Positions 1 through 64,000 of a stretch of DNA of 64,000 nt are shown piece by piece. The number at the start of each line of letters is the position of its first letter. Within the stretch, counting starts at the first letter, position 1. The notes below the pieces were generated by a model. The model searched no databases, was not told the origin of the DNA, and worked only from the letters and a program-made list of their open reading frames with translations. The translations under genes were made by a program, and so were the position numbers. The DNA comes from Bdellovibrionales bacterium (lineage in GTDB: Bacteria; Bdellovibrionota; Bdellovibrionia; Bdellovibrionales; UBA1609): the NCBI GenBank assembly GCA_965204055.1, contig OZ241967.1, forward strand, positions 1,318,737 to 1,382,736. The letters are read 5' to 3'.

Positions 1-150
1 TTTTTTCTCTCTTTTATATTTTTAAGTTGTTCTATAGGGATAAATGAACAAACAGAAGATAGTTTAATAGCCACAGACGCTATAGCCACACCTGCTATAG
101 CCACAAGGGCTGTTGACTGTGAGGATCGGATAAATGACTATTCACAATGT

Positions 151-369
151 TTGATAAAATTCCATACAAAAGATTGTGACTCAGTCCAGAAATCTTTAGT
201 GGATAAGGAATTTAAAACAACCTATTATGCGGAATCTCATAAAGCTTGTGGTATGGAAAGCGTGCTGGCACTCTGTAATTTTAATGACCTAAATATTCAT
301 AATGTGTTTCATAGTTCTGTTAAAAATCGGACTGATAAAATCTTTAAACAGTGCAGAGTTCAGCAATAA
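151..369 (+). CDS. hypothetical small protein (72 aa)
   Basis: ORF only; no recognisable motif and no obvious RBS checked. Confidence 0.25.
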   Translation: MIKFHTKDCDSVQKSLVDKEFKTTYYAESHKACGMESVLALCNFNDLNIHNVFHSSVKNRTDKIFKQCRVQQ

Positions 370-455
370 AATAATAGTTTGTGCCCCCCTCTCCTTCATT
401 AAACTAAAAAGAGGTCAGCTTGCCTACTTTTTAGTCCCTTGAAGGCCGGGAGAAT

Positions 456-758
456 CTATAAACAGAGATTCTGTATTACTGATTCTTTCTTATGTTTTTT
501 ACGATATTTTTCTATTTCCGATTGACATTTTTGTTCAAAGTTTTGTTTATTTACTGATCTATCCCATGCTAAATTATCTGATATTTCTATAATAGCTTCT
601 CTAATAATCACAGCTTCTGCTAGTTGTGGAGCTCGATAGGCAATTTGTATCTCAGAACAATAAGGTTCTTTGATTTTTACTTCTCTGTATTCAGGTTTTA
701 GACGCATAAAAAAGATACGTTTTACTTCCGGTTTTATTTTTTTGTGATAATCTAACAC
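456..758 (-). CDS. hypothetical protein (100 aa)
   Basis: ORF downstream of the rloC-like gene on the same strand; no motif recognised. Confidence 0.35.
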   Translation of the reverse strand: MLDYHKKIKPEVKRIFFMRLKPEYREVKIKEPYCSEIQIAYRAPQLAEAVIIREAIIEISDNLAWDRSVNKQNFEQKCQSEIEKYRKKHKKESVIQNLCL

Positions 759-1039
759 AGTGACACCTCCTTATCTTTATTTACAAACTATCAAGTTCTA
801 TCTAAACTATCGCTTCCTGTTATATTTTATTATAAGGTTTTTTGCGCTAATAATCAAGATTAATGCGGTTTTGACGCACCGCCAACCATTTTGCTGACGC
901 AAGCAAAATGGTCATTCTCTTTTTTTCTCATCTGATTTTAATTTTCTCTCCTATTTTTTAACATCTTCAAAGTCATTGATTAGGTGTTTGTATCATTTTT
1001 GTTTTCATGTTGTTGCCTCCTCTGAAGTTTTATTTTTGA

Positions 1040-3439
1040 TTAGCCTTTTCTTTCCACTACTTTTACCATTTCGTTGTAATGCGTTTTATCAACCTCTTCT
1101 ATCCATTTGAAAATATCTCTTATAACTGGATAGCTTTCTCCCATAAGATTTTCTGCTGTGTCTTCGTTGATTTCAATTTTATCACTATGGGAATATTTAT
1201 TTATAAAATTGTGAATTTTCTCTTTAATTTCAGGAGTTGTTTTTTTACAGTTCGTGAGACCCGTATCTAATAAAATACCTAAATCAGAGCGGTGCTTTGG
1301 ATATTTAAAGTAAAAAAAAGATTCCAGCAGTTTTCTGGATAAATTTGCAGTCAAAAATGCTTGATTAATATCCAGATTGCTTGAGTCTTTAAAATTAAAA
1401 AGACTTTCAAAAATATAATGATACTCTGAATTATATTTAAGAAGGCTGTCAGGCATGTTGTCCAATTTAGCATTGCGTGTGCCTTGATCAGTCGGGGAAG
1501 GAGATTGTTTTTTATAACTGTTAGACATATTTTCTAATTCATTATTTTGATGAGGGATGGATACTTTTGCATTGACTATGAAAAAGTGTGCTGTGGGAGA
1601 GTTAGATTGTTTTTCTCTTTTACGATTTTTATTTCTCTTGATTAGCCAGTCTCGCACCAATTTAAAATAAGTAAAATTGTGTGTAAATACGAATAGCTGT
1701 TTAGCTTTCCCACAATGGGAGCGCAAAAATGAATACGCCTGAAACAAATTATTTGAATCAAAACTGGACATAGGATCATCTATAACAATAATACTATCTT
1801 TAACTTTGTTGTTTTTTTCTGTAAGTTTGGTAATAAAATAAATAAAGGCTATAGCTCTTTTTTCTCCTTCACTTAAGTATTGGCTGTGTTGCTCTTCCTG
1901 ATCTCGTATAATATCATATCCTTTATTTTTCTTGTTAAATTTAAGAGATAGGTTATTTCTGCCTAAAAACTTGTATAGATGTGAGTTGATTTTTTGTGCT
2001 CCAATCCCTTCATTAGAAAGAGAAGCTTCCAGTTTTTGAATTTTTGTTTTTCTATCTCTATCTTGTTTATCTAATTCTTTAATATTGTTTTTTTGTTTTG
2101 CTAAATTGTTCATCTTTTGATAATAATTAAAATTTTTAATTTTTTCAGTCGCATAATGAAGTTCAAGAGCTTTTTTTCTCTTTTTTGTTTCTATTTCAAA
2201 ATTGTTTGTTTTTTGATTATGCTTTTCCACAAGTTTTTTAATATTTTCAATATGAGAGTTCAGTTTTTGAAATACAAACTCATCTAAGCTATCAATAACC
2301 AATGATGTATTAAAAGGATTTTTGATTTTTTCTTGTATAAGATTTTTCCATTTTTCAAGTAAATTATTTATTTCTTTTGATGTGGAAATTAAATTGTTAG
2401 AATCTTTTTTAAAGTTTTCCTCAAATTCCTTATAAAACTTTTCTCTACTCGGAAGTTTATCGTCTATCTGGATAAAAAGCCCACTGATTGATTCAGAAAC
2501 TCTTTGTAAATTGTTCTTAAAGTTTTCAAACTCTTTATTAAAATGCCCTTCCAGTTGTTTAATACGTTCTACTGGCAGGGTATTGTTACAAAATTCACAT
2601 TTGTCAGATTTATGTTTTTTATGTATTTTAATGCCTGTTTCGACCCACGACTGTATATCACTTTTTAAAACAAATCGCTCTATTGTGTTACTTACAACAC
2701 TTTTACTTAACAGTTTAGAGATTTCTGTTTCTTTAGTTTTAAGTTTTTCAAAATTAATTACAGGCAAATTTAATTCAATTTTATCTTTTTTGTTAGGCTT
2801 TGCTCCTTCTATACATTGTTTTACTTGTGTTTCTTTTAATAAGCTTGATTTTTCTTTTACTACTTTTTTGTTTTCATTCATAAATTGTTCTAATTTTCTT
2901 TTATCATAGTTCATAAAATAATTGTCATTTGTATCAATAGTTTGTAGATTCTGCTTTATGGATTTAGCGGTCTGGGTCATAAATTTTAATATTTCTTTTT
3001 CAGAATCTCTTATATCATTTTCTATTTTTTGGTTGTTTTTAATACTAATTTGTTGTTTCTCTTTTAATTGGTTTAATTGTTTTCTTTCACCAATTTTTTC
3101 TTCTGCTATAAGTAAAATGCTTTTTACAGAATTGTCCCAGTCAATATTTTCTTTAATGAAAGAGTTATTAAATATATGTAGATTTAAGTTTAACTTGCTT
3201 AAATTTTTCTGTGTTATTTTGTTTTTGTTTTCCATAGTGATAGAAAACTCTGATGAAGAAAATCTGTCGGGCAGTTTTTTCTTTTTTAGTAATTCAAATA
3301 AGGAAACAAGAGTTGTTTTTCCACTCCCGTTCCACCCATAGATTAAATTGAATTTATTAAAATCCTGAACATCTTTATTTGTTTGAGAATAGTCTTTAAA
3401 AATTCCAAAATTTTTAAGGTGTTTTATGTTTTTTATCAT
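1040..3439 (-). CDS. rloC: RloC-like anticodon nuclease: ABC/AAA_13-type ATPase with a coiled-coil zinc-hook insert and a PrrC-type C-terminal domain
   Basis: 799 aa. P-loop GWNGSGKTT, signature-like LSEGEKRAIAF and Walker B IIVIDDPMSSFD. These are separated by about 450 aa of Lys/Glu-rich coiled coil containing a CxxC loop (KCEFCNN). The C-terminal part has an R-x3-E...H pattern (SRKLLESFFYF ... KYSHSD), as in PrrC/RloC nuclease domains. It is embedded in a type I R-M locus, as prrC/rloC usually are. Confidence 0.75.
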   Translation of the reverse strand: MIKNIKHLKNFGIFKDYSQTNKDVQDFNKFNLIYGWNGSGKTTLVSLFELLKKKKLPDRFSSSEFSITMENKNKITQKNLSKLNLNLHIFNNSFIKENIDWDNSVKSILLIAEEKIGERKQLNQLKEKQQISIKNNQKIENDIRDSEKEILKFMTQTAKSIKQNLQTIDTNDNYFMNYDKRKLEQFMNENKKVVKEKSSLLKETQVKQCIEGAKPNKKDKIELNLPVINFEKLKTKETEISKLLSKSVVSNTIERFVLKSDIQSWVETGIKIHKKHKSDKCEFCNNTLPVERIKQLEGHFNKEFENFKNNLQRVSESISGLFIQIDDKLPSREKFYKEFEENFKKDSNNLISTSKEINNLLEKWKNLIQEKIKNPFNTSLVIDSLDEFVFQKLNSHIENIKKLVEKHNQKTNNFEIETKKRKKALELHYATEKIKNFNYYQKMNNLAKQKNNIKELDKQDRDRKTKIQKLEASLSNEGIGAQKINSHLYKFLGRNNLSLKFNKKNKGYDIIRDQEEQHSQYLSEGEKRAIAFIYFITKLTEKNNKVKDSIIVIDDPMSSFDSNNLFQAYSFLRSHCGKAKQLFVFTHNFTYFKLVRDWLIKRNKNRKREKQSNSPTAHFFIVNAKVSIPHQNNELENMSNSYKKQSPSPTDQGTRNAKLDNMPDSLLKYNSEYHYIFESLFNFKDSSNLDINQAFLTANLSRKLLESFFYFKYPKHRSDLGILLDTGLTNCKKTTPEIKEKIHNFINKYSHSDKIEINEDTAENLMGESYPVIRDIFKWIEEVDKTHYNEMVKVVERKG

Positions 3440-3477
3440 ATTTTTGTCCTTATTTTTTATATTTTATATTTAACTCA

Positions 3478-4341
3478 TTAGTTATTTAAAATCTTTTGTT
3501 TAATTTTTTCAAAATGGTTGTTATCATGTTCTTGTCTAAACAAAGATTTTTCTACAACATCCTCATTGATATATTTTTTAGCTGATGCTTGATTATGCTT
3601 AATACTGTTTAGTAAAAAGCATAAAGCTTTTTCTTTTATATCAGATATATCATCATTAAAGAAACAACGGCAAAAAAACTTGTTTTTCAAAAAAGGAAAA
3701 TATTTTGGCAATTTATCTATGGTTTTTGGTGTAGATGGGGTTTGACCTTGATATCCTATTTTCACCTCACCTATTTTCTCTTGTTTTCCCCAAATTTCAA
3801 ACTCAGTATAATATCCATAATCATTCCACAGTGTGGGGTTTCCTTGAGAAAGACGATTATATTTTGGATAAATAGAAATAAACTTTGCTTTTGCACGGTT
3901 AATAGCGAAGCCTTTGATTTTCAGTTTCTGTAAACACTGTTTTTCTTTTTTCCAATATTGTTTATATTTACTGCTAAATATTATTTCCTTGATCAATTTA
4001 GGGAACAACTGTTGTATATTTTTATACTTTATAGCTTGTTGTCTTGCAATAAAACCCCAAGAAGAAGTTGTGTTATCAATAGTGGAAATTATTGGTTTTT
4101 TATGAGCTATTGCCATACCGATTTCCTGATTGCAGTATATGCTGTCTTTTGCCTCTTTGTTTCCGACTATTAAGAAAATATCACAATTTGCAATTTCTTT
4201 TTTTATTCTCTCCAAGTCATGCTCTCCGGGAGTTATGTCATCATGTGCTAAAAAGCAGTTTATTCCACAAATAAACAAATCTCTTTTTAGATCGCCAAGA
4301 ACTTTCTTATCCGTTGCTGAATGACTTATAAACATTTTCAT
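3478..4341 (-). CDS. TIR-domain protein with an uncharacterised C-terminal domain
   Basis: 287 aa. The N-terminal ~130 aa fit the bacterial TIR pattern (MFISHSATDKK, FLAHDD, SIYCNQEIGMA with the conserved Glu). ATGA start/stop overlap with hsdS at 4338-4341. Confidence 0.7.
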   Translation of the reverse strand: MKMFISHSATDKKVLGDLKRDLFICGINCFLAHDDITPGEHDLERIKKEIANCDIFLIVGNKEAKDSIYCNQEIGMAIAHKKPIISTIDNTTSSWGFIARQQAIKYKNIQQLFPKLIKEIIFSSKYKQYWKKEKQCLQKLKIKGFAINRAKAKFISIYPKYNRLSQGNPTLWNDYGYYTEFEIWGKQEKIGEVKIGYQGQTPSTPKTIDKLPKYFPFLKNKFFCRCFFNDDISDIKEKALCFLLNSIKHNQASAKKYINEDVVEKSLFRQEHDNNHFEKIKQKILNN

Positions 4342-5690
4342 ATTTTTAGTCTCCAGTGGCCGGTGAGGAGTTTTTGCATAAGCCCCTTCTTTTGTATGCG
4401 GTATTTTTCCATTGTTTTTTTAAGCAGATCAATTTCTTTTTGAGCAGTATAGAGTGTGTGAGCAATGTTTTTTTGCTGTTCAAATTTTGGTAGAGAAATT
4501 TTCAAAGTTTTTAAATCCTTTCCGTATAAATGGATAATTGTAATTCCTTGTGTAAAATTGGCTATTTCCTTTTTTTTACTATGCGTGAGACAATAAGAAA
4601 GAAATGCAGAGTCATACCTCTGTATGTATTTCTTTACTCTTAAAATATTGATATCACCTCCCAATAAAACATCATCTTCAAACAATGCTGTTGCATTAGC
4701 TAAGTCAATACCTTTTGTTGTAGTAGAACCAGGAAGTAAAACATCTCCAGTTTTTGACACAACTCCATTTTCTATATTCGTACGACTTACAATCTCCTTA
4801 ATAATTTCAGGATAAACTGTGTATAACTCTCCATATAATATACACTTATTTTTTCCAGTTTTACTGATATTGCTTTTTGATAGCCCCTTTCCTTTAAAAA
4901 TTTTACAAATATCATCTAATTTTACTGTTTTCCAGGTGGGGTTTTGTTGTTGGTCAGAAATGAGTTTTTTTAACAGCCACTTAAATTGTTGTTCCTTGGC
5001 AGAAATAAGCTGTTCGGTTTTTTCAATAGCCCTGTCCCACACCTCCAACACAGAAACAATCGCCCTTTGCTCAGCAAGGGGAGGGAGCACAATCCAATAT
5101 AGGTTAGCTTGTGGTATTGTGAGTTGTGGTACTCCTGTTGTTTCTTTCAAGAATTTAATTTTATGGTTAATGTATTCAGAAACAAATTTATTTAAAACTG
5201 GAATTTTACTTTTTAATACTAATAACCGGCCTATTGCTACAAATCTTGTTTCTCTATAATTTGCTATACCGATATCTCCTCTGGCAGTAATGGTAATTGC
5301 GTCTGCATCGTGCTTTGCATAAGTACTGTAACCATACAATCCTTTATTTGTCAGTGCATTGGAATAGATAGGATATAGATGAAGTGTATCTTGAACTAAC
5401 GCAGACTCTCGAGGATTAAAATCCCCCCCTGCGGAAATATTATAAACATCACCTAATTTCATTCCTTTCCATCCTTTAGGCAACTTTGAATCTTCTCCTT
5501 TTATTCTCACTCTGTTGTTTTGGATTCCTGATTTTGCGGGACGGGTAGACAAATTGTTGCCTTCCCGTTTAGGTTCTAGATTTTTGCTCAAACGCGGGCC
5601 TGCAAAGCCAACGATTTGGCTTTGCAGTTTAGCAGTAGTGAGCGACCTATTTGTTTGTTTGTTCTTCATATTTTTAAATCCTATGTTCAT
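4338..5690 (-). CDS. hsdS: type I restriction-modification specificity subunit HsdS (two target-recognition domains)
   Basis: Two TRD-like halves, each followed by a conserved helix (PPLAEQRAIVSVLEVWDRAIEK and LPKFEQQKNIAHTLYTAQKEIDLL). The first ~70 codons of the ORF run through a MITE-type palindrome (5590-5630). The true start is probably further in, for example the ATG at 5462 or the TTG before LPKGW. Confidence 0.85.
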   Translation of the reverse strand: MNIGFKNMKNKQTNRSLTTAKLQSQIVGFAGPRLSKNLEPKREGNNLSTRPAKSGIQNNRVRIKGEDSKLPKGWKGMKLGDVYNISAGGDFNPRESALVQDTLHLYPIYSNALTNKGLYGYSTYAKHDADAITITARGDIGIANYRETRFVAIGRLLVLKSKIPVLNKFVSEYINHKIKFLKETTGVPQLTIPQANLYWIVLPPLAEQRAIVSVLEVWDRAIEKTEQLISAKEQQFKWLLKKLISDQQQNPTWKTVKLDDICKIFKGKGLSKSNISKTGKNKCILYGELYTVYPEIIKEIVSRTNIENGVVSKTGDVLLPGSTTTKGIDLANATALFEDDVLLGGDINILRVKKYIQRYDSAFLSYCLTHSKKKEIANFTQGITIIHLYGKDLKTLKISLPKFEQQKNIAHTLYTAQKEIDLLKKTMEKYRIQKKGLMQKLLTGHWRLKI

Positions 5691-5705
5691 TACACATATT
5701 TTTTA

Positions 5706-5987
5706 TTACCCATCGCTATCCTTGTTATATTTTGGATTGCGCCCACCATGATTTTGCCGATACTGCTTTAAATCCTGTGCTTCCTTTCTTTTTGCTCCAG
5801 CCTCTGTCATTTTTCGAGAGGTTGGCTGAAGATGAGAAAATCGTTTTCCTTCTTGTTTATGTTGCATTTCTCTTTTTTCTGGATCCTGGGTTATACCTTT
5901 ATAAACAACCTTTCTATTTTGTTTTAAATTGTATGTTATAGTATTTTTTTTTGGCATATTTGCCTCCTTTGTTGTTTTTTTGTTCAT
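5706..5987 (-). CDS. small basic protein with a weak GIY-YIG-like pattern
   Basis: 93 aa; ITYNLKQNRKVVYKGITQDPEKREMQH loosely resembles GIY..YIG..R..H of URI nucleases. Weak call. Confidence 0.35.
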   Translation of the reverse strand: MNKKTTKEANMPKKNTITYNLKQNRKVVYKGITQDPEKREMQHKQEGKRFSHLQPTSRKMTEAGAKRKEAQDLKQYRQNHGGRNPKYNKDSDG

Positions 5988-6059
5988 TGGTTTTTTCTTT
6001 CTATTTTGTTCTTTCCCAGTCTTTTTCTTTTGCCTTTCTCAAGTGCTTTAATACCGCTG

Positions 6060-6371
6060 TCAGGTGTGGGCAAATCTTCCGGCATACCTACTTAGACGAT
6101 AGTCGTAGTCTGGGATATGACGCTCTACACCTAAGCCAATTTTGACCATTTTTCCCAGCTGGGAAAAATGGTCAGAAGGGGAGTTTTTGGAATTTTCACA
6201 AGCTTTTATAGCTTTTTGAATAACCACTTTAAATTTATCCCAACTACTGTATCCTAAAACCACCTGTAAGTCTCTGGCAGACCAAAACTCTACCCCTTCC
6301 GGTGTTTTTTGACGAATATCCTCAAAGGTTTTGTGGTGGCTTTTCAATACTGGTCTGGTTTTATTCTTCAT
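6060..6371 (-). pseudogene. DinD-like (DNA-damage-inducible protein D) N-terminal fragment
   Basis: FEDIRQKTPEGVEFWSARDLQVVLGYSSWDKFKVVIQKAIKACENS matches the N-terminal half of DinD-type proteins. The ORF is too short and its C-terminus looks unrelated. Confidence 0.55.
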
Positions 6372-6586
6372 TTTTTCCTCCTGTCTGTTTTTCTTTTCAC
6401 TTGCTTTGTTAGCTGTTCAATTTCTTTTATATTCATATCAAGGTTATAGTGTGTCATGTTGTAAGATTTGCCATCAGTGGCAGTGTTCGCCAGACTGTTC
6501 CTTCTAAAGCCCTTAATTGAACCTCTACCTGACCATTTTTCGGGTGTGTATATAATCATCTCCCTTTTATGTAACAGTTTATTCAT
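6368..6586 (-). pseudogene. RhuM-like fragment
   Basis: ATDGKSYNMTHYNLDM resembles the DGK.Y....YNLD core of RhuM-family proteins, which are often found between hsdM and hsdS. Only 72 aa. Confidence 0.45.
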
Positions 6587-8088
6587 ACTCCAAACTCCTT
6601 TAATCGCTTGCTCATCTCTGTGCGTGTTTTACTTAATTCTTTTTCCAAATCTTTAATCTCCCTTTGCGTCTTATGAATATCTACTACCTCCTCTTCCTCA
6701 AAAGTATCTACATAACGGGGAATGTTTAGGTTGTATTCATTTTCTCGAATTTCCTTTAAGGGTGAAAGATAAGCGTATTTGTCTATATTTTTTCTTTTTT
6801 TAGAAGCATTTAAAATTTTTTCAATATCTTGCTCCCGAAGTTTATTTTGATTTTTACCTGTTAAAAAATCCCGGCTGGCATCAATAAATAACACATCTTT
6901 TTTCTTTTTGTTTTTATGAAAAATCAAAAGAGCGGCCGGAATACCTGTTCCAAAAAAAAGCCCCGAAGGAAGGCCAATTACTATGTGTATTATGTTTTCT
7001 TCTATCATTTTTTCCCTGATGCGTCCTTCTGCTCCTCCGCGAAAAAGCACTCCGTGAGGAACAACCACACCGGCTTTTCCATCCGGTTTTACGCTTTCAA
7101 CAGCATGGGATATAAAAGCCCAGTCCCCTTTTGCATCAGGAGGCATGCCTCGATGAAAACGATTATAAGAATCATTTTGCGCGCTTTCATAACCCCATTT
7201 TTTTTTGCTAAAAGGGGGATTAGCTATCACCTTATTAAACTGCATTATGGATTTTTTTTCCAAAAATTGAGGAGACTGAATAGTGTCTCCCCATTCAATA
7301 TAAGATTGTGTTATCCCATGTAAAAACATATTCATTTTAGCTAAAGCCCAAGTTCCTCCGTTTATCTCTTGCCCGTATAGGGCAAAATTGGCACTGTTGA
7401 TTTCCTGTCTGGCTTTAATCAAAAGAGAGCCTGTTCCGCAAGCCGGATCGTAAATTTTATCTCCCTCTTTTGGTTCAATCAGTTTGGCTAATAACTTTGA
7501 TACTTCCGCAGGAGTAAAAAACTCTCCACCCTTCTTTCCCGCTTTTTCTGCAAAGTTTTGAATCAAATACAAATAGGAAGCACCAATAATATCTGACTGG
7601 CCTAAAAAATGTTTGAGATCGATATCTTTAAAATCGTTAATTAAATGTCTTAAAAGGGCATTTTTAGCTTTTGGCTTTCCCAGTAGAGCTTCTGAATTAA
7701 AATCCACATTTCTAAACACATTGTGCAGTTTTAATTGGTTAAGATCTTCCACTTCGTGAAAAACCTTGTTAATAATTTCTCCAATGTTGTCTTTGTTTCT
7801 GTGAGTAAAGATATAATTAAAGGAGCATTTATCATTTAATACAAAGGGTTCTCGTTTTAATCTTCTGTGGATTTTCTCTTTGTTCCCTTTGTAAGTCTTT
7901 GTGTATTCTTTTATCTTACTTTCATAAATATCAGAAATATACTTAAGAAATAAAAACGCCAGAATATAATCTTTATATTGGGAAGCATCAATCGTATGCC
8001 TAAAGGTGTCGCATGCCTTCCATAACTTTGCGTTTAACTCGTTAATAGAGGAATTAGATTTTTCGGTTGTTTTCTTATTAGGTTTCAT
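6583..8088 (-). CDS. hsdM: type I restriction-modification DNA methyltransferase subunit HsdM (N6-adenine)
   Basis: 501 aa. HsdM N-terminal domain (LWKACDTFR, YKDYILAFLFLKYISD), AdoMet motif DPACGTGSLL and catalytic NPPF (VIANPPFSKKKW). Confidence 0.95.
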   Translation of the reverse strand: MKPNKKTTEKSNSSINELNAKLWKACDTFRHTIDASQYKDYILAFLFLKYISDIYESKIKEYTKTYKGNKEKIHRRLKREPFVLNDKCSFNYIFTHRNKDNIGEIINKVFHEVEDLNQLKLHNVFRNVDFNSEALLGKPKAKNALLRHLINDFKDIDLKHFLGQSDIIGASYLYLIQNFAEKAGKKGGEFFTPAEVSKLLAKLIEPKEGDKIYDPACGTGSLLIKARQEINSANFALYGQEINGGTWALAKMNMFLHGITQSYIEWGDTIQSPQFLEKKSIMQFNKVIANPPFSKKKWGYESAQNDSYNRFHRGMPPDAKGDWAFISHAVESVKPDGKAGVVVPHGVLFRGGAEGRIREKMIEENIIHIVIGLPSGLFFGTGIPAALLIFHKNKKKKDVLFIDASRDFLTGKNQNKLREQDIEKILNASKKRKNIDKYAYLSPLKEIRENEYNLNIPRYVDTFEEEEVVDIHKTQREIKDLEKELSKTRTEMSKRLKEFGV

Positions 8089-8163
8089 TGTTAGTTTCCT
8101 TTTTTATTAGGTTTCATTGTTAGTTTCCTTTTTTATTAGGTTTCATTGTTAGTTTCCTTTTTT
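8077..8163. repeat. three perfect 29-bp tandem repeats carrying the hsdM RBS and start codon
   Basis: The unit attaggtttcattgttagtttcctttttt occurs at 8077-8105, 8106-8134 and 8135-8163. Counted by hand, no mismatches. Confidence 0.95.
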
Positions 8164-8932
8164 ATAAAAGTTTCTTCAATACTGAGTTTATTAAAATATG
8201 TTTTTTTTCGTCTACTGTTTCTTGTAAAAGTTTTTCCCGTGCTCTTAATTTTAATAAACACACAATTTTTTTTTGAATACTCATAGAGGGCAGAGGAATT
8301 TTAAAATTCATTAGATCGATTCTGGAAATAAAAGGTAGAGCAGAACCTGTAAGATGCTTTTGGACATAGCCCCTTATAGTAAAGCTTTGATTTAAAGCCC
8401 AACACAGGTAATCTGAATCAATATAATTAACTTTAGGGCGCAAAATATAAAAATGTGCCATTGGTAATGTGTTGTTAATTGGCCCTGTGTATCGAAACGC
8501 GCCAGGATTTAGTTTAGAAAGATATAGGACATCATTTTTTTGAACAAGATATTTGCTTATAAATTTGCTTTTTCGCTCAGGAATAAACATTTGTTCTAAA
8601 CCATCCAGTTTTATATGATATAATATGTCGCGACAGGCAGATTTTGCCTGTATAAGGTTATAACTTTTATATTTTTCTTTCGGGTTTATAAGGTGTAGGG
8701 CTTTGCCTGTTTCTTCTGAGGAAAAGTTAGAATAGGGTACGCTTACTTCTGATAATTTGTGGAACTTTGTTTTTAATTTCTGAGGTGGTTCTGCTGGGTC
8801 ATTAAGATTTTTATCTGTAAAAGCAAAAGGAAGGTGAGCTTTTATCTTCTGTGCAAATCCTCTAACCTGAAAGCCAGTTTGAATAGCAATAAGGTTCGAT
8901 AATATGGCTTCTTTAGATTTAAAACGAGACAT
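8162..8932 (-). CDS. half-size HsdS-like specificity protein (single TRD)
   Basis: 256 aa. The C-terminal part (ALPFISRIDLMNFKIPLPSMSIQKKIVCLLKLRAREKLLQ) matches the TRD-plus-conserved-helix pattern of HsdS. It lies directly upstream of hsdM on the same strand. Confidence 0.7.
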   Translation of the reverse strand: MSRFKSKEAILSNLIAIQTGFQVRGFAQKIKAHLPFAFTDKNLNDPAEPPQKLKTKFHKLSEVSVPYSNFSSEETGKALHLINPKEKYKSYNLIQAKSACRDILYHIKLDGLEQMFIPERKSKFISKYLVQKNDVLYLSKLNPGAFRYTGPINNTLPMAHFYILRPKVNYIDSDYLCWALNQSFTIRGYVQKHLTGSALPFISRIDLMNFKIPLPSMSIQKKIVCLLKLRAREKLLQETVDEKKHILINSVLKKLL

Positions 8933-9331
8933 TTATGCCCTCCTTAATCTCTTTGAGCTTAATTTGCACCTCCAAACAACTCGGGATTTTATTATTTATC
9001 ATTTATGCCTTCCTTCTGAGCTATTAATATAGATGTTTTAGATTTAAAGCGAGGCATTTATGCCCTCCTTCAGAGCTATTTTAAAAAAAAACTGTATTTT
9101 TTATTTATTCAAAAATATAAAATTAAGTATGTCAAGAAAAAAATTGCATAAATTAAAAATTCAATAAAAAATATGTAAAAAGTGGTTTTAAGTGGTTTTT
9201 GATGCTAAGCATAAAATTTTTCTTGAATTTTAATAAGTCTTGTGCGATAAATTCATCATACCCCCAGTTACGGCCTTGAGCCGGCTGGCCCCGGGAGCCT
9301 GAGCGACCGGTTTTTTTTTACCTTAGTTTAT

Positions 9332-9376
9332 ATGAAAAAAGTTATAGCTTTTATAGATGGGTTCAACCTTTATCCC
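9332..9376 (+). pseudogene. NYN-domain (LabA-like) gene stub, cut off by an IS end
   Basis: MKKVIAFIDGFNLY is a typical NYN-domain N-terminus. Homology stops where the IS1634-type end begins. Confidence 0.45.
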
Positions 9377-10058
9377 GACTTCCGCTAAACCGCAGTGCAA
9401 TAAATGAGTGATTTCCGACACTTACAAATTTCTGGTGCCACACATTTTTAAGATTTAGTTCAAGGAGTGGAGATAAATTTAGACACTCTTTTAAGTCCTA
9501 AGGCCTCGTATATGGATCTTATTTCTTTTGTGCTTTTAGAGGGCATGCGATAAAGATTTTTGTTTGCGTCCTCTATAAGGCTATATTGATCTCTTTTTAA
9601 AATCTCTCTCATCTGCCTTATGCTGAAGTTTAATCCTCTTTGTTCCATCCGATACTTCATAGTATAGGAAAGAGAGTAAGCTAAGAAGCATATAGCTATA
9701 TGGGCCTCTATTCTTTTCCTCTTCCAATGGTAAATGGGTCTCATCTTAAGGTTGTGTTTGCACACACGAAAAGCCTCTTCTATCTTCCAAAGTCTCCTGT
9801 ATCGGGTCAGTATCTCTTGAGGGGTTTGCTCTGTTCTTATGTTGGTTATTACTCCATGCAACCCATCCCACTTACTATCTTCTTTTATCTTTTGTTCGTT
9901 TAATGTAGCTTTTGTCTTTTGAACTGTGACATACTTTTTTGTTCCATAATTAGAGATAAGGCTTTTTATAGGAATTTGGTTTTTCTTTACTTTTTTCATC
10001 AGTCTTTCAATGAGTCTTAGTCTATCGGACTTGTTCTTCTTGGCTCTCTTCTTAGAGT
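9374..10058 (-). mobile_element. IS1634/IS4-family IS remnant (3' part only) with a transposase C-terminal fragment (ORF 9460..10074)
   Basis: The ORF fragment contains WDGLHGVITN, RYRRLWKIEEAFRVCKHNLKMRPIYHWKRKRIEAHIAICFLAY, typical of IS1634-type DDE transposases. The 5' part is missing, replaced at 10059 by an IS5-type element. The terminal ~85 bp (9374-9459) recur at 56123-56252. Confidence 0.7.
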
Positions 10059-10734
10059 AGTCGGCCCTGAACAAATGCTATTTTGTTAAAAAGCAGGTTG
10101 ATTTTTTATAAAATTATAATTTTGAATCTGTTTTTTCAACCAGCAAAAAAAGAACAAAAAGAAAGACCGCATGATCTTTCTCATATTAAACGCACTTGCT
10201 ACTAAAATAGGATTGATCTTATCTCCTTCTATCCCATGCAAATAGTTTACCCCCATACGATGCTCCTGTTTAATATGACCTATCACCGGCTCAATCGCCG
10301 TTCTCCTTTTTAAAGCTCTCTTCAACTTAGGAGATAATCGCCTCATCCCTGATATAAACACACTCTTTCCTAACAGCCTCATCCGATAAATCAAATACAT
10401 ACTTCAGGTAAATTAAACCCACAACTAATCGCACAGGAAGAGCAGGACGCCCCCTGTCTGAAGGAAAAAAAGTCTTAAACTTCCTCTCAAATTTTGACCA
10501 ATCTATACAATCTGCTAATTGAACAAGACCCATTTTCATATTTAAAAAATCTACTAAACGGGGCCGACCTAATTCCAATTGCTCACAATCTCTTTCAGAC
10601 TTCTTAGGCTTCATTTTTACCTCCAAACTTGCAAGGTTTTTAAACCTCTTTATATTTTCCTTGCAAATATTTTCCTTGCAAATTATAAAAAAATCAAGTG
10701 ATAATAATGCGTTAACATTTATTCAGGGCCGACT
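10059..10734 (-). mobile_element. IS5-family element, internal-deletion derivative (676 bp) of the intact copy at 48628-50103
   Basis: Both ends are near-identical to the full copy (agtcggccctgaacaaat... / ...attcagggccgact). The two ORF pieces (10327..10626 N-terminal, 10086..10400 C-terminal) match the first ~90 and last ~95 aa of the 442-aa transposase. About 800 bp are missing. Confidence 0.85.
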
Positions 10735-10755
10735 AACTATAATAAGGAGGTATTT

Positions 10756-11775
10756 ATGTGGCTTCACTATCTAAAAGTTTTAAACTTGAGGTTTATCAAA
10801 GCGCGGTTTTTTAAAATGTTTTGTCTAAAGGTTTTAATTTCTTTGGGATTGATATTAAGTTTTCTGCTTGTTTCGTGCTCTGGTGATGATTCCAGCAGTT
10901 CTGATGAAGACAAAGAAAATACAGGAACTGAAGGGACAACAGGAACTAACACAAGAACTACAGGAAATGCAACCAATACAGGAAATGCAGGTTCTCAAGG
11001 TTCAGCGGAACAAGACGGGGCACCTAAGCATTGGATACTTTCTGTTCCTTTTCAAAAGATTTCAGCCGGAAGTTTTATGATGGGCAGTCCCGAAAGTGAA
11101 AGCAATAGAGATTCTGATGAAGATCAAGTGCAGGTAACCATATCAAATCCGTTTGAGATAATGACAAAGGAAGTGACTCAAAGTCAGTGGGTTAAAGTGA
11201 TGGGGAGCAATCCTTCCTATTTTAAGTCACAGAAGCATTGTGACAATTATGATTCTGCAAGTGATATGTGCCCAAACCATCCTGTGGAGAGGGTATCTTG
11301 GGATGATGTGCAGGAGTATATAGGGAAGTTAAATAAGGCATTAGGCTTAAGTGGTTGTGATGGAACGCCTACAAGTTCGGCAGGTTGTTATCGTTTGCCA
11401 ACAGAAGCGGAGTGGGAGTATTCTGCCAGAGGAGGAACGACAGCTTACTCGTTTGAGGATGATGTTTCAGATTTAAGGGATTATGCTTGGTATAGTGGTA
11501 ACTCCGACAACCAAACTCACCAAGTGGGTTTAAAAGATCCTAATCCCAAGGGATTATATGATGTTCATGGAAATGTGTGGGAGTGGGTTCAGGATAGGTA
11601 TACGCGTAATTTACCAGGAGGAAGTGATCCTTTAAATACTTCTGGTTCGAATCGGGTTTTTCGTGGCGGTAGTTGGGGCGTTAGCGCGCAGGGCTTGCGT
11701 TCCGCGCTTCGTGGCTACGGCAATCCGTCTAGCGGGAACAACGGTATCGGCTTTCGTCTTGTGAGGACTTTATAA
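10756..11775 (+). CDS. formylglycine-generating-enzyme (SUMF1/FGE) family protein, probably a lipoprotein
   Basis: RLPTEAEWEYSARGG, GNVWEWVQDRY, RGGSW and GFRLVR are FGE-sulfatase domain hallmarks. Signal/lipobox LLVSC. Strong RBS taaggagg before the ATG. Confidence 0.85.
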   Translation: MWLHYLKVLNLRFIKARFFKMFCLKVLISLGLILSFLLVSCSGDDSSSSDEDKENTGTEGTTGTNTRTTGNATNTGNAGSQGSAEQDGAPKHWILSVPFQKISAGSFMMGSPESESNRDSDEDQVQVTISNPFEIMTKEVTQSQWVKVMGSNPSYFKSQKHCDNYDSASDMCPNHPVERVSWDDVQEYIGKLNKALGLSGCDGTPTSSAGCYRLPTEAEWEYSARGGTTAYSFEDDVSDLRDYAWYSGNSDNQTHQVGLKDPNPKGLYDVHGNVWEWVQDRYTRNLPGGSDPLNTSGSNRVFRGGSWGVSAQGLRSALRGYGNPSSGNNGIGFRLVRTL

Positions 11776-11811
11776 CCCTTTAGGGCTTTATAAAAAACGC
11801 AGGAGGTTTTT

Positions 11812-12693
11812 ATGAAATTTTCAGGAATCCATATTATATTGATAAGTTTGCTTGCTTTTTATATTCCTATTTCTCATGCAGACAAAAATGATCTTGCAAA
11901 CAAGCACTATCAACAAGGCTTAAATTATTTAAACCAGCAAAAACATGAATTGGCTGTCCAAAGTTTTACCCAAGCTATTAATCTGAATCCCACTTTGGCA
12001 ATGGCCTTCCATAGTCGTGGACAAGCTTATGCTCAGATGGAACAGTATGAAAAAGCTATTGAAGATTACACAACAGCAGGAAAGTGGAATGTTCATCTTA
12101 CAGATTTTGATAACCTGCTTAAAACAGCCCGTGCTGGTGTCACAAATAAGCAGGGAATTGAGCATTTAGAGATAGGAAGATTACAACAAGCGGAACACCA
12201 CTTTGCTATGGCACTGAATTTTGATCCAAACTTCGCCAGGTCTTATAATAATTTGGGGCTTATTGCATTGGAAAGAGGACAACTTGCTCAAGAACGTCCT
12301 TCAGCTTCTCCTACTCCTTCTACAACTTATTTTTTATCAGCTATAAATCTTTTTAACAGGGCCATCTTATTGGACACCACACTGCCTGCTTTTTACAACA
12401 ATAGAGGAATTGCTTACAGTGAGTTGAAGGATTGGAACAAAGCTTTAAAGAATTATGATAAAGCTATTCAGATGGATCTATTTTATTTTTCAGCTTATGC
12501 CAATCGAGCAAATGTCCATTCTGAACAAGGCCACCACGAAAAAGCCATTCAGGATCTAAACACAGCACTTAAACTGTCAAAAAAGCATGCGGGTAAAAAA
12601 AAAGATTCCTATTATAAAGGTCACTCTATGGTCGCCATTTATAACACCGGGGCCGGGCTTATGAACGCTCTGGACAATTACAATCCGCCATAG
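11812..12693 (+). CDS. TPR-repeat protein, frameshifted near its 3' end (reading continues in another frame to about 12947)
   Basis: Signal peptide plus repeated TPR consensus (A..Y..G.AY......A..DY..A). See the finding on the frameshift at the G-run near 12656. Confidence 0.75.
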   Translation: MKFSGIHIILISLLAFYIPISHADKNDLANKHYQQGLNYLNQQKHELAVQSFTQAINLNPTLAMAFHSRGQAYAQMEQYEKAIEDYTTAGKWNVHLTDFDNLLKTARAGVTNKQGIEHLEIGRLQQAEHHFAMALNFDPNFARSYNNLGLIALERGQLAQERPSASPTPSTTYFLSAINLFNRAILLDTTLPAFYNNRGIAYSELKDWNKALKNYDKAIQMDLFYFSAYANRANVHSEQGHHEKAIQDLNTALKLSKKHAGKKKDSYYKGHSMVAIYNTGAGLMNALDNYNPP

Positions 12694-13076
12694 CAGATTA
12701 TCATTCAGCTCTTAACGACCCTTATTTTGCATCTCTTCCTCCTGCTTCTTCTTCCTTAAGGGCGAAAATTATAGATGGCCTAAGAGCATTTTTTTATCAT
12801 CCGAGATGGGAAAACGAGTTTACCACAAGAAAGATAGATCCGGATCCTTTAAGACATAAAATACAAATTATAATTCAACGCAATTTAAGAAGAGCGCAAA
12901 CTCAAAAAGCAAGGAATCAACTTAACCCATGTAGAACCCTTTTTTAAATCCATTTCAAGTCAAGTCGTTAAATAAAATCAATATAATAGTCTATTTTTAA
13001 CTTGAATGGCCTTTTTTCAGGATCAATTTTTCAGGATCAATTAAATATTCCACAAGAAAATTCCGTAAAATATATT

Positions 13077-13211
13077 ATGAAACAAATATTATTTTTCTTG
13101 TTTTCTCTATCTGTTATTGAAATGGCAAACGCCAATCCTGTAACAGAAAAACAAAGCAAGTCTTTAGTCTTACAACAGGTTGAACAATGTTTAAGTTTTA
13201 TAAAGCCTTAA
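13077..13211 (+). CDS. 44-aa signal-peptide stub (truncated paralog of the 17822 gene) overlapping the start of paralog A
   Basis: MKQILFFLFSLSVIEMANANPVTEKQSKSLVLQ is nearly identical to the N-terminus of ORF 17822..18511, then diverges and stops. Confidence 0.4.
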   Translation: MKQILFFLFSLSVIEMANANPVTEKQSKSLVLQQVEQCLSFIKP

Positions 13212-15166
13212 CTTTTTTTTTGCGCAGAATAATTTTAATACCCCCATTTTATGCAATAGCTAAAAATTTAGCTAAAGTATGTGCTTTTTTGGGAGGAATA
13301 ATTTTAATATCCCCTTTTTATGCAATAGCTCAACAGTCAGATGAAGATCAGATGTCATTTATTTATGAGTTTAACATGTATTTCGATCACAAGGCTATAT
13401 CAAGTCAAAAAATCCGTTTATCATTAAAAAACAATGAAATAGACCTATCTCCTTTTATTGAAATGATTAACAAGTTAAGAGAATCTGATTATGCAAACGA
13501 TCTAAGATATATGGAAGTTGAGATCAGGGAGTTAAATTATAATGAAGATTTCATAAAGTTTTGTGAAAAAAGTTTATCCGAAAATTGTATGGAAAAAGCC
13601 AAAAATAGTTTGGAAAATGCTTTTTTAAAGATAGTTCAGGAAAAAGAGAATCAAATTCTTTATCCTGAAGATTATAGAGATATAGCAATTTATGGGCTAT
13701 CTCAAGAATCAAATAATTATATGATCCAAGATGCCAATGAAATTTTAAATTCTGAATGCACCGATAACTGGAATGAAAGGAAATTATCCAATATCATACT
13801 CACCCTCCACCCCAATCGCTGGGCTGAGCTAAAAGATAAACTAAAATATAAAGATAAAAATTTTTTGAATCAAGTTTTACAAAAAACTTATGATAAATTA
13901 AAAAAAGCAACATTTCCCGAACAGTGTCTCGATCCGGACAACCAAACCCATAGAGTTTGCAAAAGAGTAACAAAAGAGCTATCTATCAAAAAACAAAGAT
14001 TTAGATATCTAACAGAATTAGTCTATGGTGAGGATATATTACAAACTACTGAGGCTGAAGCCCCTTGTGTGGATTGTTTAGAAGGTTCTTTACCTGAAGA
14101 GCTAAGTGATTTAAACCAACTTTTTTCTCGTTTAAAGGAACATAGTGTATGCTCTGGCCCGGCCCCTGGAGAAGAAAAACAAGTTACCAACAATGGAGAC
14201 AGTTACACAGTGCGGAGAGAATCAGATGGATCTTTTTCGATTCCTTTAAACCTTGCATTTTCAGCAGACGAAGACTATGATGGGGAAGTTCCAAAGGACC
14301 AAGTGCCCAATCATTATAAAAACAAAGTGCAGGAATGTTTAAAAAAAGCCAATTCCAAAATGTTAGGCCCTAATGGGGAAAAACTGAACATAGTTATTGA
14401 ATCTCCCTCTAAAGAAAGTGCTTGCGGAAAAGAAAAACCTAAGACTATAAAGATTGGTCCCAGAAATTACAGATCGTATGTGGTTAAATATGAATCCAAT
14501 ATAGACTGCCCTACCATTACTCATGAGGTCTTGCACCTCTTAGGGCTTTGTGATGAGTATAAGGAAACAGTTACAGGATTCCAAGTGTCGGCGGATACAA
14601 GAGAAGTAAAAACAGCAAATATATTCGAAAAACTCGATAACGAAAATGATAAATTTGTTCTTGCTTATGACTGTCGGGTAACAGCTGAAAACAGTATTAT
14701 GTCTGACCAATATGAAAGATGGGATAATGTGTTTGAAGAAGGAGAATTTAGTACGTCTCCAAGAAAAAAAACAGAATCATCTCTTTTAAACAAAGCGCAA
14801 TTTAATGCTGTTCTCTATGGGGACTGCCCCTCTAAAAACGAACTTTTTAATGAGTGTGCAGATTTGGCTTATAAAACTTCAGTGATGGAAGGTAATGAAA
14901 ACTGTTTAAAACAAAAAAGAAAATGTATGGAAAATAATGTAATGGGATACAACAAAGCCGAGGAATTATCAAGAATCAGAGAGGAAATAAAATCTACAGA
15001 AAATATGAAGAGGGAATTATTATCATATCGTCAAAAAACAATAGAGAAAGAAACAAAGTTGCCGACAGAGCTTTCTTCTTGGTATGATAATCAAATCCAA
15101 GAAGCCGATTCCTGGCTTAAAGAACTAAGAGAAGAGTTAGAAATGGTATCGGCTTGGCCGGATTGA
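13187..15166 (+). CDS. secreted HExxH zincin-like protein, paralog A
   Basis: 659 aa. N-terminal hydrophobic signal. ITHEVLHLLGLCDEY (HExxH followed by DEY, reminiscent of M64-type metallopeptidase motifs). Many Cys. C-terminal coiled coil. Confidence 0.8.
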   Translation: MFKFYKALTFFLRRIILIPPFYAIAKNLAKVCAFLGGIILISPFYAIAQQSDEDQMSFIYEFNMYFDHKAISSQKIRLSLKNNEIDLSPFIEMINKLRESDYANDLRYMEVEIRELNYNEDFIKFCEKSLSENCMEKAKNSLENAFLKIVQEKENQILYPEDYRDIAIYGLSQESNNYMIQDANEILNSECTDNWNERKLSNIILTLHPNRWAELKDKLKYKDKNFLNQVLQKTYDKLKKATFPEQCLDPDNQTHRVCKRVTKELSIKKQRFRYLTELVYGEDILQTTEAEAPCVDCLEGSLPEELSDLNQLFSRLKEHSVCSGPAPGEEKQVTNNGDSYTVRRESDGSFSIPLNLAFSADEDYDGEVPKDQVPNHYKNKVQECLKKANSKMLGPNGEKLNIVIESPSKESACGKEKPKTIKIGPRNYRSYVVKYESNIDCPTITHEVLHLLGLCDEYKETVTGFQVSADTREVKTANIFEKLDNENDKFVLAYDCRVTAENSIMSDQYERWDNVFEEGEFSTSPRKKTESSLLNKAQFNAVLYGDCPSKNELFNECADLAYKTSVMEGNENCLKQKRKCMENNVMGYNKAEELSRIREEIKSTENMKRELLSYRQKTIEKETKLPTELSSWYDNQIQEADSWLKELREELEMVSAWPD

Positions 15167-15261
15167 GATTTTATCAATACTGCATCGCTCAGCCTTACTT
15201 AGTCAAGCCTGAAAAAACTGTTAACATGTTGTTATCACTTGATTTTTTTAAGGTATGCAGG

Positions 15262-15365
15262 CAGTGGCCTTAAATATGCTGAAGAACAAATTTAAGCTGT
15301 CTGTTATTTCTGAAATCACCGGTCTTTCTGCAAAAGAGATCAAAAAGCTTGCAAACAACTCCTAA
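15262..15365 (+). pseudogene. Rpn/YhgA-family C-terminal fragment
   Basis: Translates to AVALNMLKNKFKLSVISEITGLSAKEIKKLANNS*. This matches the C-terminus of the intact gene 26649..27704. Confidence 0.6.
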
Positions 15366-15455
15366 CTTTCGGCATTGTCTGAATAACCCTGAAAATCAGG
15401 ATCAATTTTTCAGGATCAATTAAATATTCTACAAGAAAATTCCGTAAAATATATT

Positions 15456-15590
15456 ATGAAACGAATATTATTTTTCTTGTTTTCTCTATCTGTTATTGAA
15501 ATGGCAACTGCTAATCCTGTAACAGAAAAACAAAGCAAGCCTTTAGTCTTACAAAAGATTGAACAATGTTTAAGTTTTATAAAGCCTTAA
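15456..15590 (+). CDS. 44-aa signal-peptide stub, second copy
   Basis: MKRILFFLFSLSVIEMATANPVTEKQSKPLVLQ; same arrangement as 13077..13211. Confidence 0.4.
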   Translation: MKRILFFLFSLSVIEMATANPVTEKQSKPLVLQKIEQCLSFIKP

Positions 15591-17464
15591 CTTTTTTTTT
15601 GAGCAGAATAATTTTAGTCTTGCCGTTTTTTGCAACAGCTCAAAATCCGGCTGAAAATCAGCAACTCATGCATTTTATGGAAGTATTCAATAATAGGACT
15701 ATATCAGGGCAAAGCATCAGTTTGGAATTAAAAAACAATGAGATAGATCTATCTCATTTTATTGAAATGATTAATAGTTTAAAAGAATCTGATTACGCAG
15801 AAGATCTATTATATATGGAAATTACGATTGATAGATCAATTCGTAAAGAAATCGACCTCCTTTGTGAAAAAAGTTTATCTAAAGATAACTGTATTAAAAA
15901 AGCTAAAGATAGTTTGGAAAATGCTTTTTTAAAGATAGTTAAGGAAAAAGAGAATCAGATTCTCTATCCTGAAGATTATAGCAAAATTTATGGGCGATCT
16001 AAAGCAGAGAATAATCGTATGATAGAACGTGCAAATACTCGTTTGGATTTTGAATGCCCGTCTGACACTGATGAAAGAGTGCTATCCAGTATCATACGCA
16101 CGCTTCACCCTAATCGTTGGGATGAACTACAAGATAAGTTAAAATATACTGATAAAAACTTTTTGAAAAAACTTGTACAAAGAGTTTATGCTGACTTAGA
16201 ACAACAGGAATATCCTGAACAGTGTCTCGATCTAGCTAACAAAAACCATAGAGTTTGCAAAAGAGTAACAAAAGAGCTATCTATCAAAAAACAAAGATTT
16301 AGATATCTAACAGAATTAGTCTATGGTGAGGATATATTACAAACTACTGAGGCTGAAGCCCCTTGTGTGGATTGTTTAGATGGCTCTTTACCTAAAGAAT
16401 TAAGCACTTTAGACCAGCTCTTTTCTCGTTTAAAGGAACATAGCCTTTGTTCTGACCCTGCCCCTGGAGAAGAAAAACAAGTTACCAACAATGGAGACAG
16501 TTACACAGTTCGGAGAGAACCGGATGGATCTTTTTCGATTCCCTTAAACCTTGCATTTTCAGCAGATGAGGACTATGATGGGGAGGTCCCAAGGGACCAA
16601 GTGCCCAATCATTATAAAAACAAAGTGCAGGAATGTTTAAAAAAGGCCAATTCCAAAATGTTAGGCCCTAATGGGGAAAAACTGAACATAGTTATTGAAT
16701 CTCCCTCTAAAGAAAGTGCTTGCGGAAAAGAAAAACCTAAGACTATAAAGATTGGTCCCAGAAATTACAGATCGTATGTGGTTAAATATGAATCCAATAT
16801 AGACTGCCCTACCATTACTCATGAGGTCTTGCACCTCTTAGGGCTTTGTGATGAGTATAAGGAAACAGTTACAGGATTCCAAGTGTCGGCGGATACAAGA
16901 GAAGTAAAAACAGCAAATATATTCGAAAAACTCGATAACGAAAATGATAAATTTGTTCTTGCTTATGACTGTCGGGTAACAGCTGAAAACAGTATTATGT
17001 CTGACCAATATGAAAGATGGGATAATGTGTTTGAAGAAGGAGAATTTAGTACGTCTCCAAGAAAAAAAACAGAATCATCTCTTTTAAACAAAGCGCAATT
17101 TAATGCTGTTCTCTATGGGGACTGCCCCTCTAAAAACGAACTTTTTAATGAGTGTGCAGATTTGGCTTATAAAACTTCAGTGATGGAAGGTAATGAAAAC
17201 TGTTTAAAACAAAAAAGAAAATGTATGGAAAATAATGTAATGGGATACAACAAAGCCGAGGAATTATCAAGAATCAGAGAGGAAATAAAATCTAAAGAAA
17301 ATATGAAGAGGGAATTATTATCAGATCGTCAAAAAACAATAGAGAAAGAAACAAAGTTGCCGACAGAGCTTTCTTCTTGGTATGATAATCAAATCCAAGA
17401 AGCCGATTCCTGGCTTAAAGAACTAAGAGAAGAGTTAGAAATAGTGTCGGCTTGGCCGGATTGA
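15566..17464 (+). CDS. secreted HExxH zincin-like protein, paralog B
   Basis: 632 aa. The C-terminal ~400 aa are almost identical to paralog A, including HEVLHLLGLCDEY. The N-terminal ~230 aa are clearly diverged. Confidence 0.8.
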   Translation: MFKFYKALTFFLSRIILVLPFFATAQNPAENQQLMHFMEVFNNRTISGQSISLELKNNEIDLSHFIEMINSLKESDYAEDLLYMEITIDRSIRKEIDLLCEKSLSKDNCIKKAKDSLENAFLKIVKEKENQILYPEDYSKIYGRSKAENNRMIERANTRLDFECPSDTDERVLSSIIRTLHPNRWDELQDKLKYTDKNFLKKLVQRVYADLEQQEYPEQCLDLANKNHRVCKRVTKELSIKKQRFRYLTELVYGEDILQTTEAEAPCVDCLDGSLPKELSTLDQLFSRLKEHSLCSDPAPGEEKQVTNNGDSYTVRREPDGSFSIPLNLAFSADEDYDGEVPRDQVPNHYKNKVQECLKKANSKMLGPNGEKLNIVIESPSKESACGKEKPKTIKIGPRNYRSYVVKYESNIDCPTITHEVLHLLGLCDEYKETVTGFQVSADTREVKTANIFEKLDNENDKFVLAYDCRVTAENSIMSDQYERWDNVFEEGEFSTSPRKKTESSLLNKAQFNAVLYGDCPSKNELFNECADLAYKTSVMEGNENCLKQKRKCMENNVMGYNKAEELSRIREEIKSKENMKRELLSDRQKTIEKETKLPTELSSWYDNQIQEADSWLKELREELEIVSAWPD

Positions 17465-17821
17465 TTCTTCCCCTGACTAATTAGTCGGTCGTGAAAAAGC
17501 AGTTAACGCATTATTATCACTTGATTTTTTTATAATTTGCTTGGAAAATATTTACAAGGTTTTACAACAAAACCTTTGTTTTCTTGCAAAATTTGTCAGT
17601 GAAAAAGAACTTAACTTTAGTCTGTGCTTTAAAAATATACTTCGGATAGAAAGGAAAAGTTAAAAACCACATTGTTAAAATCATCAGACAATCTCAAAGA
17701 GATTGACAAAAAGCTTGCAAACAACTCCTAACTTTCGGCATTATCTGAATAACCCTGAAAATCAGGATCAATTTTTCAGGATCAATTAAATATTCCACAA
17801 GAAAATTCCGTAAAATATATT

Positions 17822-18511
17822 ATGAAACGAATATTATTTTTCTTATTTTCTCTATCTGTTATTGAAATAGCAACCGCTAATCCTGTAACAGAAAAACAAA
17901 GCAAGCCCTTAGTCTTACAAAGGGAGGTCTCCCATCCCCGAAACATCGATCAAATATCTTTTATTTTTAGAGAAAACAAAGTGGAAATGGTTACCAATAT
18001 ATCCTTTTGGCAGAAGGGTAAAAAACCCCGCTTAGGCCGATTTGAGTCTTCTATGACTCCTTTACTTCAGTCTTTAAAAAAAAGACTTACGCGGTATCGT
18101 GGTCGGTTACAAAAAACAGTGCCTCTTTCCTCTCTGATAAAAGACCGACGGATTCAGCCTTCGCACACTCCGCATGCTCCTATCTTGCGTCTTAATACAA
18201 GAGAGATTAAAGAGGGTGGCCCTTTTTTTAAGGAGCTGGAAGATATTATTCAACAAATAGGAAATACAAATTGGAAATGTGTGGAATGTGCGGAATATCA
18301 AAGACATAAAAAAGGGATTGTTCGTGTTGTTCGAAAACGAACGGGTATAAGCAATAAGCAGAGGGATAACCCATCTAAAAAGCCTTCAAAAAAACTCTCT
18401 CGCTATCTTGTCAAAAGAAAAATATTATCTAAAAAGAGCTTAAATTGTATCCGCAAAACAAAATCTCGATGGGAATGTGTAGATAGGCAATTTGGTATTT
18501 TTGAAATATAA
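17822..18511 (+). CDS. secreted basic protein (229 aa), unknown function
   Basis: Signal peptide shared with the two stubs. Lys/Arg-rich C-terminal half with Cys pairs (CVECAEY, CIRK, WECVD). Confidence 0.6.
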   Translation: MKRILFFLFSLSVIEIATANPVTEKQSKPLVLQREVSHPRNIDQISFIFRENKVEMVTNISFWQKGKKPRLGRFESSMTPLLQSLKKRLTRYRGRLQKTVPLSSLIKDRRIQPSHTPHAPILRLNTREIKEGGPFFKELEDIIQQIGNTNWKCVECAEYQRHKKGIVRVVRKRTGISNKQRDNPSKKPSKKLSRYLVKRKILSKKSLNCIRKTKSRWECVDRQFGIFEI

Positions 18512-18661
18512 ACCAACATGGTCATCTATAGGAGTCAGTTCTGATTAAATGTTTTTTATCCTCTAAACTGAATAGCCAAATTGTTGGCAAACTGCAAAGC
18601 CAACAACTTGGCTTTGCAATCCCTTGAAGGCGAGAATCTCTTAACTTTTTAGGTGTGAATA

Positions 18662-19778
18662 ATGTTTAAGTTTTATAAAGCCTTAACTTTTTTTTTGCGC
18701 AGAATAATTTTAGTCTTGCCGTTTTTTGCAACAGCTCAAAATCCAGTTGAAGCTCAACAACTTATTCGTTTTTCAAGAGGTTTCGCATACAAGGCTATAT
18801 CAGGACAAAGCATCAGTTTGGAATTACAAAACAATGAAGTAGATCTATCTCCTTTTGTTGGAATGATTAATAGGTTAAAAGAAACTGATTACGCAGAAGA
18901 TCTATTACATATGGAAAAAACGATTGATAGATCAATTCGTAAAGCAATCACCCCCCTTTGTGAACAAAGTTTATCTAAAGATAACTGTATTAAAACAGCT
19001 AAAAATAGTTTGGAAAATGCTTTTGATAAGGTGGTTAAGGAAAAAGAGAATCAGATTCTCTATCCTGAAAGTTTTTACAGCGTTTATGAACGATCTCCAA
19101 CAGAGATGAATAAAATACTCCAAAGAAACAATGAAATTTTGGATCGTGAATGCCAGAAGGGCCGTGATCAAAGAGACCTAACCATTGGCATATTCCTACT
19201 TCATCCCAACCATTGGCCTGAGCTACAAGATAAATTAAAATATAAAGATAAAGATTTTTTGAACGAAGTTTTACACACAGCTTATAATAGGTTTAAAGAA
19301 TCTTATGAATACCCTGAACAGTGTCTTGATCCGGCCAACAAGAACCATAGAGTTTGCAAAAAAATGCAAAAAAATTTGGCTATCATAGTGCAAAGATTTA
19401 CTTATCTAACAGAGTTAGTTTATGGCCGGGATATATTAAAAACCACCGAAGCTGAAGCCCCTTGTGTAGATTGTGTAGAAGAGGTTTTAACTCAAGAAGT
19501 AAGCACTTTAGACCAGCTTTTTTCTATTTTAGAAGAGCATGGCTTTTGTTCTAACCCCGCCCCTGGAGAAGAAAAACAAAGCAGAGGAATTATCAAGAAT
19601 TAGAGAGACAATAAAATCTATCGAATATTTGCAGGAATATTCTCTCGAGCAGGAAAAAACTATGCAAGTAAAAAATCCCCACGCAGACGCCCAGCATGAA
19701 GATGACTTCCACTGGTACGATTCTGCTCTTAAAGAACTAAGAGAAGAGTTAGAAATAGTGTCGGCTTGGCCGGATTGA
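18662..19778 (+). pseudogene. HExxH-family paralog C with the metalloprotease domain deleted and a frameshift
   Basis: ORF 18662..19603 aligns with the N-terminal ~300 aa of A/B up to APGEEKQ. ORF 19539..19778, in another frame, aligns with the C-terminal coiled coil (AEELSRIRE ... LKELREELEIVSAWPD). The HExxH region is absent. Confidence 0.75.
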
Positions 19779-19795
19779 TTCTTCCCCTGACTAAT

Positions 19796-19973
19796 TAGTA
19801 GCCCGTGAAAAAGGTTGTTATTTTGATTGGATTCCCACTTGAAAAAGGCTGAAAGCCCAAAGGACTTTCATTTTAGGTTCTGGATACCCGCTTTCAAGGG
19901 TCTGCAAAGCCAAGTACTTGGCTTTGCAGTTTAGAGATGAATGAGGTTTATCACAGACGACTAATTAAAGTGT
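19796..19973. mobile_element. MITE copy D
   Basis: Terminal inverted repeats agtagcccgtgaaaaag / tatcacagacgact. Internal palindrome ctgcaaagccaagtacttggctttgcag. Flanked by AATT on both sides. Confidence 0.65.
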
Positions 19974-20352
19974 GTTTTATCCGTTTTTTAAGTTTAAGAA
20001 TGTGTTTATATGCACAACTAAAGTCCAGAAAAAATCATTTTTTAAAGTCTGACCTCAATGATACCGATTTAATTTTAACAGAATCTTACTCTTTACCCTA
20101 AAACAAGCAAGATTCCTGCTCTTAAGCAGGAATGACGACGGTAAAGTTACAAGATTCTTGCCTACAAGGCTGAAAAACCAACAACTTAGCTTTGCAGAGT
20201 AGAGATGAACGAGGTTATTCACAAACGAATAGGTTAAAGGATAAAATGAAAAATATATTGATTAAAAGACAGAAATTACAATACTTTGCAAAGTGGCTTT
20301 GCACTATACTCGCCAGTCGATATTGTTGTAAGTTGTTGAAATTATTAAGGAT

Positions 20353-20372
20353 CCCCCCCCCCCCCCCCCCCC
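20353..20372. repeat. homopolymeric C20 tract
   Basis: Counted directly: 20 consecutive C in an AT-rich intergenic region about 100 bp upstream of ORF 20470. Confidence 0.97.
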
Positions 20373-20469
20373 GCACCGCGTCATTTTTCAGCACGGTTCA
20401 TCGTCTGATATAGAACCACCCTGTGTCCAAAAGAAAGAGGTTTTACCTACTAAGTGGCTTTTTAAAAGT

Positions 20470-20823
20470 GTGTTGTTTCTGACTCGCTTAGTAATTTTAG
20501 TTCTGCTTTGTGTACCAGTTTTTTTATTTGAACTTCAAGTAATATCAGTCCTCATTCCCTCAGCAGAGGGAGACACAACCTGTAACCTCCCAAGCTATAC
20601 AGGTTGTGAGGAAGATATTTTTTACTTTTATACTCCACAAGTGGCCAGAGAATGCACTAAAGATAGATGGCAAGAAGGTAATACGCATTTTCATCCACCC
20701 AACTACGGAACGGGGTGGTGTGAGGTTGATCTTAGAGCAAAAAAAATTCCAAGAACTTTTTTAACCTTTTTAAACGAGGTTTTTCCCGATGCAGATATAA
20801 ACGAAATAAGCGGTGCGCGTTAA
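20470..20823 (+). CDS. small secreted/membrane-anchored Cys-containing protein
   Basis: GTG start, hydrophobic N-terminus LVILVLLCVPVFLF. No recognised domain. Confidence 0.5.
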   Translation: MLFLTRLVILVLLCVPVFLFELQVISVLIPSAEGDTTCNLPSYTGCEEDIFYFYTPQVARECTKDRWQEGNTHFHPPNYGTGWCEVDLRAKKIPRTFLTFLNEVFPDADINEISGAR

Positions 20824-20955
20824 AAGCAAACCCCAAAAACAAAAATAAGGAGGAGGAAGATGAGAAGTAAAAATCTACAACTAATAAACTTAAACAAGGA
20901 GTAAGAAAATGAAAACAATAAACTTAAAAATTAACCAAAAAAAAGGAGCAAGAAA

Positions 20956-22011
20956 ATGAACACAATAAATAAAATTATGAAAAAAACAAGCTTTTTCAAA
21001 GGATTACCAGGAAATATAAGTCTTTTGGCTTTTGTTCTGATAAGTGGTTCTTTTACAGCTTATGGAGACTCTTCTGCCATCCCTTGTGATTATATATCAC
21101 ATCGTAATGCCAACCTTCAGAATTGGAGCTCTCAAACAGGATTTGTATACTGCAATAAAAATGGTAAAATAGTTAAGGGTCATGTGTTAAACAGTGCAAG
21201 AGTGAACTATGTATCTGTGTGGGTCACCACTGCCAAAGGAGAGGCTACACAACACAAAGTGCCTCTTCGTTCTGGCATCCAGGTAAAAGATATATCCGAA
21301 TACCAATATAACATTGCTGATCATCCTGAAGTGGCAAGACAATTACGAAGGATGGAAGTGGCAAAAGTGGGTGACACCATTGCTTTGGCTCCCAATGGAA
21401 TAGGGCTTTCAAATAGCACTAAAATCTTGGAAAATGGGGCTGATTTTTTTGTCCAACCCAATGTAGAATCTAATGAGTCTTTGCAATTAAAAAACTCTTC
21501 CCAATTCAGCTCTTTAGCAGAATACACTAAAAACAACGAAGGATACCACAGGCCAACGATAAATTGTAAATATGAAACAGAACCCACTGTTGTTAAAGGA
21601 CGTTGTGCTCGATCAGGCCGTTATAATATCTCCACTTGTGTGGGAAAAGTGAGATGTGCTATTAGGAGAGATGGCAAACGCACCCCTTATGAGGAGAGCT
21701 TCGCTCGTATTCGCTCCGGTGATTCAGTCTCTATAGAAATGGGAGGGGGTTTGGGATTAGATGATTGGCAGGAAATCCAAATAAAAAATGTAACTTGTGA
21801 TCTTGCCAGAGTTCGCTATAATGATGATGATCCTTACACTTGTCCAACAGCAACCGAATGTATGTTGGATGAAGATCCCTATACAAAAGCCGTTTCATCG
21901 AGACAAGTGCGGTATCAACAGACACCTAACATGTACAATCAAGATGAATATCAACACTACCCAAAAAATGTCGAAGAAAGACGTAGCGGGTCTGCTGGAT
22001 CTACACAGTAA
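20956..22011 (+). CDS. secreted protein (351 aa), unknown function
   Basis: Signal peptide (ISLLAFVLISGSFTAYG), multiple Cys, RBS aaggag. Preceded by two mini-ORFs. Confidence 0.65.
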   Translation: MNTINKIMKKTSFFKGLPGNISLLAFVLISGSFTAYGDSSAIPCDYISHRNANLQNWSSQTGFVYCNKNGKIVKGHVLNSARVNYVSVWVTTAKGEATQHKVPLRSGIQVKDISEYQYNIADHPEVARQLRRMEVAKVGDTIALAPNGIGLSNSTKILENGADFFVQPNVESNESLQLKNSSQFSSLAEYTKNNEGYHRPTINCKYETEPTVVKGRCARSGRYNISTCVGKVRCAIRRDGKRTPYEESFARIRSGDSVSIEMGGGLGLDDWQEIQIKNVTCDLARVRYNDDDPYTCPTATECMLDEDPYTKAVSSRQVRYQQTPNMYNQDEYQHYPKNVEERRSGSAGSTQ

Positions 22012-22028
22012 CACCTTGGAGGTTTATT

Positions 22029-22388
22029 ATGAAATTAAATACATATAAAAAATTTGTTCAGACAGGTTGGAGTTTTGCACTTGTTTTGGCAATGTTGTTT
22101 TCACTCACTTCTCATGGTGCTATAGAAAATGCTGTTATAGAGGGTATAGTGGTGAGTTACGACAAGAAAACAGTTACCCTTTTACAAAGCCAGGGCCAAA
22201 GAGTTAAAGTCCCCAGAAAGTCCATCCCTAAGAATATTAAATTAAAAACAGGTATTAAAGTGGAGGCTGTTTTAGATAGTGAAAAGTTAATGAAACAAAT
22301 TAGAGAAATCAAAGCAGAAGAGCAGAAGACTAAAAAAACTAAAAATACCCTATCGCAAGAAGAACCAGCCCGCCGGGGAAAGAAATAG
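22029..22388 (+). CDS. secreted protein (119 aa), unknown function
   Basis: Signal peptide, Lys-rich tail, RBS ggagg 6 nt upstream. Same strand and tightly spaced with 20956..22011. Confidence 0.6.
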   Translation: MKLNTYKKFVQTGWSFALVLAMLFSLTSHGAIENAVIEGIVVSYDKKTVTLLQSQGQRVKVPRKSIPKNIKLKTGIKVEAVLDSEKLMKQIREIKAEEQKTKKTKNTLSQEEPARRGKK

Positions 22389-22478
22389 GAATATAAAAAA
22401 GCCATCATTTTAAAATGAGTTGGATGATTCGAATAAAATGACCAAAGGGTGGTTTTTATGAACCACCTCTTTTCTTTA

Positions 22479-22570
22479 TTAAAAATAAAAACTCGGGTTT
22501 TTTGTCTCTTGCTCTCTAATCCAATCATAAGTCCAACGCATATTGGACATAACATTTTTTCTGTAATCAA
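22479..22570 (-). pseudogene. C-terminal remnant of a Dam-like methyltransferase paralog
   Basis: IDYRKNVMSNMRWTYDWIREQ is nearly identical to the C-terminus of the MTase at 34539..35777 (DYRKNVMSNMRWTYDWIKEK). Confidence 0.55.
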
Positions 22571-22901
22571 TAGCAAGTTTTGCATAGTGTAATTGCTTTT
22601 TAACCCAAGTTATATACGCAAACCAACAAGCTTTAATTGGTTTTGCATAATGTAATTGCTTTTCAGCCTCTATGTAGTAGCACGTGAAAAAGCTCTGATT
22701 AGATGAGTTACTTGTTTGTTTATTGGAAAGGTCCCCCTTGGAAACTAAAAAGCCAAGTTGTTGGCTCTGCAAAGCCAAATCATTGGCTTTGCAGTCCCTT
22801 GCAGGCGGGAATCCAGTCAAAAAAAAGACTTTATCACGGAGGACTATGTATAGGAAATATTAAACTAAACCCCCATTTTTTTTCATTTATCGGTTTAAAA
22901 A

Positions 22902-24572
22902 TCAACAGACTTTGAGTTTGAGTATTCTGTCTATGCGGAACATTCTTTCGTCCTGCATATTTAAGCAAAAAGCTCGCATGCCTTGATATTTTGTGCCCTT
23001 GTAAGTTTGCCAACCACATTCCAAAGGTTCCACCACAAAGAAGGATTTTAGGTCATTGGTTTTGAGATACTGGATCTTCAGTTGTTTTTTGCTTTCGATA
23101 GCCTTTTGAATAAGAATCATTTTATCTTGGACAGACATTTCCCTTTCTGCTTGGCGATATTGCCATTGGGTTAAAAATTTCATAATTCGATAATCAACAC
23201 GGATATGTTGTTTTTGGATAGGCACTTTCAACACAAGACCTTTAAAAGAAACACATCGGCTGAGGGCCACATAGGCTTGACCGCTGGCAAACATACCCCG
23301 GCTCATATCTATAATCACTCGCTCAAAAGTTTTGCCTTGACTTTTATGAATAGTGATGGCCCAGGCCAAACGAAAAGGGAATTGAGTAAAAGTGCCCACT
23401 AAATCTGAAGTAATAGCTTTCTTTTTTTCGGAGAAGGAAAATTGATAAATTTCCCATGTATGAGGAGACACAGAAACGATTTTATTTTCTGGATAAAGCT
23501 GAACTCGCACAAAATATTCTTTTCTGTTCTCTATATTTGCGCGATCCTCTATGTCCAAGTGGTTTTCTATGTCCACGCTATTCTCTATGTCCAAGTGGTT
23601 TTCTATGTCCACGCTATTCTCTGTGTCCACGCTATTCTCTGTGTCCACGCGAACCTCTATACCTACAATACGACCCACACTGCCATTCACCCATCGCTTT
23701 TTTGAATCATTGTTGAGGAGCATAACTTGCGCGCCTTTTTTAAATTTTAAAAGCTCATGGGTAGGAAAATACTCCTTTCCCACTTGGCCAGATATAATTG
23801 CTGAAGACTGAAAAACTTTGCCTTTTAGTTTTTTTAAACGTTCTTCGTTAATTTTATCAGCGGTTTTGTTGATAGCATTTAAACTTATATAAAACTGATT
23901 TTTTTCTGGCTTAAAAGAAGGAAGAAAACGGCGGTTTAAACAATCAATGTCATACTGCTGAACAGAGTTGTTTCTCACTCGATTTAACAGTTCTATAAAT
24001 TTTTGATCTTTTTGCCTGTAAACTTTTTCTAACTCTATGATTTCCATTTTAAACTTGTGCAGAGCTTTTGCACTAAAAAAAAAGGGAGATTCATACTGAG
24101 AGGAAAATACTTCTTTTTCCTTTGCTGTTACCACAGGAGGTAGCTGATAGAGATCACCGATAAAAATCATCTGCACTCCTCCAAAGGGCTTTGTTTTTTG
24201 AGGTCCATATCGACGTAAAAAAATATCTACACAATCTAAAAGATCGGCCCGTACCATAGATATTTCATCAATAATCAAGGTTTTTAAATTTTTATAAATA
24301 GCAGGATCTTTAGGCTTTTTTTTGCTTTTTTTTATTTTCTCTACATGAACATCTATATAAAATTTAAAAAAATTGTGTATGGTTTGGCCCTTTATATTTA
24401 ATGCGGCTACTCCTGTAGGAGCCAGTATCACAGGCTTTTTATCTGTAATAGAGCAAAAATATTCCAACAAAGTGGATTTACCTGTCCCGGCCTTTCCGGT
24501 GATAAAGAGGTTTTTTGTGGCTCTCATACCTTGAAGAGCCTGATTAAACTGAGGATTAATGTCTAACTTCAT
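22902..24572 (-). CDS. PIF1/RecD-family helicase with a WYL-like C-terminal domain and an internal 6-aa repeat insert
   Basis: Walker A GKAGTGKST, LIIDEISMV, FIGDLYQLPPV, ITIHKSQGKTF and ALSRC. C-terminal ~90 aa ending MFRIDRILKLKV resemble a WYL domain. The start is taken at MKLDINPQ (ATG 24572) because the upstream part of the ORF is made of 60-bp direct repeats. Confidence 0.85.
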   Translation of the reverse strand: MKLDINPQFNQALQGMRATKNLFITGKAGTGKSTLLEYFCSITDKKPVILAPTGVAALNIKGQTIHNFFKFYIDVHVEKIKKSKKKPKDPAIYKNLKTLIIDEISMVRADLLDCVDIFLRRYGPQKTKPFGGVQMIFIGDLYQLPPVVTAKEKEVFSSQYESPFFFSAKALHKFKMEIIELEKVYRQKDQKFIELLNRVRNNSVQQYDIDCLNRRFLPSFKPEKNQFYISLNAINKTADKINEERLKKLKGKVFQSSAIISGQVGKEYFPTHELLKFKKGAQVMLLNNDSKKRWVNGSVGRIVGIEVRVDTENSVDTENSVDIENHLDIENSVDIENHLDIEDRANIENRKEYFVRVQLYPENKIVSVSPHTWEIYQFSFSEKKKAITSDLVGTFTQFPFRLAWAITIHKSQGKTFERVIIDMSRGMFASGQAYVALSRCVSFKGLVLKVPIQKQHIRVDYRIMKFLTQWQYRQAEREMSVQDKMILIQKAIESKKQLKIQYLKTNDLKSFFVVEPLECGWQTYKGTKYQGMRAFCLNMQDERMFRIDRILKLKVC

Positions 24573-24624
24573 TTTCCAACTTTTATAGACTCCCACGGCT
24601 AAAATCGTGGTGCTCTGTCTTTGA

Positions 24625-24773
24625 CCGCATAGTGATATGCCAGTCAAATGACCAGAGCAATAACCTTTAGACTTTGCGGAAACTCCGCATAGTGATATGC
24701 CAGTCAAATGACCAAAAGTGACCCCCCCGACGATTCAAGCCACTGGACCCGTAATATGACAGTCAAATGACCA
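24625..24773. repeat. three direct repeats of about 30 bp at 60-bp spacing upstream of the helicase gene
   Basis: ccgcatagtgatatgccagtcaaatgacca occurs at 24625-24654 and 24685-24714 (identical). A degenerate third copy lies at 24748-24773. Confidence 0.8.
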
Positions 24774-24911
24774 AAAGTCAATAAAAAAAGTTAGCAAAGT
24801 ACTACTCTCCTAAAGGGGCAACCCTCTGCCCCATCATCGCTACTGATCGCCCCAGAGATAAGTTTGACAGATGTTAATTTTAGAAAACGACAAAAAAGCT
24901 CTGATAAATTA

Positions 24912-25840
24912 TTATTGGCTTGTTCGAAAAGCAAAACGACACATGGTGTTTATAGTCCGCGATAATAAAGTGGGCCGGTTGTGACTATTTTTATGCAATA
25001 CAGCCTTCAGACTTTGTCTCTCTTTTTCATTTTCAGCCTCCTTTATGAGAATAGAAAACTCCTGTTCCAAGAGTTGTTTTAGCTTAGATTTCTGCTTTTG
25101 AGATTCAGCTTGACTTATGAGAGTATCAAATTCCTGCATGATTTCAGAAGAGGACTTTCCCTTCCGTAGCAAAGGCATAAGCTTTTCAAGCAGTCTATTA
25201 TAAGCCTGCTGGTTCCCTCGCCCATATATATCTAAATTGTATATATCTAATACCCCCATATAGGGTGTGTTTCCATCACGATTTCTCATACTAAGATCAG
25301 CACCATACTGAACAAGAACTTTAATAACATCTATTATTCTTCTAAAAGGCATAGTGCCACGGGAATACCGCCAATTTAATTCTTGCACCATTAGGTGTAA
25401 AGAAGACTCCTTCTGATATCCACTTACTATGGGAAACATTTTTAGATCTACATCTGCTCCAGCCTTAAGAAGTGCTGACACAGCCTTTGGGCTTTCAGCG
25501 GTATAGATAGCAAAATCCAAAGGAAACCTTCCGTTTATAGGTTGATTCAGATCCACTTTAGATTTCCTCACTATGGCTTCAATTTCTGAAGGGTTGTCCA
25601 GAATAGCTTGCATAAGAGGATGAAGTCTTGTCCACGGTTCATGCCCTGCTCTTTTTGCATGAAAAAACGCTGATTTTTCAGAAGGAACTGCGCCACCGAT
25701 AATATGACCACCTATTTCCAATCGAGGGGTTCTATAGCGACCCGCGAAGCCATAAGGAATTACATATTCGGCTGTATCGGCTGTACTTGAATGTACTTGA
25801 GGAACTAATAGAAAAAAAATCCTAAAAGTAATATCTTCAT
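24912..25840 (-). pseudogene. secreted ankyrin-repeat protein, signal peptide separated from the body by a frameshift in an A8/T8 tract
   Basis: Ankyrin consensus (LLKAGADVDL, SSLHLMV, LVQYGADLSMRNRDGNTPY). ATG at 25840 with RBS aggagg encodes MKILLLGFFF then stops. One extra T would fuse it in frame to the 24912..25721 ORF. Confidence 0.7.
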
Positions 25841-25964
25841 TAAAGACCTCCTATGTTTTGGTAAATTTTCAAATCTGTTTAATCAGAAACAAAATACATA
25901 GATTATATTGTTACGATTGACTAAAGCTGTTTTTCCATATAATTTAAACACAATCGACAAAAGT

Positions 25965-26294
25965 TCAACAAAAAAAAGCTCTGTATGTAAAAATTACCTG
26001 GTGGCCCATTGTGCATGACGATAACATATCTTTGACACCTATTTTTTTGGTGATTTTTTTTCTGGATACATGTTTTTTAGTAGTTAAAGCAGACGACACT
26101 AAACTGACAGCTATTCTGTTATAAGTATCTGTATTTTTTTTATATTCCTTAATAGCCCCTTTGACCACTTTCTTCATAAATATTCTTATTACCTGTCGAC
26201 TCATTATCTTGATAGCCCCTTTGACCGCTTTCTTCGCTGTTCTTTTTACTTTGCCAGCAACCCATTTAAAAATTCCATTCTTTTTCTTTTTCAT
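25965..26294 (-). CDS. Lys-rich hypothetical protein (109 aa)
   Basis: ORF only; internal repeat KKAVKGAIKI / KKVVKGAIKE. Confidence 0.4.
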   Translation of the reverse strand: MKKKKNGIFKWVAGKVKRTAKKAVKGAIKIMSRQVIRIFMKKVVKGAIKEYKKNTDTYNRIAVSLVSSALTTKKHVSRKKITKKIGVKDMLSSCTMGHQVIFTYRAFFC

Positions 26295-26337
26295 ATTTCT
26301 TCCTTTGTTTTACTTATTTATGACACTAATTCAAGCG

Positions 26338-26432
26338 ATGGATCGGATATGAAAAATGGGACAGTTTACTTAAAATAAACTTGTTCGTAAACCAATGGGC
26401 TTTTGTTGTCAAGGCTGGAGTATATTCGCCTT
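26338..26432 (-). mobile_element. IS3-family right-end fragment
   Basis: tggatcggatatgaaaaatgggacagtttactt...ggcttttgttgtcaaggctggagt aligns with the reverse complement of the right end of the IS at 40364-41619. Confidence 0.55.
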
Positions 26433-26574
26433 GTCCTATAAAAATTCTAAATTATTCCATTTTCGAATAAAAAATTCGGATTCCGAATTTTTATACCCCA
26501 AAACCTTATAAAAAGCCCTTTTTTAGCGCGATCCCAATCTTGCATATATATAAAATGAAACACAGACAGATAGG

Positions 26575-26598
26575 CAAACAAACAAACAAACAAACAAA
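26575..26598. repeat. (CAAA)6 tetranucleotide repeat
   Basis: Counted directly. Followed by degenerate (T)AAA-rich repeats up to the Rpn gene start. Confidence 0.9.
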
Positions 26599-26648
26599 TA
26601 GGTAAATAGGTAAATAAATAAACAAATAAACAAAATAGGAAAACAAAA

Positions 26649-27704
26649 ATGAGCACAAAAAAACCACAAAACCAATTTTTAAACTTAACTCAAGATCTGA
26701 TGTTTAAAATCTACTTTTCAAAAGATAAACAAGTCCTACTCTCTTTGTTAAAAACTTTCCTTCCCCTTCCACACGGAAAAATTATAAAGGATATATCTTT
26801 TTTGGAAATAAAAGAACAAAAAACACACTCAAAAACAGAATCCTACAGAAAACAGGGTGAAAATGCTCCATTAATGCAGAAAAAAGAGCAACGGTTAACC
26901 ATCATAGATAGCTCTCTTTATCCTAATATCGCCACAAACAAGCAAATCGTCATGGACTTAAGAGTTCAGCTTAGTACAGGAGAAAAAATAAATGTAGAGA
27001 TGCAATCTATGTCAAAAAAAGGCTTCTTAAACCGAGTCTTGTTTTATTGGGCCAGACTTTATACGGACAATCTAAGAAAAGCAGAAGACTATCATCACCT
27101 TTGCCCAGCTTATTCTTTAATCTTTACAGATTTTTCTGTATTCGCTCCTAAAGAAGATCGGTATAAAACCACAGACACCTCCAGCATTATTACTTCTTTT
27201 TCTTTACGATCGGATAAAAAGCCTCATTTTGTGCTCAATGATCAGTTAAAGATCGTTTTTGTGGAATTGAGCAAATTTAACACCAGTTCAGATAATATAA
27301 ATTTACCTAATTTATTTGATTTTCAAAAGCTATGGTGTTATATTTTAAAGAGGTCTAAAAATATAAGCCCAAGGGAATGTGAAATTTTATCAAAAAAGGG
27401 GGATGATATGAAAAGAGCAGTGGAACACTTACAGGACTTATCGCAAGATGAAGAGGTAAGAAGGTGGGAAGAAGCAAGAGAAAAATTTATACGAGACCAA
27501 AGAGCCGAAAAAGCCTACGCCTTTGACGAAGGATTAGAAAAAGGCATACAACAAGGTATAGAAAAAGGAAGAGCAGAAGGAAGAGCAGAAGGAGTGGAAA
27601 CAATAGCTTTAAATATGCTGAAAAACAATTTTAAGCCTTCTGTTATTTCCAATGTAACAGGCTTATCTAAAGAGGAAATTAAAAAACTTAAAAACGGTTC
27701 TTAA
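26649..27704 (+). CDS. Rpn/YhgA-family (PD-(D/E)xK) recombination-promoting nuclease / putative transposase
   Basis: 351 aa. N-terminal DLMFKIYF..., MDLRVQL..GEKINVEMQ core. C-terminal EKG/AEGR repeats and the LNMLKNNF...GLSKEEIKKLK tail, typical of this family. Confidence 0.8.
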   Translation: MSTKKPQNQFLNLTQDLMFKIYFSKDKQVLLSLLKTFLPLPHGKIIKDISFLEIKEQKTHSKTESYRKQGENAPLMQKKEQRLTIIDSSLYPNIATNKQIVMDLRVQLSTGEKINVEMQSMSKKGFLNRVLFYWARLYTDNLRKAEDYHHLCPAYSLIFTDFSVFAPKEDRYKTTDTSSIITSFSLRSDKKPHFVLNDQLKIVFVELSKFNTSSDNINLPNLFDFQKLWCYILKRSKNISPRECEILSKKGDDMKRAVEHLQDLSQDEEVRRWEEAREKFIRDQRAEKAYAFDEGLEKGIQQGIEKGRAEGRAEGVETIALNMLKNNFKPSVISNVTGLSKEEIKKLKNGS

Positions 27705-27872
27705 GAAGCAGGAGTTTAAAGATATTTTTAAATCAGCGAGCAACACCACCTGAAAACCAATCACCTAAAAGCCAGCAAGGTCAAACAAAGTAAGTTTTGG
27801 ATTGTACCCCTTGAATAGTGGACTAATAATGACATTTTTATTTCTTTTTTCATTGCAAATGGAATGAGGTTG

Positions 27873-30800
27873 TTAAAATAAGTCTAATTCTTTTCTTTCT
27901 TGTTCTTTTTGTTTTATTTGGTTTATTCTGTCCTGCAAATAAGATACTTGATTTTTGCAAAAATCCCTTATATTTTTATGTTTGTGATTTCGTAAATTCA
28001 TTATAGCGGTTTTTATATTTTCATAATAATACAAATAACTACCTTTCACTACACCAGGATTTCCTAAATTTGTGGAAATAGCCGATGTGATTTCTTCTTG
28101 ATCTCCATAATTATCAAACAAGAAATAAGCTAAGGAAGACCAAACATATAATTTTTTTTCTGTATCATGGTTTAAAAGGTCTATATTTTCAGCCAAAAAA
28201 GCAGGTATTGTGTCTGGTGCTTTTTTACACCATTTTTTAAGTGTTTCTTCATTGCACACAAGAGAAAGCAGGCTTTTTTTATATAGATTCAAATCGCTAC
28301 TTTTAAAGAGTTGCCTTATATTAAATTTATTCATATTTTTGTCATAGTTTTTCGCTATTTCTGATAACACTATATCAGGATATTTTTCAGTTATTTTTTT
28401 TAAACATTCTTTTATACATTCTTCAGAAAGTGGCAGATCAAAAAGAGAACTTTTGTAATAAAAAATTTTACTCACAAAAAATTTAGAAAAATTTTGAGCA
28501 AGAATAGAAAAAGGCTTTTTATCAGATAGGGAAAAAAGTTTAAAAACCAATGATTTGTAAGAATGATCACTATTTGTATAGTTACGGCGTATTTTATTTG
28601 AAGAAGGGATTTCTTTGAATAAGTTTTTTTGTGTTAATAGCTGGCAACATACAGCCGGCAAAAGCTTTTCTTCTTTTTTTGCAGAAGAATATACATAATA
28701 GCTATATATGTTTAAAGCGGACTTAACCCATTCTACACTGTTGTTTTTATTGGTCAAGAAAATTATAAGATTTTTCATTTTCTCCGGGCTTACATTTTGG
28801 CATTTTTGGCCAGTGGAAAGGTGCTTTAGCTCCCAAAACAATTCAGGAATGTCGGCAATTTGGCTTAACTGGGTTAAAAATTTTATAAGCCGTGTAATAT
28901 CTTTATCGCATAAATCCATACTGTGATAAGCCGGAAGTAAAAAGCGTTTATATTCTGCATGGTGAGCTATTTTGTCCAAAATTTTTTGTGTTTTTTCTGG
29001 TGCTTGAACATTTAATCCAGATATAAAACCGCATAAGAAGGAAGGATTAAAATCTTTATTCTTTTTCCATTGATTAATGTGGTTCAATAAATTATTCATC
29101 CATTGTATGATTTGATGATTATCAGATTTAATATTTCTTGTGTCTATATTGTGTTTTAATTTTTTTTTGTTATGGCTTGTTAGTGTTTTTGTTTTGGAAA
29201 AAGAATTTTTATTGATAAATAATTTTTTAGCAGTCTCTTTGGCAAAAATAATGGTGTTGGTTTGTTGTCCATGAAATAGTATCTTAAGAGTAGCTATTAT
29301 ATTTTCCGGTTTTGCTTTTTGGATGTAGCCTATAAAATCATCAATCAGCTTTGTAAAGGCTGGGCTGCACCCCTTATTATGTTTTTTAAGGTTATATATT
29401 TGATAGTCATCACTTTCTGTCACATATAAGCGAATTTTTTTATTTATATCCTGTTTTACATGTTGCAGTAATTCTAATATTTCTTTGGTTTTTTTTATTG
29501 TTTCTTTGGTTTCTTTGTTTGATCGATATTGTAAAAATTGCTCTATATTTTTTATAGCTAAAAGCCAAAAACCATCCGGTAAAAAATCCATAACCTGTGT
29601 AACTGTTTTTTTTACATCTTCATGCAAGGCTTTTATCTTTAAAAGAGGGGGCAAATAGTTTGCTATAGTATCTTCTGCCTTCTTTCTTATGTTGTTATCT
29701 AAGTCAGAATCTGTTGCAAATTCAGTTAAGTGTTTTAAAGCTCTTCTGTGGTAATTCCATAGTTCGCCATAAGTAGCCGGTCGCCATTCTGTGCGAGGCT
29801 CTATGATAGAGCTGTCATAATTTCCCATATAACCACCAAGTTGTGGCAAAGCTTTTTCTAAAGCTTGAACAGCTATTTCTTTTTGTTTGTCTGTTCCTTC
29901 TTGTGTTATTTCTTTAATAAGCTGAAATTTTGTTTCAGGATTGGCCTGAGTTCCAGATAACATAAGCTGAAAATAACTTATAAAAATACCTGTGGAATTA
30001 TTGCCATAATCTTCATTTTCTGCTGTCGCCAGCTTTAACAGTAACCTGGCTGAATCCAAGTAAAATGCTTTTTTAAAAGCCAATTTTTGTAAAATCCCTA
30101 TCCACTCTCTTCGGACGGAAGGCATACCGAAAAACGCTTTCATATTCAAAAGTTCTTCTATAGTTTTTTTTTCAATCACTTTCTCAAGAGAGCTTAAAAC
30201 TTCTTTGGGAGCCAACTTTGTTAGATTATTTACGCAAGAAGCCCCCCAGCCTGTGCTTAAAACTTTTTCCTGTCCAAACAAACCATCTGGCTGGCATAAT
30301 TGCTGAACTACTTTTTGCATTTCAGGATATGTATCCTGTAGTGGCTGTTTTCCTTCTAATTCAATAACTGGTTCTCTTGAAAACTCAGTCAAATAATAAA
30401 TTTGTTTGCAAAAGGATTTTCTTAATGCCTGGTGAGGGGCGTACTCACTTTCCCATTGTTCCAGTTCTTTTTTTTTCTGCTCTGAGAGATTTGCATATCT
30501 TTTTTTATCAGCCTCTTGCTTTTTTTTATACTCTTTTTTTTCCTCTTCTGATAACTGTTGATATTTTTGTTTATCAGAGTCTGCTTTTTTTTGAGACAGG
30601 TCTTTGGATATCTGATCCATACCCGAAAGCCATTTTATTATGGATTCAGGTGGTGTTTCTTGAATAAGCTCCATAGCCAACCAAAGGGCTAAAGGTTTGG
30701 GGCGCACTTGGAGAAAAAGGCCATATTGCTGGATAATTTTTCTTTTTTCAAAAAATTTTATTTTTTTGTAAAATTCATCATAATCCATTTTGGCTATATG

Positions 30801-33008
30801 TTTAGCCACATACTTAAGCTCTTCTTTGGTCCTGCTGACAGATGTACTAAATGTTATAAATTTCTGGGCTGGATCCTCTTCCATACATATTGTGTCAAAA
30901 AGGGATAAGGCTTTTATTACTTTTTCGGCTTTTAGATCTGGAGCTTCCAAACCCCAAAGCATTTTTTTTCTAATAGTGGGTAAGTCATCTTTAATAAGAT
31001 CAAGAGAACCAGCCTTTTTTAATAATTGAGCCATGAGGGGAAATCCCTCTGTCATTTTAATATAAAATGGTTCAATATATATATTACTGATGTCTTGTCG
31101 ATCAGACAGTATTTTAGCAACAATTTTTGTATCCAGCCCTAATTCTACTAAAAGCCTTTTATTTTTTTGCAAATAAGTTTGATTAAAATTAGATAAGTTT
31201 TGAAATCCCTGAGGTTGTAGAGATTTTTTTGAGTGTAAACCCAGATCAAAAATACGAGAGTTGTTTATACTTCTTAGAGCATGAGGGTCAGGAACTGTAG
31301 GAGGTATATGTGTAAATATACCTCCTAATTTTTCAAATCCAATAGTCAAAAGGCTTAACTGTGAATCCTTTTGCAGGGCCAGTTTATGAAATTGCTCTGC
31401 CTTTTCAAGAGGACAATCATCTACAATCAAAATAGCCCTGGAATTTTTTAATTCTCTAATATGTGTCTCGGTTATAAGGTGTGCGGGGCTATAAAGCACT
31501 AAAGCTGATATATCGTTTTTATGTATCTTCTGCTCAAAAGCCCTATCATGGTCTTCTATTGGAGGGCGAAAGCTCTCCAAAGCCAAGCGGGTTTTTCCTA
31601 CACCGGAAGGCCCTTTTAAATGGGCTGTTTGTTGAGGATGAGATAGATAATTGAATAAAGCTAATTTTTTCTTTTCCAACTCCGCATGATACATAAACTC
31701 CGATCTTGGCTCTATATCTTGGCTCCATTCCTGCCATGAAATCCAAGGAGTTAACGGCTTTCTACACACTTCTTTTAAAAACCAAACAGCTAAAGAGGGA
31801 AAGCTGTTAAGCCAGTTTGCTATTTCATTGGCAGAATAAAATTTTATTTCAACAGAGCTTAAGTCATACCCCGCCTTCTCTATAAATTCTTGCATGGCTT
31901 CTGCTCTCATTTGCAGATGAACACCCTCCACCGGATAAGTAGAAAATAAAATATAAGCCCCTTTATTCTTAATTACTTTTTGAACAGCCGGATTCAAGTT
32001 GCCACTCTCACTTGTTTGTTTTTTTAATTTTTGAACAGTCTGGTTTTTTGCTTGGCTTTTTTTGTTTTCACTGGATATTTCTGTTACACATTCAGCCGGG
32101 GAAACTTTTTTAGCTTTGACTTGAAAAACATTATATTTTTTCGGGAAAAAGTTTGTTCGTTTCAGCTCCTCTTGATTCCATTTTATTAAGGCGTCTTGGC
32201 CTCCATCTTTGGCTGATATTTTAGAAGAAATATTAAGATTATTTTGTGGTATATTAAAACACGCGCATTCCGACAATATTAGCCGTTTAAGCAGTTCTAC
32301 TGCTTGTTTGGGATTGCATTTTTGCACATCCTCTGGAGTGACATTAAATGGTCCAACAGCTGAGTATGAGGTTTGGATTTTTGATCTCAAAAAACTTTCA
32401 GCCCGTTTTTTTTTAAATTCATTAAGGGCCAGGTTTTTTTGGATTTTGTTCAAGGCCATTTTAGGATGCTGAAAATAAATAGCCAATTTTTTTAAAACAT
32501 CCTTGCCTGTGGTTTTATTGTTTTCTGTCCGGTAAATGGAGGCTTGGGACACATCAAAAAGAAAAGCAAACTCCCTTATGGAAAGACCCAGGTTCTTTCT
32601 GAAAGACCGTAGATCTTTAGCAGAAAACTTTTTTTGCTCCCGAACCGGCTCAAACACAAAAGGGGTAATAGGACTTTTTTTTCCGAAGGCACTTAGCAAA
32701 ATAAAAGGATCTTTTTCAAAAGGACTCAAGCCCACATCATGGCAGTATTCTTCATAAGCCGGATTTTGTTGAGAAGGGATCCGGTCTGCAAAAGAAGGAA
32801 AAAGTTTTAAAGAAGTATGCCGGGCTTTTTTCAAAGGCAAATCCGGCCCTATAGAAATAGGGTTTTCACTATACAGATAAGCCTTGTCATACTCAAAAAC
32901 AAATTTCCCTGTTTTTTGGCTTAACCGGCCCACATACTGTCGGGTTTTGCGTCTTTCTAAATAAAAATCCAATGCTTTGTATTTCATTTTTACCTTTTTT
33001 TTATACAT
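27873..33008 (-). CDS. 1711-aa fusion protein: HipA-N-subdomain-like (HipS-like) + XRE HTH + Mrr-like nuclease motif + STAND-type P-loop NTPase + long helical-repeat region
   Basis: - aa 8-120: VGRLSQKTGKFVFEYDKAYL...IGPDLPLKK...LFPSFADRIP (HipA N-terminal subdomain pattern).
- aa 125-190: LGLSIREFAFLFDVSQASIYRTENN (HTH_XRE).
- aa 266-300: KDGGQDALI...YNVFQVKAKK (D..D/QxK nuclease-like).
- aa 466-473: GPSGVGKT (Walker A).
- aa 525-531: AILIVDD (Walker B).
- The remaining ~1100 aa are Leu/Lys-rich and predicted helical by composition. Confidence 0.8.
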   Translation of the reverse strand: MYKKKVKMKYKALDFYLERRKTRQYVGRLSQKTGKFVFEYDKAYLYSENPISIGPDLPLKKARHTSLKLFPSFADRIPSQQNPAYEEYCHDVGLSPFEKDPFILLSAFGKKSPITPFVFEPVREQKKFSAKDLRSFRKNLGLSIREFAFLFDVSQASIYRTENNKTTGKDVLKKLAIYFQHPKMALNKIQKNLALNEFKKKRAESFLRSKIQTSYSAVGPFNVTPEDVQKCNPKQAVELLKRLILSECACFNIPQNNLNISSKISAKDGGQDALIKWNQEELKRTNFFPKKYNVFQVKAKKVSPAECVTEISSENKKSQAKNQTVQKLKKQTSESGNLNPAVQKVIKNKGAYILFSTYPVEGVHLQMRAEAMQEFIEKAGYDLSSVEIKFYSANEIANWLNSFPSLAVWFLKEVCRKPLTPWISWQEWSQDIEPRSEFMYHAELEKKKLALFNYLSHPQQTAHLKGPSGVGKTRLALESFRPPIEDHDRAFEQKIHKNDISALVLYSPAHLITETHIRELKNSRAILIVDDCPLEKAEQFHKLALQKDSQLSLLTIGFEKLGGIFTHIPPTVPDPHALRSINNSRIFDLGLHSKKSLQPQGFQNLSNFNQTYLQKNKRLLVELGLDTKIVAKILSDRQDISNIYIEPFYIKMTEGFPLMAQLLKKAGSLDLIKDDLPTIRKKMLWGLEAPDLKAEKVIKALSLFDTICMEEDPAQKFITFSTSVSRTKEELKYVAKHIAKMDYDEFYKKIKFFEKRKIIQQYGLFLQVRPKPLALWLAMELIQETPPESIIKWLSGMDQISKDLSQKKADSDKQKYQQLSEEEKKEYKKKQEADKKRYANLSEQKKKELEQWESEYAPHQALRKSFCKQIYYLTEFSREPVIELEGKQPLQDTYPEMQKVVQQLCQPDGLFGQEKVLSTGWGASCVNNLTKLAPKEVLSSLEKVIEKKTIEELLNMKAFFGMPSVRREWIGILQKLAFKKAFYLDSARLLLKLATAENEDYGNNSTGIFISYFQLMLSGTQANPETKFQLIKEITQEGTDKQKEIAVQALEKALPQLGGYMGNYDSSIIEPRTEWRPATYGELWNYHRRALKHLTEFATDSDLDNNIRKKAEDTIANYLPPLLKIKALHEDVKKTVTQVMDFLPDGFWLLAIKNIEQFLQYRSNKETKETIKKTKEILELLQHVKQDINKKIRLYVTESDDYQIYNLKKHNKGCSPAFTKLIDDFIGYIQKAKPENIIATLKILFHGQQTNTIIFAKETAKKLFINKNSFSKTKTLTSHNKKKLKHNIDTRNIKSDNHQIIQWMNNLLNHINQWKKNKDFNPSFLCGFISGLNVQAPEKTQKILDKIAHHAEYKRFLLPAYHSMDLCDKDITRLIKFLTQLSQIADIPELFWELKHLSTGQKCQNVSPEKMKNLIIFLTNKNNSVEWVKSALNIYSYYVYSSAKKEEKLLPAVCCQLLTQKNLFKEIPSSNKIRRNYTNSDHSYKSLVFKLFSLSDKKPFSILAQNFSKFFVSKIFYYKSSLFDLPLSEECIKECLKKITEKYPDIVLSEIAKNYDKNMNKFNIRQLFKSSDLNLYKKSLLSLVCNEETLKKWCKKAPDTIPAFLAENIDLLNHDTEKKLYVWSSLAYFLFDNYGDQEEITSAISTNLGNPGVVKGSYLYYYENIKTAIMNLRNHKHKNIRDFCKNQVSYLQDRINQIKQKEQERKELDLF

Positions 33009-34101
33009 TTTTTAAATCCTGCAAACGATTATTTAAAAAACGAATAAACGCTGTTTTTCTATTATCTGAAATTTCTGATTTTTTAGTTTCTTCTATTAAA
33101 AAGGGAAATTGTTTAATAATCTGCTCTATAAATTTCAAACAGGGATTTTCTAAATTCAATCTTTTAAATTCATACACATAGTCTTTTATTTTTGGTTCTT
33201 TAGAAGAGGTTGTCCAAATACAACCACTAATGTTAAACTGATGGCCAAGCATTTCTTCCGGTGTTATACCAAAATCGGATGGGTTATCATACATAGGAGC
33301 AAGCCTTTTCTTTTTGCCTGTGTCTATGATGCCTAAATTTCGGCCATGCCGATCTCTATTTCCAATAAAAGCATCAAAAAGACATATCTTAACAAATGTG
33401 TTAAGATCATTTGGTTGGTTTGTTTGTTGCTCTATAACATTGACAATGTTTTGGCAGTTATAATGTTTATCCCCTTTGGGTAAAAACTTGTAAATATGAT
33501 TCAGCACTCCCACGCAATCCTGCATAAAATTTTTAGTAACAAAAGCCATAAGGTTTTTTGGTTTTTCTTTTTGATTTGTTAATCTTTTACTTTCAGGTGG
33601 ATTTAACAAGCTTTGTTGGTAAGCTGTTAGAGGTAATTTTATATCTTGACGATGGGGTGCAGAAGTGCCAACAGAAGTAAGGTGTTCGGCTACATTTTCC
33701 TGTTCTGAAACAGAGCTACTTTGGTTTATGTGTGAAATATCATTGAATTGAATTAAATAATACGAAGGGACTTTCAAACCAAGATGAGAAGCTATTTGAT
33801 TGCAAAGGTATTCCATAGCTGGCAGATCAGGAAACTTTGATTCCTCTACTTTTAAGATGTATTGCCGGTCCCCTAATTTGGCTGAATATTTGTGATATCG
33901 ACCATGATAAAAACTGTCTTTATTTTTTGTAAATTTGACAGTAGGAGAAGAAGAGTAAGACCTTGCTTTTTTGAAATCCAGGTTATAAAATTCAGACGAA
34001 TCTTGCACGGCAAACCACTGTTGAAAGCAGTCTGTATGTAGACCGTAAATACTTTGATTTTTAATGGCTTCACGGCATTTAAAACATTTGATTTTTTTCA
34101 T
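33001..34101 (-). CDS. HipA-family Ser/Thr kinase (kinase core only) with an N-terminal Cys/His cluster
   Basis: FDAFIGNRDRHGRNLGII (GNxDxHxxN catalytic loop) and LAPMYDNPS (Mg-binding Asp) are HipA_C hallmarks. N-terminus CFKCREAIKNQSIYGLHTDC. The stop overlaps the start of the 1711-aa gene (ATGTATAA). Confidence 0.85.
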   Translation of the reverse strand: MKKIKCFKCREAIKNQSIYGLHTDCFQQWFAVQDSSEFYNLDFKKARSYSSSPTVKFTKNKDSFYHGRYHKYSAKLGDRQYILKVEESKFPDLPAMEYLCNQIASHLGLKVPSYYLIQFNDISHINQSSSVSEQENVAEHLTSVGTSAPHRQDIKLPLTAYQQSLLNPPESKRLTNQKEKPKNLMAFVTKNFMQDCVGVLNHIYKFLPKGDKHYNCQNIVNVIEQQTNQPNDLNTFVKICLFDAFIGNRDRHGRNLGIIDTGKKKRLAPMYDNPSDFGITPEEMLGHQFNISGCIWTTSSKEPKIKDYVYEFKRLNLENPCLKFIEQIIKQFPFLIEETKKSEISDNRKTAFIRFLNNRLQDLKNV

Positions 34102-34207
34102 AATATAGTCAATATACTATAAAATTATTTTGTAGTCAAATAACTATAAATTTTTAAAATAGGGCTGAAAAATAAGAAAAAACGCCTTTATTCAAGCTTT
34201 TTTTCAG

Positions 34208-34383
34208 AGATTTTTGTTTATATTGATGGATTCAACCTTTATTACAGTTTAAAGCGCGTGTCGGTTAAATGTAAGTAGCTGAACCTGCAAAAACTGTCTT
34301 CTTCCTGTCTCAGAGCACAAGAACACCGAATATTAAAAATAAAGTATTTTACTTGGAGTATACGTAAACCAGTTGAATGGTGA
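34208..34383 (+). pseudogene. NYN-domain gene remnant with an in-frame stop
   Basis: Translates to EIFVYIDGFNLYYSLKRVSVKCK*LNLQKL...KIKYFT. No start codon, an internal TAG and early termination. Confidence 0.5.
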
Positions 34384-34538
34384 TTTTTTGCTCAGCAAAA
34401 AGAAATAGATAAACACGGTCAAATCCTTTACACTAAAAATCATATTTGACTAATTGCTTAAACTCATCTGAAGTGTTAAAATTAGATAATGCAAATCGTA
34501 AAAACTCAATATACCATAAGTGAAACAGGAATCAGTCA

Positions 34539-35777
34539 TTGACTTGTAAAAATATATATGAACATCATAAAAAATACATGTTTATAACAAAGCTCACTTC
34601 CAAAAGTTCCTTTCTAAAATCCAAACACAGCCCCCCGGAGCAGTTAAGCTTTAGCGGTTCAGGTTGTTTGCCTTTTATTGTAACAGAAGGTATTAAATAC
34701 AGTGGATCTAAATTGAAACTTTTGCCTCATATTCTATCTATTGTAAAATCTTTACCTGTGAAACAGGTGTTTGATGGATTTTCTGGTACAACAAGAGTGA
34801 GCCAAGCTTTAGCTAAAAGTGGGTATCAGGTTATATCTAATGATATAGCTATATGGTCAAAAATTTTTGCAGAGTGTTATTTAAAAGGAAATGTAACAGC
34901 TGAATTACAGGACAAAATAAATTATCTAAACAGTTTAAAAGGCCTGGAGGGTTGGTTTACAAACCACTATGGCGGGGAGTCTAATAGGGGTTTGGCTGTG
35001 CATTCTGATGGAAAGAAAAAGATATGGCAAATTCATAATACCAAAAAATTAGACAGCATAAGGTTAGCAATAGATAAAATTGCAGAAACCAAAATCGAAA
35101 AATCCATTTTACTCACCAGTCTTATTTTAGCTTTAGATAAAGTGGATAATACTCTTGGACATTATGTTTCTTATTTAAGGAATTGGTCTCCTCGTTCTTT
35201 TAAAACAATGCAACTTAAAATGCCTTTAATAGAAAGTAGCAAAGGTCTTCATCGGGTTATGAATGAAAATATTTTTAAAGCACAAGTTAAAGTTAAGCCA
35301 GATCTTTCTTATTTTGATCCGCCTTATGGTTCCAATAATGAAAAAATGCCTCCTTCCCGTGTTCGTTATGCGGGTTATTATCATATTTGGAAAACTATTA
35401 TTTTAAATGATGAACCGGAGCTTTCAGGAAAAACAAATCGCCGGGCAGACTGCAAGGATTTAGAAACAAGTTCTGTATTTGAGGAATTTCGTAAAGATAA
35501 AAAAGGTAGGTTTATAGCTTTAAAAGCCATTGAGAAGTTAATTAAAGAATGTCGATCTCCATATATTTTGCTCTCTTACAGTAATGGGGGGCGAGCCACA
35601 AAAGAGGAGATTAGCGAAGTGATTCAGGATTGTTGTTCTAAAGTGCAGGTATTTACTATTGATTACAGAAAAAATGTTATGTCTAATATGCGTTGGACTT
35701 ATGATTGGATTAAAGAGAAAAAGGCTCCACATACAGAGTTTTTATTTTTAATGCAGAAAAGGGTTTTGGAGAAATGA
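34539..35777 (+). CDS. D12-class (Dam-like) N6-adenine DNA methyltransferase
   Basis: YSGSKLKLLPHI, FDGFSGTTRVSQAL (motif I) followed by FDPPYGS (motif IV). The real start may be the ATG at 34578. Confidence 0.85.
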   Translation: MTCKNIYEHHKKYMFITKLTSKSSFLKSKHSPPEQLSFSGSGCLPFIVTEGIKYSGSKLKLLPHILSIVKSLPVKQVFDGFSGTTRVSQALAKSGYQVISNDIAIWSKIFAECYLKGNVTAELQDKINYLNSLKGLEGWFTNHYGGESNRGLAVHSDGKKKIWQIHNTKKLDSIRLAIDKIAETKIEKSILLTSLILALDKVDNTLGHYVSYLRNWSPRSFKTMQLKMPLIESSKGLHRVMNENIFKAQVKVKPDLSYFDPPYGSNNEKMPPSRVRYAGYYHIWKTIILNDEPELSGKTNRRADCKDLETSSVFEEFRKDKKGRFIALKAIEKLIKECRSPYILLSYSNGGRATKEEISEVIQDCCSKVQVFTIDYRKNVMSNMRWTYDWIKEKKAPHTEFLFLMQKRVLEK

Positions 35778-35796
35778 AAAATCAAAAAACTTATTC

Positions 35797-35840
35797 TTAA
35801 GGTTATGTTTGCACACACGAAAAGCCTCTTCTATCTTCCA
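35797..35840 (-). mobile_element. 44-bp internal fragment of the IS1634-type transposase gene
   Basis: cttaaggttatgtttgcacacacgaaaagcctcttctatcttcca matches 9745-9788 with 1 mismatch. Confidence 0.6.
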
Positions 35841-35885
35841 ATAAAGTAGAAGGGCAGGTTTTACTTTTAACTGGAGGATATAAAA

Positions 35886-36227
35886 ATGATCAAAAAAAAG
35901 ACATCAAAAAAGCTAAACGGATACTTCGAAAGTATGCCAAATTTAAAGATGAAGAATAAAAAAAATAGGACAACCCAGTTTCATGCTGTTAAAAGAATGA
36001 AAGATAAAAAATATATTTCTAAAGCTTTATGGGAGTGTATTATATCTAATGACACAGTAGGGTTCAAAGAAATTATACGATCTCATTTGAATTTGGTCCA
36101 AAAAGAAGAATTTGCAAAAAAAACTGGTCTTTCCAAAAAAGACTTATCTTATATCGTATCCAAAAAAGGCAACCCTACTTTAGATAATATATCCAAAGTT
36201 ATTTATCATCTCCATACCAGCCTTTAA
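35886..36227 (+). CDS. HigA-type addiction-module antidote (HTH) protein, apparently without its toxin partner
   Basis: KKYISKALWECIISNDTVGFKEIIRSHLNL..FAKKTGLSKKDLSYIVSKKGNPTLDNISKVI fits the antidote family usually found downstream of a RelE/ParE-like killer. The upstream position is occupied by an IS fragment. Confidence 0.65.
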   Translation: MIKKKTSKKLNGYFESMPNLKMKNKKNRTTQFHAVKRMKDKKYISKALWECIISNDTVGFKEIIRSHLNLVQKEEFAKKTGLSKKDLSYIVSKKGNPTLDNISKVIYHLHTSL

Positions 36228-36247
36228 TCTGATTGGATGGATCGGGT

Positions 36248-36297
36248 TTGAAAAACGGACATTTACTTGGAATAAATTTGTTCATACATCTGTGGAG
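36248..36297 (-). mobile_element. IS3-family right-end fragment
   Basis: ttgaaaaacggacatttacttggaataaatttgttcatacatctgtgg aligns with the reverse complement of 41570-41612. Confidence 0.55.
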
Positions 36298-36368
36298 TTT
36301 TGATAAAATAGTTTTTTAGCGATTTTTCCTGAGATAAGACACCAGTGCCCATCAATATACCCACCTCC

Positions 36369-36989
36369 TTAAAATGAAGTTATAGCAGTATAGCTAATAA
36401 TATGGATTAAAGCTTCTCTAAACAAGAGTAAAGCCACTATGTAAGCAAAAACACGAATACCCAAGAGGACTTTATTATTTTTCACTAATTGCAGTAACTC
36501 TCGAACAAGAGAAGCTATTACTAAGTTTTCAAAATCTTTAAAATTCCGGCTACTCAACCATAAACCTATTTTTGCTCTCCAAGATTCTTGTGTAGCTGAT
36601 TGGATTTTTGTTTGTAAAACTTCTCTAACATTGGATTCAAAATTATTGATCAAAGATATGATATTCTTTAAAGATCGAAAAGAGGTTATTACTATATACA
36701 AAAAAATTATAGTCATCAAAGACAAACCACTATAATAAATGGGTTTTGAAAGCGGGAGAGTCAATAACAAAATACCCATTAAGGACCAGCAAATGTAAAT
36801 AATGGTTTTTTGATTTACCTGTTTTTTGAATTTTATAAACTGCTGTTGAATATGCTCTTTAATGTGTTTCTTAAACTCTTTTTCTATTTCTTTATCAGCT
36901 GTATTGGTAGCAAAATCCCATAGATCTTTAAAGGCTTGATATGCGGTAGAAGCAATATCAATGACAGCCCACATTTTCCACCACGCCAT
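36369..36989 (-). CDS. membrane protein (206 aa), unknown function
   Basis: Several hydrophobic segments. The start lies 3 nt after the stop of the ParA-like stub. Confidence 0.5.
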   Translation of the reverse strand: MAWWKMWAVIDIASTAYQAFKDLWDFATNTADKEIEKEFKKHIKEHIQQQFIKFKKQVNQKTIIYICWSLMGILLLTLPLSKPIYYSGLSLMTIIFLYIVITSFRSLKNIISLINNFESNVREVLQTKIQSATQESWRAKIGLWLSSRNFKDFENLVIASLVRELLQLVKNNKVLLGIRVFAYIVALLLFREALIHIISYTAITSF

Positions 36990-37139
36990 TTACTCCCCCT
37001 TACATTGAGGCTCGGCATCTACTATAAGAGTTTTTATTCCCTTATTAGCCAAAGTCCAGCCTAAGTTAAATGTAGTGGTGGTTTTACTCACCCCTCCTTT
37101 GTGATTAAACAAAGAAATTAACACTGGCTGGTGAGACAT
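36990..37139 (-). pseudogene. ParA-like ATPase N-terminal stub (49 aa)
   Basis: MSHQPVLISLFNHKGGVSKTTTTFNLGWTLANKGIKTLIVDAEPQC is nearly identical to the N-terminus of the 379-aa gene at 50180..51319, then stops. Confidence 0.7.
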
Positions 37140-37157
37140 ACCTCTTTCCTTTTTTAT

Positions 37158-37754
37158 CTATCTTATTTTTTGGCGGGTATAAGAAACATTCTGTGTATGT
37201 TCTATTGATAGATTATCTGTGTTGGTTCGAGTTAACAGCAATGTGTCTCCTTCCACCATAAAGGTATAAGACATGAACTTTACATGTTCCTCATTCCCAT
37301 CTACATCTTGCTTTTCCGATCTTAATTTAATAACAAGAGAATTGTCTCCTTCAAAATACACAACAGATTCTATTAACAGTTTATAGGGATCTTTCTCCGG
37401 CATTTTATCATAAGTTACCAGAGTAATTGTCCAGATAGGACCGTGTTCGGAAAACTCATAAATCAAAGGAGCACTTTCATCTGGGAGTTTAATCTCTACC
37501 TGGCCTTTATAAGGTTCTATATAGCCTATGGGACGGACAACAACACTGTCCGGATAAGGCTCTTTACTTAGGATGATATTTTGACGATGATCAGCCAGAT
37601 ATATGGCAACATTTTCCGGTATTATTTCTACAAACTCCCATGCACCCGGCAAGAGGTCTTTGACAGAATTTTGTTCATAAGAACCACCGGTAGCCAAAGT
37701 TACTTTTGAAAACCATATCAACAAAATAAAGACAAAAAGATTTTTGATAAACAT
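37158..37754 (-). CDS. secreted protein, unknown function
   Basis: ATG at 37754 preceded by aaggaggt; signal peptide MFIKNLFVFILLIWFSKVTLA. Confidence 0.6.
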   Translation of the reverse strand: MFIKNLFVFILLIWFSKVTLATGGSYEQNSVKDLLPGAWEFVEIIPENVAIYLADHRQNIILSKEPYPDSVVVRPIGYIEPYKGQVEIKLPDESAPLIYEFSEHGPIWTITLVTYDKMPEKDPYKLLIESVVYFEGDNSLVIKLRSEKQDVDGNEEHVKFMSYTFMVEGDTLLLTRTNTDNLSIEHTQNVSYTRQKIR

Positions 37755-38047
37755 CTCAGCACCTCCTTTTTTAGCTTTTGATCCTAAAGATTGCTTTTTT
37801 ATCACAACGATCTAAAATTTACAATATTTTATTGCTCTATGTCCTTTATTTGTTGTTCTACAGCCCTTAAGTGGGTGGAAAAATCCTTAAATCCTCATTT
37901 TGTTCTGCCATAACCCCTTATTTCTTTATTTTTATCTTTCTTTTATAGATTCCCACAGCTAAAGCCGTGCCGTGGTCCTTTGTCTTCAACCGCATAGTAA
38001 TACATCAATTAAGAGGCTAAAATTAGGGGATAAAAAAAGCTGGTACC

Positions 38048-38122
38048 TGACTACTCTCCCAGAGTGTTAAGCCCTCAAGAACCATCGCCACTGACAGGCT
38101 TAACTTCTATGTTAAGCCCCCC
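38048..38122 (-). repeat. copy of the 3' ~75 nt of the 5S rRNA gene (not a functional 5S)
   Basis: gctggtacctgactactctcccagagtgttaagccctcaagaaccatcgccactgacaggcttaacttctatgtt aligns with 52084-52158 of the genuine 5S gene with scattered mismatches. The 5' ~40 nt of 5S are missing. Confidence 0.75.
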
Positions 38123-38250
38123 CTCCCCGCAACCCCACTCAACAAGAGCCTTGACATACCTCCCTTGTGGATTTTAAACTCATATTATTACTGGATGCAC
38201 CACACTTAACCAATAGAAATATATAGATAACCCATAAGGATACAATAATA

Positions 38251-39099
38251 ATGAACCAAAAAAACTGTAGTAAAAAACAAATTCCTTTTCTTAGTTCTGG
38301 TTTTTTTGTTGGAGATTGTGTCGACCTTATGAAAAACCGGATGAAAACAAATTCTGTTGATTTAACTATTACTTCCCCACCTTACGACAATTTAAGAACC
38401 TATAATGGCTATTCATTTGAATTTAAAGAAATAGCAAAACAGCTTTATCGAGTGACAAAATCAGGTGGTGTCCTGGTTTGGATAATCGGTGACAAGATAA
38501 AAAAAGGACGAAGCCTGACCAGTTTTGAACAAGGTTTGTTTTTTCAAAAAGTGGGTTTTTTAATGCATGATGTAATGATATATAAAAAGAAAAACACACC
38601 TTTTATGAGAAGCAACGCTTACACTAATTGTTTTGAATTTATGTTTGTCTTAAGTAAGGGCAAGCTAAAAACTTTTAACCCACTAAAGGAAAAAACAGTA
38701 CGAAATGGCTATGAAATGCTGACTTATAATAAAAAAGCAGATGGAATCAATAGGAAAAATTGGAAAGAACTCAAAAAAGAAAAAACAAAAACCAATATAT
38801 GGGAATACGCTGTTGGCCTGGGAGGCACTACTTCAGACAGAATAGCTTTTCAGCACCCGGCTGTTTTTCCAGAAAAATTAGCGGAAGATCATATTTTATC
38901 TTGGTCCCATCCGAGGGATATGGTGTTTGATCCAATGTGTGGTTCGGGAACAACCTGTAAGATGGCTATGATACATAATAGAAAATTTATTGGCATTGAT
39001 GTCTCTGAAGACTATATTAATATTGCTAAAAAACGGATACAACTTATAAAATACACTCAACAAATGACCTTAAACCCAGAGGGTATGACCTCTCTTTAA
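38251..39099 (+). CDS. beta-class N4-cytosine/N6-adenine DNA methyltransferase
   Basis: Motif IV TSPPY near the N-terminus and motif I FDPMCGSGTT near the C-terminus (N6_N4_Mtase order). Confidence 0.85.
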   Translation: MNQKNCSKKQIPFLSSGFFVGDCVDLMKNRMKTNSVDLTITSPPYDNLRTYNGYSFEFKEIAKQLYRVTKSGGVLVWIIGDKIKKGRSLTSFEQGLFFQKVGFLMHDVMIYKKKNTPFMRSNAYTNCFEFMFVLSKGKLKTFNPLKEKTVRNGYEMLTYNKKADGINRKNWKELKKEKTKTNIWEYAVGLGGTTSDRIAFQHPAVFPEKLAEDHILSWSHPRDMVFDPMCGSGTTCKMAMIHNRKFIGIDVSEDYINIAKKRIQLIKYTQQMTLNPEGMTSL

Positions 39100-39120
39100 T
39101 TTGCAAGGCATATATATTTA

Positions 39121-39690
39121 TTACTGAATATTTTTTTTAATCAACTGAATGTCGTCTTTAAATCTTCCCAAACCTGTATTACAGCTATCACATATCCACG
39201 CTCTGGCTTTCCCGGTTCTATGATCATGATCTCTAACCAAATGGGCTGTAACTCCCACAATAGTTCTTTTTTCACATATCGGGCAGATAAATATATCTTT
39301 TTTCTTTGGTTTTAATCTACCTAATTTCTGTTTTTCTGTGTTTAACAGTTTAATTCCTTCAATTTTTTTTCTGCATTCTTTACAGCTGGGTCTTGTTGTT
39401 TTTCTGCCTTTAGCATCGGTTTGGTTAATATCAAAATCTTTTTTATTATCTTTTAAAATATGACATATATTACATATTTTTTTCCTATATGGTTTTCCTG
39501 TTTTTTCAATATCCAAGAATTGAACACTGGCTTTTCCAATTTTGATAATTTTTCCACTGCCAATAAAAAACACAGTGATCTGAGAATCTGAAATCTGTTT
39601 TATAATTCCAACAGCTCCCTTACTAATAGGACCCTGCTTTTTTGTAGCAAGAACAAAATCACAAATATTAAGACTCTTCTGAACAGCCAT
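39121..39690 (-). CDS. HNH (endonuclease VII-type) nuclease, candidate restriction endonuclease
   Basis: CPICEKR...HLVRDHDHRTGKARAWICDSCNTGLGRF plus CNICH / CKECRKK zinc clusters. Start taken at the ATG at 39690, which has RBS aggagg. The longer ORF to 39885 overlaps the neighbouring gene. Confidence 0.75.
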   Translation of the reverse strand: MAVQKSLNICDFVLATKKQGPISKGAVGIIKQISDSQITVFFIGSGKIIKIGKASVQFLDIEKTGKPYRKKICNICHILKDNKKDFDINQTDAKGRKTTRPSCKECRKKIEGIKLLNTEKQKLGRLKPKKKDIFICPICEKRTIVGVTAHLVRDHDHRTGKARAWICDSCNTGLGRFKDDIQLIKKNIQ

Positions 39691-39793
39691 ATAATAAAAC
39701 CTCCTATACAGTAACCTAAAAATAGGGTGGTCAAGAGCATTTTTATTTATTGAATACCTGGTATTTTCAGCTTTGTAAAAACTTCCTACTAAT

Positions 39794-40378
39794 TCAATCA
39801 ATGGAGGTTTTGGAGTTTTGATAAAGCCACTTTTTAGCGGTTCTACCTGATATAAGACACCAACGCCTATCAAAATACGCACCAATAATCCCCCCTGCTA
39901 CAGGCACCATTTTTCCTAAGTTTAAAATCCCTTTAGAACCAAACTTTGTAAATAACCTAAAACCTACCTGCTTGTTTATTTTTATTAAAATTTTTCCACT
40001 TATACTGGCAATCATTTGCTGAGTTAGCTTTTGACCTATTTTAATACCTACTGATTTTAAAATTTCCTTAATAGCATCACCTGTCAGGCAACAGTATATG
40101 ACAGTTTTAACTTCTTCTGATTTTATGTCATACCCGCTTATGTAAGCAATTTTAGCTATCATACGCAGTTGAATGTATAAAACAGCTGTTAATCCGGCTG
40201 GCACAGCCACAGGCAAAGTGATTGCTCCTCCTACTGAAGATATAAAACCAGTGGCTGTGCTTTTGGCCACAGCCCACTTTATTACCGAATCAATATGGGC
40301 ACAATGACATGTTCTATCTTGATCTGACTCTCCTAAACCCTTTTTATGATATTTTTCTCTTTCTGATCTGGCCCTCAT
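39794..40378 (-). CDS. EcsC-family protein, 5' end abutting or truncated by an IS3-family element
   Basis: GGAITLPVAVPAGLTAVLYIQLRMIAKIAYISGYD fits the EcsC pattern. The first codons lie inside the IS left inverted repeat. Confidence 0.55.
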   Translation of the reverse strand: MRARSEREKYHKKGLGESDQDRTCHCAHIDSVIKWAVAKSTATGFISSVGGAITLPVAVPAGLTAVLYIQLRMIAKIAYISGYDIKSEEVKTVIYCCLTGDAIKEILKSVGIKIGQKLTQQMIASISGKILIKINKQVGFRLFTKFGSKGILNLGKMVPVAGGIIGAYFDRRWCLISGRTAKKWLYQNSKTSID

Positions 40379-40442
40379 ATTCGGACATTTTACTAAGCAT
40401 AAGGCAGTGTGTTAAAAGTAAATTGTTTTAAGGAGGTGTTAG

Positions 40443-40727
40443 ATGAAAAATACAAAGAGGCGACGCTATTCAGAGTCGTTTAAAAAAGAGGCTGTGAGAA
40501 GGGTTCTGGAAGGTTCTCGCTCCTCTAATCGAGTTTCTCAGGAGTTGGGGATAGGCCAGCCCACTTTAAGTAAGTGGGTGAGACAGTTTAAGCAAGGTGG
40601 TCATTCTTCTTTTAATAAGGAGTCTGAGCGGGCTTTAAAACAGCTAAAAGCGGAGAACAAACGGCTTAAGGAAGAAAGAGACATTTTAAAAAAAGCCACC
40701 ATCTTCTTTGCCAGTCACGAAGGTTGA
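40443..40727 (+). CDS. IS3-family transposase OrfA (HTH)
   Basis: RRYSESFKKEAVRRV...GIGQPTLSKWVRQFK and a leucine-zipper-like tail. Confidence 0.9.
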   Translation: MKNTKRRRYSESFKKEAVRRVLEGSRSSNRVSQELGIGQPTLSKWVRQFKQGGHSSFNKESERALKQLKAENKRLKEERDILKKATIFFASHEG

Positions 40728-41593
40728 GATATGAGTTTATTTTTGTTCATAAAGACAAGTGGAGAGTAAGTGTAATGTGTGATGTTTTACAAGTATCTCG
40801 TAGTGGATATTATACTTGGTTGCCTTCAAGGGATCGTTTGAAAAAGACTCATAATCAGCTAAAGGGGGCGGTTTTGGCTTCGTGGCTTGATAGTGGTCGG
40901 GTGTATGGTTCTCGGCGTGTTGTGAAAGATTTAAAGGAGGAAAGAGGGATCTTTGTTTCAAAGAGCACAGTTCAGCCTGTTATGAGGGTTTTAGGCATCC
41001 GTTCTTCTTATCAGCAGAAGAAGTTCAGAAAAGCCTATCAGAGGGGGGAGATAGCCTCTTATCCTGCCAATGCTCTTAAGAGGGATTTTAAGCCGGAAAA
41101 CCCTAATCAGGTGTGGGCCAGTGACACTACTTTTATTAAGAGCTGTAAGGGGTGGGTTTATTTATGTGTGATTATGGATTTATTTTCCAAGTTTATAGTG
41201 GGTTGGTCTGTGGGAGATAAGAACAACTCAGACTTGGTGGAAGAGGCTTTACAGTTAGCTCTTTACAGTAGAGGGTATCCAAGGGGTGTATTGTTTCACT
41301 CTGACAGAGGTTCTGAATATAGCTCTTATCAGATTTACAAGAGGTTACAACAATACCATTTAACAGCTTCCATGAGTCGTAAAGGAAACTGTTGGGATAA
41401 TGCTCCGGTTGAGAGCTTTTTTAAAACTTTGAAAGTGGAATTGATAAATAAGATAAATTCAAAAAGACTTAATTTGGAAGAGATAAAAAAGGAGTGTTTT
41501 AACTATATTGAGGGCTTTTACAACACAAAGCGGATTCACTCCAGCCTTGACAACAAAAGCCCACAGATGTATGAACAAACTTATTCCAAGTAA
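40724..41593 (+). CDS. IS3-family transposase OrfB (DDE integrase core)
   Basis: NQVWASDTTF, HSDRGSEYSS, GNCWDNAPVESFF, YNTKRIHSSL. Confidence 0.9.
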   Translation: MRYEFIFVHKDKWRVSVMCDVLQVSRSGYYTWLPSRDRLKKTHNQLKGAVLASWLDSGRVYGSRRVVKDLKEERGIFVSKSTVQPVMRVLGIRSSYQQKKFRKAYQRGEIASYPANALKRDFKPENPNQVWASDTTFIKSCKGWVYLCVIMDLFSKFIVGWSVGDKNNSDLVEEALQLALYSRGYPRGVLFHSDRGSEYSSYQIYKRLQQYHLTASMSRKGNCWDNAPVESFFKTLKVELINKINSKRLNLEEIKKECFNYIEGFYNTKRIHSSLDNKSPQMYEQTYSK

Positions 41594-41753
41594 ACTGTCC
41601 GTTTTTCAGGCCCAATCCATTCTTTTTGAACTTCTTCCTCAACAGATAATACCCCCGGCAAACCTTTCACAGCATTATCATATATAGTATTGAGAACTTT
41701 AATGACTGTGTCTTTTCTTAATTTCATATTAACCTCTTTAAAATGAAACTATA

Positions 41754-42059
41754 TCAGTGGGTTTTAGTGTAAAAGATTTGACCGTGTTTATCTATTTCTT
41801 TTTTTAATTCTGCGTTCGTCATTGTGTGATAATCTACAACATTGAATAAATACGGTGTGGCCAGCTCGTCCAACTCCCAAGAGAGCCGGCACGATAAATC
41901 CACATTTGATTGAAAAAAAAACGCCATATCAATATCAGAACCTTTTCTGTAATCCCCTCGTGCCCTGGAACCATAGATTTTAACCTGTTCTATCTCAGGG
42001 TATTTTTTTAAGAGCTTGGTTATTTTTTTAACAGTCTCTTGAGAAAAGCCAAACAACAT
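41754..42059 (-). CDS. minimal nucleotidyltransferase (MNT) partner of a HEPN/MNT module
   Basis: KIYGSRARGDYRKGSDIDMAF (GS-x9-DxD NTase motif); 101 aa. Confidence 0.85.
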   Translation of the reverse strand: MLFGFSQETVKKITKLLKKYPEIEQVKIYGSRARGDYRKGSDIDMAFFFQSNVDLSCRLSWELDELATPYLFNVVDYHTMTNAELKKEIDKHGQIFYTKTH

Positions 42060-42955
42060 TAAAGCTCCTTGGTTAGATAATTATAAAGATTTTTTATTTC
42101 TACAATATATTTTTTAGATATGTTCTCAATAATTTTTTTAGCCATATTCTCATTATAAACATGAGATAAGTTGTTTCTATCTTCAAGCATATCCAGCCAC
42201 ATTGAACCATCTTTGATTATATCCTTGTTAAAAGCCTGCTTAATAATATCTCTTGCATATTTGAACTGACTCACTTCCTTATATTGTATAAAATATTTTA
42301 AAGCCACCCAACTTAGTTCAAAAGAAAATTCAAAACCTTGAATTAAAGCCATCGCATAGATGTTATGATCTGGATTTTTCAAATAAAAAGAATGAGCCTC
42401 TTCAAAAGACTGTAAAGCGTTTTTCAGCTCATGCAATCTCTGTTTGCATTTTTCTTTTGCCAGGCTTTGTTTTCTATTGATTAAATTAAGTTCTGTATTT
42501 ACTTCTTCTACAACAGTTAAAGAGACTTCAAATTTTAATAAATCAATATCTTGATACTCATTCTTTGAAAAATACCATTTCAACTGATGATTGATTCTGA
42601 TGTGCCAACCCGTATCAGTGATGTCACAATTTAAAAAACATTCTTTATAATCAAAAAAAGGTATCAAATAAGCTGATTGATTATTATCTAAAAAACCTAA
42701 AAATACATAACCTTTTTGTGAATCATCCAAAAAGTCTTTTTCACTTTCTGTTAGAGTGAACCAGTATTTTTGTGTATGTGAAGATGGGTAGGATCGACTG
42801 GTCATTATACATAATCTCACTTTGTCGCTATCATCAAACCACAAGCTATCTGATTTCTTGTTTAACTTTATATTTTTAAGTTTTTCGAAAGTTTTAGCTA
42901 TCTTTTGTTTTAACAGTGTGTGTATTTTTCTTTCTTCTTTTTTTTCTCTATTCAT
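42059..42955 (-). CDS. HEPN-domain protein (HI0074-like) with a ~170-aa uncharacterised N-terminal extension
   Basis: C-terminal ~120 aa: GFEFSFELSWVALKYFI ... LEDRNNLSHVY (R-x4-H HEPN motif). 1-nt TAATG overlap with the MNT gene. Confidence 0.75.
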   Translation of the reverse strand: MNREKKEERKIHTLLKQKIAKTFEKLKNIKLNKKSDSLWFDDSDKVRLCIMTSRSYPSSHTQKYWFTLTESEKDFLDDSQKGYVFLGFLDNNQSAYLIPFFDYKECFLNCDITDTGWHIRINHQLKWYFSKNEYQDIDLLKFEVSLTVVEEVNTELNLINRKQSLAKEKCKQRLHELKNALQSFEEAHSFYLKNPDHNIYAMALIQGFEFSFELSWVALKYFIQYKEVSQFKYARDIIKQAFNKDIIKDGSMWLDMLEDRNNLSHVYNENMAKKIIENISKKYIVEIKNLYNYLTKEL

Positions 42956-43115
42956 AGATTCTCCTTTTTATTAAAATATATCAATCTTATTTGCGTTTTC
43001 ATAGCTTAACCAATAAGTGGCTTTGGTTCGTGTCATTTCTATAAAAAACTTACCTCAGCGGGGGTGGGAACATAGACAATCCAACCTTGAATTGTCAAAT
43101 ACGATAAATACAAAA

Positions 43116-43586
43116 TCAGCTTGTAAAGTCTTTAATAATCTTCTTCTCTTTTTTCTTCCTTTCCTCAATTTGTTTGACAACTTTTTTAACAACTATAATT
43201 TTTTCTATAAGCATAGATAACTCTTGTTTTATATCTTCTAAAATTTCTCTATGGTTGTTCAATTTTTTAGCTTCTTCTTTTACCCAAATAGCATTATAAC
43301 AAATATCGCGTAACAAAAAACCACAGCGATGTGTATAATCATCGTTTAAAACATTCTTATTATATTCAGTTATATGAATTTGCTTTTTTACATTTGAAGA
43401 TAGGACTGTTAATCTTGCAACTAAATCAAAATCTTTATTCTCAATGATGGATAATTCGTGCTGATGAGCTATTTTTTTTAATTCTCTTGAAAGTTCATTG
43501 ACACTAACTAAAGGTTTTAAAGATCTTTTTAAACTTTCACAAGCTGAAAAAGACAAAACAAAAAGTAAAAATAAAATGATTTTCAT
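43116..43586 (-). CDS. lipoprotein, unknown function
   Basis: MKIILFLLFVLSFSAC lipobox; Lys/Glu-rich helical remainder. Confidence 0.6.
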   Translation of the reverse strand: MKIILFLLFVLSFSACESLKRSLKPLVSVNELSRELKKIAHQHELSIIENKDFDLVARLTVLSSNVKKQIHITEYNKNVLNDDYTHRCGFLLRDICYNAIWVKEEAKKLNNHREILEDIKQELSMLIEKIIVVKKVVKQIEERKKKEKKIIKDFTS

Positions 43587-44086
43587 CTTGAAACCTCATA
43601 AGAAGATACAGCACTGAACAAAAAAAGCAGGCGACAATACAAACACTTCATTTGATAGAACCCAGACTTGCTAACCCCCTCCAGATCATAATTAGGCTTG
43701 ACTTCATAGAGTTCTCAATACTCAAAAGTATAGACACTCCAAACATAACCAGGAACATAATCTCCACCAGGATGGCCTTCATAACCATAAGCCCTGATAT
43801 AAGCAAACTCATGTTCTTGTGCTTGCTCATAAGTTAAGGCTGTAGCCACTACTCGCCAGTTATGTAAACTTTTGAAAATCCAGTGTAAAAATCATCAAGG
43901 ATGGTGTCAAGTCTAAAAAATATCTTTTAAACAAACACTAAAAGTTCTTAAAATAGCTGTTTTTTTTCTCTCTCTAAACTATAAGGTGAGGTAAATAAAG
44001 TGGACTCTTTGCTAAGAAGGGTATTTTAACAATACTATACCAAAAAAGAGGATAGGGCTTCTCGTTGGACGCTTGGAGCCTCACAC

Positions 44087-44335
44087 TTAAGGCTTTGCCG
44101 ACAAACAAAATAGCATAGTAAAAAATCTCTTGATAAAAAGAACAAAAAAAGAGAGCAACCCATTTACTTCTCTTATCAATCTCCTCATATTGTATCCACT
44201 TCCAGCAAGTAGAGTATTCACTCCATCATCAAGATCACCATGTAAAAAATTCCTCTCCATACGGCAATCCCCCTTCAAATGCCCTACACTGCCTCTACAC
44301 TGTTCCTTCGGCGCGCTAATCGGCGATGATAACAC
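44087..44335 (-). pseudogene. remnant of an IS5-type transposase C-terminus
   Basis: GHLKGDCRMERNFLHGDLDDGVNTLLAGSGYNMRRLI parallels GHIKQEHRMGVNYLHGIEGDKINPILAASAFNMRKI of the intact transposase. Confidence 0.55.
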
Positions 44336-44633
44336 TAGGGGGGGATGGCCTCTAACTACTTACATTATCCAATCCTTCAGGATGATGCTTCTCCCCCCTA
44401 TAATCTTAAACAAACTCCTTTTTGTTTTCTTCTTGTAAGTCTGAAGCAACTTAATCCCTGACTTCTTACAAATTTGTTGTCAAAGCTGGAGTAGATTCGC
44501 CTTGTCCTATAAAAGATTGATTTCCTTTTAATTCAATAATAAACAATTTGTATGCGCTCTGTTAATTGAGCTTTTACGCACTGCATTATAACTTGCATTA
44601 ACACTTATTTTTAGCATATATCATCTATTACAA

Positions 44634-45500
44634 ATGAATAAGTTACTTATTTTTCTCGGTTCTACTATTACAGCTCTTATACTGTTAATGGTTTTTTCAA
44701 TTAAAACGGTGCCAACAGGTTATATTGGAATAATAACACACCACGGAAAGATTAATAACACCTCACCTCTAAAAAAAGGTTTGCATTTTGTAATGCCTTT
44801 TGTAACTTCCTTTGAAACAATCAGCACACGTTTAACAAAATTAGACCTTAAAAGTGGTATATTTGCTAAGGATTTGCAAGAAGTCAATCTAACTATATCC
44901 ATACAATATTCATTACTGGAATCTGAAATACCGTCTTTATATTCTCAAGTAGGCAACCAAAAAAAAATTGAAAATATATTATTAAAACCAATAATACAAG
45001 GAGAAGCACAAAATACTATTACTAAATATACAACAGAAGAGTTAATTACAAATCGCTCTAAAATACAAAAAAAACTTGATCGATCTATCATAGAGAAGCT
45101 AACAAAAATTTTAACTGAAAAAACCCTGAATGAAAATGCCCTAAAGATATATAATATAGAAATCACTCATTTTGACCCTTCAGATGAGTTTAAGCAATTA
45201 GTTAAAACAAAAAACCAAAGCAAACAAAAGATAATAGAGGCCGAAACAGAAGCGAAAATAAAAGAAATCTCCACCTTGGCTTCTACAAATGCGCTAATTG
45301 AAGAAGCAAAAGCCAAAGCAAAAAAAATAGAAATTGAATCTTTAGCTAAAGCAAAATCTATTAATAAACAAACCAAAGCTTTTTTGACTCCTATCAATGA
45401 ATTTTTAAATAGTAATCAAGCTTTTTTTGGAGCTTTATTGATTCTTTGGATATACAAACCGTTGATATGGATTTATAAAAAACTGTTTCATCGCAGTTAA
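44634..45500 (+). CDS. SPFH/band-7 (prohibitin-like) membrane protein
   Basis: N-terminal TM segment, VPTGYIGIITHHGK...GLHFVMPF, and a coiled-coil A/K/E-rich tail. Confidence 0.75.
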   Translation: MNKLLIFLGSTITALILLMVFSIKTVPTGYIGIITHHGKINNTSPLKKGLHFVMPFVTSFETISTRLTKLDLKSGIFAKDLQEVNLTISIQYSLLESEIPSLYSQVGNQKKIENILLKPIIQGEAQNTITKYTTEELITNRSKIQKKLDRSIIEKLTKILTEKTLNENALKIYNIEITHFDPSDEFKQLVKTKNQSKQKIIEAETEAKIKEISTLASTNALIEEAKAKAKKIEIESLAKAKSINKQTKAFLTPINEFLNSNQAFFGALLILWIYKPLIWIYKKLFHRS

Positions 45501-45627
45501 TACTGTTATTTTTATTTCAGAAAATATTAGTAATAAAGCATTTCTCCTTATCTGAACTTGCTTTCTTAAGATTCAGTAAATATTTAATCAAATTAAAAGT
45601 TTGTGATCCTGTTCCAAGGATACAAAT

Positions 45628-45864
45628 CTAAGCACTTTCTTTTGTAGAAGTCAAGTCTACTCCCAGTTTTTTAGCCTCCTCTATTACATTCTTTTGGCTA
45701 TCTTGAACATCTTGAATATAAGGAATCAAATCCTCTTTTATTCTTTGAGTATAACTCTTAAATTGATTAACCAGTCTCTTAAAACAAGATTGCCTTAGCT
45801 TTAATAAAACATTTTGTTTTTTTATGATATAAGAAAGAAGCTGGTTTTCTTTTTTTTGTCTCAT
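45628..45864 (-). CDS. hypothetical protein (78 aa)
   Basis: ORF downstream of 46036..47517 on the same strand. Confidence 0.35.
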   Translation of the reverse strand: MRQKKENQLLSYIIKKQNVLLKLRQSCFKRLVNQFKSYTQRIKEDLIPYIQDVQDSQKNVIEEAKKLGVDLTSTKESA

Positions 45865-46035
45865 CTTTTCTGATTTTTTTATCTCAGATAAAATAAACTG
45901 TCGGCAAAGCCCTTTTTGAGATAGCTCCTGAAATAATTGGCCTCTATCTATATAACCTTGGTTAAAAAACTTATTTTTAAAAAAATATTGATACTGCTTA
46001 AGCTTTTTTCTATAAAAAATTGTTTTTCTCTTAGG

Positions 46036-47517
46036 CTAAAAATATTCAAACCACTTTATCTTGACTGTTTTAGGGATATTGTTTAACAACTTTCTTTTTA
46101 AATTTTCTGATGGTGCTTCCTTATTAATAATCCATTTTCTTAAATTTTTTACATAATGAACTATCTTTGTTTTTATAAAGTTAGATTTTTGATTTAATAA
46201 TAATTGTTCTTCTGCCTTGTCACTTTGAAATTGGTTTTGATATTTCATTTCTGCTTTTTTACATTCTTTTTTTAAAATGTTACATTTTTCCTGAAAATTT
46301 TGCAGTGCTGACTTAAGTGGTTTTTGTTTTATTTTATTAGTCAAGCTTCTTCCAAAAAATGCCCCACTAATACTTCCTACAATACTACCTACAGCTGTGC
46401 CAATGCCCGGCAAAATAGCTGTCCCTATTGAAGCACCTAATAATGAACCAGAGCTGATACCTATTCCTGTACCTGCTACATCAAGCCCTGCATTTTTTAA
46501 AGCTGATACCATGTCTGTGTTCCTTTTCACCAGCAAGTTACTTTCACGCCATCCAGAAAAAACTGCTGTAATCCAAGGAAAATCAAAATCATTAGCTCCC
46601 ATCGCAAAATCTGTCCCACTTTCGACTTGTTCTGATAAATGTTCGTGAGAAAGTTGATGATCTACTATAACAGGATTTTCTGGGGGATTTTCGAGATAAT
46701 TCCATAAGCTGTCTATGTTGTCAGAACTATCAATATTAAAGCGAAAAGCCGTATCTGGTATATTTTCTGCATCTGAAGGAATAACAACAGGAATTTTTGA
46801 ATGTGTAGAAAAATGCTCAAAAAGATTGTTCGCATCTTTAACCAACTTCACCTGAACAGGATGATTATTAATCAAAAGATCCCATGCTTTTTGATTAGAA
46901 CTTTCTGGCCACTGAATCTCCATGCCTGCATTTCTAAAGTGTTCAGCAACATGGCTTTCTGCTATATGTCCTTTTAATTTATCAAGAGCACCTTCTGTAA
47001 GACCTTGATCATTATGAGTGTATGTTTTTAATTGATCAGATAAATCAGAAAAATTATCAATTTGTTTCTTAGATAATTTGGAAACTCCCGTATATATATG
47101 ATCATCTATACACATATATTGCCTAAAGGTATTTGCTCCTTCCCACACACTGTCCGCTACAGCAGAAACAAAATCAGGAATAAATGTTTTATATTTTGTT
47201 TTTGACGAAAACTGGTTTTGAACAAGTGACTGTTTGTCACTTCTATCTGAAAAGGAAAAATTTTTAGCAAAGGATTTTGTATTTTGTTTAACAACACCGT
47301 ATTTGTTTCTGGTTTTTCTAAATACCTTCATTGGTCGCCCTACAAATAATCGTTTCCTGATAGTGTGAATAAGAGCACTTAGATTATATGCTGGAAATTT
47401 AATTTTTTGAAGTGTTTTTTTATCTATTGAATTCCATATTACAAAATATCTGATAAGGCTAATCAAACCAAAAAAAGAAAAACAACCAACGAGATAAAAG
47501 ATAAATTCTTGAATCAT
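46036..47517 (-). CDS. membrane-anchored protein with a PD-(D/E)xK-like motif and a glycine-zipper segment
   Basis: N-terminal TM. HIAESHVAEHFRNAGMEIQW...KAWDLLINNHPVQVKLV (E...D...QxK spacing like Mrr/restriction-endonuclease folds). GTGIGISSGSLLGASIGTAILPGIGTAVGSIVGSISGAFFG (glycine zipper). Confidence 0.55.
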   Translation of the reverse strand: MIQEFIFYLVGCFSFFGLISLIRYFVIWNSIDKKTLQKIKFPAYNLSALIHTIRKRLFVGRPMKVFRKTRNKYGVVKQNTKSFAKNFSFSDRSDKQSLVQNQFSSKTKYKTFIPDFVSAVADSVWEGANTFRQYMCIDDHIYTGVSKLSKKQIDNFSDLSDQLKTYTHNDQGLTEGALDKLKGHIAESHVAEHFRNAGMEIQWPESSNQKAWDLLINNHPVQVKLVKDANNLFEHFSTHSKIPVVIPSDAENIPDTAFRFNIDSSDNIDSLWNYLENPPENPVIVDHQLSHEHLSEQVESGTDFAMGANDFDFPWITAVFSGWRESNLLVKRNTDMVSALKNAGLDVAGTGIGISSGSLLGASIGTAILPGIGTAVGSIVGSISGAFFGRSLTNKIKQKPLKSALQNFQEKCNILKKECKKAEMKYQNQFQSDKAEEQLLLNQKSNFIKTKIVHYVKNLRKWIINKEAPSENLKRKLLNNIPKTVKIKWFEYF

Positions 47518-47682
47518 ATTTAAACAATCGGTTGCCGATCAAAAAAACTTAATAGAAAAAAATGTGAAAATGACAAAAAATTAATAAAAAACGAAAAAAA
47601 ACACGCAACCTGAGAACCCTTAATTAAAAACTGTCATTCAGAACCGATCCCAACCAGTAGCTAAAATTAGGGGATAAAAAAA

Positions 47683-47722
47683 GCTGGTATCTGGCTACTC
47701 TCCCAGAGTGTTAGCCCTCAAG
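47683..47722 (-). repeat. copy of the 3' ~40 nt of the 5S rRNA gene
   Basis: gctggtatctggctactctcccagagtgttagccctcaagg aligns with 52084-52124. It shares the preceding gctaaaattaggggataaaaaaa with the 38048 copy. Confidence 0.7.
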
Positions 47723-47824
47723 GAAATGCTAATATTTTCTATAAAGACTGCACTGTTTTTCTTTTCAGGGATTAAAAATTGTAAAAAAATTCAAAGAAAC
47801 TGTTTAAACACCGATAAAAGGATT

Positions 47825-48559
47825 ATGAAAGCTTTTTTGATCATTGTTTTGTTTCCGTCTGTGGCTTATGGTTTTTTTAAAGACATTCCATATAAGAAGA
47901 CTGAAATATGCGAAAAAATAAAACCCGATTATGACAAAGCCCGTGCCGATATGGCCAGAGCCATAGCTAATAAAGAAAAAGCCTATGCCTATAAGGAAAA
48001 AGCCTATGCCTCTTTTAAAAAAGCCACAGCTAATAAAGAAAAAGCCTATGCCTATAAGGAAAAAGCCTATGCCTCTTTTAAAAAAGCCACAGCTAATAAA
48101 GAAAAAGCCGATGCCGATATGGCTAAAGCTTATATCAAAGAGGCTTATATCAAAACCGATGCTAATATAGCCAAAGCCTATTCCTCTTATAAAAGAACCA
48201 TAGCCAATCAAGAAAAAGCCTATGCCTATAAGGAAAAAGCCTATGCCTCTTTTAAAAAAGCCACAGCTAATAAAGAAAAAGCCTATACCTATATGTCTAA
48301 AACTTATATCAAAGCCGATGCTGATATGGCCAGAGCCACAGCTAATAAAGAAAAAGCATGGGGAGATATAAACAAAGCTTATAAAGACGCTTTAAAATAC
48401 AAATGTTTTAAACAATCCACCGCCTGTAATGAGTCAATTAAAGATATGACAAAAACCAATACCGATATATCTAAAGCCATTGCCAACATAAAAAAGTATT
48501 GTTCTGGAAATAATAAAGTCGGGGGTTCTGGTAAAGACACCAGCCAGAAGACTTTGTAA
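47825..48559 (+). CDS. secreted repeat protein (KEKAYAYKEKAYASFKKATAN repeats)
   Basis: Signal peptide MKAFLIIVLFPSVAYG. Three near-identical 21-aa units plus degenerate copies. Confidence 0.65.
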   Translation: MKAFLIIVLFPSVAYGFFKDIPYKKTEICEKIKPDYDKARADMARAIANKEKAYAYKEKAYASFKKATANKEKAYAYKEKAYASFKKATANKEKADADMAKAYIKEAYIKTDANIAKAYSSYKRTIANQEKAYAYKEKAYASFKKATANKEKAYTYMSKTYIKADADMARATANKEKAWGDINKAYKDALKYKCFKQSTACNESIKDMTKTNTDISKAIANIKKYCSGNNKVGGSGKDTSQKTL

Positions 48560-48627
48560 TCACGATCATTGACAAAAAACATACCCCTTGGGAGCGCATA
48601 AAAAAACTTCAATAATACTCAATACTT

Positions 48628-50103
48628 AGTCGGCCCTGAACAAATACTATTTTGTTAAAAAGCAGGTTGATTTTTTATAAAATTATAATTTTGAATCTGT
48701 TTTTTCAACCAGCAAAAAAAGAACAAAAAGAAAGACCGCATGATCTTTCTCATATTAAACGCACTTGCTGCTAAAATAGGATTGATCTTATCTCCTTCTA
48801 TCCCATGCAAATAGTTTACCCCCATACGATGCTCCTGTTTAATATGACCTATCACCGGCTCAATCGCCGTCCTCCTTTTTAAAGCTCTCTTCAATTTAGG
48901 AGATAATCGCCTCATCCCTGATATAAACACACTCTTTCCTAATGGATGATATGCCTTACCCTTATACCCTCTATCTACAAATATCTCTCTGACAGACTTA
49001 CCCGACATCCTCTCTACCTGCTCTATCGCCAGCCCCAAGGTCTTGCCGTCAAAAGGATTGCCAAAAAAAGACTTAGCACCTACTATCCAATTACCCTTAC
49101 TGGTCACTGTAAAACTCACCTTGTTACCAAATTCATATCGCTTGTGTGCCTTACCTTTTGATAAACACTCCACATAAGGCTCATGCACACTATACACCTT
49201 ATCCTTGCTCAATCTTTCCTGAGAAAATACCCGCCGACTTAAATTCAATATATCTTGTAACTTATCTGATGGAGCACAACACTTTCTGTCTATGTCCCGA
49301 ATAACACGACCCAAAAAATTCCTCTGCCTCTTGACTGAAACTTGCCCCCTTTTATACTGACGAGCATGAAAATAACGGGCAGACTTAATCATCTCCTCCT
49401 TGCCTTTGAACTTGTAGCTTTGACGAAGCTTCACCCCCTCTTCTGTCGCTACTTTTACCAACTTCTCACGAGACTTGTTGATTAACTTTGAATCCACAGG
49501 ATAACAAATATTCTTACTCTGAACTGTTGTATCTACTATCACTTGCTTATACTCGCTAACTCGTAATAAACCTAACTTTTGAGCTACACTTAGAGTCTCC
49601 TTCAACAACTCCTCTGCTCCCACCTCCTCTATACGATGCCTCCAACGAGTCAATGAACTGGCATCAATGCTCAGCTTATGCTGAAAATACTCAAACCCAC
49701 AAAAATACTGCCAATAAGGATCACTCAACAACCTATCCACTACAGCCTCATCCGATAAATCAAATACATACTTCAGGTAAATTAAACCCACAACTAATCG
49801 CACAGGAAGAGCAGGACGCCCCCTGTCTGAAGGAAAAAAAGTCTTAAACTTCCTCTCAAATTTTGACCAATCTATACAATCTGCTAATTGAACAAGACCC
49901 ATTTTCATATTTAAAAAATCTACTAAACGGGGCCGACCTAATTCCAATTGCTCACAATCTCTTTCAGACTTCTTAGGCTTCATTTTTACCTCCAAATTTG
50001 CAAGGTTTTTAAACCTCTTTATATTTTCCTTGCAAATATTTTCCTTGCAAATTATAAAAAAATCAAGTGATAACAATGCGTTAACATTTATTCAGGGCCG
50101 ACT
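48628..50103 (-). mobile_element. intact IS5-family insertion sequence (about 1.48 kb)
   Basis: Inverted repeats agtcggccctgaacaaata / catttattcagggccgact. Flanked by a direct repeat ACTT (or TACTTA if the ends are drawn 1-2 nt inward). Confidence 0.9.
48655..49983 (-). CDS. IS5-family DDE transposase (442 aa from the ATG at 49983)
   Basis: VDTTVQSKNICYPVDSKL, FVDRGYKG, IEPVIGHIKQEHRMGVNYLHG. Confidence 0.9.
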   Translation of the reverse strand: MKPKKSERDCEQLELGRPRLVDFLNMKMGLVQLADCIDWSKFERKFKTFFPSDRGRPALPVRLVVGLIYLKYVFDLSDEAVVDRLLSDPYWQYFCGFEYFQHKLSIDASSLTRWRHRIEEVGAEELLKETLSVAQKLGLLRVSEYKQVIVDTTVQSKNICYPVDSKLINKSREKLVKVATEEGVKLRQSYKFKGKEEMIKSARYFHARQYKRGQVSVKRQRNFLGRVIRDIDRKCCAPSDKLQDILNLSRRVFSQERLSKDKVYSVHEPYVECLSKGKAHKRYEFGNKVSFTVTSKGNWIVGAKSFFGNPFDGKTLGLAIEQVERMSGKSVREIFVDRGYKGKAYHPLGKSVFISGMRRLSPKLKRALKRRTAIEPVIGHIKQEHRMGVNYLHGIEGDKINPILAASAFNMRKIMRSFFLFFFCWLKKQIQNYNFIKNQPAF

Positions 50104-50179
50104 ACTTACATACCCCTTATGCCCGTTTTTTGCTAAAGAAAAAGACTTCAAGCCCTTATACGCCATTTACCTTACCTCC

Positions 50180-51319
50180 TTATTTAGAAAAACGGAATTG
50201 CTTGCTGGTGGCATAATCATCTTCAATAAGTTTACACACTCTAACAGCTAAACGATCAAATAGTTGATTAAATTGGTTTTGATTTTCTTTCATTGTTTTT
50301 AACACCTTACCTTTAAAGTTTAGCTCATCATCAGTTAATTCAAAAATAGGTTTGCTGTATTTTTGCGATAAAGCAATTAAAGAATTAAAATCGCCAATAC
50401 TAATCAAATTATATGGAGACTCATCAGTAATGTATTTTACAAATGAATTTTCATCAATAACCATATTTTTTTTGCTCAAACTCTTAGCAAGCACATCTTT
50501 AGAAGCCTTTTGAATTTTATCAATCCACTCTTTAAAAGATTTAGCAATACCTTGTTTTTGCTTTTCTTCTTTTATATTCCAAAAATCAAAATCAAACAGA
50601 CCTTCTTTAATTCTTCTTGTATAAGGTCTGTATTTTTGTGAAATGATACCTAACATACGAGGTGGACTTTCCGGCAAAGCGTTGGTTATGGATTGTTCCC
50701 TAAATTCTTTAAAATCTTCATGCCATTTTGGTAACATGCTTCCTAAAGACTGTATAGCCTGATACGAAAAAAAGTCAGGAGAAGTGGGAATAAGAAAATA
50801 ATCACTACTCATTAAAATACAGCGATTTACAGCTCCTGAATTAGGACTCATATCCACTAAAATAATCTCACACCCATACTTAATTGCCGTTTTTCTAATG
50901 ATGGTGTGAAAAGCACCAATAAATTGCTTCGTAAAAGGCAAAAATTTTCCGCTGGTGATACCTGTTGCCAAAGATATATCTAAATCTGACATGTCGAGGT
51001 GACCTGCGACAAGCAATAAATTATTATTTAAAGTTTCACAAGGCTTAACCGCTTTAGGGGTTACACTATCCCCTGATGTTATTTCTGATATTTTTGCATG
51101 AATATTATCGTTGTTGGCACTATTATAAAAAGCATCCATATCATTTTTTTGTTGCAATCCTAATACATAAGTTGTCAAATTGCATTGAGGATCTGCGTCC
51201 ACTACAAGAGTCTTTATTCCTTTATTGGCAAAAGTCCAGCCTAAGTTAAATGTGGTGGTAGTTTTGCTGACCCCACCTTTGTGATTAAATAAAGAAATTA
51301 AAACTGGCTGTTGAGACAT
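50180..51319 (-). CDS. ParA/Soj-family ATPase with a long C-terminal extension (379 aa)
   Basis: Deviant Walker A FNHKGGVSKTTT, VVDADPQCN, ILVDMSPN. Confidence 0.8.
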   Translation of the reverse strand: MSQQPVLISLFNHKGGVSKTTTTFNLGWTFANKGIKTLVVDADPQCNLTTYVLGLQQKNDMDAFYNSANNDNIHAKISEITSGDSVTPKAVKPCETLNNNLLLVAGHLDMSDLDISLATGITSGKFLPFTKQFIGAFHTIIRKTAIKYGCEIILVDMSPNSGAVNRCILMSSDYFLIPTSPDFFSYQAIQSLGSMLPKWHEDFKEFREQSITNALPESPPRMLGIISQKYRPYTRRIKEGLFDFDFWNIKEEKQKQGIAKSFKEWIDKIQKASKDVLAKSLSKKNMVIDENSFVKYITDESPYNLISIGDFNSLIALSQKYSKPIFELTDDELNFKGKVLKTMKENQNQFNQLFDRLAVRVCKLIEDDYATSKQFRFSK

Positions 51320-51487
51320 ACTTCTCTCCTTTTTGATCTAAATTTTTATCTATCTTATTTTTTCCACTTTAACAAATATTATTTTTTCTCTCTGAAAACT
51401 GGGCCAGATTTTTTCAATCTTTTCTTAACTATTTTCATAAAATGAGTTCTTATAGGGTCCGACATAATATCCTCCTCAATAAAAAAA

Positions 51488-51535
51488 GCCGGTGCCCGGC
51501 TACTCTCCCAGAGGGTCAGCCCTCAAGTATCATCT
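51488..51535 (-). repeat. copy of the 3' ~48 nt of the 5S rRNA gene, remodelled into a terminator-like hairpin
   Basis: gccggtgcccggctactctcccagagggtcagccctcaagtatcatc aligns with 52084-52131. On the minus strand agccgg-gca-ccggct is followed by T7, just downstream of the VOC gene. Confidence 0.7.
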
Positions 51536-51573
51536 GGATCACACTAAAAAAGTGGACCAATTGCTATGTCCAT

Positions 51574-51993
51574 TTAATGGAAATATCTATCCTCCCAAGG
51601 ATCAGTGCCCTCCCAAGTCTCAAATTCAAGGGATATGTTATTAGGATCTTTTATATAAAACCTATAAGGCCCTTTTTTCTTTGAACCACCAATCAATTCT
51701 GTCATATTATCAGCTTTCCTTTGTCTCAGTTTCTGATGCAGTGCCTTCACTTCTGATTGTGATGATAACTCAAACCCAAAATGATGGATAACTTTAGAAT
51801 AGTCTACAAGAGCTTGTTCTGAGGGCTCAAACATCACAGTAAAACCACCAATTTTATAATTAGGACGGTTTTTATCAGTGGATCTATTTTTCACTCCAAG
51901 CACTTTCTCCCAAAAATGTCTTGTCTCCAACATTTTAGCGGTATAAAATACAATATGAGTTAACTCCGCATGACCTAGTTCCGCTGTTTTCAT
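51574..51993 (-). CDS. VOC/glyoxalase-family protein
   Basis: 139 aa; THIVFYT...FWEKVLG and HHFGFEL fit the vicinal-oxygen-chelate fold pattern. Confidence 0.7.
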   Translation of the reverse strand: MKTAELGHAELTHIVFYTAKMLETRHFWEKVLGVKNRSTDKNRPNYKIGGFTVMFEPSEQALVDYSKVIHHFGFELSSQSEVKALHQKLRQRKADNMTELIGGSKKKGPYRFYIKDPNNISLEFETWEGTDPWEDRYFH

Positions 51994-52083
51994 AATAACC
52001 CGCTTTTTTTATTTCTTCAGCTATCCTTATGGTTGATCATAATTCAATATATTTCCAGAAAAGCAAAATAGTCAATAAAAAAA

Positions 52084-52199
52084 GCTGGTATCGTGCTACT
52101 CTCCCAGAGGGTCAGCCCTCAAGTACCATCGCCGCTGACAGGCTTAACTTCTGTGTTCGAGATGGGAACAGGTGTGGCCCCGTCGCTATTGACACCAGC
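52084..52199 (-). rRNA. rrf: 5S ribosomal RNA
   Basis: The minus strand reads gctggtgtcaatagcgacggggccacacctgttcccatctcgaacacagaagttaagcctgtcagcggcgatggtacttgaggg...ctgggagagtagcacgataccagc. These are canonical 5S helices and loop motifs. Confidence 0.95.
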
Positions 52200-52210
52200 A
52201 ATTCTTTTTT

Positions 52211-52343
52211 TTAACAACATCATTCAATATCATTTACCCACACTATGACTGGATTCCCCCAGACGCGAGAATGACAACTTTTAACATCATTCAATATCAT
52301 TTACCCACACTATGACTGGATTCCCCCAGACGCGGGAATGACA
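52211..52343. repeat. two tandem ~65-bp repeats in the 23S-5S spacer
   Basis: ttaaca(ac)atcattcaatatcatttacccacactatgactggattcccccagacgcg(a/g)gaatgaca occurs at 52211-52276 and 52281-52343. A third partial gcgggaatgaca lies at 52394-52405. Confidence 0.9.
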
Positions 52344-52483
52344 TATAAAAAAAGTAACTCACAGACTCCCACAGAAGGCAAAAAACAACCTTTGCGGGAA
52401 TGACATATCAAAAGTCTGTAACTCAAAACATTCTTAGCTGAGTCCTTATATAACAAGGACTGTCTATTCAGTCAGAAAAATGT

Positions 52484-55499
<3,016 letters not shown>

Positions 55500-56122
55500 A
55501 TAAACTGACTGAAACACTAAGAATGATTTCAGTTCAGACTCTTTTTTGCCCTAAAAATTTAATAAACCAACCTGATTTTGAACAGTTTTTTAGCTTTAGA
55601 GGCTTTTTCCCCTATTTTTAAGCTATGAAATATAATTCAAACCAGATCAGTATAAAAGAACAAATAATAAAAATGTGAGTTACTTTACACTTGTGCTCTG
55701 TATCTACATAAAAATATGGACACAATTACCCTTTCCGCCCCCGCGGAAACGGCACACAAGCGTTTCTAAATAATATTCAGTTGTCAAAGAGCTTGCCCCT
55801 ATAGCTATAAAATAGCAAAGAGCACCCCTGGAGCTTTTACTCACAGGGAAGTCAATCATAAACAATCATAGAGCTAAAAAGCAACCTAAAAAAAGTAAAA
55901 TATAAAAATCTTTTTTGAATTAGTATTTTCTGCGGAAATTTGGAAGAATGGGGTTTGTTTTAATTAAATTCTTTTGAAAATACTTTTTCTCTTGTCTCTT
56001 TGCATAGCTTCAATTATGGAAACTCTTTTTACTGGTGTTACTTTTTTTTGTTCTGCTTTGTTATTCTCCGCGGTGTTAGTCGATGCGGGTAACTCCGATA
56101 ATGGACGCAACCCTGCGTTTTT

Positions 56123-56252
56123 CCCGACTTCAGCATAACGCAATGCAATAAATGAGTAATTTCGGATACTTACAAATTTCTGGTGCCACACATTTTTAAG
56201 ATTTGGCTCAAGAAGTGGAGATAAATTTAGACACTCTTTTAAGACCTAAGGC
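56123..56252 (-). mobile_element. solo end fragment of the IS1634-type element
   Basis: About 130 bp collinear with 9374-9503 (cccgactt...tctggtgccacacatttttaagattt...ggagataaatttagacactcttttaag). Confidence 0.7.
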
Positions 56253-56284
56253 TTATATAGCTCCTCTTTTTGATGAAAGAATTT

Positions 56285-56497
56285 TCAGGAGTTGTTTTTA
56301 AGCTTTTCAATCTCTACCTCAGAAAGCCCGGTGATTTTAGAAATAACAGAAAATTTAAAATTGCTTTTCAGCATATTTAAAGCTACTTCTTCTATACCTT
56401 CTGATCTGCCTTTTTCCATGCCCTTTTGCATACCTTCTGCTCTGCCTTTTTCTAAGCCTTCATCAAAGGCGTAAGCTTTCTCCGCCTTCTGATCCAT
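56285..56497 (-). pseudogene. Rpn/YhgA-family C-terminal fragment
   Basis: AEKAYAFDEGLEKGRAEG...ALNMLKSNFKFSVISKITGLSEVEIEKLKNNS matches only the last ~70 aa of the intact 351-aa protein. Confidence 0.65.
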
Positions 56498-56598
56498 AAG
56501 AGAGCTAATATTTTAAGGAAAAGGATACTACTGCGATATTCCAACAACCCCTCGCCTTTTAAAGCGAGGGATAAAAACCTCCTGATATGTTTTTTCTC

Positions 56599-57210
56599 TC
56601 ACTCACTTAACTCTGGTTCCATTACACTGATTATTTTTTCATAATGTGTCCAAGCTCCTAACAACCCTGTGTTTATGCAATCATCCACTGTGGAATACAA
56701 AAAAGGTGAAATTAGGAAAGTCTCCTCAGATCCAAAAAGCTTTTTTAAAGAGTCTACTTTTTTTATCACACAAGCAAATTCAAAAAAACCTTCCACCACT
56801 CCGTAACCTACCCTATACATACTTATATATCTAAAACCAAAGAGGCACTTTTGTTTTTTTAAAGAACATTTAAAAGTATGGAATTTAAAATCAAAAGTTC
56901 CTTCACACCAAGAGTCCGCACAAAGAGAATCAATCCCCTTTAATAAAGTTTTTTCCTCTTCAGTAGTAAGATCGTTTTTTCCTGGGATAACCTGTTCCTC
57001 CTGAGTAGCACCATCTGAAAGCATAGAGCTTTCTCTCTGCTCTAAAAGCTCTTCTCTCAACACATTTTGGGGTTTTATACCTTGTTCATGTTCCACCTTA
57101 GTTGCAGAAACATCATCTGTCCAGGAATACGCAGACGGCGGATGGCCTAACCACTGAAACAACAAAGCAATAAACCCTATAAAACATTTACATAACACTC
57201 TTTTTTTCAT
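56599..57210 (-). CDS. secreted Cys-rich protein, unknown function
   Basis: ATG at 57210 with RBS taaggagg; signal peptide MKKRVLCKCFIGFIALLFQWLG. Confidence 0.6.
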   Translation of the reverse strand: MKKRVLCKCFIGFIALLFQWLGHPPSAYSWTDDVSATKVEHEQGIKPQNVLREELLEQRESSMLSDGATQEEQVIPGKNDLTTEEEKTLLKGIDSLCADSWCEGTFDFKFHTFKCSLKKQKCLFGFRYISMYRVGYGVVEGFFEFACVIKKVDSLKKLFGSEETFLISPFLYSTVDDCINTGLLGAWTHYEKIISVMEPELSE

Positions 57211-57673
57211 TATAACCTCCTTATGGTTTAAGCCTTTTCTTAAATATCCCATTGGATAGATCAAAAAAAGCTCATTATGGTTTATCCTTTTTCAACTTAA
57301 ACAGAGACCTACCCTGCCAAGGAAAAAGGCTTCTCTCTTTCTTACATGCAAAATCGATTCCAATATTTTTTACGCTATGCTTATAGTGTGAAAAATTTTC
57401 ACCTATATACTTTTCAGGCAAATGATTTTGAAGCAGACGGTCATCCTTTAAATATTTTTATTATATATTTGAAATGAAAAAGATTTTAAAACAAAAAAAC
57501 CTACCAGGCTTGATATAAGTTAAGATTTAAAAAAATCTAAAAAGTATTCTATTTTTTTTTATGGTAAATTATAGTAAGGGCTTTTTCATAGGTGATTATG
57601 ATAAAAAAATTCGGAATCTGAATCCAAAATGCTGTTTTTTTGCAAAAATTTCCTGTTTTGTTTTTGCAATAAT

Positions 57674-57820
57674 TAGTCAGTCGTGAAAAAGTATGTTGCA
57701 ACAAAGTAAACATGGCTTACTTTGTCCTAAAACAGGCGAGATTCCCGCTCAAGGCGGGACTGTAAAGCCAAGTACTTGGCTTTACAGTTGGAGATGAACA
57801 GGGTCTATCACGGGCCAATA
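57674..57820. mobile_element. MITE copy A
   Basis: Starts tagtcagtcgtgaaaaag. Contains attcccgctcaaggcggga and ctgtaaagccaagtacttggctttacag palindromes. It is the reverse complement of copy B. Confidence 0.7.
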
Positions 57821-57926
57821 ATGAAAAAATAAGAGAAAACATAAAACAATAATAAAGAGGAACAATAGTTGAAACAACAGAATTTTTTCACAAACCACTA
57901 ACTAAACTAAGATAAGGAAGACTCAA

Positions 57927-59207
57927 ATGTTAACACAAAAATTAAACCCTATAGCTGATAATCAACATTATGGCTTTTTGAGGTGGTCGGAAGACTTACA
58001 CACAAAGCAAAGAGAAATCTCATCTTTTGTCAGTATAGGCAGAGATAAGGAAAACATCATTGTCATGGAGGATGGTTTTACCTCTCGCAAACATTGCCGA
58101 ATCCAAAAAAAAGAACCCGAAGGCTTTATATTACAAGACATGAATAGTAGAAATGGCACCTTTCTCAATGGCACCCGAGTATTTAAAGCTATTTTAAAAA
58201 ACAATGATCGTATTTTAATAGGTAAAAAGGAATTTATTTTTTCCTTTGAAAAATTTGACAACCATTGGAATATTCACACAAAAAGCAAAAACCTGGAGTG
58301 GAACAAACAGTTGGAAAACCTTCCCAATATAGCCAGAAATAATATGCCTGTTCTTATCACTGGACCTTCCGGCACAGGAAAAGAAATGTTAGCACAGCTG
58401 ATCCACCGCTATTCTTATAGAAGTAAAGGACCTATGATTTCCATTAATTGTAGTGCTCTTTCAGAATCCCTTATTGAAAGTGAGTTTTTTGGACATGTTA
58501 GAGGAAGCTACACGGGAGCACTTACAGATCGACCAGGAGCTTTTATGTCCGCTAAAAGAGGCTCTTTGTTTTTAGATGAAATTGGCGATCTCCCTTTGCA
58601 CCTGCAACCTAAACTACTCCGTGCCCTGGAGTATCAGGAAATTAAACCGGTGGGATCAGACAAGGTAAAAAAAACGGATGTTCGTATTATTTCAGCCACC
58701 CATCAGGATTTAAAAGCAAAAGTGGCGCAAAAAACATTTCGCGCCGATCTCTATTTCCGACTTCATGTGCTTAGCCTATCTCCCCCTCATTTAAAAGACA
58801 GAATGGAGGATTTTGATGATCTTTTGCAGTTTTTGTGTAACGAATACAATATCTCTTTTTCAGAAGAAGCTATTTATACTTTAAAAAGGTATTCCTGGCC
58901 GGGCAATATTAGAGAGCTAAAAAACACAGTCGCCAGAGCTAAAGCCTTGTTTTCTGGAAACATAATTTCAACAGAGCATATACCTCAACTTATCTATGCT
59001 CCTCTTTTCTCATTAGACAAACAAGAAAATATTTCTAAAGAACTACGAGTACCAACGATAAAGAAAGTAGAAAAAGATCTTATTGTGAAAGCCATGACTC
59101 TTTACCTTGGCAATCAGAAAAAAGTATCGAAAGAATTAAAAATAGCGCAAAGCACCCTCTGCGAACGGATTAAAAAATATAAAATAAACCCAAAGGATTA
59201 CAAATAA
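57927..59207 (+). CDS. sigma-54-dependent transcriptional activator with an N-terminal FHA domain
   Basis: FHA: VSIGRDKENIIVMEDGFTSRKHCRI...NSRNGTFLNG. AAA+: LITGPSGTGKEMLA, GSLFLDEIGDL, ESEFFGHVRGSYTGA. C-terminal Fis-type HTH. Confidence 0.9.
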   Translation: MLTQKLNPIADNQHYGFLRWSEDLHTKQREISSFVSIGRDKENIIVMEDGFTSRKHCRIQKKEPEGFILQDMNSRNGTFLNGTRVFKAILKNNDRILIGKKEFIFSFEKFDNHWNIHTKSKNLEWNKQLENLPNIARNNMPVLITGPSGTGKEMLAQLIHRYSYRSKGPMISINCSALSESLIESEFFGHVRGSYTGALTDRPGAFMSAKRGSLFLDEIGDLPLHLQPKLLRALEYQEIKPVGSDKVKKTDVRIISATHQDLKAKVAQKTFRADLYFRLHVLSLSPPHLKDRMEDFDDLLQFLCNEYNISFSEEAIYTLKRYSWPGNIRELKNTVARAKALFSGNIISTEHIPQLIYAPLFSLDKQENISKELRVPTIKKVEKDLIVKAMTLYLGNQKKVSKELKIAQSTLCERIKKYKINPKDYK

Positions 59208-59226
59208 GAACTAACGGGTGAATATT

Positions 59227-59374
59227 TAGTCGGTCGTGATAAACCCTGTTCATCTCCAACTGTAAAGCCAAGTACTTGGCTTTACAGTCCCGCCTTGAGC
59301 GGGAATCTCGCCTGTTTTAGGACAAAGTAAGCCCTGTTTACTGTGTTGCAATACACTTTTTCACGGGTGAATAT
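59227..59374. mobile_element. MITE copy B (inverted relative to copy A)
   Basis: The sequence is the near-exact reverse complement of 57674-57820. Confidence 0.7.
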
Positions 59375-59398
59375 TTAGTTTTTTTATTATTTACTTAT

Positions 59399-60097
59399 TT
59401 AAGATCTAGTGACCCTAAGAGCTTGATCCGGCTGGCTCCTGAGCTTGTAATCCATTACACATATAAGTTGCCTATTTTTTATGTAACAACTATAATCAGA
59501 AACATGAGATCTATTCTTATACACAGAAAAATCCATTCCAGCCACTGCAATCATACCAGATAAAATATTATCCTTATCTTTCTCCGGTAAATAAATTGTC
59601 AAATCTTCCTGACTATCAGAAAGCCGAGCTTTTAATATTGTTCTTGTTCCGGTAACAGCTGACACAAAATGAACCACCTTTGGAGAACGCACATACAAAT
59701 AACGAACATCCCCCTCTGAATTATCCGAAATATTTCCTGAATCCACTAATCTGAGCTTTTTGGTTTCTGGTTCCTCCAGAAATACCTTAAAATTAAACTG
59801 ACTACTTGATAAACTATACCTGTTATTTTCCTCAGACCAAACATAAGTATCTGTCACACGGGCTGATAATAAAGATATAGAATCCCGCACTTCCCCTTCA
59901 TTTAGAGCAGAATCACCAGCGGATCCAGAACCTACTCCTAAAGTAGAGGAAACAACCGCAGGAGTTTCTGATTTGCGAGATCCATCTAAGGCATAAGACA
60001 CAACCGAATAGGCCAATAAAGAACTTAAATAAAAAAGAAAAAATAATAAATCTTTCACTGTCTCTAAAAGTATGAATGAAGAATTAAATAATGTCAA
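59399..60097 (-). CDS. secreted/membrane-anchored protein, unknown function
   Basis: TTG start, hydrophobic N-terminus, no recognised domain. Confidence 0.45.
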   Translation of the reverse strand: MTLFNSSFILLETVKDLLFFLFYLSSLLAYSVVSYALDGSRKSETPAVVSSTLGVGSGSAGDSALNEGEVRDSISLLSARVTDTYVWSEENNRYSLSSSQFNFKVFLEEPETKKLRLVDSGNISDNSEGDVRYLYVRSPKVVHFVSAVTGTRTILKARLSDSQEDLTIYLPEKDKDNILSGMIAVAGMDFSVYKNRSHVSDYSCYIKNRQLICVMDYKLRSQPDQALRVTRS

Positions 60098-60488
60098 TAC
60101 CCCTGTTCGGTTTTTTATAAAATTTAATTAATAAAAAAAATATTTTTTCCCGACTCAAGTCAAAATGAACTTAGAAAAGGAAAAAGAAAAACCCTATTAT
60201 TTTTTTACAGAAATGAAAATAAACTGAGTGATTTTAATAGTTTATATTAAATGACCCAGAGATTCAGAGTGGCTTTTCTAAAGAAAATAAAGGCCGTTTT
60301 TAAGAAATACCTGACCTACCCCACAAACAACAAGGTATAGAAAAAACAAATAGAAATCCTAAAATATTATAGTTAAAATCTATACCCCCAAAGGGCTGAA
60401 AGCCAAATTGTTGGCCTTCAGTATCCATGATATTTTCCACAAACTGGCAATATACCGCTCTATCGCTCACCACTACCCTCATAGCGGG

Positions 60489-62456
60489 TTATTTTACATC
60501 TTTAAAGTCTACATCAATAACATCATCATCTTTACTTTTAGAACCTTTTTTCTTTGTTTCATTCGCTCCACCAGAAGAGGTATTAGAGTGGCCCTCAGTA
60601 GAAGAAGAGGCAGACTCCGCGTTTCCTTCTGCGTCTCCTTCCGCATCTCCTCCCTTAGAAGCGGAATAAACGGCGGCCCCTAACTCTCCCAGAATAATAT
60701 TGAGATTGTTGGCTGACTCTTTAAAATCCTGTGCTGTCGCAAATGTTTTTTTTGAGCACTCTTTTCCTGCAACAGCCGCTTTGTTTGCTTTCTCTATCAA
60801 GTCTTTCGGCAACAAGGTTTTGTTCTCAGATATTAGTTTTTCCACCCGATAAATCAAATTATCTAATTTATTTTTCTCATTAATATCCTCCTTCTTTCTC
60901 TTGTCTTCTTCCGCATGCTGTTCCGCTAAATCCACCATTTTTTTAATTTCATCTTCTGTTAAACCGGGCTTATCAATTTTAATAGATTGCTCCTTTCCTG
61001 TGCCTTTATCCCTGGCAGATACATTCATTGTGCCGTCTACATCTATTTTAAAAATGACTTCAATCTTAGGCACACCACGAGGTGCAGGCGGAATATTGAT
61101 TAACTCAAACTCCCCCAACAACTTGTTATCTCGAGCCATCTCTCTTTCTCCCTGAAATACGCGAATATTCACTCCAGGCTGATTATCCTCCGCTGTAGAA
61201 AATATTTGTGATTTTTCAGTAGGAATAGTCGTGTTTCTTTTGATTAAACGAGTCATTACCCCACCCAGGGTTTCTATACCCAAAGACAAAGGAGTAACAT
61301 CTAAAAGCAAAATATCCTTCACCTCTTCTGTAAACACACCTGCTTGCACCGCAGCTCCCAGAGCCACCACTTCATCTGGATTAACAGACTTATTAGCCTC
61401 TTTTCCAAAAAAGTCTTTTATGGCATTTTGAACAGCCGGAATACGAGTGGTGCCCCCCACCAAAATCACCTCATCAATATCGCTTAATTCAAAGTTGCCA
61501 TCAGCTAAAGCGGCCTTGCATGGTTCTATAGATCGCTGGACCAAGTCCGCCGTAAGTTGCTCAAACAAGGCTCTGTTTAACTTCATATCCAGGTGTTTAG
61601 GCCCGCTGGCAGTAGCGGTAATAAACGGTAGGTTAATATGCGTTTCCTGCACAGAGCTTAATTCCACTTTTGCCTTTTCCGCGTGCTCTCTTAAACGTTG
61701 TAAGGCAATTTTATCTTTGGAGAGATCTATGCCTGAAGATTTTTTAAATTCCTCAATCATCCAATTCATAACAGCTATGTCAAAATCATCTCCCCCCAGG
61801 AAAGTATCTCCGTTGGTGGATTTTACCTCAATCACATCCTCTGCCACTTCTAAAATGGAAATATCAAAAGTACCTCCTCCAAAATCATACACAGCTATTT
61901 TTTTATTTACCTTCTTGTCCATTCCGTAAAACAAAGCCGCGGCAGTTGGCTCATTGATAACCCGCTTCACCTCAAATCCGGCAATTCGGCCAGCGTCCTT
62001 CGTGGCCTGCCTTTGCGAAATGTTGAAATAAGCAGGCACAGTAATAACCGCCTCTGACACTGTTTGCCCCAAGTATTCTTCTGCTGTCTCTTTTAACTTG
62101 GCCAAAATAAAACTACCCGCCTCCTCACAAGTGTAAATTTTATCATTCACTTTAAAGCCACAATCCCCGTTCTTGGTTTTCACAACCTTATAAGGCACTT
62201 TGCCAATCTCTTCACGCATATCCTCAAACTTTCTTCCAATAAATCTCTTAGAAGAAAATATAGTAGATTCTGGATGAATAACCGCTTGCCTTTTAGCCAG
62301 CTGACCCACCAACTTTTCTCCATTTTTGTTCCAACCAATAACAGAAGGGGTTGTGCGATTTCCCTCTGCATTAGCTATCACTTTAGGCTTGCCTGCCTCA
62401 ATAACCGCCACAACAGAATTGGTTGTTCCTAAGTCAATACCAACAATTTTTCCCAT
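60489..62456 (-). CDS. dnaK: molecular chaperone DnaK (Hsp70)
   Basis: [17 protein letters not shown] and [11 protein letters not shown] over the full length (655 aa). Confidence 0.98.
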
Positions 62457-62524
62457 AATAAAACTCCTTTGTTTGTTTGTTTGTTTGTTTATTTAGTTTT
62501 ATACTCAAAAAACCAACACTAATC

Positions 62525-62649
62525 TAGTCAGTCGTGAAAAACCCTGTTCGCCCTCACTGTCATTCCCGCCTTGAGCGGGAATCTTGCCTGTTTTAGGGCA
62601 AAGTAAACCCTGTTTACTGTGTTGAAATACACTTTTTCACGGACGACTA
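62525..62649. mobile_element. MITE copy C (short form) between dnaJ and dnaK
   Basis: agtcagtcgtgaaaaa ... tttttcacggacgact inverted repeats and the attcccgccttgagcgggaat hairpin. Flanked by AATCT on both sides. Confidence 0.75.
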
Positions 62650-63750
62650 ATCTAAAATACACTCCCCTTTTATTTTGGCAATCTCTCTTAACCTTTCCTC
62701 TTCTTTTCTCTTCAGCTTCCCTGGTATTTTTATCTGCACCTGATACAATAAGTTTCCCCTTTTTTTACTGTTCAGCTCTGGCAAACCTTCCCCTTTTAAA
62801 GTTATAAAGTCACCATGTTGAACACCTTTTGGCACTACTATTTCTTTTTTCCCCTGTAGAGAATAAACCTCCGCTTTCGTTCCCAAAAGGGCCTGGAGAT
62901 AGGATACAACCACTTTTCCTATTAAATTAGCCCCCTCGCGCCTTAATCGAAGATCCTCTTTAACAATAATTTGCACATATAGATCTCCGGGCTGTCCGCC
63001 ATAGTGCCCCGATTCCCCTTTTTGGCTCAGCCTGAGGTGCGCCCCTGTATCCACCCCGGCGGGAATAGGCACTGAAATTTTTTCTTTTTTCTTTTTTCTC
63101 CCTTTTCCAAAACACACTCCACAAGGAGAGTTAATCACAGTCCCCATACCTTGACAGGTTGGACAAGTAGAGGAAAAAGAAAAAAAACCTTGCCGGCGCG
63201 TTAATCTTCCTAATCCTTTGCATTCCACACAGTTTTTTCTCTTTGTTCCTGGGCGCGCTCCCGAACCTTTACAAGTTTCGCAACTTTTTTCCACTTCGTA
63301 ACTAATAGTTTTGTCCACTCCTTTTAACGCATCTAAGAGAGAAATCTCCATACGATAACGCAAGTCAGAACCTCTAATAGAGTTTCTCGTATCCCCTGCG
63401 GAAGCAAATCCCTGATCTCCAAAAAAAGAGCTAAACCCCCGGCCAAAAAAATCTCCTCCTTCAAAAACATCCCGAAAAGAGGAAAAAATATCCCGCATAT
63501 CCTGAAAACCCGCCTGTCCAAAGCGAGAATTTACCCCAGCATGACCAAATTGATCATATTGTGCCCGCTTTTTAGCGTCTCCCAGTATCTCATAAGCGGT
63601 TGCGGCTTCTTTAAATTTCTCTTCCGCCGCTTTGTCTCCTCGATTCCGATCGGGGTGATATTTTAAAGCCAGCTTTCGAAAAGCTTTTTTAATATCTTCC
63701 TGAGAACAGTCACGAGGAACAGACAATATACCGTAATAATCTTTATCCAT
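62647..63750 (-). CDS. dnaJ: co-chaperone DnaJ (Hsp40)
   Basis: J domain (YYGILSV...HPDRN), G/F region and four CxxCxGxG zinc-finger repeats. Confidence 0.97.
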   Translation of the reverse strand: MDKDYYGILSVPRDCSQEDIKKAFRKLALKYHPDRNRGDKAAEEKFKEAATAYEILGDAKKRAQYDQFGHAGVNSRFGQAGFQDMRDIFSSFRDVFEGGDFFGRGFSSFFGDQGFASAGDTRNSIRGSDLRYRMEISLLDALKGVDKTISYEVEKSCETCKGSGARPGTKRKNCVECKGLGRLTRRQGFFSFSSTCPTCQGMGTVINSPCGVCFGKGRKKKKEKISVPIPAGVDTGAHLRLSQKGESGHYGGQPGDLYVQIIVKEDLRLRREGANLIGKVVVSYLQALLGTKAEVYSLQGKKEIVVPKGVQHGDFITLKGEGLPELNSKKRGNLLYQVQIKIPGKLKRKEEERLREIAKIKGECILD

Positions 63751-64000
63751 GTATCACCCATTGATCTATCACAATTCCAAACTTGGCACACACAGGGACA
63801 TATTTATCCATACATCACCCACGATCTATTACCAACCACACAAAGTGCGCTATTTCAAAAAGCTAACTCCAAAACATCACATTCAAACTTTTATTATCAA
63901 CCACACAAAGCACACATCTTCAAAATAATCAAACATACTTATTCAGGTCCCACTATGCAAAGGTTAGGTAAATCAAAATCGCATAATATACAAAAAACAT

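Follow-up and report, generated by a model that had tools for sequence, protein, structure and literature searches.

Gene content of the locus

The window analyzed here is a 64,000-nucleotide (64-kb) stretch of the chromosome of a Bdellovibrionales bacterium. On its minus strand, which carries all features of the locus described below, it contains a half-size hsdS, hsdM, fragments resembling RhuM and DinD, a small GIY-YIG-like ORF, hsdS, a gene for a TIR protein and a gene for an RloC-like protein; this is the order given in an earlier note on this DNA, and all seven items were recovered among the open reading frames of the window. The reading as a type I restriction-modification (R-M) locus, proposed in the same note, is borne out by matches of HsdM to TIGR00497 and of HsdS to Methylase_S and the PADLOC model Specificity_I.

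The hsdM gene (6583–8088) is intact and encodes a type I m6A DNA methyltransferase of 501 amino acids with the Pfam domains HsdM_N and N6_Mtase, scores 296 bits against TIGR00497 (cutoff 242.75) and is 99.6% identical to HsdM of the related locus L009, with a dS of 0.013. Upstream of it lies the half-hsdS (8162–8932), which encodes 256 amino acids with one target-recognition domain (TRD; Methylase_S at residues 122–227), is 96.9% identical to a 256-aa gene of L009 (dN/dS 0.23) and has homologs in the equivalent position in L002, L011, L012 and L013. The full-size hsdS (4338–5690) has two TRDs, recognizable as two Methylase_S stretches (Specificity_I, 1.9e-51); its true start probably lies inside the 450-aa ORF, because the relatives measure 385–408 amino acids. 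Compared with L009, its central and C-terminal conserved regions alone match, at 94% nucleotide identity, and the TRDs differ.

Between hsdM and hsdS are two relics and one small conserved ORF. An ORF of 72 amino acids (6368–6586) retains a RhuM-type motif of 22 residues, with weak matches to PADLOC PDC-S05 confined to residues 31–53; the same sequence, 94.5% identical, precedes an intact 347-aa RhuM gene in L009, and a tblastn search with that RhuM found no match in the 64-kb window. The adjacent Bro-N/DinD-like sequence (6005–6371) matches PDC-S13 and positions 5–93 of 288 of NF008573, and its 103-aa ORF (6060–6371) corresponds to the N-terminal third of a DinD/Bro-N protein. In tblastn, residues 1–97 of the L009 Bro-N protein align to 6371–6081 and residues 260–286 to 6085–6005 in another frame; because the two retained parts sit in different frames, the sequence is classed as a pseudogene that has lost about 490 bp internally and acquired a frameshift. 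The GIY-YIG-like ORF (5706–5987, 93 aa) scores 20.2 bits, below the cutoff of 22.6, and has homologs in L011 (79.5% amino acid identity), which passes the cutoff with 23.0 bits, and in L014 (54%).

The insertion sequence (IS) debris upstream of the half-hsdS is real and consists of two parts. The older remnant (9369–10074) is the C-terminal part of a transposase (Pfam DDE_Tnp_1), and its 3' end adjoins the half-hsdS in L009 as well (83.75% nucleotide and 82% amino acid identity). The other part (10058–10735) is an internally deleted IS copy that matches both ends of an intact, DUF772-carrying IS at 48627–50104 with 99% identity by blastn and lacks transposase residues 113–378.

The two predicted effectors

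The rloC gene (1040–3439) encodes a 799-aa protein in which a Rad50-like ABC ATPase is combined with an anticodon-nuclease domain. The protein matches AAA_13 along its entire length (502 bits) and PADLOC PDC-S06 (562 bits), and homologs that align over 99% of the length at 43–51% identity carry the name "wobble nucleotide-excising tRNase". Among 28 homologs, the Walker A motif, LSEGEK, DD554-555, H587, the zinc hook CxxC (C281-x-x-C284) and R702-X3-E706-X44-S750-H751 are all invariant. The RloC-like call of the earlier note is thus upheld against the published description (PMC2610378): as judged from its sequence, the protein carries every feature that defines RloC.

The gene upstream of rloC (3478–4341) encodes 287 amino acids, with a TIR domain at residues 1 to ~120 and a C-terminal domain at ~125–280. 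We are confident that this is a TIR protein with the conserved glutamate, as the earlier note had claimed: TIR_2 scores 47.5 bits, above its cutoff of 28, and an AF2 model (pLDDT 91) has the TIR fold, with SPARTA TIR-APAZ, SpbK, TIR-STING and SARM1 as the top Foldseek matches (probability 1.0). Glu73, in SIYCNQE, is invariant among 13 members of the family and aligns with the WCxDE motif of Cat1. Structural searches of PDB and BFVD gave no match for the C-terminal domain, and no solved structure covers it; hhalign aligns it with residues 14–139 of Streptomyces PtuA (97.85%, E 6.5e-13), and the protein also matches the PADLOC models PtuA, PDC-M01A and PDC-S34 as well as phrog_8066. Sequence comparison therefore identifies the domain as a homolog of the one that a subclass of Septu PtuA ATPases carries at the N-terminus. 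The family that combines TIR with this domain (TIR-CTD) is small, with 32 cluster representatives among 1.84 billion.

Probable loss of hsdR

No hsdR is present in window positions 1–1040, nor did tblastn with three HsdR queries reveal one anywhere in the 64 kb, in agreement with the earlier remark that none was in view. In all related loci with readable context (six to seven: L001, L002, L009–L013), hsdR, fused to Fic in some of them, and then ygjP follow rloC or other cargo. L009 shares 93–98% nucleotide identity with the window over half-hsdS, hsdM and rloC; its hsdR and ygjP are missing from the window, where homology to L009 ends at ~840. Because the related loci all end in rloC or cargo, hsdR and ygjP, we consider it probable that the last two genes were deleted downstream of rloC, at ~830–965. 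Alignment to the relatives by blastn identifies a candidate scar at 830–965, composed of a hairpin repeat element and what is left of the 3' end of a Bro-N gene, with matches in L010 (9007–9052 and 9272–9305), L009 (13001–13057), L012 and L001. The hairpin element, which in the relatives separates hsdR from rloC or cargo genes and in L012 occurs in four tandem copies and others, is single-copy in the 64-kb window. Beyond the scar, blastn and tblastn detected no homology to hsdR or ygjP of any relative. Parsimony and the relic sequences point to a deletion in the window rather than a gain in the relatives.

The earlier suggestion that hsdR had been lost to IS activity at 9.3–10.7 kb is not supported: the relatives place hsdR and ygjP at the other end of the locus, downstream of rloC or cargo, the actual break contains no IS sequence, and the older IS remnant is shared with the hsdR-bearing L009.

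An HsdR encoded elsewhere might act in trans, in which case the locus would still restrict and RloC and the TIR protein would be backups of a working R-M system. There is a precedent in Geobacillus kaustophilus, whose rloC lies beside an hsdR relic while a complete hsd locus is found elsewhere and an interaction in trans has been proposed (Davidov and Kaufmann, PMC2610378), and direct inspection covered 64 kb of a 2.31-Mb chromosome. We nevertheless regard this as unlikely, given the lack of any HsdR-like sequence in the 64 kb and the finding that none of the best 120 cognate HsdR homologs (identity at least 40%) is on a contig of 2,313,606 bp, the length of the source chromosome, an indirect and weak test in which only the longest contig of each cluster is represented. 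The TIR and RloC proteins of the window are indexed on that contig.

Functional interpretation

The region is probably a type I R-M locus of a Bdellovibrionales/Oligoflexia-like bacterium, organized as a cargo-carrying operon whose 3' end has been lost. Ancestrally it would have had the layout of six relatives: half-hsdS, hsdM, cargo of the RhuM/Bro-N type, hsdS, variable defense cargo, hsdR and ygjP. The genes hsdR, ygjP and probably also one for a Bro-N protein would then have been deleted just downstream of rloC, and the RhuM and Bro-N genes upstream of hsdS would also have decayed. HsdR is dispensable for methylation, and HsdM, HsdS and the half-HsdS should still form an M2S methyltransferase that methylates a bipartite motif without restriction. 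The earlier picture of three stacked effectors is overstated, because the locus, lacking HsdR, has no effector that restricts DNA.

By analogy with characterized orthologs, RloC would be a self-regulated anticodon nuclease, whose Rad50-like ATPase and zinc hook would sense DNA ends and whose Arg-Glu-His domain would then excise the wobble nucleotide of tRNA, stopping translation. For the TIR protein, Glu73 predicts cleavage of NAD+, and the C-terminal domain is most likely a regulatory or sensing (or oligomerization) module.

The two predicted "suicide" effectors are, in our judgment, likely to be independent cargo modules rather than a coupled pair. TIR-CTD occurs without rloC in L001, L002, L012 and L013, and rloC without TIR-CTD in L009 and L010. 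The slot between hsdS and hsdR in the related loci holds variable cargo (DUF6119, TIR, ThsB-like, Schlafen, Fic, RhuM, Bro-N), which is the known pattern of embedded defense.

It is unlikely that the TIR protein, RloC or both are guards of the PrrC type that bind the HsdM/HsdS complex, are held silent by it and fire when a phage anti-restriction protein attacks it. PrrC is a precedent for such an arrangement (PMC2610378), and of the seven TIR-CTD genes whose context is known, five are situated between hsdS and hsdR; those of L003 and L014 are outside type I loci, however, and Septu PtuA, which has no R-M link, shares the C-terminal domain. The ATGA overlap of hsdS with the TIR gene, read in the earlier note as a sign of co-translation, is real and recurs in L001, but a DUF6119 gene overlaps hsdS in the same way in L009; because of this identical junction, the overlap reflects operon packing and is no evidence of a functional tie between TIR and HsdS. 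The statement that PrrC and RloC ride in type I R-M loci is overstated for RloC, which is self-regulated and, in contrast to PrrC, only rarely R-M-linked (PMC2610378, PMC3874168); in Acinetobacter baylyi, RloC is activated by DNA breaks and hsd deletions have no effect on it (PMC3874168). Both the TIR gene and rloC, moreover, remain intact after the loss of hsdR.

Less likely still is that the whole locus is a decaying remnant, with a TIR gene and rloC that have ceased to function or to be expressed. The deletion of hsdR and ygjP, the RhuM and Bro-N pseudogenes and the adjacent IS debris would fit this, as would promoter-like sites that are no commoner than in shuffled sequence. Against it, none of hsdM, hsdS, half-hsdS, the TIR gene and rloC is truncated or has lost a catalytic motif, an AAGGA ribosome-binding site precedes the rloC start by 9 nt, and dN/dS is 0.12–0.23 for hsdM, half-hsdS, rloC (0.17) and the TIR gene, values that mostly record the history before the deletion and are therefore no proof of present function. 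These five genes are intact and probably under purifying selection. A Thoeris-like arrangement, in which the TIR protein would generate a signal and the adjacent RloC would act as its effector, is very improbable: the TIR gene lies directly upstream of rloC, as a ThsB-like TIR does in L011, and there are weak PADLOC ThsB matches, but the distributions of TIR-CTD and RloC are independent of each other, no nucleotide-signal-binding domain (SLOG, Macro, SAVED) is known in RloC and the ThsB/Thoeris NCBIfam scores are far below the cutoffs (23.5 versus 220).

Overall, the region is a fairly ordinary, decayed defense island that includes one mildly new protein family.

Comparison with known systems

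RloC was described by Davidov and Kaufmann (2008) and is known in Campylobacter jejuni as a "restriction-linked orf". The window protein resembles this family in its length (799 aa, within the range of 658–897), its ABC ATPase motifs, the CX2C zinc hook in a long insert, the Arg-X3-Glu-X44-Ser-His triad and the placement within a type I R-M locus, which it shares with the C. jejuni protein and 8 of 73 published orthologs (PMC2610378). The assignment is based on motifs, and the window protein differs in that the linked R-M system lacks hsdR. With PrrC of EcoprrI it shares the Arg-Glu-His triad and the joining of an ABC ATPase to an anticodon nuclease; PrrC is encoded within a type I operon, flanked by hsdS and hsdR. 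PrrC, however, is only 341–416 amino acids long and lacks an insert with a coiled coil or zinc hook, the match of the window protein to the PADLOC PrrC model is confined to the ATPase segment (residues 459–608), and PrrC is silenced through the R-M protein, whereas RloC is not.

Like the bacterial TIR NADase effectors (SPARTA TIR-APAZ, TIR-STING, SpbK, Cat1, ThsB), the 287-aa protein has the TIR fold, a catalytic-type glutamate in S-x-[W/Y/F]-C-x-x-E and a two-domain layout of effector and accessory. Its accessory domain, however, is of the type found at the N-terminus of Septu PtuA and not APAZ, STING, CARF or SAVED, and the operon contains no ThsA, Argonaute or CRISPR partner. The likeness to Septu (PtuA ATPase with PtuB HNH) links residues ~155–270 to PtuA ~14–139, is found in PtuA of Streptomyces and of E. 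coli plasmid operons, and includes the motifs WND..[FY].T, KIG[YF].GQ and LP..[FY]; the accessory domain alone is shared, as the window protein has neither the ABC ATPase domain nor a PtuB HNH partner.

In its arrangement the locus resembles type I R-M operons with embedded defense genes, in which variable defense cargo is nested among hsd genes ("guilt by embedding", Payne et al. 2024; TgvAB of Vibrio cholerae). RloC, the Bro-N and RhuM relics and the TIR C-terminal domain match PADLOC PDC-S06, S13, S05 and S34, respectively, candidate families that were derived from such embedding. What sets the window apart is that the host R-M system has no restriction subunit while the cargo is still intact.

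Organization of the type I restriction-modification operon

The earlier note listed a run of type I restriction-modification (R-M) genes on the minus strand of the window between positions 1040 and 8932, and family searches recover the same ORFs. These encode a half-size HsdS of 256 amino acids with one Methylase_S domain (8162–8932), HsdM (6583–8088; 501 amino acids; TIGR00497, 296 bits against a cutoff of 242.75), a 72-aa ORF carrying only a 22-residue RhuM-type motif (6368–6586), a 103-aa ORF corresponding to the N-terminal third of a DinD/Bro-N protein (6060–6371), a 93-aa ORF with a GIY-YIG score of 20.2 bits, slightly below the cutoff of 22.6 (5706–5987), HsdS with two recognition domains, visible as two Methylase_S stretches (4338–5690; PADLOC Specificity_I, 1.9e-51), a TIR_2 protein of 287 amino acids (3478–4341; PF13676, 47.5 bits against a cutoff of 28) and an RloC-like protein of 799 amino acids (1040–3439; full-length AAA_13, 502 bits; PADLOC PDC-S06, 562 bits). 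Of the type I R-M subunits, HsdM and the two-TRD HsdS are present in the window and HsdR is absent. The ATGA in which hsdS ends and the TIR gene begins, also noticed at the outset, is confirmed; rloC begins 38 bp past the TIR stop, with an AAGGA ribosome-binding site, and a convergent plus-strand gene downstream of rloC ends at position 369. Promoter-like sites occur in the number expected from shuffled sequence (42 versus 39.7), and no promoter is claimed.

Several features of the operon deserve mention on their own. The hsdS ORF (4338–5690) spans 450 codons, against 385–408 amino acids in the relatives, and its Methylase_S match starts at residue 71; judging from the sequence, its first 50–60 codons probably lie outside the true protein. 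A half-size hsdS directly upstream of hsdM, beside a full-size hsdS, is kept throughout this group of loci (window 8162–8932; in loci of relatives, L009 2416–3186, L002 4604–5209, L011 2349–2987, L012 1419–2042 and L013 5449–6054), which suggests two alternative specificity subunits per system. The small GIY-YIG-like protein (83–93 amino acids) is likewise conserved and recurs in these defence contexts (window 5706–5987; L011 6122–6376; L014 282–533), in L014 at about 9.5 kb from a homolog of the window's TIR protein. The 72-aa ORF was considered as a fragment of the adjoining RhuM gene, a reading rejected on finding the same sequence upstream of an intact RhuM in L009.

Probable loss of hsdR

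The neighbourhoods of homologs of the TIR protein (L001, L002, L012 and L013) and of RloC (L009, L010 and L011) yield a common operon plan consisting of half-hsdS, hsdM, RhuM/Bro-N/DUF4145, hsdS, variable cargo, hsdR and ygjP. The large genes in the relatives that lack precomputed Pfam matches encode HsdR, with HSDR_N, SWI2_SNF2, T1R_D3 and T1RH_C domains, and several are Fic-HsdR fusions. In the Bdellovibrionales/Oligoflexia relatives, HsdR often carries a fused N-terminal Fic (AMPylase-type) domain, at a total length of approximately 1340–1730 amino acids (L002 10845–15056; L010 10947–15179; L013 10855–15165; many more among the HsdR homologs), and L011 and L012 have a separate Fic gene just upstream of hsdR.

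By sequence, L009 is nearly the same locus as that in the window: positions 6317–9370 correspond to L009 5005–1987 with 95.9% nucleotide identity and positions 961–3451 to L009 12471–9989 with 92.8%, and the two HsdM proteins are 99.6% identical. In L009, rloC is followed by genes for HsdR (1202 amino acids) and YgjP. As had been remarked from the sequence, no hsdR is in view here: tblastn, using three HsdR proteins from relatives among the queries, detects no HsdR, YgjP, RhuM or DUF6119 sequence in the 64-kb window. No minus-strand ORF downstream of rloC runs off the left edge of the window, and none of the 120 best homologs of the L009 HsdR lies on a contig of 2,313,606 bp, the length recorded for the contig with the window's TIR and RloC proteins, which is an indirect and weak negative for the rest of the chromosome.

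Homology to the relatives stops at approximately position 830–840. Within 830–965, about 46 bp match the 3' ends of the Bro-N genes located after rloC in L010 and L012, and this relic is followed by a hairpin element that is confined to the cargo regions of these loci. The most plausible reading of the 830–965 segment is a scar left when a deletion took hsdR and ygjP together with Bro-N and other cargo. The hairpin element itself, CCATTTTGC-N8-GCAAAATGG and then GGCGGTGCGTCAAAACCGC, is intergenic and specific to the cargo region of related type I R-M loci, with a single copy in the 64-kb window (830–965) and further copies at L009 13001–13057 (the rloC-hsdR interval), L010 9272–9305, L012 12758–12950 (four tandem copies with a 56-bp period) and 14197–14238, and L001 7242–7266 and 8117–8162. 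It may serve as a terminator, a regulatory site or a recombination site. An integron-like boundary of each cargo gene was considered for this element and rejected, as it occurs in few copies, which do not flank all of the genes. Just past the scar is a 100-aa minus-strand ORF (456–758), which has a strong ribosome-binding site, AAGGAGG, and, at 857–829, a promoter-like site (TTGATT-17-TATAAT); it matches no Pfam or PHROGs family and has no homolog in the related loci.

The earlier note raised the possibility that hsdR had been lost through IS activity at 9.3–10.7 kb, which was rejected. Positions 10058–10735 hold a 99%-identical, internally deleted (~800 bp) copy of the intact IS at 48627–50104, which implies recent IS activity in this genome. 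The older DDE remnant (9369–10074) also lies beside half-hsdS in L009, which keeps its hsdR. The break itself lies at the opposite (left) end of the operon, and no IS sequence is found there. The upstream debris is unconnected with the deletion of hsdR. The intact IS, which encodes a 473-aa DUF772 transposase, and its deleted derivative are 38 kb apart in the same orientation.

The RloC-like protein

In the definition of Davidov & Kaufmann (PMC2610378), an RloC is 658–897 amino acids long and has the motifs of an ABC ATPase. An insert in the ATPase domain carries a CX2C zinc hook, with flanking helices in an antiparallel coiled coil, and close to the C-terminus is the triad Arg-X3-Glu-X36-52-His, in which Ser often precedes His. 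In an alignment of the 799-aa protein, which falls within that size range, and 27 homologs with 43–80% identity over 99% of the length, many of them annotated as "wobble nucleotide-excising tRNase", the Walker A motif G35-N-G-S-G-K41-T-T43, the ABC signature L-S523-E-G-E-K527 (522–527), D554-D555, D561 and H587 are invariant in all 28 sequences. The same is true of both cysteines of the zinc hook C281-E-F-C284, located approximately 240 residues past Walker A and 240 ahead of the ABC signature, and of the four residues of the nuclease triad and its serine, R702-K-L-L-E706 ... S750-H751, with a spacing of X44. The AAA_13 match (positions 2–713 of 713) spans the insert. ATPase motifs, zinc hook, triad and size all fit the published definition, and the protein is RloC-like by sequence criteria, as the earlier note had proposed; the coiled-coil form of the insert and a DNA- and ATP-activated excision of the tRNA wobble nucleotide are predicted. 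A single-sequence phmmer search against PDB returned no significant match.

The related nuclease PrrC combines an ABC ATPase with an anticodon nuclease in 341–416 amino acids, without the coiled-coil insert, whereas the window protein is twice that size and has the insert. The PADLOC PrrC model does match (E 5e-7), but covers only the ATPase segment, residues 459–608 (model 81–234 of 372), and an assignment to PrrC was rejected on these grounds. Residence of rloC within type I loci has been described for the Campylobacter rlo genes and for 8 of 73 orthologs (PMC2610378).

The TIR protein and its C-terminal domain

The 287-aa protein combines an N-terminal TIR domain with a C-terminal domain (CTD), and the family with this architecture (TIR-CTD) is small. 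A word-indexed search found 13 proteins, and the CTD alone, run exhaustively with HMMER against 1.84 billion cluster representatives, gave 32 matches, nearly all of approximately 270–300 amino acids, with a TIR domain in 20 of the 26 scanned. Glu73, within S-x-[Y/F]-C-x-Q-E-I-G, is invariant in the 13 sequences and aligns to the Glu of the WCWDE (W-C-x-D-E) motif in Cat1, the CRISPR-associated TIR NADase; from what is established for TIR NADases, we take this position to be the catalytic Glu. Searching contigs with the family alignment returned one relative plus TIR-only matches, and single-sequence phmmer against PDB found nothing significant. AlphaFold (AF2) produced a confident model (pLDDT 91.1, pTM 0.87) for which Foldseek reported 67 PDB matches with E values up to 1e-3. 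Most of the 50 best are TIR proteins, with related nucleoside 2-deoxyribosyltransferase-type folds also among them; the N-terminal half matched SPARTA TIR-APAZ, SpbK, TIR-STING and SARM1. Profile score, modelled fold and conserved Glu73 agree with the TIR assignment first made from the sequence alone, and NAD+ cleavage is predicted. Membership in Thoeris is disfavoured, since the NCBIfam Thoeris ThcB4 model scores 23.5, with 220 as its cutoff, the PADLOC ThsB matches are partial, and family searches reveal no SIR2- or Macro-SLOG-type gene (ThsA) in the operon.

The CTD, modelled alone with a pLDDT of 87.7, matches no structure in PDB or BFVD. At the profile level it matches the C-terminus of PDC-S34, a candidate defence family of PADLOC, and the N-termini of the candidate family PDC-M01A, of a PtuA sub-model and of phrog_8066. 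A tblastn search of plasmids found eight "AAA family ATPase" genes; both of the two inspected are followed by an HNH endonuclease gene and therefore represent Septu PtuA/PtuB operons. Using hhalign, the TIR-CTD family profile aligned to residues 14–139 of a Streptomyces PtuA with 97.85% probability (E 6.5e-13). The shared motifs HWNDFSF.T, GNVKIGFQGQ and LPEGYFS are found in E. coli PtuA ahead of both Walker A (GRNGVGKTT, ~residue 195) and the Pfam ATPase matches (from ~175), which argues that the CTD is a discrete module. The solved PtuA structures align only to PtuA residues 359–458, which explains why the CTD has no fold matches. The likeness to Septu is limited to the PtuA N-terminal domain: the ABC ATPase core is absent from the 287-aa protein, and family searches find no HNH gene (PtuB) in the operon. 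We infer from these sequence relationships that the CTD may be a regulatory, sensing or oligomerization module that is combined with different effectors.

Modularity of the cargo

The position after hsdS is occupied by TIR-CTD in the window and L001, by DUF6119 in L009 and L010, by a 362-aa unknown and then TIR-CTD in L002, by a 368-aa unknown and then PDC-M50A plus a ThsB-like TIR in L011, and by DUF6119, a Dam-like methyltransferase and then TIR-CTD in L012. TIR-CTD genes also exist outside type I loci, adjoining MTase-HNH and HNH-RAMA genes in L003 and within a defence or mobile island in L014. RloC and TIR-CTD occur together only in the window and are therefore modules independent of each other. 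In L009, DUF6119 joins hsdS through the same kind of ATGA overlap. Among the alternative cargo, DUF6119 (~545 amino acids; L009 8358–9986, L010 4167–5810, L012 6988–8668) repeatedly lies directly after hsdS, directly upstream of rloC in L009 and L010, and has no PADLOC match. In L011, the PDC-M50A/PDC-M50B pair (8968–9921; 138 amino acids and a 164-aa ThsB-like TIR) is immediately upstream of rloC, in a 67%-identical RloC locus; the place of the window's TIR-CTD is taken there by the ThsB-like TIR, another TIR gene unrelated to it.

Between the window and L009, the hsdS genes match in their conserved parts alone and differ in the recognition domains. Synonymous divergence is 0.013 for hsdM, 0.064 for half-hsdS and 0.24 for rloC, differences that point to recombinational mosaicism, and dN/dS is 0.12–0.23 throughout. 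The comparison of near-identical relatives tells apart the parts that were swapped (TIR for DUF6119), decayed (RhuM, Bro-N) and deleted (hsdR, ygjP). In this case from the under-studied Bdellovibrionales/Oligoflexia MAGs, a type I R-M operon serves as a landing pad where defence cargo can be exchanged.

Elsewhere in the window, at 27873–34101 on the minus strand, a 366-aa HipA_C gene lies directly upstream of the gene for a 1711-aa protein with the N-terminal "Couple_hipA" domain of HipA, an HTH and approximately 1500 residues without a Pfam match; the two genes may form a HipA-like toxin module that is unusually split or expanded. A PIF1-like helicase-WYL fusion (22902–24707) and an orphan D12-class (Dam-like) adenine methyltransferase (34539–35777) are further defence- or mobile-element-like genes.

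Proposed function and relation to known systems

The M, S and half-S genes are intact, R is absent, the RloC and TIR genes are intact with their catalytic motifs, and RhuM and Bro-N are decayed. Since HsdM2-HsdS methylates without HsdR, the locus is probably a methylation-only remnant, its M and S proteins probably modifying DNA without restriction. RloC is described as an autonomous anticodon nuclease turned on by DNA ends via its own ATPase and zinc hook (PMC3458546), and R-M proteins do not silence it (PMC3874168). The RloC-like protein would act in the same manner, with its ATPase and zinc hook responding to DNA ends, and, because such a nuclease is autonomous and not silenced by R-M proteins, the loss of hsdR would be tolerated. 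The TIR protein would be an NAD+-consuming abortive-infection effector under the control of its PtuA-type domain. A bolder proposal, which we put forward tentatively and regard as somewhat less probable than its negation, is that TIR proteins with a domain like the N-terminal one of PtuA form a new single-gene abortive-infection family whose sensor/regulatory domain is the head of a Septu PtuA subclass, and which is a preferred hsdS-hsdR passenger in Bdellovibrionota, outlasting the loss of R. If true, the same trigger-sensing domain would have been wired to a TIR NADase on the one hand and to an ATPase/HNH nuclease on the other, two different means of killing; the link between an uncharacterized TIR accessory domain and the N-terminal domain found in some Septu PtuA proteins makes this shared-sensor hypothesis testable.

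PrrC in EcoprrI is a documented case of an anticodon nuclease in such a setting, and TIR effectors with swappable accessory domains are documented as well. Payne et al. (2024) described defence genes nested in type I R-M, BREX and DISARM loci, and TgvAB is a further case. Documented cases already exist of rloC within R-M loci, of embedded defence genes, of TIR effectors and of M/S remnants that lack R, and the locus represents no new kind of system. The RloC-like (PDC-S06), Bro-N/RhuM-like (PDC-S13, PDC-S05) and CTD-bearing (PDC-S34, PDC-M01A) families are already PADLOC candidates. Modestly new are the rare combination of TIR with a PtuA N-terminal domain, its preferred residence, in Bdellovibrionota, between hsdS and hsdR, and a well-resolved case of a cargo-bearing R-M operon without its former restriction gene.

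Follow-up and report, generated by a model that had tools for sequence, protein, structure and literature searches.

A poly-C tract inside the first gene of a secreted-protein operon in a Bdellovibrionales bacterium: a probable slipped-strand frameshift switch

Introduction

In the contingency loci of Neisseria and Haemophilus, repeats lie within the region that encodes the signal peptide, as do the poly-G tract of pilC and the CTCTT units of opa. Phase variation may also work through the spacing of a promoter, the type represented by opc and porA of Neisseria, and in fim2 and fim3 of Bordetella, a stretch of C residues placed between the activator-binding region and the -10 element acts on transcription. 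The contingency loci of N. meningitidis have been surveyed (PMC5084427). In the pilus clusters of Bifidobacterium, the first gene is split by a G-tract into two annotated ORFs, as has been shown experimentally (PMC9187656).

This study concerns a run of cytosines found in a 64,000-nt stretch of DNA from a Bdellovibrionales bacterium (the window). The tract probably serves as a contingency switch that works by slipped-strand frameshifting, in the first gene of a secreted-protein operon. The class is well known. What goes beyond the textbook is that tracts of 16-21 nucleotides are kept across species, accompanied by a flank whose conservation is independent of the reading frame.

Results

The C-tract and the gene that contains it

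An earlier note on this DNA counted exactly 20 cytosines and judged so long a run very unlikely to have arisen by chance, and on both points we concur. The G+C content of the window is 35%, the second-longest run of C or G within the 64 kb is 7 nt, the longest A/T runs are 9 nt, and the number of C/G runs of 20 expected per 64 kb from base composition is 2.5e-10. The run is uninterrupted, as it is in each of the three other loci described below (C18 in L001, C21 in L082, and C16 in L083), all of them pure simple sequence repeats beyond the length (about 7 or more for G/C) at which slippage can be expected. It is preceded by ...AAGGAT (in longer form ...TTGAAATTATTAAGGAT) and followed by GCACCGCGTCAT..., with 107 nt separating it from ATG 20246 on the left and 97 nt from GTG 20470 on the right. 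The three co-oriented ORFs that the earlier note placed downstream (20470..20823, 20956..22011, and 22029..22388) are indeed present, and the two larger of their products, both encoded downstream of the first ORF, carry hydrophobic N-terminal cores of the signal-peptide type. The features of the locus are collected in Table 1.

Table 1. Features of the tract-bearing locus, in coordinates of the window.
Feature	Position	Strand	Basis
C20 homopolymer; codes for poly-proline; slippage-prone element	20353..20372	+	Sequence and run count
Leader part of the tract-bearing gene; ATG 20246 after AAAGGA; encodes MKNILIKRQKLQYFAKWLCTILASRYCCKLLKLLRI	20246..20352	+	ORF list, SD energy, orthologous start in L001
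Left cassette flank TGTAAGTTGTTGAAATTATTAAGGAT, encoding CKLLKLLRI	20327..20352	+	Four-locus alignment
Right flank GCACCGCGTCAT, invariant, GC-rich	20373..20384	+	Directly after the tract, one copy per locus
C20 product: 55-aa truncated peptide, stop TAG 20411-20413 (putative OFF state)	20246..20413	+	Simulated translation; ORF 20192..20413
Remainder of the gene, in another frame: linker, predicted signal anchor and Cys-rich extracytoplasmic domain	20374..20823	+	ORF frame, hydropathy, homologs
Conserved non-coding block (AAAGTCCAGAA...TAAAGTCT-N12-ACCGATTT)	20019..20075	+	Comparison of window, L082 and L083
Triple tandem SD+ATG unit, about 47 nt each	20836..20978	+	Repeat family D5; SD energies -12.2, -8.0
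Second gene: 351-aa Cys-rich secreted protein, orphan family, hypervariable patch 21067-21205	20956..22011	+	ORF list, comparisons
Third gene: 119-aa secreted protein	22029..22388	+	ORF list, comparisons
Terminator-like hairpin and T-run closing the three-gene unit	22447..22478	+	Terminator scan

The tract had also been called intergenic. This is how it appears in the public annotation (P0002), which, like the earlier note, begins the first gene at GTG 20470 and gives it 117 aa. That description does not hold: the ORF that begins at ATG 20246 enters the tract, and the frame of 20470..20823 is open from 20332, through the tract. The Shine-Dalgarno (SD) sequence of ATG 20246 lies close to the start codon and is of average strength, its duplex energy of -5.4 kcal/mol falling mid-range among the genes of the window, while GTG 20470 (-2.7) has essentially no SD. 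Judged from the sequence, the 117-aa annotation with its 'intergenic' tract mis-describes the gene.

When the gene was rebuilt in silico with 14-25 C residues and each version translated, tracts of 15, 18, 21 or 24 gave proteins of 190-193 aa, and every other length gave 52-56 aa. A change of one unit thus shifts the frame and truncates the product, and the same logic applies in L082 and L083. The full-length form consists of a helical leader, poly-proline, a linker free of stops (20374-20469), then a signal anchor at about 20470-20556, and finally a Cys-containing domain of ~90 aa. Hydropathy of the 191-aa form shows one strongly hydrophobic segment, at residues 75-100. AlphaFold models of this protein are poor (pLDDT 59 and 56).

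CCC accounts for 15% of the proline codons in the window, and six in succession would be expected with a probability of about 1e-5. From this it follows that the homopolymer itself is maintained at the level of DNA, and its retention in three diverged lineages speaks for the same conclusion. There is no other run of at least three prolines in the 12,340 other residues of the window's proteins, and in the window, L001, L082, and L083 no other C-tract encodes four or more prolines in a row. As far as the sequences tell, what is conserved is the homopolymer, without its being a poly-proline motif.

A sister strain with a shorter tract

L001, a contig from ENA that encodes P0001, has ~97% DNA identity to the window. 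Its tract, at 9400-9417, is C18, read as PPPPPP, and a single gene of 191 aa is called there, running from ATG 9293 (the ortholog of ATG 20246) through the tract to the stop codon of the window's '117-aa' ORF. The two sequences are identical over the 342 nt to the left of the tract and the 583 nt to its right (925 nt), while the flanking genes have a dS of about 0.1, so the tract is the sole change in the gene. Near-identity to L001 (dS 0-0.02) extends over a segment from about 19790 to 23000, within which the two differ by the two extra C residues, by a 1-nt indel at 20010 and by patches at 21067-21205 and 21737-21769. The similarity of this segment, relative to the divergence outside of it, suggests a recent exchange.

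Length polymorphism between unchanged flanks (C20 versus C18) comes from one strain pair and from consensus assemblies, and a difference of 2 nt at a long homopolymer could be a consensus error. The names of certain contigs suggest long-read assemblies. Other indels within genes between the window and L001 are multiples of 3, and just one of the A/T runs of 7 or more (an A-run) differs in length between them, so neither assembly is riddled with homopolymer errors.

Might the tract have no function at all, as a product of sequencing, assembly or cloning, or as a neutral hypermutable run in the remnant of a decaying gene? Long homopolymers are error-prone in every sequencing chemistry (PMC9187656), and the window's gene is out of frame in the assembly and short, its 191 aa comparing with 646-701 aa in homologs. 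But the tract appears in four independent assemblies from different samples, its run uninterrupted in three diverged lineages of an AT-rich genome that avoids CCC, and in L082 the cassette heads intact, long ORFs. The earlier note had named an artefact as one outcome that would sink the idea of a switch. With regard to the tract's existence, an artefact of assembly or cloning is ruled out, since the same tract with conserved flanks recurs in the three assemblies other than the window. A cloning or tailing artefact was considered specifically, because GGATCC adjoins C20, and was rejected: the site is absent from the flanks in L082 and L083. All told, a tract devoid of function strikes us as extremely improbable.

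The cassette in distant relatives

An exhaustive HMMER search of 1.84 billion representatives found four further relatives, and the 90% clusters of P0005-P0008 are singletons. A scan of GTDB genomes with the 351-aa protein found nothing, JGI metagenomes scanned with the flank pattern and the family profile yielded no further loci, IMG/VR scanned with the tract plus flank gave no matches, and a word-index protein search gave no relatives beyond those known.

The tract is carried by four genomes representing three diverged lineages, with lengths of 16, 18, 20, and 21, all different. Two of the four assemblies are in frame, a proportion not distinguishable from chance. Common to them is a cassette consisting of a CK-LK-L-I leader, the C-tract and GCACYGCGTCAT, which heads related clusters of genes for secreted proteins. 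No second copy of the cassette was found in the window, L001, L082 or L083.

In L082, the tract is C21 (5163-5183), in frame within a 701-aa ORF (P0005). P0005 is 44% identical to the window's protein, in an alignment that starts at residue 24 of the 191-aa form and spans the tract region (...CKLLKYLRISPPPPPPPALRH...), with C21 at the same place, reading RISPPPPPPPALRH. In L083, which encodes P0006, the tract is C16 (2494-2509), out of frame as assembled. Here the cassette heads the cluster and precedes a different Cys-rich secreted protein of 292 aa. The leader begins at ATG 2370, with a strong SD (-8.7), and reads ...CCKYLKLLVIFT; GCACCGCGTCAT follows the tract. With C14, C17 or C20, the leader would be fused to the 292-aa protein, giving 356-358 aa. 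Taken as an internal signal anchor, the hydrophobic core in L083 is a weak one. Of two internal starts, TTG 2564 has an SD energy of +1.2 and ATG 2615 a moderate SD.

The sequences flanking the tract are conserved in different ways. On the left, the differences between lineages include synonymous changes that keep C-K-x-L-K-x-L-x-I, as expected for a translated sequence. The stretch from the tract to the signal peptide, 27-34 codons in length, is free of stops in exactly one frame in each of the three lineages, which by chance (0.067 stops per codon) would occur with a probability of about 0.1-0.15 per lineage and about 0.002 jointly. On the right, the 12 nt of GCACYGCGTCAT are invariant in all four loci, and in the window, L001, L082, and L083 they occur once, always directly after the tract. 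Yet a 1-nt indel further downstream causes them to be read differently: as HRV in the in-frame state of the window, and in L082 and L083 as A(L/P)RH. Conservation irrespective of frame hints at a constraint on the DNA itself, one that a frameshift model leaves unexplained. On a further reading, which we hold to be unlikely, it could reflect a cis-element that does more than allow slippage (a protein-binding site, for instance, or a boundary that tunes slippage), or else a device that combines slippage in replication and in transcription at unusually long tract lengths.

Perhaps the cassette is a dedicated, portable switch of a Bdellovibrionales-like lineage, set at the head of different secreted-protein operons, although we consider this on the whole unlikely. 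It may possibly occur twice in the source genome. P0007, a full-length, 646-aa member of the family, is encoded in the same genome but outside the window, and its annotated N-terminus (MLVLTRL...) corresponds in position to GTG 20470, so that a second, out-of-frame cassette may sit upstream of it.

The lengths of the tract bear also on the possibility that it is RNA polymerase that slips on the 16-21 C residues, producing mRNAs of mixed length and a roughly constant fraction in frame at any DNA length. In that case, the tract would set a level of expression or provide for two products instead of being a heritable ON/OFF switch, though such a mechanism could coexist with a switch in the DNA. 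Transcriptional slippage is known from runs far shorter than this one, operons that look healthy come with in-frame and with out-of-frame lengths alike, and downstream of the window's out-of-frame copy the operon is intact, with hardly a difference from that of the in-frame strain. Against this, slippage on runs of C or G is less documented than on runs of A or T, and the DNA lengths differ between genomes anyway, meaning that unless the differences are sequencing errors, replication slippage is at least also taking place. We therefore regard transcriptional slippage as a rather unlikely account of the tract. As a contribution it is expected at such lengths: it could blur the state encoded in the DNA, and it may make the OFF state leaky. 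How A/T runs in genes are selected against is a subject of PMC1088944.

Upstream region, promoters, and RNA elements

Apart from the tract cassette, only one block in the 5' region is common to the window, L082 (4797-4860), and L083 (2200-2262). It lies at 20019-20075 in the window, about 280 nt upstream of the tract, and by this comparison it is the best candidate for the promoter or regulatory site of the operon. Being the sole conserved non-coding block, it is likelier to be the regulatory region than is the tract. L082 and L083 have ...ATGACCGATAAT in this block. The block resembles sigma-28 elements (TAAAGTTT-N11-GCCGATAA), with none of the three sequences matching both halves well.

Around the tract, neither promoter hexamers nor sigma-54 motifs were convincing. 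No -35/-10 pair brackets it (38 nt separate the nearest TTGAAA from any -10-like hexamer), so the repeat is not situated, outside an ORF, between a -10 element and a -35 or activator site.

The earlier note had compared the tract with the C-stretches of the Bordetella fim promoters, which change the spacing of promoter elements. In a wider form of this model, the tract would be a spacer in a promoter or 5'-UTR, its length altering the distance between promoter or operator elements or the structure of the UTR, and with it the transcription of an operon beginning at 20470. The public annotation fits this in leaving the tract between genes. Both flanks are conserved as DNA, the right one in any frame, as would suit a protein-binding site, and a second appearance of the bipartite motif TGTAAG..GAAAT..GCAYTGCG, there lacking a C-tract, is found in another repeat of the window. 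But besides the lack of a -35/-10 pair around the tract, the ORF is continuous over it in L001 and L082, synonymous changes in the leader have left its peptide conserved, the conserved non-coding block is far upstream, and the tract takes part in no RNA structure. A role as spacer is in our estimation very unlikely. Of what was claimed, then, the general idea of a phase-variation device on a secreted-protein operon is supported, resting on four lengths in four genomes, a run that stays pure despite the rarity of CCC, and the dependence of an intact gene on length. What falls is the likeness to the Bordetella fim promoters, owing to the tract's place inside an ORF, the peptide-preserving substitutions in the leader and the want of a bracketing -35/-10 pair.

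The other repeat is 114 nt in length, with copies 93% identical at 9391-9504 (-) and 56139-56252 (-), just 3' of Rpn-like PD-(D/E)XK/HTH_Rpn_C genes, and the 23S rRNA has one of the two copies upstream. The repeat holds TGTAAGTNTCNGAAATNACT-CATTTATT-GCAYTGCG, which resembles both flanks of the cassette, with 8 nt in place of the tract. The likeness may reflect homology, a shared binding motif or chance, and the register of the alignment is ambiguous.

As to RNA elements, Rfam finds in the window only 23S and 5S rRNA. The fold of 20230-20480 is less structured than shuffled controls (z = +1.22), and the C-run within it is unpaired. No attenuator was found between tract and gene in the window or in L082. 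L083 has a terminator-like hairpin (2549-2565) following the stop codon of the out-of-frame leader, a weak one (1 found, 0.6 expected), so the loci do not show the attenuator-type terminator that would separate a leader ORF from the structural genes. Nor is the leader separate in all states, as in every lineage it is fused to the gene in one of the three length classes.

These results bear on a model in which the structural gene does start at GTG 20470, and the leader with its poly-proline constitutes a separate, cis-regulatory uORF. The length of the tract would determine where the uORF ends, and so govern reinitiation, occlusion, EF-P-dependent stalling or an attenuator, and ON and OFF could be the reverse of what a frameshift implies. 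The model accords with the tract-less members of the family, which start exactly at the signal peptide, with P0007 of the same genome starting at the equivalent of GTG 20470, and with the hairpin and the moderate SD of ATG 2615 in L083. However, neither GTG 20470 nor TTG 2564 of L083 has an SD, the window and L082 show no terminator-like site on the way from the tract to the structural part, that of L083 is at the level of chance, the RNA is less structured than its controls, and a linker that stays stop-free in the structural frame in three lineages goes unexplained. A regulatory uORF seems to us quite improbable.

The operon and its proteins

The terminator scan placed no candidate site in the gaps that separate the three genes, nor in the stretch from the tract to 20470. 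The first two copies of the triple SD+ATG unit open mini-ORFs of 14 and 16 codons (encoding MRSKNLQLINLNKE and MKTINLKINQKKGARK, each followed by a stop), and the third is the start of the 351-aa gene, its ATG overlapped by the stop of the second mini-ORF (ATGA). The array, identical in L001, looks like a translation-initiation region that has been triplicated, possibly with translational coupling.

The products of 20470, 20956, and 22029 have no hits in Pfam, and neither a Pfam or NCBIfam family, nor a solved fold, nor a confident model came out for the proteins of the operon. Among 5.8 billion clusters, the 351-aa protein has a single homolog, P0001, 95% identical. The larger of the two patches in which its gene differs from that of L001 (140 nt, 21067-21205) contains about 15 substitutions, mostly non-synonymous, plus a 6-nt indel, and has the look of localized diversification or of a gene-conversion patch; the smaller divergent patch is at 21737-21769. 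By sequence, then, the proteins of the operon are exported (as predicted), lineage-specific, and locally hypervariable.

The Cys-rich domain encoded by 20374..20823 aligns with P0005, P0006, and P0007. In the long homologs (646-701 aa), the N-terminal Cys domain is the same and is joined by pentapeptide repeats and, at the C-terminus, by a Cys-rich domain, and the 191-aa protein of the window looks like an internally deleted version of the family that has kept the ...G-A-R tail. In the related clusters, large Cys-rich secreted proteins alternate with secreted proteins of ~95-119 aa, homologs of the third gene coming after each large Cys-rich gene. P0006 and P0007, paralogs without a tract, begin directly at the signal peptide, which makes an N-terminal extension of 75 aa unusual for a Sec substrate.

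The large proteins of the clusters end in an invariant Arg (...SGAR, ...NATR, ...GSAR, ...GVTR), the set comprising the product of 20470..20823 in the window, P0005, P0006, P0007, and the products of 2564..3442 and 3749..4651 in L083. The tail may be a C-terminal signal for sorting or processing. In L082, a gene for a subtilisin-like S8 protease (8118..10541) follows the cluster.

Genomic surroundings

The window also carries 23S and 5S rRNA, genes for DnaK/DnaJ, a sigma-54 activator and type I R-M proteins, copies of IS5, and ankyrin and PD-(D/E)XK 'Rpn-like' genes. Its DnaK shares 85-86% identity with the DnaK of MAGs labelled Bdellovibrionales bacterium, and no more than 66% with any of the other matches. 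The 23S-5S pair (52083-55498, -) has no 16S within 8 kb upstream, hence the rRNA operon is unlinked; units of 61 nt are duplicated just downstream of the 5S (52216-52343). IS5-family segments at 10058-10672 and 48627-50041 are 99-100% identical, the copy at about 10 kb appearing to be partial and 48655..50076 encoding the transposase.

Close to the operon, REP-like palindromes (CTGCAAAGCCAAnnnnTTGGCTTTGCAG) are found in intergenic regions at 18592, 19902, 20170, 22749, and 22771, some of them sharing a longer extension (GGGATTCCCGC...). Between 13187 and 19778 are three tandem paralogs encoding a secreted protein of 630-660 aa, zinc-metalloprotease-like in its HExxH (ITHEVLHLLGLCDEY) and without a Pfam hit. 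The third (18662..19603 plus 19539..19778) is without its middle part, and its ortholog in L001 is split by a frameshift. On the other side, 22902..24707 (-) encodes a Pif1-like helicase with a C-terminal WYL domain, and contains at 23526-23660 in-frame tandem repeats of 18 nt (ENSVDT/ENHLDI units) that differ by one unit from L001. Tandem repeats of 21 nt, at least 9 copies in register, are present at 47915-48377, inside ORF 47708..48559.

Discussion

The tract is inside an ORF, its length determines the frame, it differs in length from genome to genome, and the cassette around it is conserved. All of these are direct observations, and the mechanism that we favor, frameshifting through slipped-strand mispairing, would connect them in the following way. 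Translation would begin at ATG 20246 and proceed through about 36 codons of leader and then the tract, as poly-proline. If the length of the tract is a multiple of 3, the ribosome would go on to the linker, the signal anchor, and the exported Cys-rich domain (190-193 aa). With other lengths, including C20, it would stop after 52-56 residues. Mispairing during replication would add or remove C residues, so that a cell's first gene would alternate, heritably and reversibly, between the intact and the truncated state, C20 being the OFF state and C18 the ON state. We infer that slippage in vivo is frequent and that the fused protein, which would yield peptides such as VIFQHGSSSDIEPPCVQK, is the functional form. 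Expression of the two downstream genes may also be lowered, by polarity or by loss of translational coupling. Two facts sit uneasily with this mechanism: the tract-less P0006 and P0007 start at the signal peptide, and the right flank is conserved as DNA whatever the frame.

If the switch works in this fashion, the stochastic behavior of contingency loci extends beyond host-restricted pathogens and gut commensals to an uncultured lineage related to Bdellovibrionales, one that has ankyrin and TPR proteins and many mobile elements. It would also mark an orphan secreted system, Cys-rich and associated with pentapeptide repeats, as a likely interface with prey, host or phage. In addition, the lengths of tracts in such assemblies should not be taken at face value.

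Among described systems, the operons of Bifidobacterium (B. breve bbr_0113a/b and bbr_1889a/b; PMC9187656) share with this locus a G:C homopolymer within the gene that opens an operon of exported or surface proteins, the annotation of two ORFs because the reference length is out of frame, a second ORF that has no efficient start, and a tract conserved across the species of a genus but variable in length. They differ in that their tracts are 10-12 nt rather than 16-21, and follow the Sec signal, whereas here the tract precedes the signal anchor, within an additional leader at the N-terminus. Neither the protein families nor the phyla are related, and the present locus is known from sequence alone. 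The nanH3 sialidase gene of Gardnerella (10.1101/2020.09.16.300947) is similar in having poly-C about 100 nt from the start of an ORF for an exported protein, full-length product only at multiples of 3 (otherwise peptides of about 40 aa), and an annotation that was misled. Its tract, however, has 8-14 C and directly follows the signal-peptide region of a stand-alone gene, whereas the tract studied here heads an operon. Heterogeneity within populations has been shown in Gardnerella, while here only assemblies are compared.

In pil1 of Streptococcus gallolyticus (PMC3894217), a repeat also lies in a short leader ORF at the head of a surface-protein operon, and the number of repeats sets the distance that the ribosome travels. 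That system relies on GCAGA pentamers and on attenuation at a transcription terminator downstream. The present repeat is a homopolymer whose leader becomes fused to the structural protein, and in two of the three lineages no terminator was found.

The fim2 and fim3 genes of Bordetella resemble this locus in their long poly-C, in slipped-strand mispairing and in the control of a gene for a surface structure, but the tract considered here is inside an ORF, 107 nt past the start codon, and is not bracketed by promoter elements. Finally, the contingency loci of Neisseria and Haemophilus are alike in slipped-strand frameshifting within the 5' coding region of genes for surface proteins, in a part of the protein that tolerates variation in length. 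Those loci belong to host-restricted pathogens, with many in each genome, whereas here there is a single tract in 64 kb, in an uncultured Bdellovibrionales-like bacterium.

What the first reader, a model, noticed from the sequence alone, without database searches (positions are those of the whole stretch)
27873..34101. HipA-type kinase translationally coupled to a giant HipS-like/HTH/nuclease/STAND-NTPase fusion protein
What the sequence shows:
- Two minus-strand genes overlap by 8 nt (ATGTATAA at 33001-33008).
- The first (366 aa) keeps the HipA kinase core (GNRDRHGRN catalytic loop, LAPMYDNPS).
- It lacks the HipA N-terminal subdomain and starts with a Cys/His cluster instead.
- The usual Gly-rich/phospho-serine loop position reads SFYHGRYHKYSAKL.
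- The second gene (1711 aa) begins with a segment resembling that missing HipA N-subdomain, then carries an XRE HTH.
- Further in, it has a DGGxD...QVK nuclease-like motif, Walker A/B motifs (GPSGVGKT, ILIVDD) and about 1100 aa of helical repeats.

Established background: in the tripartite HipBST system, the N-subdomain-like HipS neutralises the kinase HipT, and HipB is the HTH protein.

Inference: here HipS-like and HipB-like modules are fused to an Avs/NLR-like nuclease-STAND sensor. The locus would then be a kinase toxin gated by a pattern-recognition ATPase, or a STAND defence protein with a kinase effector. I do not know of a described system with this architecture.
Basis: partly seen in the sequence, partly recalled or inferred. 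Interest (0 to 1): 0.9.

Follow-up and report, generated by a model that had tools for sequence, protein, structure and literature searches.

The report
Capsid-sensor immune protein fused to kinase antidote
A bacterial antiviral sensor of a known type (Avs8, which detects phage capsid protein and cuts DNA) has acquired at its front end the antidote and DNA-binding parts of a HipA-type kinase toxin system; the kinase gene sits immediately upstream, an arrangement not described before that suggests a virus sensor controlling a second, kinase-based kill switch.

Summary
Two minus-strand genes overlap by 8 nt (ATGTATAA).

**Kinase (366 aa).** It is a HipT-like HipA-family kinase that lacks N-subdomain 1. 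It carries a conserved N-terminal CCHC cluster and intact catalytic residues.

**Giant protein (1711 aa).**
- Residues 1-218 are a HipS-like domain plus an XRE HTH.
- Residues ~219-1711 are collinear with full-length PD-lambda-4A, now called Avs8A (hhalign probability 100 %, E 6e-168). Avs8A is a published Mrr-nuclease/STAND sensor of HK97 capsid proteins.
- The nuclease and Walker A/B residues are invariant in the giant family.

**Conservation.**
- About 49 homologues exist. Every genome locus retrieved comes from a Bdellovibrionales or Oligoflexia MAG.
- The kinase lies directly upstream in 11 of 12 readable loci; the twelfth keeps only a remnant.
- A double-palindrome operator/promoter abuts the kinase ATG in all 16 loci examined.

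**The module elsewhere.** The same kinase plus HipS-HTH cassette also occurs standalone, or fused to PDC-S39/DUF4209, SIR2-like, ankyrin or unknown domains.

**Best reading (inferred).** This is an autoregulated kinase toxin docked on a capsid-sensing Avs8, giving nuclease plus kinase outputs.

**Verdict.** It is a new variant that combines two known kinds. No phenotype was tested.

The parts
34105..34147 (-). Promoter with two palindromic operator-like repeats. O1 is 34132-34147 and O2 is 34105-34120, each of the form (G/A)TAGTATATTGACTA(C/T), 27 nt apart. They embed a -35 TTGACT (34134-34139) and a -10 TATATT (34111-34116). Only ~9 nt separate the -10 from the ATG, so the mRNA would be leaderless-like.
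   Evidence: Repeats found. This is the best sigma-70-like site in the region, 10 of 12 matches. The element is conserved abutting the kinase ATG in all 16 loci, while sequence further upstream is not.
33001..34101 (-). HipT-like HipA-family Ser/Thr kinase gene, 366 aa, lacking HipA N-subdomain 1.
   Evidence: HipA_C E 3.7e-20. PDC-M03A E 1.6e-19. Nearest PDB sequences are HipT(Lp) at E 2e-7. AF2 model has pLDDT 80.7, and its top Foldseek hits are HipT(Lp), E. coli HipT, HipA and CtkA.
34027..34086 (-). N-terminal Cys/His cluster of the kinase (C6, C9, H22, C25), a putative zinc knuckle.
   Evidence: The four residues are at least 90 % conserved in 44 homologues. This segment is modelled with pLDDT 87-95. 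Zinc binding is inferred.
33850..33918 (-). Loop at the HipA Gly-rich (P-loop) position plus the putative ATP-binding lysine: D62-S-F-Y-H-G67-R-Y-H-K71...K84.
   Evidence: G67, Y69, K71, A74 and K84 are invariant. Residues 47-66 are modelled with low confidence. Equivalence to HipA GxQxK is by position and is inferred.
33277..33363 (-). Catalytic loop G-N-R-D250-R-H252-G-R-N255 and the Mg-binding motif LAPMY271-D272-NPS.
   Evidence: D250, R251, H252, G253, N255, Y271 and D272 are invariant in 44 homologues. The region aligns with the catalytic region of HipT(Lp).
33568..33750 (-). Disordered insertion specific to this window's kinase (residues ~118-178).
   Evidence: It is absent from most homologues and has pLDDT below 50.
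33001..33008 (-). 8-nt overlap ATGTATAA between the kinase stop and the giant's start, indicating translational coupling.
   Evidence: Seen directly. The same 8-nt overlap occurs in L012, L014, L016 and L017.
27873..33008 (-). Giant gene, 1711 aa: a HipS-like + HTH module fused to a complete Avs8A (PD-lambda-4A).
32676..32939 (-). HipS-like domain (equivalent to HipA N-subdomain 1), residues 24-111.
   Evidence: Couple_hipA E 6.9e-9. PDC-M03B E 5e-11. The module profile hits HipA residues 10-108 at E 3.8e-7, HipS HI_0666 at 2e-6 and E. coli HipS at 4.4e-5. The top Foldseek hit of the model is HipA.
32472..32612 (-). XRE-type HTH (HipB/MqsA/HigA-like), residues 133-179.
   Evidence: HTH_3 E 2e-6. 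The module profile hits MqsA, HigA and HipB(Lp).
31764..32354 (-). Mrr-type PD-(D/E)xK nuclease domain, residues ~219-415, with D268-G-G-Q-D272...Q296-V-K298.
   Evidence: Collinear with the Avs8A N-terminal domain, which has the same invariant DGGxD...QxK. The predicted topology is alpha-beta-beta-beta-alpha-beta. Avs8A is described as having a Mrr nuclease with DNase activity. No Pfam Mrr model hit this region or canonical Avs8A.
30639..31691 (-). STAND NTPase module, residues ~440-790, with Walker A G466-PSGVGKT473 and Walker B ILIVD529-D530.
   Evidence: Walker residues are invariant. The region is collinear with the Avs8A NTPase. There are weak Foldseek hits to ORC/Cdc6, Dark, CED-4, ZAR1 and the AVAST5 filament, and a weak NB-ARC hit in homologue P0012.
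30444..30626 (-). Lys/Glu-rich insertion, residues ~795-855, absent from canonical Avs8A.
   Evidence: It appears as a gap in the hhalign alignment.
27876..30431 (-). C-terminal sensor region, residues ~860-1711, homologous to the Avs8A capsid-binding sensor.
   Evidence: PD-Lambda-4_A E 5.8e-52. hhalign alignment runs to column 1272 of 1280. The ligand is inferred from Avs8 studies.

Best explanation
The locus is a two-gene, translationally coupled defence operon.

**Shown by homology.**
- Gene 1 encodes a HipT-like HipA-family Ser/Thr kinase. It has no N-subdomain 1, carries an extra N-terminal CCHC knuckle and keeps its catalytic residues.
- Gene 2 encodes a complete Avs8A (PD-lambda-4A): Mrr-type nuclease, STAND NTPase and capsid-type sensor. 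It is extended at its N-terminus by about 218 residues made of a HipS-like domain and an XRE HTH.

**Inferred mechanism.**
- The HipS-like domain docks the kinase and probably neutralises it, as HipS does for HipT.
- The HTH dimer binds the two palindromes that cover the -35 and -10 boxes and autorepresses the operon, as HipB does.
- When the Avs8-type sensor binds a phage HK97-fold major capsid protein, ATP-dependent oligomerisation activates the Mrr nuclease, as shown for E. coli Avs8A. It also rearranges the N-terminal module so that the kinase is released or activated and phosphorylates a translation factor, such as an aminoacyl-tRNA synthetase.
- The result is two abortive-infection outputs from one sensor.

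The cassette began as a standalone two-gene kinase/HipS-HTH toxin-antitoxin pair. It was fused once to Avs8A in a Bdellovibrionota lineage.
For: **Domain identities.**
- The body is collinear with full-length Avs8A at hhalign probability 100 %, E 6e-168, over 1231 columns.
- The ~1270 aa relatives match the PD-Lambda-4_A profile end to end.

**All three enzymatic centres are under constraint.**
- Kinase: K84, D250, H252, N255 and D272 are invariant in 44 sequences.
- Nuclease: D268, Q296 and K298 are invariant.
- NTPase: Walker A GxGKT and Walker B D530 are invariant in 39 sequences spanning 41-81 % identity to the window protein.

**Linkage.**
- The kinase is directly upstream in the window, L001-L006, L008 and L016-L018, often with the same 8-nt overlap.
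- 34 of the 49 giant-bearing contigs share a contig length with a top-120 kinase hit.

**Operator.** A conserved double palindrome overlaps the promoter in all 16 loci, whatever the partner type.

**Precedents.**
- HipS neutralises HipT, and HipB autoregulates.
- Avs8A binds HK97 capsid proteins and becomes a DNase.
- HipA-family kinases act as toxins of validated defence systems, DS-6/HipAD and PDC-M66.
- Antitoxins with added sensor-type domains have been proposed for the HipN and HipR families.

**Context.** The locus lies beside methyltransferases, a restriction-modification pair and transposase-type genes.
Against: - No experiment or complex model links sensor activation to kinase release.
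- The E. coli HipS inhibitory Trp65 has no equivalent here. That loop instead carries an invariant D75-R76-x-P78...N82-P-A84-Y85 motif, so docking might complete an active HipA-like kinase rather than inhibit it.
- The Mrr nuclease is intact, and Avs8A alone suffices for defence in E. coli. The kinase is therefore not needed as an effector.
- One genome (L009) keeps the giant but only a remnant of the kinase.
- The same module is fused to effector-type domains such as a SIR2-like domain, which does not fit a simple sensor-gates-kinase logic.
- Capsid sensing is extrapolated across only ~19 % identity.
Confidence: 0.45

Rival explanations
1. Addiction or guard module. The kinase/HipS-HTH pair is an ordinary toxin-antitoxin cassette whose antitoxin has been welded to a defence gene. 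The kinase fires when the giant protein is lost, degraded, inhibited by a phage counter-defence, or no longer synthesised after host shut-off. It does not fire when the sensor binds capsid. The fusion stabilises a costly immune gene in a small genome, or backs it up.
For: - The module is ancestrally standalone, in ~47-52 of ~99-130 module clusters.
- It is fused to unrelated defence-type bodies: Avs8A, PDC-S39/DUF4209 and SIR2-like. That fits a generic stabiliser better than a sensor-specific coupling.
- Avs8A needs no partner for defence.
- Loss of the toxin while the fused antitoxin gene is retained (L009) is the direction of decay expected for a toxin-antitoxin pair.
- Translational coupling would fix the stoichiometry.
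Against: - A 1711 aa antitoxin is an unusual labile partner.
- The fusion has persisted with all catalytic motifs over divergence to ~37 % identity, and nearly all loci keep the kinase. This suggests integrated function.
- No evidence bears on protein stability.
Confidence: 0.25
2. Kinase as regulator or recruited subunit, not as a released toxin. The HipS-like domain plays the role of HipA N-subdomain 1, so the docked kinase forms a complete HipA-like enzyme on the STAND scaffold. In one version it phosphorylates the giant or itself to set the activation threshold. In the other it becomes active through induced proximity in the oligomer, as the N-terminal effector domains of Avs proteins do.
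For: - The module aligns better with HipA N-subdomain 1 (E 3.8e-7) than with E. coli HipS (4.4e-5) and lacks Trp65.
- It occupies the N-terminal position where Avs proteins carry their effectors.
- Autophosphorylation near the Gly-rich loop regulates HipA and HipT, and a conserved D-S/T precedes G67 here.
- The kinase's conserved CCHC knuckle could be a separate sensing or docking element.
Against: - No evidence exists for any phosphorylation target.
- In every tested split system, HipS is inhibitory.
- The HTH and operator point to toxin-antitoxin-style autoregulation.
Confidence: 0.2
3. Not an immune system. The giant is a STAND-type transcription regulator, like MalT or other large ATP-binding regulators. 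It senses an endogenous ligand and controls a persistence-type HipA kinase operon. The nuclease-like domain is vestigial.
For: - An HTH sits on a STAND protein, and a conserved operator lies at its own promoter.
- HipA kinases are classically linked to persistence.
Against: - The nuclease catalytic residues are invariant.
- The whole body is orthologous in architecture to an experimentally validated anti-phage protein.
- Canonical relatives are found on viral and prophage contigs.
- The neighbourhood is of defence-island type.
Confidence: 0.05

Closest known systems
Avs8 / PD-lambda-4 (Avs8A): E. coli STAND NTPase with an N-terminal Mrr nuclease that senses HK97-fold major capsid proteins
   Same: - Residues ~219-1711 are collinear with full-length Avs8A.
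- The catalytic signatures are identical: KDGGxD...FQVK, G-x-SGVGKTR and ILxVDxC.
- The C-terminal sensor is homologous along its whole length.
   Different: - Identity is only about 19-25 %.
- There is an extra 218 aa HipS-like + HTH module at the N-terminus.
- There is an extra K/E-rich insertion.
- The partner gene is an upstream HipA-family kinase, not the downstream Avs8B. No PD-Lambda-4_B match was found, and the window has no downstream gene.
- All retrieved genome loci are from Bdellovibrionales/Oligoflexia MAGs.
- Ligand and activity are untested.
HipBST tripartite toxin-antitoxin system (E. coli O127, Legionella pneumophila, Haemophilus influenzae)
   Same: - The kinase lacks HipA N-subdomain 1, and its closest structures are HipT proteins.
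- A HipS-like polypeptide homologous to that subdomain is present.
- An XRE HTH and palindromic operators at the promoter are present.
   Different: - The gene order is kinase first.
- The HipS-like and HTH parts are one polypeptide, further fused to Avs8A.
- There is no Trp65 equivalent.
- The kinase has an added CCHC knuckle and Arg in place of Lys in its D-x-H-x-(K/R)-N loop.
- The target is unknown.
hipJS and hipIN modules of Gerdes et al. 2021 (clade XI short kinases with a downstream HipS or HipS-like + HIRAN partner); PADLOC candidate PDC-M03
   Same: - The bicistron is kinase first, with a downstream partner that starts with a HipS-like domain.
- The best PADLOC hits are PDC-M03A and PDC-M03B.
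- The partner carries an added C-terminal domain that was proposed to sense something.
   Different: - The added domains here are an HTH followed by Avs8A, PDC-S39, SIR2-like or ankyrin, not HIRAN.
- Only the first ~105 positions of the PDC-M03B profile are matched.
- Placement of the kinase in the Hip tree was not tested.
HipA-kinase defence systems DS-6/HipAD and PDC-M66 (HipA-like kinase + DUF3037 protein)
   Same: A HipA-family kinase acts as the toxin or effector of an anti-phage system and is neutralised by an adjacent protein.
   Different: - The partner is unrelated (DUF3037/DUF1829).
- No STAND sensor is involved.
- The PDC-M66A hit here is only marginal, E 0.009.
CapRel(SJ46)-type fused toxin-antitoxin defence, where an antitoxin domain doubles as a capsid sensor
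   Same: The concept is the same: an antitoxin element physically joined to a phage-capsid-sensing element, so that capsid protein would relieve toxin inhibition. CapRel is cited as a capsid-sensing system.
   Different: - The folds and the toxin are unrelated.
- Here the sensor is a whole STAND protein with its own nuclease.
- The coupling is hypothetical.

Membership tests
Avs8 / PD-lambda-4A | Full-length collinear homology with the PD-Lambda-4_A family | tested here: met
   PADLOC PD-Lambda-4_A E 5.8e-52. hhalign of the giant family against 25 canonical members gives probability 100 %, E 6e-168, with giant columns 221-1563 aligned to columns 3-1272 of 1280. The canonical members match the profile end to end.
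Avs8 / PD-lambda-4A | N-terminal Mrr-type nuclease with catalytic D...(Q/E)xK | tested here: met
   D268, Q296 and K298 are invariant and identical to the Avs8A motif (D49/D53, Q76, K78). The predicted topology is alpha-beta-beta-beta-alpha-beta. The label 'Mrr' itself comes from the literature; Pfam does not detect it, even in canonical members.
Avs8 / PD-lambda-4A | STAND P-loop NTPase with Walker A and Walker B | tested here: met
   GxSGxGKT473 and D530 are invariant. Foldseek hits to ORC/Cdc6, Dark, CED-4, ZAR1 and AVAST5 are weak, E 3e-3 to 4e-2.
Avs8 / PD-lambda-4A | Sensor binds HK97-fold major capsid protein and triggers DNase activity and defence | not testable with these tools
   Only homology of the sensor region is shown. 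The function is known for E. coli Avs8A.
Avs8 / PD-lambda-4A | Two-gene operon with Avs8B downstream | tested here: not met
   The window has no downstream same-strand gene. The 289 aa gene downstream in L016 has no PD-Lambda-4_B hit. Avs8B is dispensable for defence, so this feature is weakly defining.
HipBST toxin-antitoxin system | HipT: a HipA-family kinase lacking N-subdomain 1 and keeping the catalytic motifs | tested here: met
HipBST toxin-antitoxin system | HipS: a polypeptide homologous to HipA N-subdomain 1, encoded next to the kinase | tested here: met
   Here it is a domain of the giant, not a separate ~100 aa protein.
HipBST toxin-antitoxin system | Three separate genes in the order hipB-hipS-hipT | tested here: not met
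   There are two genes, with the kinase first and the HipS-like and HTH parts fused.
HipBST toxin-antitoxin system | Inhibitory Trp65-type residue in HipS (E. coli type) | tested here: not met
   The family has no Trp in the corresponding loop, which instead carries an invariant D75-R76-x-P78...N82-P-A84-Y85. Trp65 is not universal among HipS proteins.
HipBST toxin-antitoxin system | Kinase toxicity neutralised by HipS; HTH autoregulation | not testable with these tools
   Conserved palindromic operators over the promoter are consistent with autoregulation.
hipJS / hipIN (Gerdes clade XI) and PADLOC PDC-M03 | Kinase-first bicistron with a downstream partner that starts with a HipS-like domain | tested here: met
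hipJS / hipIN (Gerdes clade XI) and PADLOC PDC-M03 | The partner is HipS only (hipJS) or HipS-like + HIRAN (hipIN) | tested here: not met
   The partners are HipS-like + HTH, with or without large bodies. There is no HIRAN hit, and only positions ~20-105 of the PDC-M03B profile are matched.
hipJS / hipIN (Gerdes clade XI) and PADLOC PDC-M03 | [quoted passage not shown] | not tested

The most novel reading that the evidence does not exclude
The HipS-HTH module is a portable adaptor. It plugs one HipA-family kinase toxin into unrelated immune proteins: Avs8A, PDC-S39/DUF4209, SIR2-like, ankyrin and several unknown bodies. In the Avs8A fusion it creates a STAND/NLR-like pattern-recognition receptor whose output includes a trans-encoded Ser/Thr kinase. 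The kinase is released or activated from an antitoxin-like docking domain when capsid is recognised. The same polypeptide also represses its own promoter.
Probability: 0.3. Interest if true: 0.8.

Novelty: new variant of a known kind. Interest (0 to 1): 0.68.

Why it matters
- Avs/STAND receptors are the bacterial counterparts of NLRs. Their known outputs are effector domains fused in cis or adjacent enzymes.
- HipA-type kinases are known as persistence toxins and, recently, as toxins of simple two-gene defence systems.
- A natural, conserved fusion that tethers a kinase's antidote and repressor to a capsid sensor would be a direct link between toxin-antitoxin logic and pattern-recognition immunity.
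- It is testable. It offers a way to ask how antitoxin-held toxins are released by a defined phage ligand.
- The wider finding also matters. The same cassette is attached to several different defence-type bodies, which suggests a reusable regulatory or effector adaptor and flags several uncharacterised C-terminal domains as candidate immune modules.

Tried and rejected
- Looking up the exact giant protein on its source contig returned nothing, and cluster look-up gave no names or accessions. The organism is therefore inferred only from homologous loci, which are Bdellovibrionales/Oligoflexia MAGs.
- Pfam gave no hit for the nuclease, NTPase or sensor regions. It does not detect Mrr even in canonical Avs8A.
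- A Pfam scan of the whole giant alignment exceeded the size limit.
- Sequence search of the whole giant against PDB found only an HTH.
- Foldseek of the 640-residue multi-domain model gave only weak local hits: HipA N-terminus, then AAA+/STAND.
- An Avs8B equivalent was sought and not found.
- Within the window alone the operator pattern is not statistically enriched: 3 matches against 2.1 expected at 3 mismatches. Its support is the conservation across loci.
- Literature searches for HipA or HipS together with STAND or AVAST found nothing relevant. One was useless because 'HipS' matched unrelated words.
- The text supplements of the large Avs survey contain neither 'HipA' nor 'Avs8'. Its domain tables could not be checked.
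- Viral contigs hold only canonical Avs8A-like genes, not the fusion.
- I considered that the pair might be two unrelated adjacent genes. I rejected this because of the conserved adjacency, the shared overlap and the fused antitoxin-type module.

Full report
**1. Observation**

The region holds two minus-strand ORFs at exactly the stated coordinates. One is 366 aa (33001..34101) and the other 1711 aa (27873..33008). The sequence at the junction reads AAT GTA TAA for the kinase end and ATG TAT AAA for the giant's start, an 8-nt overlap ATGTATAA.

**2. The kinase**

- Pfam gives HipA_C at E 3.7e-20, and PADLOC gives PDC-M03A at E 1.6e-19.
- The nearest solved sequences are Legionella HipT at E 2e-7.
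- An AlphaFold2 model built on 44 homologues has pLDDT 80.7 and pTM 0.80.
- Its best structural matches are HipT(Lp), E. coli HipT from HipBST, then HipA and CtkA. It is therefore a HipA-family kinase without N-subdomain 1.

In the family alignment the invariant residues are:
- G67, K71 and K84, at the position of the HipA Gly-rich loop and the lysine that follows it.
- D250, R251, H252, G253 and N255, the catalytic loop. The usual Lys of that loop is Arg throughout the family.
- Y271 and D272, the Mg-binding motif.

A C6/C9/H22/C25 cluster is at least 90 % conserved and is modelled with confidence; I read it as a zinc knuckle, which is an inference. The window's copy has a private disordered insertion at residues ~118-178.

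**3. The giant protein**

*N-terminal module.*
- Residues 24-111 match Couple_hipA at E 6.9e-9, and residues 133-179 match an XRE HTH at E 2e-6.
- A profile of 37 short relatives of this module hits E. coli HipA residues 10-108 at E 3.8e-7, H. influenzae HipS at 2e-6 and E. coli O127 HipS at 4.4e-5.
- The HTH half of that profile hits MqsA, HigA and HipB(Lp).

*Body.*
- PADLOC unexpectedly matched residues 894-1197 to PD-Lambda-4_A at E 5.8e-52.
- Homology search found about 49 full-length relatives with the same N-terminus. It also found a wider set of ~1260-1290 aa proteins without it.
- Those shorter proteins match the PD-Lambda-4_A profile end to end, with E down to 0.
- A profile-profile comparison of the two sets gives probability 100 %, E 6e-168, over 1231 aligned columns. 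Giant columns 221-1563 align with columns 3-1272 of 1280.
- The giant is therefore a complete PD-lambda-4A with a 218-residue module added in front.

*What PD-lambda-4A is.* It has been renamed Avs8. It is a STAND NTPase with an N-terminal Mrr nuclease. It binds HK97-fold major capsid proteins with nanomolar affinity and then degrades DNA. Avs8B, the second gene of that operon, is dispensable.

*Shared signatures*:
- KDGGxD...FQVK. In the giant, D268, Q296 and K298 are invariant.
- G-x-SGVGKTR, the Walker A motif.
- ILxVDxC, the Walker B motif.

*Structure model of residues 1-640* (pLDDT 75).
- It shows a HipA-N-like beta-rich domain, a helical HTH region, an alpha-beta-beta-beta-alpha-beta unit around the nuclease motif, and a P-loop core.
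- Foldseek gave HipA as the top hit. Weak hits to ORC/Cdc6, Dark, CED-4, ZAR1 and an AVAST5 filament followed.
- Pfam sees no Mrr domain here or in canonical Avs8A. The Mrr label therefore rests on the literature, the motif and the predicted topology.

**4. Co-occurrence**

- A scan of species-representative genomes found 15 loci, all in Bdellovibrionales or Oligoflexia MAGs.
- A kinase homologue (41-70 % identity) ends within a few bases of the giant's start in L001-L006 and L008, and in three further loci, L016-L018. Several show the same 8-nt overlap.
- Counting the window, that is 11 of 12 loci with readable upstream sequence.
- The exception is L009, which keeps only a ~80-residue remnant of the kinase next to an intact giant gene.
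- Indirectly, 34 of the 49 giant-bearing contigs have the same length as a contig carrying one of the top 120 kinase hits.

**5. The cassette is older and wider than the fusion**

- Loci L011-L015 carry the same kinase subfamily followed by shorter partners.
  - Three are 208-210 aa proteins that are just HipS-like + HTH.
  - Two, of 494 and 806 aa, have the module fused to the PADLOC candidate PDC-S39/DUF4209.
- A search of 1.84 billion representative proteins with the 218-residue module found 131 clusters at E ≤ 1e-10.
- Of 99 clusters with the whole module:
  - About half are standalone.
  - 13 are fused to Avs8A.
  - 11 share another extension, with ankyrin repeats in P0299.
  - One carries a SIR2-like domain.
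  - Several carry bodies with no match.
- In a rough neighbour-joining tree of the module, the Avs8A-fused copies form one clade nested among standalone and otherwise-fused copies. The PDC-S39 fusion lies inside that clade.
- I read this as one old fusion to Avs8A followed by divergence to ~37 % identity, with occasional replacement of the body.
- Viral contigs hold only canonical Avs8A-like genes. Their matches to the giant start at residue 220 or 221 in five of six, which is the junction.

**6. Regulation**

- Directly upstream of the kinase ATG lie two copies of the palindrome (G/A)TAGTATATTGACTA(C/T), 27 nt apart.
- They contain the best sigma-70-like promoter of the region: TTGACT, 17 nt, TATATT.
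- The whole ~52-nt element is conserved against the start codon in all 16 loci, whatever the partner type. Sequence further upstream is not conserved.
- This is what a HipB-like autorepressor site would look like.
- Only about 9 nt separate the -10 box from the ATG, so the mRNA would be leaderless-like.

**7. Mechanism**

*Shown:* the domain identities, the fusion junction, conservation of all three catalytic centres, the adjacency and the operator.

*Inferred:*
- The HipS-like domain docks the kinase and probably neutralises it.
- The HTH represses the operon.
- The Avs8-type sensor recognises a capsid protein.
- The resulting oligomerisation both activates the nuclease and frees or activates the kinase.

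I put this at 0.45. The rivals are an addiction or guard role for the toxin-antitoxin part (0.25), a regulatory or induced-proximity role for a docked kinase (0.2), and a non-immune transcription regulator (0.05).

*Points against the leading model:*
- There is no equivalent of HipS Trp65.
- Avs8A alone is sufficient for defence.
- L009 has lost the kinase.
- The module is also fused to effector-type bodies such as the SIR2-like domain.

**8. Comparison and novelty**

- The body meets the tested criteria for Avs8A membership, except for the dispensable B gene.
- The kinase and module resemble HipBST in their parts. They fail its defining gene organisation and lack Trp65.
- The gene order matches the hipJS and hipIN modules of Gerdes et al. 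2021. The partner architecture (HTH, then large bodies) is not among that paper's ten organisations.
- HipA-family kinases are already validated as defence toxins in DS-6/HipAD and PDC-M66.
- I found no paper linking HipA or HipS modules to Avs or STAND proteins. The library is incomplete, and the domain tables of the large Avs survey could not be read.
- I rate this a new variant that combines two known kinds. Interest is 0.68: it is a clear, conserved and testable architecture, but both halves are known and no function was tested.

**9. Context**

The operon sits among these genes:
- a D12 methyltransferase;
- an HI1420-type HTH antidote gene;
- an N6/N4 methylase paired with a His-Me endonuclease;
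- an IS3-type transposase;
- a PDDEXK_2 gene;
- a PIF1-WYL helicase.

This is a defence-island-like setting.

Noticed in passing
window 52083-55498 (-): The 23S and 5S rRNA genes are present, but there is no 16S rRNA gene anywhere in the window, including the 8.5 kb upstream of the 23S. The rRNA genes appear to be unlinked, as in many reduced genomes.
   Followed up: no
window 38251-39885: A convergent pair of an N6/N4 DNA methylase (38251-39099, +) and a His-Me finger/EndoVII-type restriction endonuclease with an SH3 domain (39121-39885, -) is a likely type II restriction-modification system. An IS3-type rve transposase follows at 40724-41593.
   Followed up: partly
window 34539-36227 (+): A D12-class N6-adenine methyltransferase (PADLOC MTase_II, E 1.8e-137) is transcribed divergently from the kinase promoter. 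It is followed by an HI1420-type HTH 'antidote' gene (35886-36227) with no toxin gene in sight. That gene might be a controller protein or an orphan antitoxin.
   Followed up: no
window 26649-27704 (+); L011 5708-6826: A PDDEXK_2 (Rpn/transposase-like) gene lies just beyond the giant's stop codon. A similar gene with the same C-terminal ...GLS.EEIKKLKN.S tail lies 2 kb upstream of the kinase in L011. These multi-copy genes might mediate shuffling of the cassette.
   Followed up: no
window 22902-24707 (-): A PIF1-family helicase with a C-terminal WYL domain carries an internal run of ENSVD/IENHLD-type tandem peptide repeats.
   Followed up: no
window 34101-34116 (-) and 15 other loci: The conserved promoter leaves only ~9 nt between the -10 box and the kinase ATG, and there is no Shine-Dalgarno sequence. 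The operon mRNA would be leaderless or nearly so.
   Followed up: partly
L009 9581-9832: In one higher-GC Bdellovibrionales genome the kinase is reduced to a remnant covering residues ~5-75, while the 1631-1680 aa giant gene is intact. This is the toxin-loss direction expected for a toxin-antitoxin pair.
   Followed up: partly
L011 9998-12418; L012 10016-11500 (same genome as L001): The HipS-HTH module is fused to PDC-S39/DUF4209 instead of Avs8A. One genome (OZ241921.1) carries both an Avs8A fusion (L001) and a PDC-S39 fusion (L012), each with its own kinase.
   Followed up: yes
proteins P0297, P0299, P0260, P0276, P0290, P0301, P0339: Other HipS-HTH fusions carry a SIR2-like domain (P0297), ankyrin repeats (P0299) or C-terminal bodies of 165-435 aa with no Pfam or PADLOC match. 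These are candidate new defence-associated domains.
   Followed up: partly
window 30444-30626 (-), giant residues ~795-855: A Lys/Glu-rich insertion lies between the NTPase module and the sensor and is absent from canonical Avs8A.
   Followed up: no
L016 10539-11408 and 11515-15207: In L016 a 289 aa gene with no family match overlaps the giant's stop codon. It is followed by rve_3, HTH_17 and phage-integrase genes, which suggests a mobile-element setting in that genome.
   Followed up: partly

Follow-up and report, generated by a model that had tools for sequence, protein, structure and literature searches.

Direct repeats of the 5S rRNA 3′ end delimit an array of horizontally exchanged genes in a Bdellovibrionales-related lineage

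Mobile DNA of bacteria classically lands in tRNA and tmRNA genes. Islands that integrate there, together with CIMEs and IMEs, are flanked by direct repeats of the 3′ end of a stable RNA gene that itself stays intact. One site is used again and again, so that units line up in tandem with att copies as their borders; they bring in accessory and defence genes, and relatives show empty/occupied polymorphism and clear horizontal transfer. The locus described here shares all of these properties. It differs in its target, a 5S gene within a 23S-5S operon, in that no unit encodes an integrase and one consists of a single 0.6-kb gene, in that the element-borne copy appears to be the distal one, and in that the joint appears to fall at the T-run and not within the RNA gene.

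Integrons (IntI, attI, attC) likewise consist of small recombinase-less cassettes, down to one gene with its own 3′ site, that stack at one fixed site and recur beside different neighbours, as the VOC gene and its 5S-like end (c1 in Table 1) do here in three contexts. In our array, however, no intI adjoins, many units are multigene with both gene orientations and their own promoters, and the sites derive from 5S and do not take the form of an imperfect palindrome with a RYYYAAC/GTTRRRY core; the sequence at the junction is (A/G)TTGAC(T), as GTTGACT or ATTGA, and its sixth base, C, breaks GTTRRRY. XerCD elements, such as the IMEXs at dif and the pdif modules of Acinetobacter plasmids, are also recombinase-less modules between repeated sites, use a host recombinase encoded elsewhere and gather in arrays at one chromosomal site. 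Here the site is instead the 5S 3′ end and terminator, and the 28-bp E. coli-type dif consensus, which may not be this lineage's dif, has no match at three or fewer mismatches in the window. The only cargo element targeting 5S for which we could find documentation is a fungal Starship, Voyager. Its insertion point in the 5S rDNA lies 20 bp from the 5′ end, and the 5S copy that it enters, one of about 45, is predicted to be inactivated (bioRxiv 10.1101/2021.12.13.472469). Voyager resembles our units in carrying cargo specifically to a conserved 5S gene, but it is an element of eukaryotes, is giant at tens to hundreds of kb, and encodes its own tyrosine recombinase, the ‘captain’, whereas here the 5S gene is kept and the units lack a recombinase. 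We found no description in the literature of a bacterial 5S rRNA gene as such an insertion site.

The window, by which we mean the whole 64-kb stretch of DNA that was analysed, holds a 23S-5S gene pair, with no 16S gene upstream of the 23S gene within its bounds. Repeat search and alignment identified a direct repeat of 59 nt, one copy at the end of the 5S gene and the other (c1) beyond the VOC gene, sharing 53 bases (90% identity) and a perfect 29-nt core, CTTGAGGGCTGACCCTCTGGGAGAGTAGC, for which 0.00 matches were expected in shuffles. The 3′ strand of 5S helix I leads directly into the T7 run, and the 5S gene is intact at full length. A preliminary description, which took the pair as a sign of insertion, had placed the copies at 51479–51535 and 52075–52131; the repeat is confirmed and the location was right, with the intervals 3 nt too narrow at one end. 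Similarity of this extent, with its perfect core, also disposes of the worry raised there that it might be too weak for homology. The VOC gene does stand alone between the copies as the sole ORF of credible size, and its product matches PF00903 at profile positions 2–121 of 121 (E=1.7e-5, 25.6 bits, cut-off 20.6); matches to FosB and glyoxalase are weak (E~0.01).

Table 1. Coordinates of the 5S-associated features, counted from the first base of the window
Feature	Position	Strand	Description and evidence
PIF1-type helicase gene with WYL domain	22902..24707	-	Pfam; conserved distal array flank
Whole array	24776..52082	-	27 kb, 5S gene to PIF1-type helicase gene
Degenerate 5S 3′ copy c4	24776..24826	-	followed by T7 and TTGACTTTTGGTCATTTGACT; distal array end; nhmmer E=1.2e-4, motif search
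5S 3′ copy c3	38030..38113	-	84 nt, 88% identity, from 5S position ~59; E=5e-17
5S 3′ copy c2	47674..47722	-	49 nt, 92% identity, then T7; E=6e-17
IS5-family transposase	48655..50076	-	NCBIfam transpos_IS5_1, E=1.6e-146; Pfam DUF772; ordinary IS within array
ParA-like ATPase gene	50180..51319	-	first gene of next cassette; Pfam AAA_31/CbiA
Distal 5S 3′ copy c1	51476..51534	-	VOC-linked in three genomes; nhmmer E=9e-21; tail GCCGGGCACCGGC and T7
VOC/glyoxalase-superfamily gene	51574..51993	-	cassette cargo; 139 aa; Pfam PF00903
Promoter-like site for VOC	52046..52075	-	TTGACT-18-TATATT, 10/12 matches; promoter scan
Proximal repeat	52072..52130	-	last 48 nt of 5S, T7 and ATTGA; putative attachment region; repeat search, alignments
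5S rRNA gene, intact	52083..52199	-	Rfam RF00001, 102 bits, model positions 1-120
23S rRNA gene	52483..55498	-	Rfam RF02541, 2803 bits, full length

In the repeat search the cassette ends showed no terminal inverted repeats, and the VOC unit contains no transposase. The duplications vary from 42 to 97 nt in length and always end with the T-run, unlike the short, fixed-length target-site duplication of a transposon. A tRNA or tmRNA gene as the true target was rejected, neither being present in the window.

Motif and profile searches located three further, co-oriented copies of the 5S 3′ end downstream (c2, c3 and the degenerate c4). All four partial copies and the 5S gene are on the minus strand, the copies lying within 27 kb downstream of the gene, and none occurs in the window's remaining 37 kb. 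The copies lack the 5′ 60–95 nt of 5S and do not have its full three-domain structure; the resident gene alone passes the Rfam threshold. The right flank ATCCCCTAATTTTAGC is common to c3 and c2, and a c4-type junction also precedes the PIF1 homologue of a related genome (L006), whose positions 7259–8000 are 89% identical in nucleotides to the PIF1-type gene of the window. The VOC unit, presented earlier as a lone one-gene cassette, is thus single-gene but not alone: it is one unit of an array with at least four such insertions.

Besides the VOC gene, the cargo comprises the ParA-like gene, the IS5 element, genes for a 493-aa protein and an SPFH protein, an MNT/HEPN pair, an EcsC-like gene (PDC-S29) split by an IS3 copy (the ‘rve’ match at 40724–41593), a type II restriction endonuclease with its methyltransferase, a D12 methyltransferase, HipA with a 1711-aa protein, a PDDEXK_2 protein and an ankyrin protein. 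IS elements have additionally scrambled the array. As a clue to plasmid or phage origin the ParA-like gene proved uninformative, its homologues there being only ~40% identical and found both on plasmids and in P22-like phages. A small ORF with a strong Shine-Dalgarno sequence after c1 (~51379–51465) is probably not a gene; it is not conserved in L013.

Four related genomes (L004, L005, L006 and L013) were compared at the 5S locus, five lineages in all. Each of the four has the hotspot at the same place, with differing contents. In the window the 5S gene is followed by the VOC gene and then the ParA cassette, while in L005 the order is 5S, VOC, methyltransferase cassette. In L004 it is 5S, a 109-aa ORF, a copy, GmrSD-ParA-EcsC, a copy, VOC, a copy, the methyltransferase cassette and a copy; the extra, independent 4.3-kb insertion that here separates 5S from VOC, with a partial 5S copy just before VOC, is absent from L005. 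L013 provides the empty site: its ParA-like cassette directly follows the full 5S gene without a VOC gene, and its positions 9786–11144 (5S 3′ end, flank and ParA) align at 89% with window positions 51534–50176 (c1, flank and ParA). L006 is also empty for VOC, none following its 5S gene. This comparison of empty with occupied sites, proposed in the preliminary description, supports the insertion suggested there. Some cassettes have no distal copy, for instance in the L013 array and after the ParA gene of L005.

Searched through the entire L006 genome, a degenerate 23-nt 5S pattern matches once; this suggests that only one 5S gene is present there and is consistent with gene-preserving insertion. 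Across a genome collection the same pattern matched once, in OZ251471.1 (‘Bdellovibrionales bacterium’); a metagenome scan returned three unrelated high-GC chance matches and no 5S, and a scan of viral sequences gave no match and hence no phage attP. A strain near to the window genome, with 98% DnaJ identity, is represented by L010, whose sequence begins only 1.7 kb before the PIF1 gene, and by L012, in which the rRNA block does not adjoin the sigma-54 activator gene.

The VOC gene of the window is 98.6% identical in nucleotides to that of L005, with four synonymous and two non-synonymous codon differences only, and 95.5% identical to that of L004. Background identity between these genomes is 94.3–94.5% for 23S, 93–94% for 5S and 50–56% for the 23S-5S spacer, and DnaJ is 66–68% identical in amino acids. 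Set against 94.5% for 23S, ~55% for the spacer and 66% for DnaJ, the 98.6% of VOC indicates, on sequence comparison, that the cassette was transferred horizontally into the same position. The ParA-like gene, 92.1% identical in nucleotides to L013 10001–11140, is also above the core-genome expectation. The possibility that VOC is ancestral at this position and vertically inherited, named earlier as the finding to look for against insertion, is rejected by the identity contrast and the empty sites of L006 and L013. VOC is patchy in its phyletic distribution: 5.8 billion proteins yielded four clusters of homologues, comprising the three carrier genomes and three distant clusters. The distant homologues (L001 at 76%, L002 at 58%, and L003) have no rRNA gene or 5S-like fragment nearby.

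The joints of the VOC cassette lie at the repeat. The block that is 97–99% identical between genomes runs from TTGACTAT, just past the T-run, to GATGATACTTGAGGGCTGAC within c1. The tail of c1, GCCGG(G/T)C(A/C)CC(G/A)GC, is common to the VOC-linked copies of three genomes and unlike all resident 5S tails, and judging from these alignments it most likely travels with VOC. From the shared tail, the right joint falls within c1 or else in the T-run plus TTGA(C), 15 nt at most. The distal copy, described earlier as having mutated in place, therefore did not arise by fresh mutation of a duplicate of the resident 5S gene. A motif search found TTGACTTT-N4-6-CATTTGACT only directly after 5S or 5S-like T-runs. 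At the other end the borders vary, the copies beginning at 5S position ~32 (L011), 59 (c3), 86 (c1) or 90–97 (others). Certain non-5S left borders are nevertheless common to several copies: GGC followed by AGGGCTGA in L004 and L006, and CCA followed by GATGATAC in all VOC copies. In its middle, c1 has the lineage-specific bases of the resident 5S gene, CTCTGGGAG in the window and CTCAGGAAG in L004 and L005, so homologous gene conversion acts on the repeats and could in principle do more.

Among 46 scanned ORFs of the 64-kb window Pfam finds no tyrosine or serine recombinase, nor does Pfam annotation in ~90 kb of flanks of the related arrays (L004, L005, L011, L012 and L013); an intI or other Phage_integrase-family match is absent from the window and the related loci examined. 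The recombination-type matches are to transposases (IS5, IS3 (rve), DDE_Tnp_1 and DDE_3) and to PDDEXK_2 only, which bears out the earlier remark that there is no integrase nearby. With no recombinase of the tyrosine or serine type encoded in any array, the cassettes are non-autonomous.

On balance, and with reserve, we favour the account in which cassettes without a recombinase have been inserted repeatedly behind the 5S gene, at its 3′ end and terminator, by a recombinase encoded elsewhere. The mobile cassette would consist of the VOC gene, with a -10 region of its own, and, on the 3′ side, an element that mimics the last ~50 nt of 5S and the T-run; it would enter at the 5S 3′ end/terminator without damage to the 5S gene, and the two repeats would be the recombination junctions, or att-type sites. 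Reuse of the same site would explain how 27 kb of accessory and defence genes, exchanged horizontally, came to be divided up by at least four co-oriented copies. The array would grow by tandem accretion at a stable RNA gene, with relatives holding different cassette sets there. We infer the mover itself, a site-specific recombinase acting in trans; its gene could lie at another place in the genome or on a helper element, and the enzyme would recognize the 5S-3′/T-run/TTGAC segment. Counting against this account are the arrays' lack of a recombinase, the variable left borders, the cassettes with no distal copy, the IS scrambling, the gene conversion in the middle of c1 and the restriction to five lineages.

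Some of these observations fit a second explanation, which we regard as possible but not probable. Here no dedicated recombinase exists, and the 60–85-nt 5S-3′/T-run/TTGAC modules serve as portable homology for RecA-type or microhomology shuffling, by loop-out and reinsertion, by swaps between related genomes that follow DNA uptake, or by Campbell-type integration of circles that have captured a piece of 5S. The arrays without recombinases agree with it, homology of arbitrary extent readily explains the variable left borders, the repeats contain identical tracts of 29–30 nt, and the concerted evolution of the c1 middle with the resident 5S means that homologous exchange between copies does occur. 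A crossover in the long central tract would, however, swap the tails, and in three genomes the functional 5S gene retains a tail matching its lineage and the VOC-linked copy the tail typical of the cassette. Minimal homology for RecA recombination is ~25–50 nt, and the alternative joint, the T-run plus TTGA, offers at most 15 nt, too short for efficient exchange. Donor and recipient 5S moreover differ by 6–7%, and use of exactly the same insertion point at 66% DnaJ identity suggests site recognition.

That the copies are relics of tandem 5S genes (rrl-rrf-rrf...) or of decayed rRNA operons with their 5′ parts deleted, VOC having been trapped between them and made highly identical by later allelic exchange, we consider unlikely. 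Some bacteria do possess extra 5S genes, c3 and the L011 copy retain as much as 84 and 97 nt of 5S, and the degenerate copies (c4, and L006 5811–5862 and 7005–7055) appear old. Random decay would not leave each copy with exactly the 3′ end and T-run and remove the 5′ part, nor does it agree with the co-orientation of all copies immediately downstream of the sole functional gene or with the clean presence and absence of cassettes bounded by copies (L013 against the window, L005 against L004). The left borders and derived tails shared by several copies indicate propagation as cassette ends, not as independent pseudogenes. Chance or functional convergence of a generic hairpin and T-run terminator on the 5S end, which the resemblance of c1 to an intrinsic terminator might suggest, is scarcely credible and was rejected as the source of the repeat, given 53 shared bases of 59, a perfect tract not expected in shuffles, homology extending into 5S helix IV/V sequence outside the terminator hairpin, and the absence of a hairpin beside the T-run in most other copies.

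Returning to insertion by a recombinase encoded elsewhere, a more ambitious version is a tentative idea and rather doubtful. The locus might be an integron-like gene-capture platform in a deep-branching Bdellovibrionales-related lineage. The 5S 3′ end/terminator would play the part of attI, recombinase-less cassettes would carry a 5S-mimicking end as attC-equivalent and terminator, and the recombinase would insert them behind a very strongly transcribed rRNA operon, in an array exchanged between genomes at 66% DnaJ identity. If insertion by such a recombinase is the true course of events, the 5S gene represents a new class of attachment site, at which recombinase-less single-gene cassettes can be exchanged between very divergent lineages, and a recombinase of novel specificity is implied. 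For annotation, the region downstream of rrf in this clade should be treated as a hypervariable defence island and parsed by means of its 5S-3′ fragments.

The VOC unit also has candidate expression signals at both ends. The -35 box of the promoter-like site adjoins the 5S T-run, and the site is kept in L004 and L005. On the minus strand, directly after VOC, c1 reads AGCCGG-GCA-CCGGCT and then T7, a hairpin (51487–51501) of six pairs, five of them GC, with a loop of 3 nt and a stability of -7.2 kcal/mol that a terminator scan detects. Like an intrinsic terminator it thus has a GC-rich stem, a short loop and a T-run; it differs in being made from a mutated 5S helix-I strand. The hairpin and T7 noted in the preliminary description hold for the window, where c1 doubles as the predicted intrinsic terminator of VOC; in L004 and L005 the stem has one mismatch each. 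Among all copies a clean hairpin at the T-run occurs only in c1 of the window and at L004 6021–6087. Because the hairpin has these flaws in L004 and L005 and is lacking in most other copies, termination would be a secondary use of the repeat, not its origin.

No 16S or tRNA gene was found within the 64-kb window, so its 23S-5S pair is unlinked from 16S across that distance. A direct repeat of 59 nt (90% identity; repeat search and alignment) comprises the 3′-terminal 48 nt of 5S, the adjoining T7 (the T-run) and ATTGA. Its 29-nt core has no mismatch between the two repeat copies, against 0.00 such matches to be expected after shuffling; chance or convergent similarity was excluded. Between the copies there is one credible ORF, the VOC gene, whose protein is only weakly similar to FosB and glyoxalase I. 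This agrees with the preliminary description, in which direct repeats of the 5S 3′ end bracket VOC and nothing else.

The core has a third match, with two mismatches, at 47694-47722. BLAST and an nhmmer profile built from the copies located four partial copies of the 5S 3′ end in the window (c1-c4, numbered downstream from the 5S gene), all on the 5S strand and within 27 kb downstream of that gene; the other 37 kb had none by either method. The 3′ end and T-run are kept in every copy, and the 5′ border varies. The one-gene VOC cassette thus stands as first described, but not as a lone case, since three more copies delimit a 27-kb array that ends at a PIF1-WYL helicase gene. Its cargo between copies includes a ParA-like ATPase, IS5 and IS3 copies, an SPFH protein, an MNT/HEPN pair, an EcsC-like candidate defence gene, a type II restriction-modification pair, a D12 methyltransferase, HipA with a 1711-aa protein, a PDDEXK_2 gene and an ankyrin protein.

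Features of the window and of related loci (window coordinates unless a relative, L004 to L013, is named)
Feature	Position	Strand	Remarks
23S rRNA gene	52483-55498	-	Rfam
61-nt tandem repeat, 23S-5S spacer	52216-52343		two units, 98% identity; third partial piece 52394-52413
5S rRNA gene	52083-52199	-	Rfam, full length
16-nt inverted repeat ACCCGCTTTTTTTATT	51998-52013		just 5′ of VOC start codon; complementary (94%) to GC-plus-T-run ends of both 5S-type sites (52074-52089, 51478-51493)
VOC gene	51574-51993	-	139 aa, Pfam PF00903 (VOC/glyoxalase) above threshold
c1	51476-51534	-	59 nt, repeat of 52072-52130
283-aa ORF	47708-48559		between IS5 copy and c2; mostly KEKAYAYKEKAYASFKKATAN-type tandem repeats; no family match
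c2	47674-47722	-	49 nt, 92%
EcsC-like gene	39794-41728		PADLOC candidate PDC-S29 (E=9e-64); split by IS3-family insertion 40443-41593; intact in L013, 11864-12562
c3	38030-38113	-	84 nt, 88%
D12 module	34539-37171; L004 10876-14074; L005 11557-14762		D12 adenine methyltransferase, unannotated 282-286-aa ORF, ~383-aa ParA-like ATPase; window version rearranged, truncated ParA 5′ piece at 37000-37171
HipA-like kinase gene and adjoining giant-protein gene	27873-34101; L011 164-6052; L013 15368-21140		giant protein 1635-1711 aa, N-terminal HipA coupling domain and HTH at start
c4, degenerate	24776-24826	-	nhmmer E = 1e-4
PIF1-WYL helicase gene	22902-24707		array end
Defence cluster outside array	1040-8932		type I R-M HsdM and HsdS, TIR-domain protein, 799-aa AAA_13 ATPase
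Cassette openings, L006	4244-4400; 5847-6061; 7039-7260		same ~150-200-nt promoter and leader module

Among 5.8 billion proteins VOC homologues form only four clusters. Three large contigs encode the 139-aa form, those of the window genome (2.31 Mb), L004 (1.93 Mb) and L005 (2.18 Mb). A 5S pattern led to a further relative, L006 (OZ251471.1, ‘MAG: Bdellovibrionales bacterium’), and a ParA homologue to another, L013 (circular contig, 2.02 Mb); the degenerate 5S pattern matches once in the entire L006 genome. All five genomes have the 23S-5S pair, with 23S 94-97% identical among them. The comparison covers five lineages, all metagenome-assembled, and recurrence of the architecture in independent single-contig assemblies argues against an assembly artefact.

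Order of units beyond the 5S gene, read along 5S transcription, with nucleotide identity to the window
Genome	Order	VOC	23S	5S	Spacer
Window	5S, VOC, c1, ParA cassette
L013	5S, ParA cassette
L005	5S, VOC, c1, methyltransferase cassette	98.6%	94.5%	93%	56%
L004	5S, 109-aa ORF, copy, GmrSD-ParA-EcsC, copy, VOC, copy, MTase-282aa-ParA, copy, onward	95.5%	94.3%	94%	50%
L006	5S, two ORFs, degenerate copy, FGE-sulfatase, degenerate copy, PIF1

From c1 through its right flank to ParA, the window matches L013 at 89% (ParA 92.1%), the counterpart of c1 there being the 3′ end of the full 5S gene, so L013 is an unoccupied site for VOC. The partial copy 5′ of VOC in L004 bears the flank that in L005 follows the full 5S gene, and the 4.3 kb between the 5S gene and that copy in L004 therefore entered separately at this very point. 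The VOC gene, protein-coding yet less diverged than the adjoining rRNA (four synonymous and two non-synonymous codon changes between window and L005), was not vertically inherited; ancestry at this position, which had been named as the finding that would speak against insertion, is contradicted by these identities and by the unoccupied L013 site. DnaJ is 66% identical in amino acids between the window and L005 genomes (68% for L006), and the protein database holds no VOC from genomes nearer the window by DnaJ (73-81%). Horizontal transfer brought the cassette to one and the same site in different lineages.

The 3′ end and terminator of 5S have repeatedly received horizontally mobile units; a 5S-3′ copy marks every insertion, the 5S gene stays intact, and the same cassette stands beside different neighbours in different genomes. 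Neither the window nor the related arrays examined encode a tyrosine or serine recombinase, extending the earlier remark that no integrase is nearby. We lean towards inferring that the cassettes are non-autonomous and would depend for their movement on a site-specific recombinase whose gene lies elsewhere.

The VOC block, 97-99% identical across its three loci, starts with TTGACTAT right after the T-run (17 nt further from it in L004 and L005) and ends with GATGATACTTGAGGGCTGAC within c1; the left joint would lie between the 5S tail and TTGACTAT. All three VOC-linked copies share the c1 tail GCCGG(G/T)C(A/C)CC(G/A)GC. The resident 5S tails, GCACGA(T/C)ACC(A/G)GC, all differ from it at no fewer than three positions, so that c1 is most plausibly a 3′ element of the cassette itself. 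On that reading the right joint would fall within c1 or else in the ≤15 nt of T-run plus TTGA(C). In every genome the functional 5S gene has a tail that pairs with its 5′ strand (GCTGG/CCAGC in the window, GCCGG/CCGGC elsewhere). The distal copy does form the hairpin AGCCGG-GCA-CCGGCT followed by T7, as first noted, but its tail, common to three VOC loci, does not fit a newly mutated duplicate of the resident 5S gene. In the window c1 is predicted to be a good intrinsic terminator for VOC, and a promoter-like TTGACT-18-TATATT abuts the 5S T-run. Termination would be a secondary use of the element, because the stem has one mismatch in L004 and L005 and most other copies lack a hairpin at the T-run. 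The motif TTGACTTT-N4-6-CATTTGACT was found only right behind 5S or 5S-like T-runs, so the repeated site reaches ~20 nt past the T-run.

The middle of c1 carries the lineage-specific bases of the resident 5S gene (CTCTGGGAG versus CTCAGGAAG), which we attribute to short-patch gene conversion with the 5S gene, 600 bp distant, as donor; this signal is the main uncertainty on crossover position. It also favours the main rival, recombination purely by homology or microhomology between repeats, which we nevertheless consider unlikely: tails are never swapped between 5S gene and cassette copy, the stretch left for the joint is very short, and the insertions are precise in lineages whose 5S genes differ by 6-7%. 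That the copies are relics of tandem 5S genes is improbable, as it leaves unexplained their uniform 3′-end retention, co-orientation, common non-5S left borders and clean cassette presence/absence.

The array has the anatomy of stable-RNA-gene integration with accretion, except for the 5S target and missing integrase, and we regard it as a variant of that kind. Full-text searches found no reported bacterial element with a 5S gene as att site. 5S rDNA is the target of the fungal Starship Voyager (bioRxiv 10.1101/2021.12.13.472469), but that element disrupts the gene and has its own recombinase aboard, whereas here the 5S gene is preserved and the units encode no recombinase of the tyrosine or serine type. 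Integrons likewise hold recombinase-less cassettes, each with its own 3′ site, but intI, attC structure and the GTTRRRY core are all absent here; a 5S-anchored, integron-like capture platform is a tentative suggestion. The proposed recombinase in trans would resemble the situation of integron cassettes, XerCD-dependent modules and cis-mobilisable elements in tRNA-gene arrays. The window has no dif site of the E. coli-type consensus, from which this lineage's dif may differ.

Several further observations concern the arrays. The L006 leader module contains a conserved hairpin (CACGGTTTTAGCCGTG) and a Shine-Dalgarno sequence, and the repeated junction unit there is far longer than its 5S-like portion. 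The HipA-like/giant-protein pair is 82-85% identical in nucleotides in three genomes, always near a 5S-linked array; in L011 a 97-nt partial 5S of a different sequence type lies between the HipA module and a PIF1 gene. The D12 module may be an R-M-like or defence unit. In a close strain (L012 1-10000 versus window 52000-57900; DnaJ 98%) the sigma-54 activator surroundings lack the 23S-5S block, and collinearity ends near 56524, beside a 70-aa ORF like the Yae1_N/HTH_Rpn_C end of PDDEXK_2 (Rpn-like) genes, which suggests that recombination at such repeats moved the rRNA-plus-array block to a new place.
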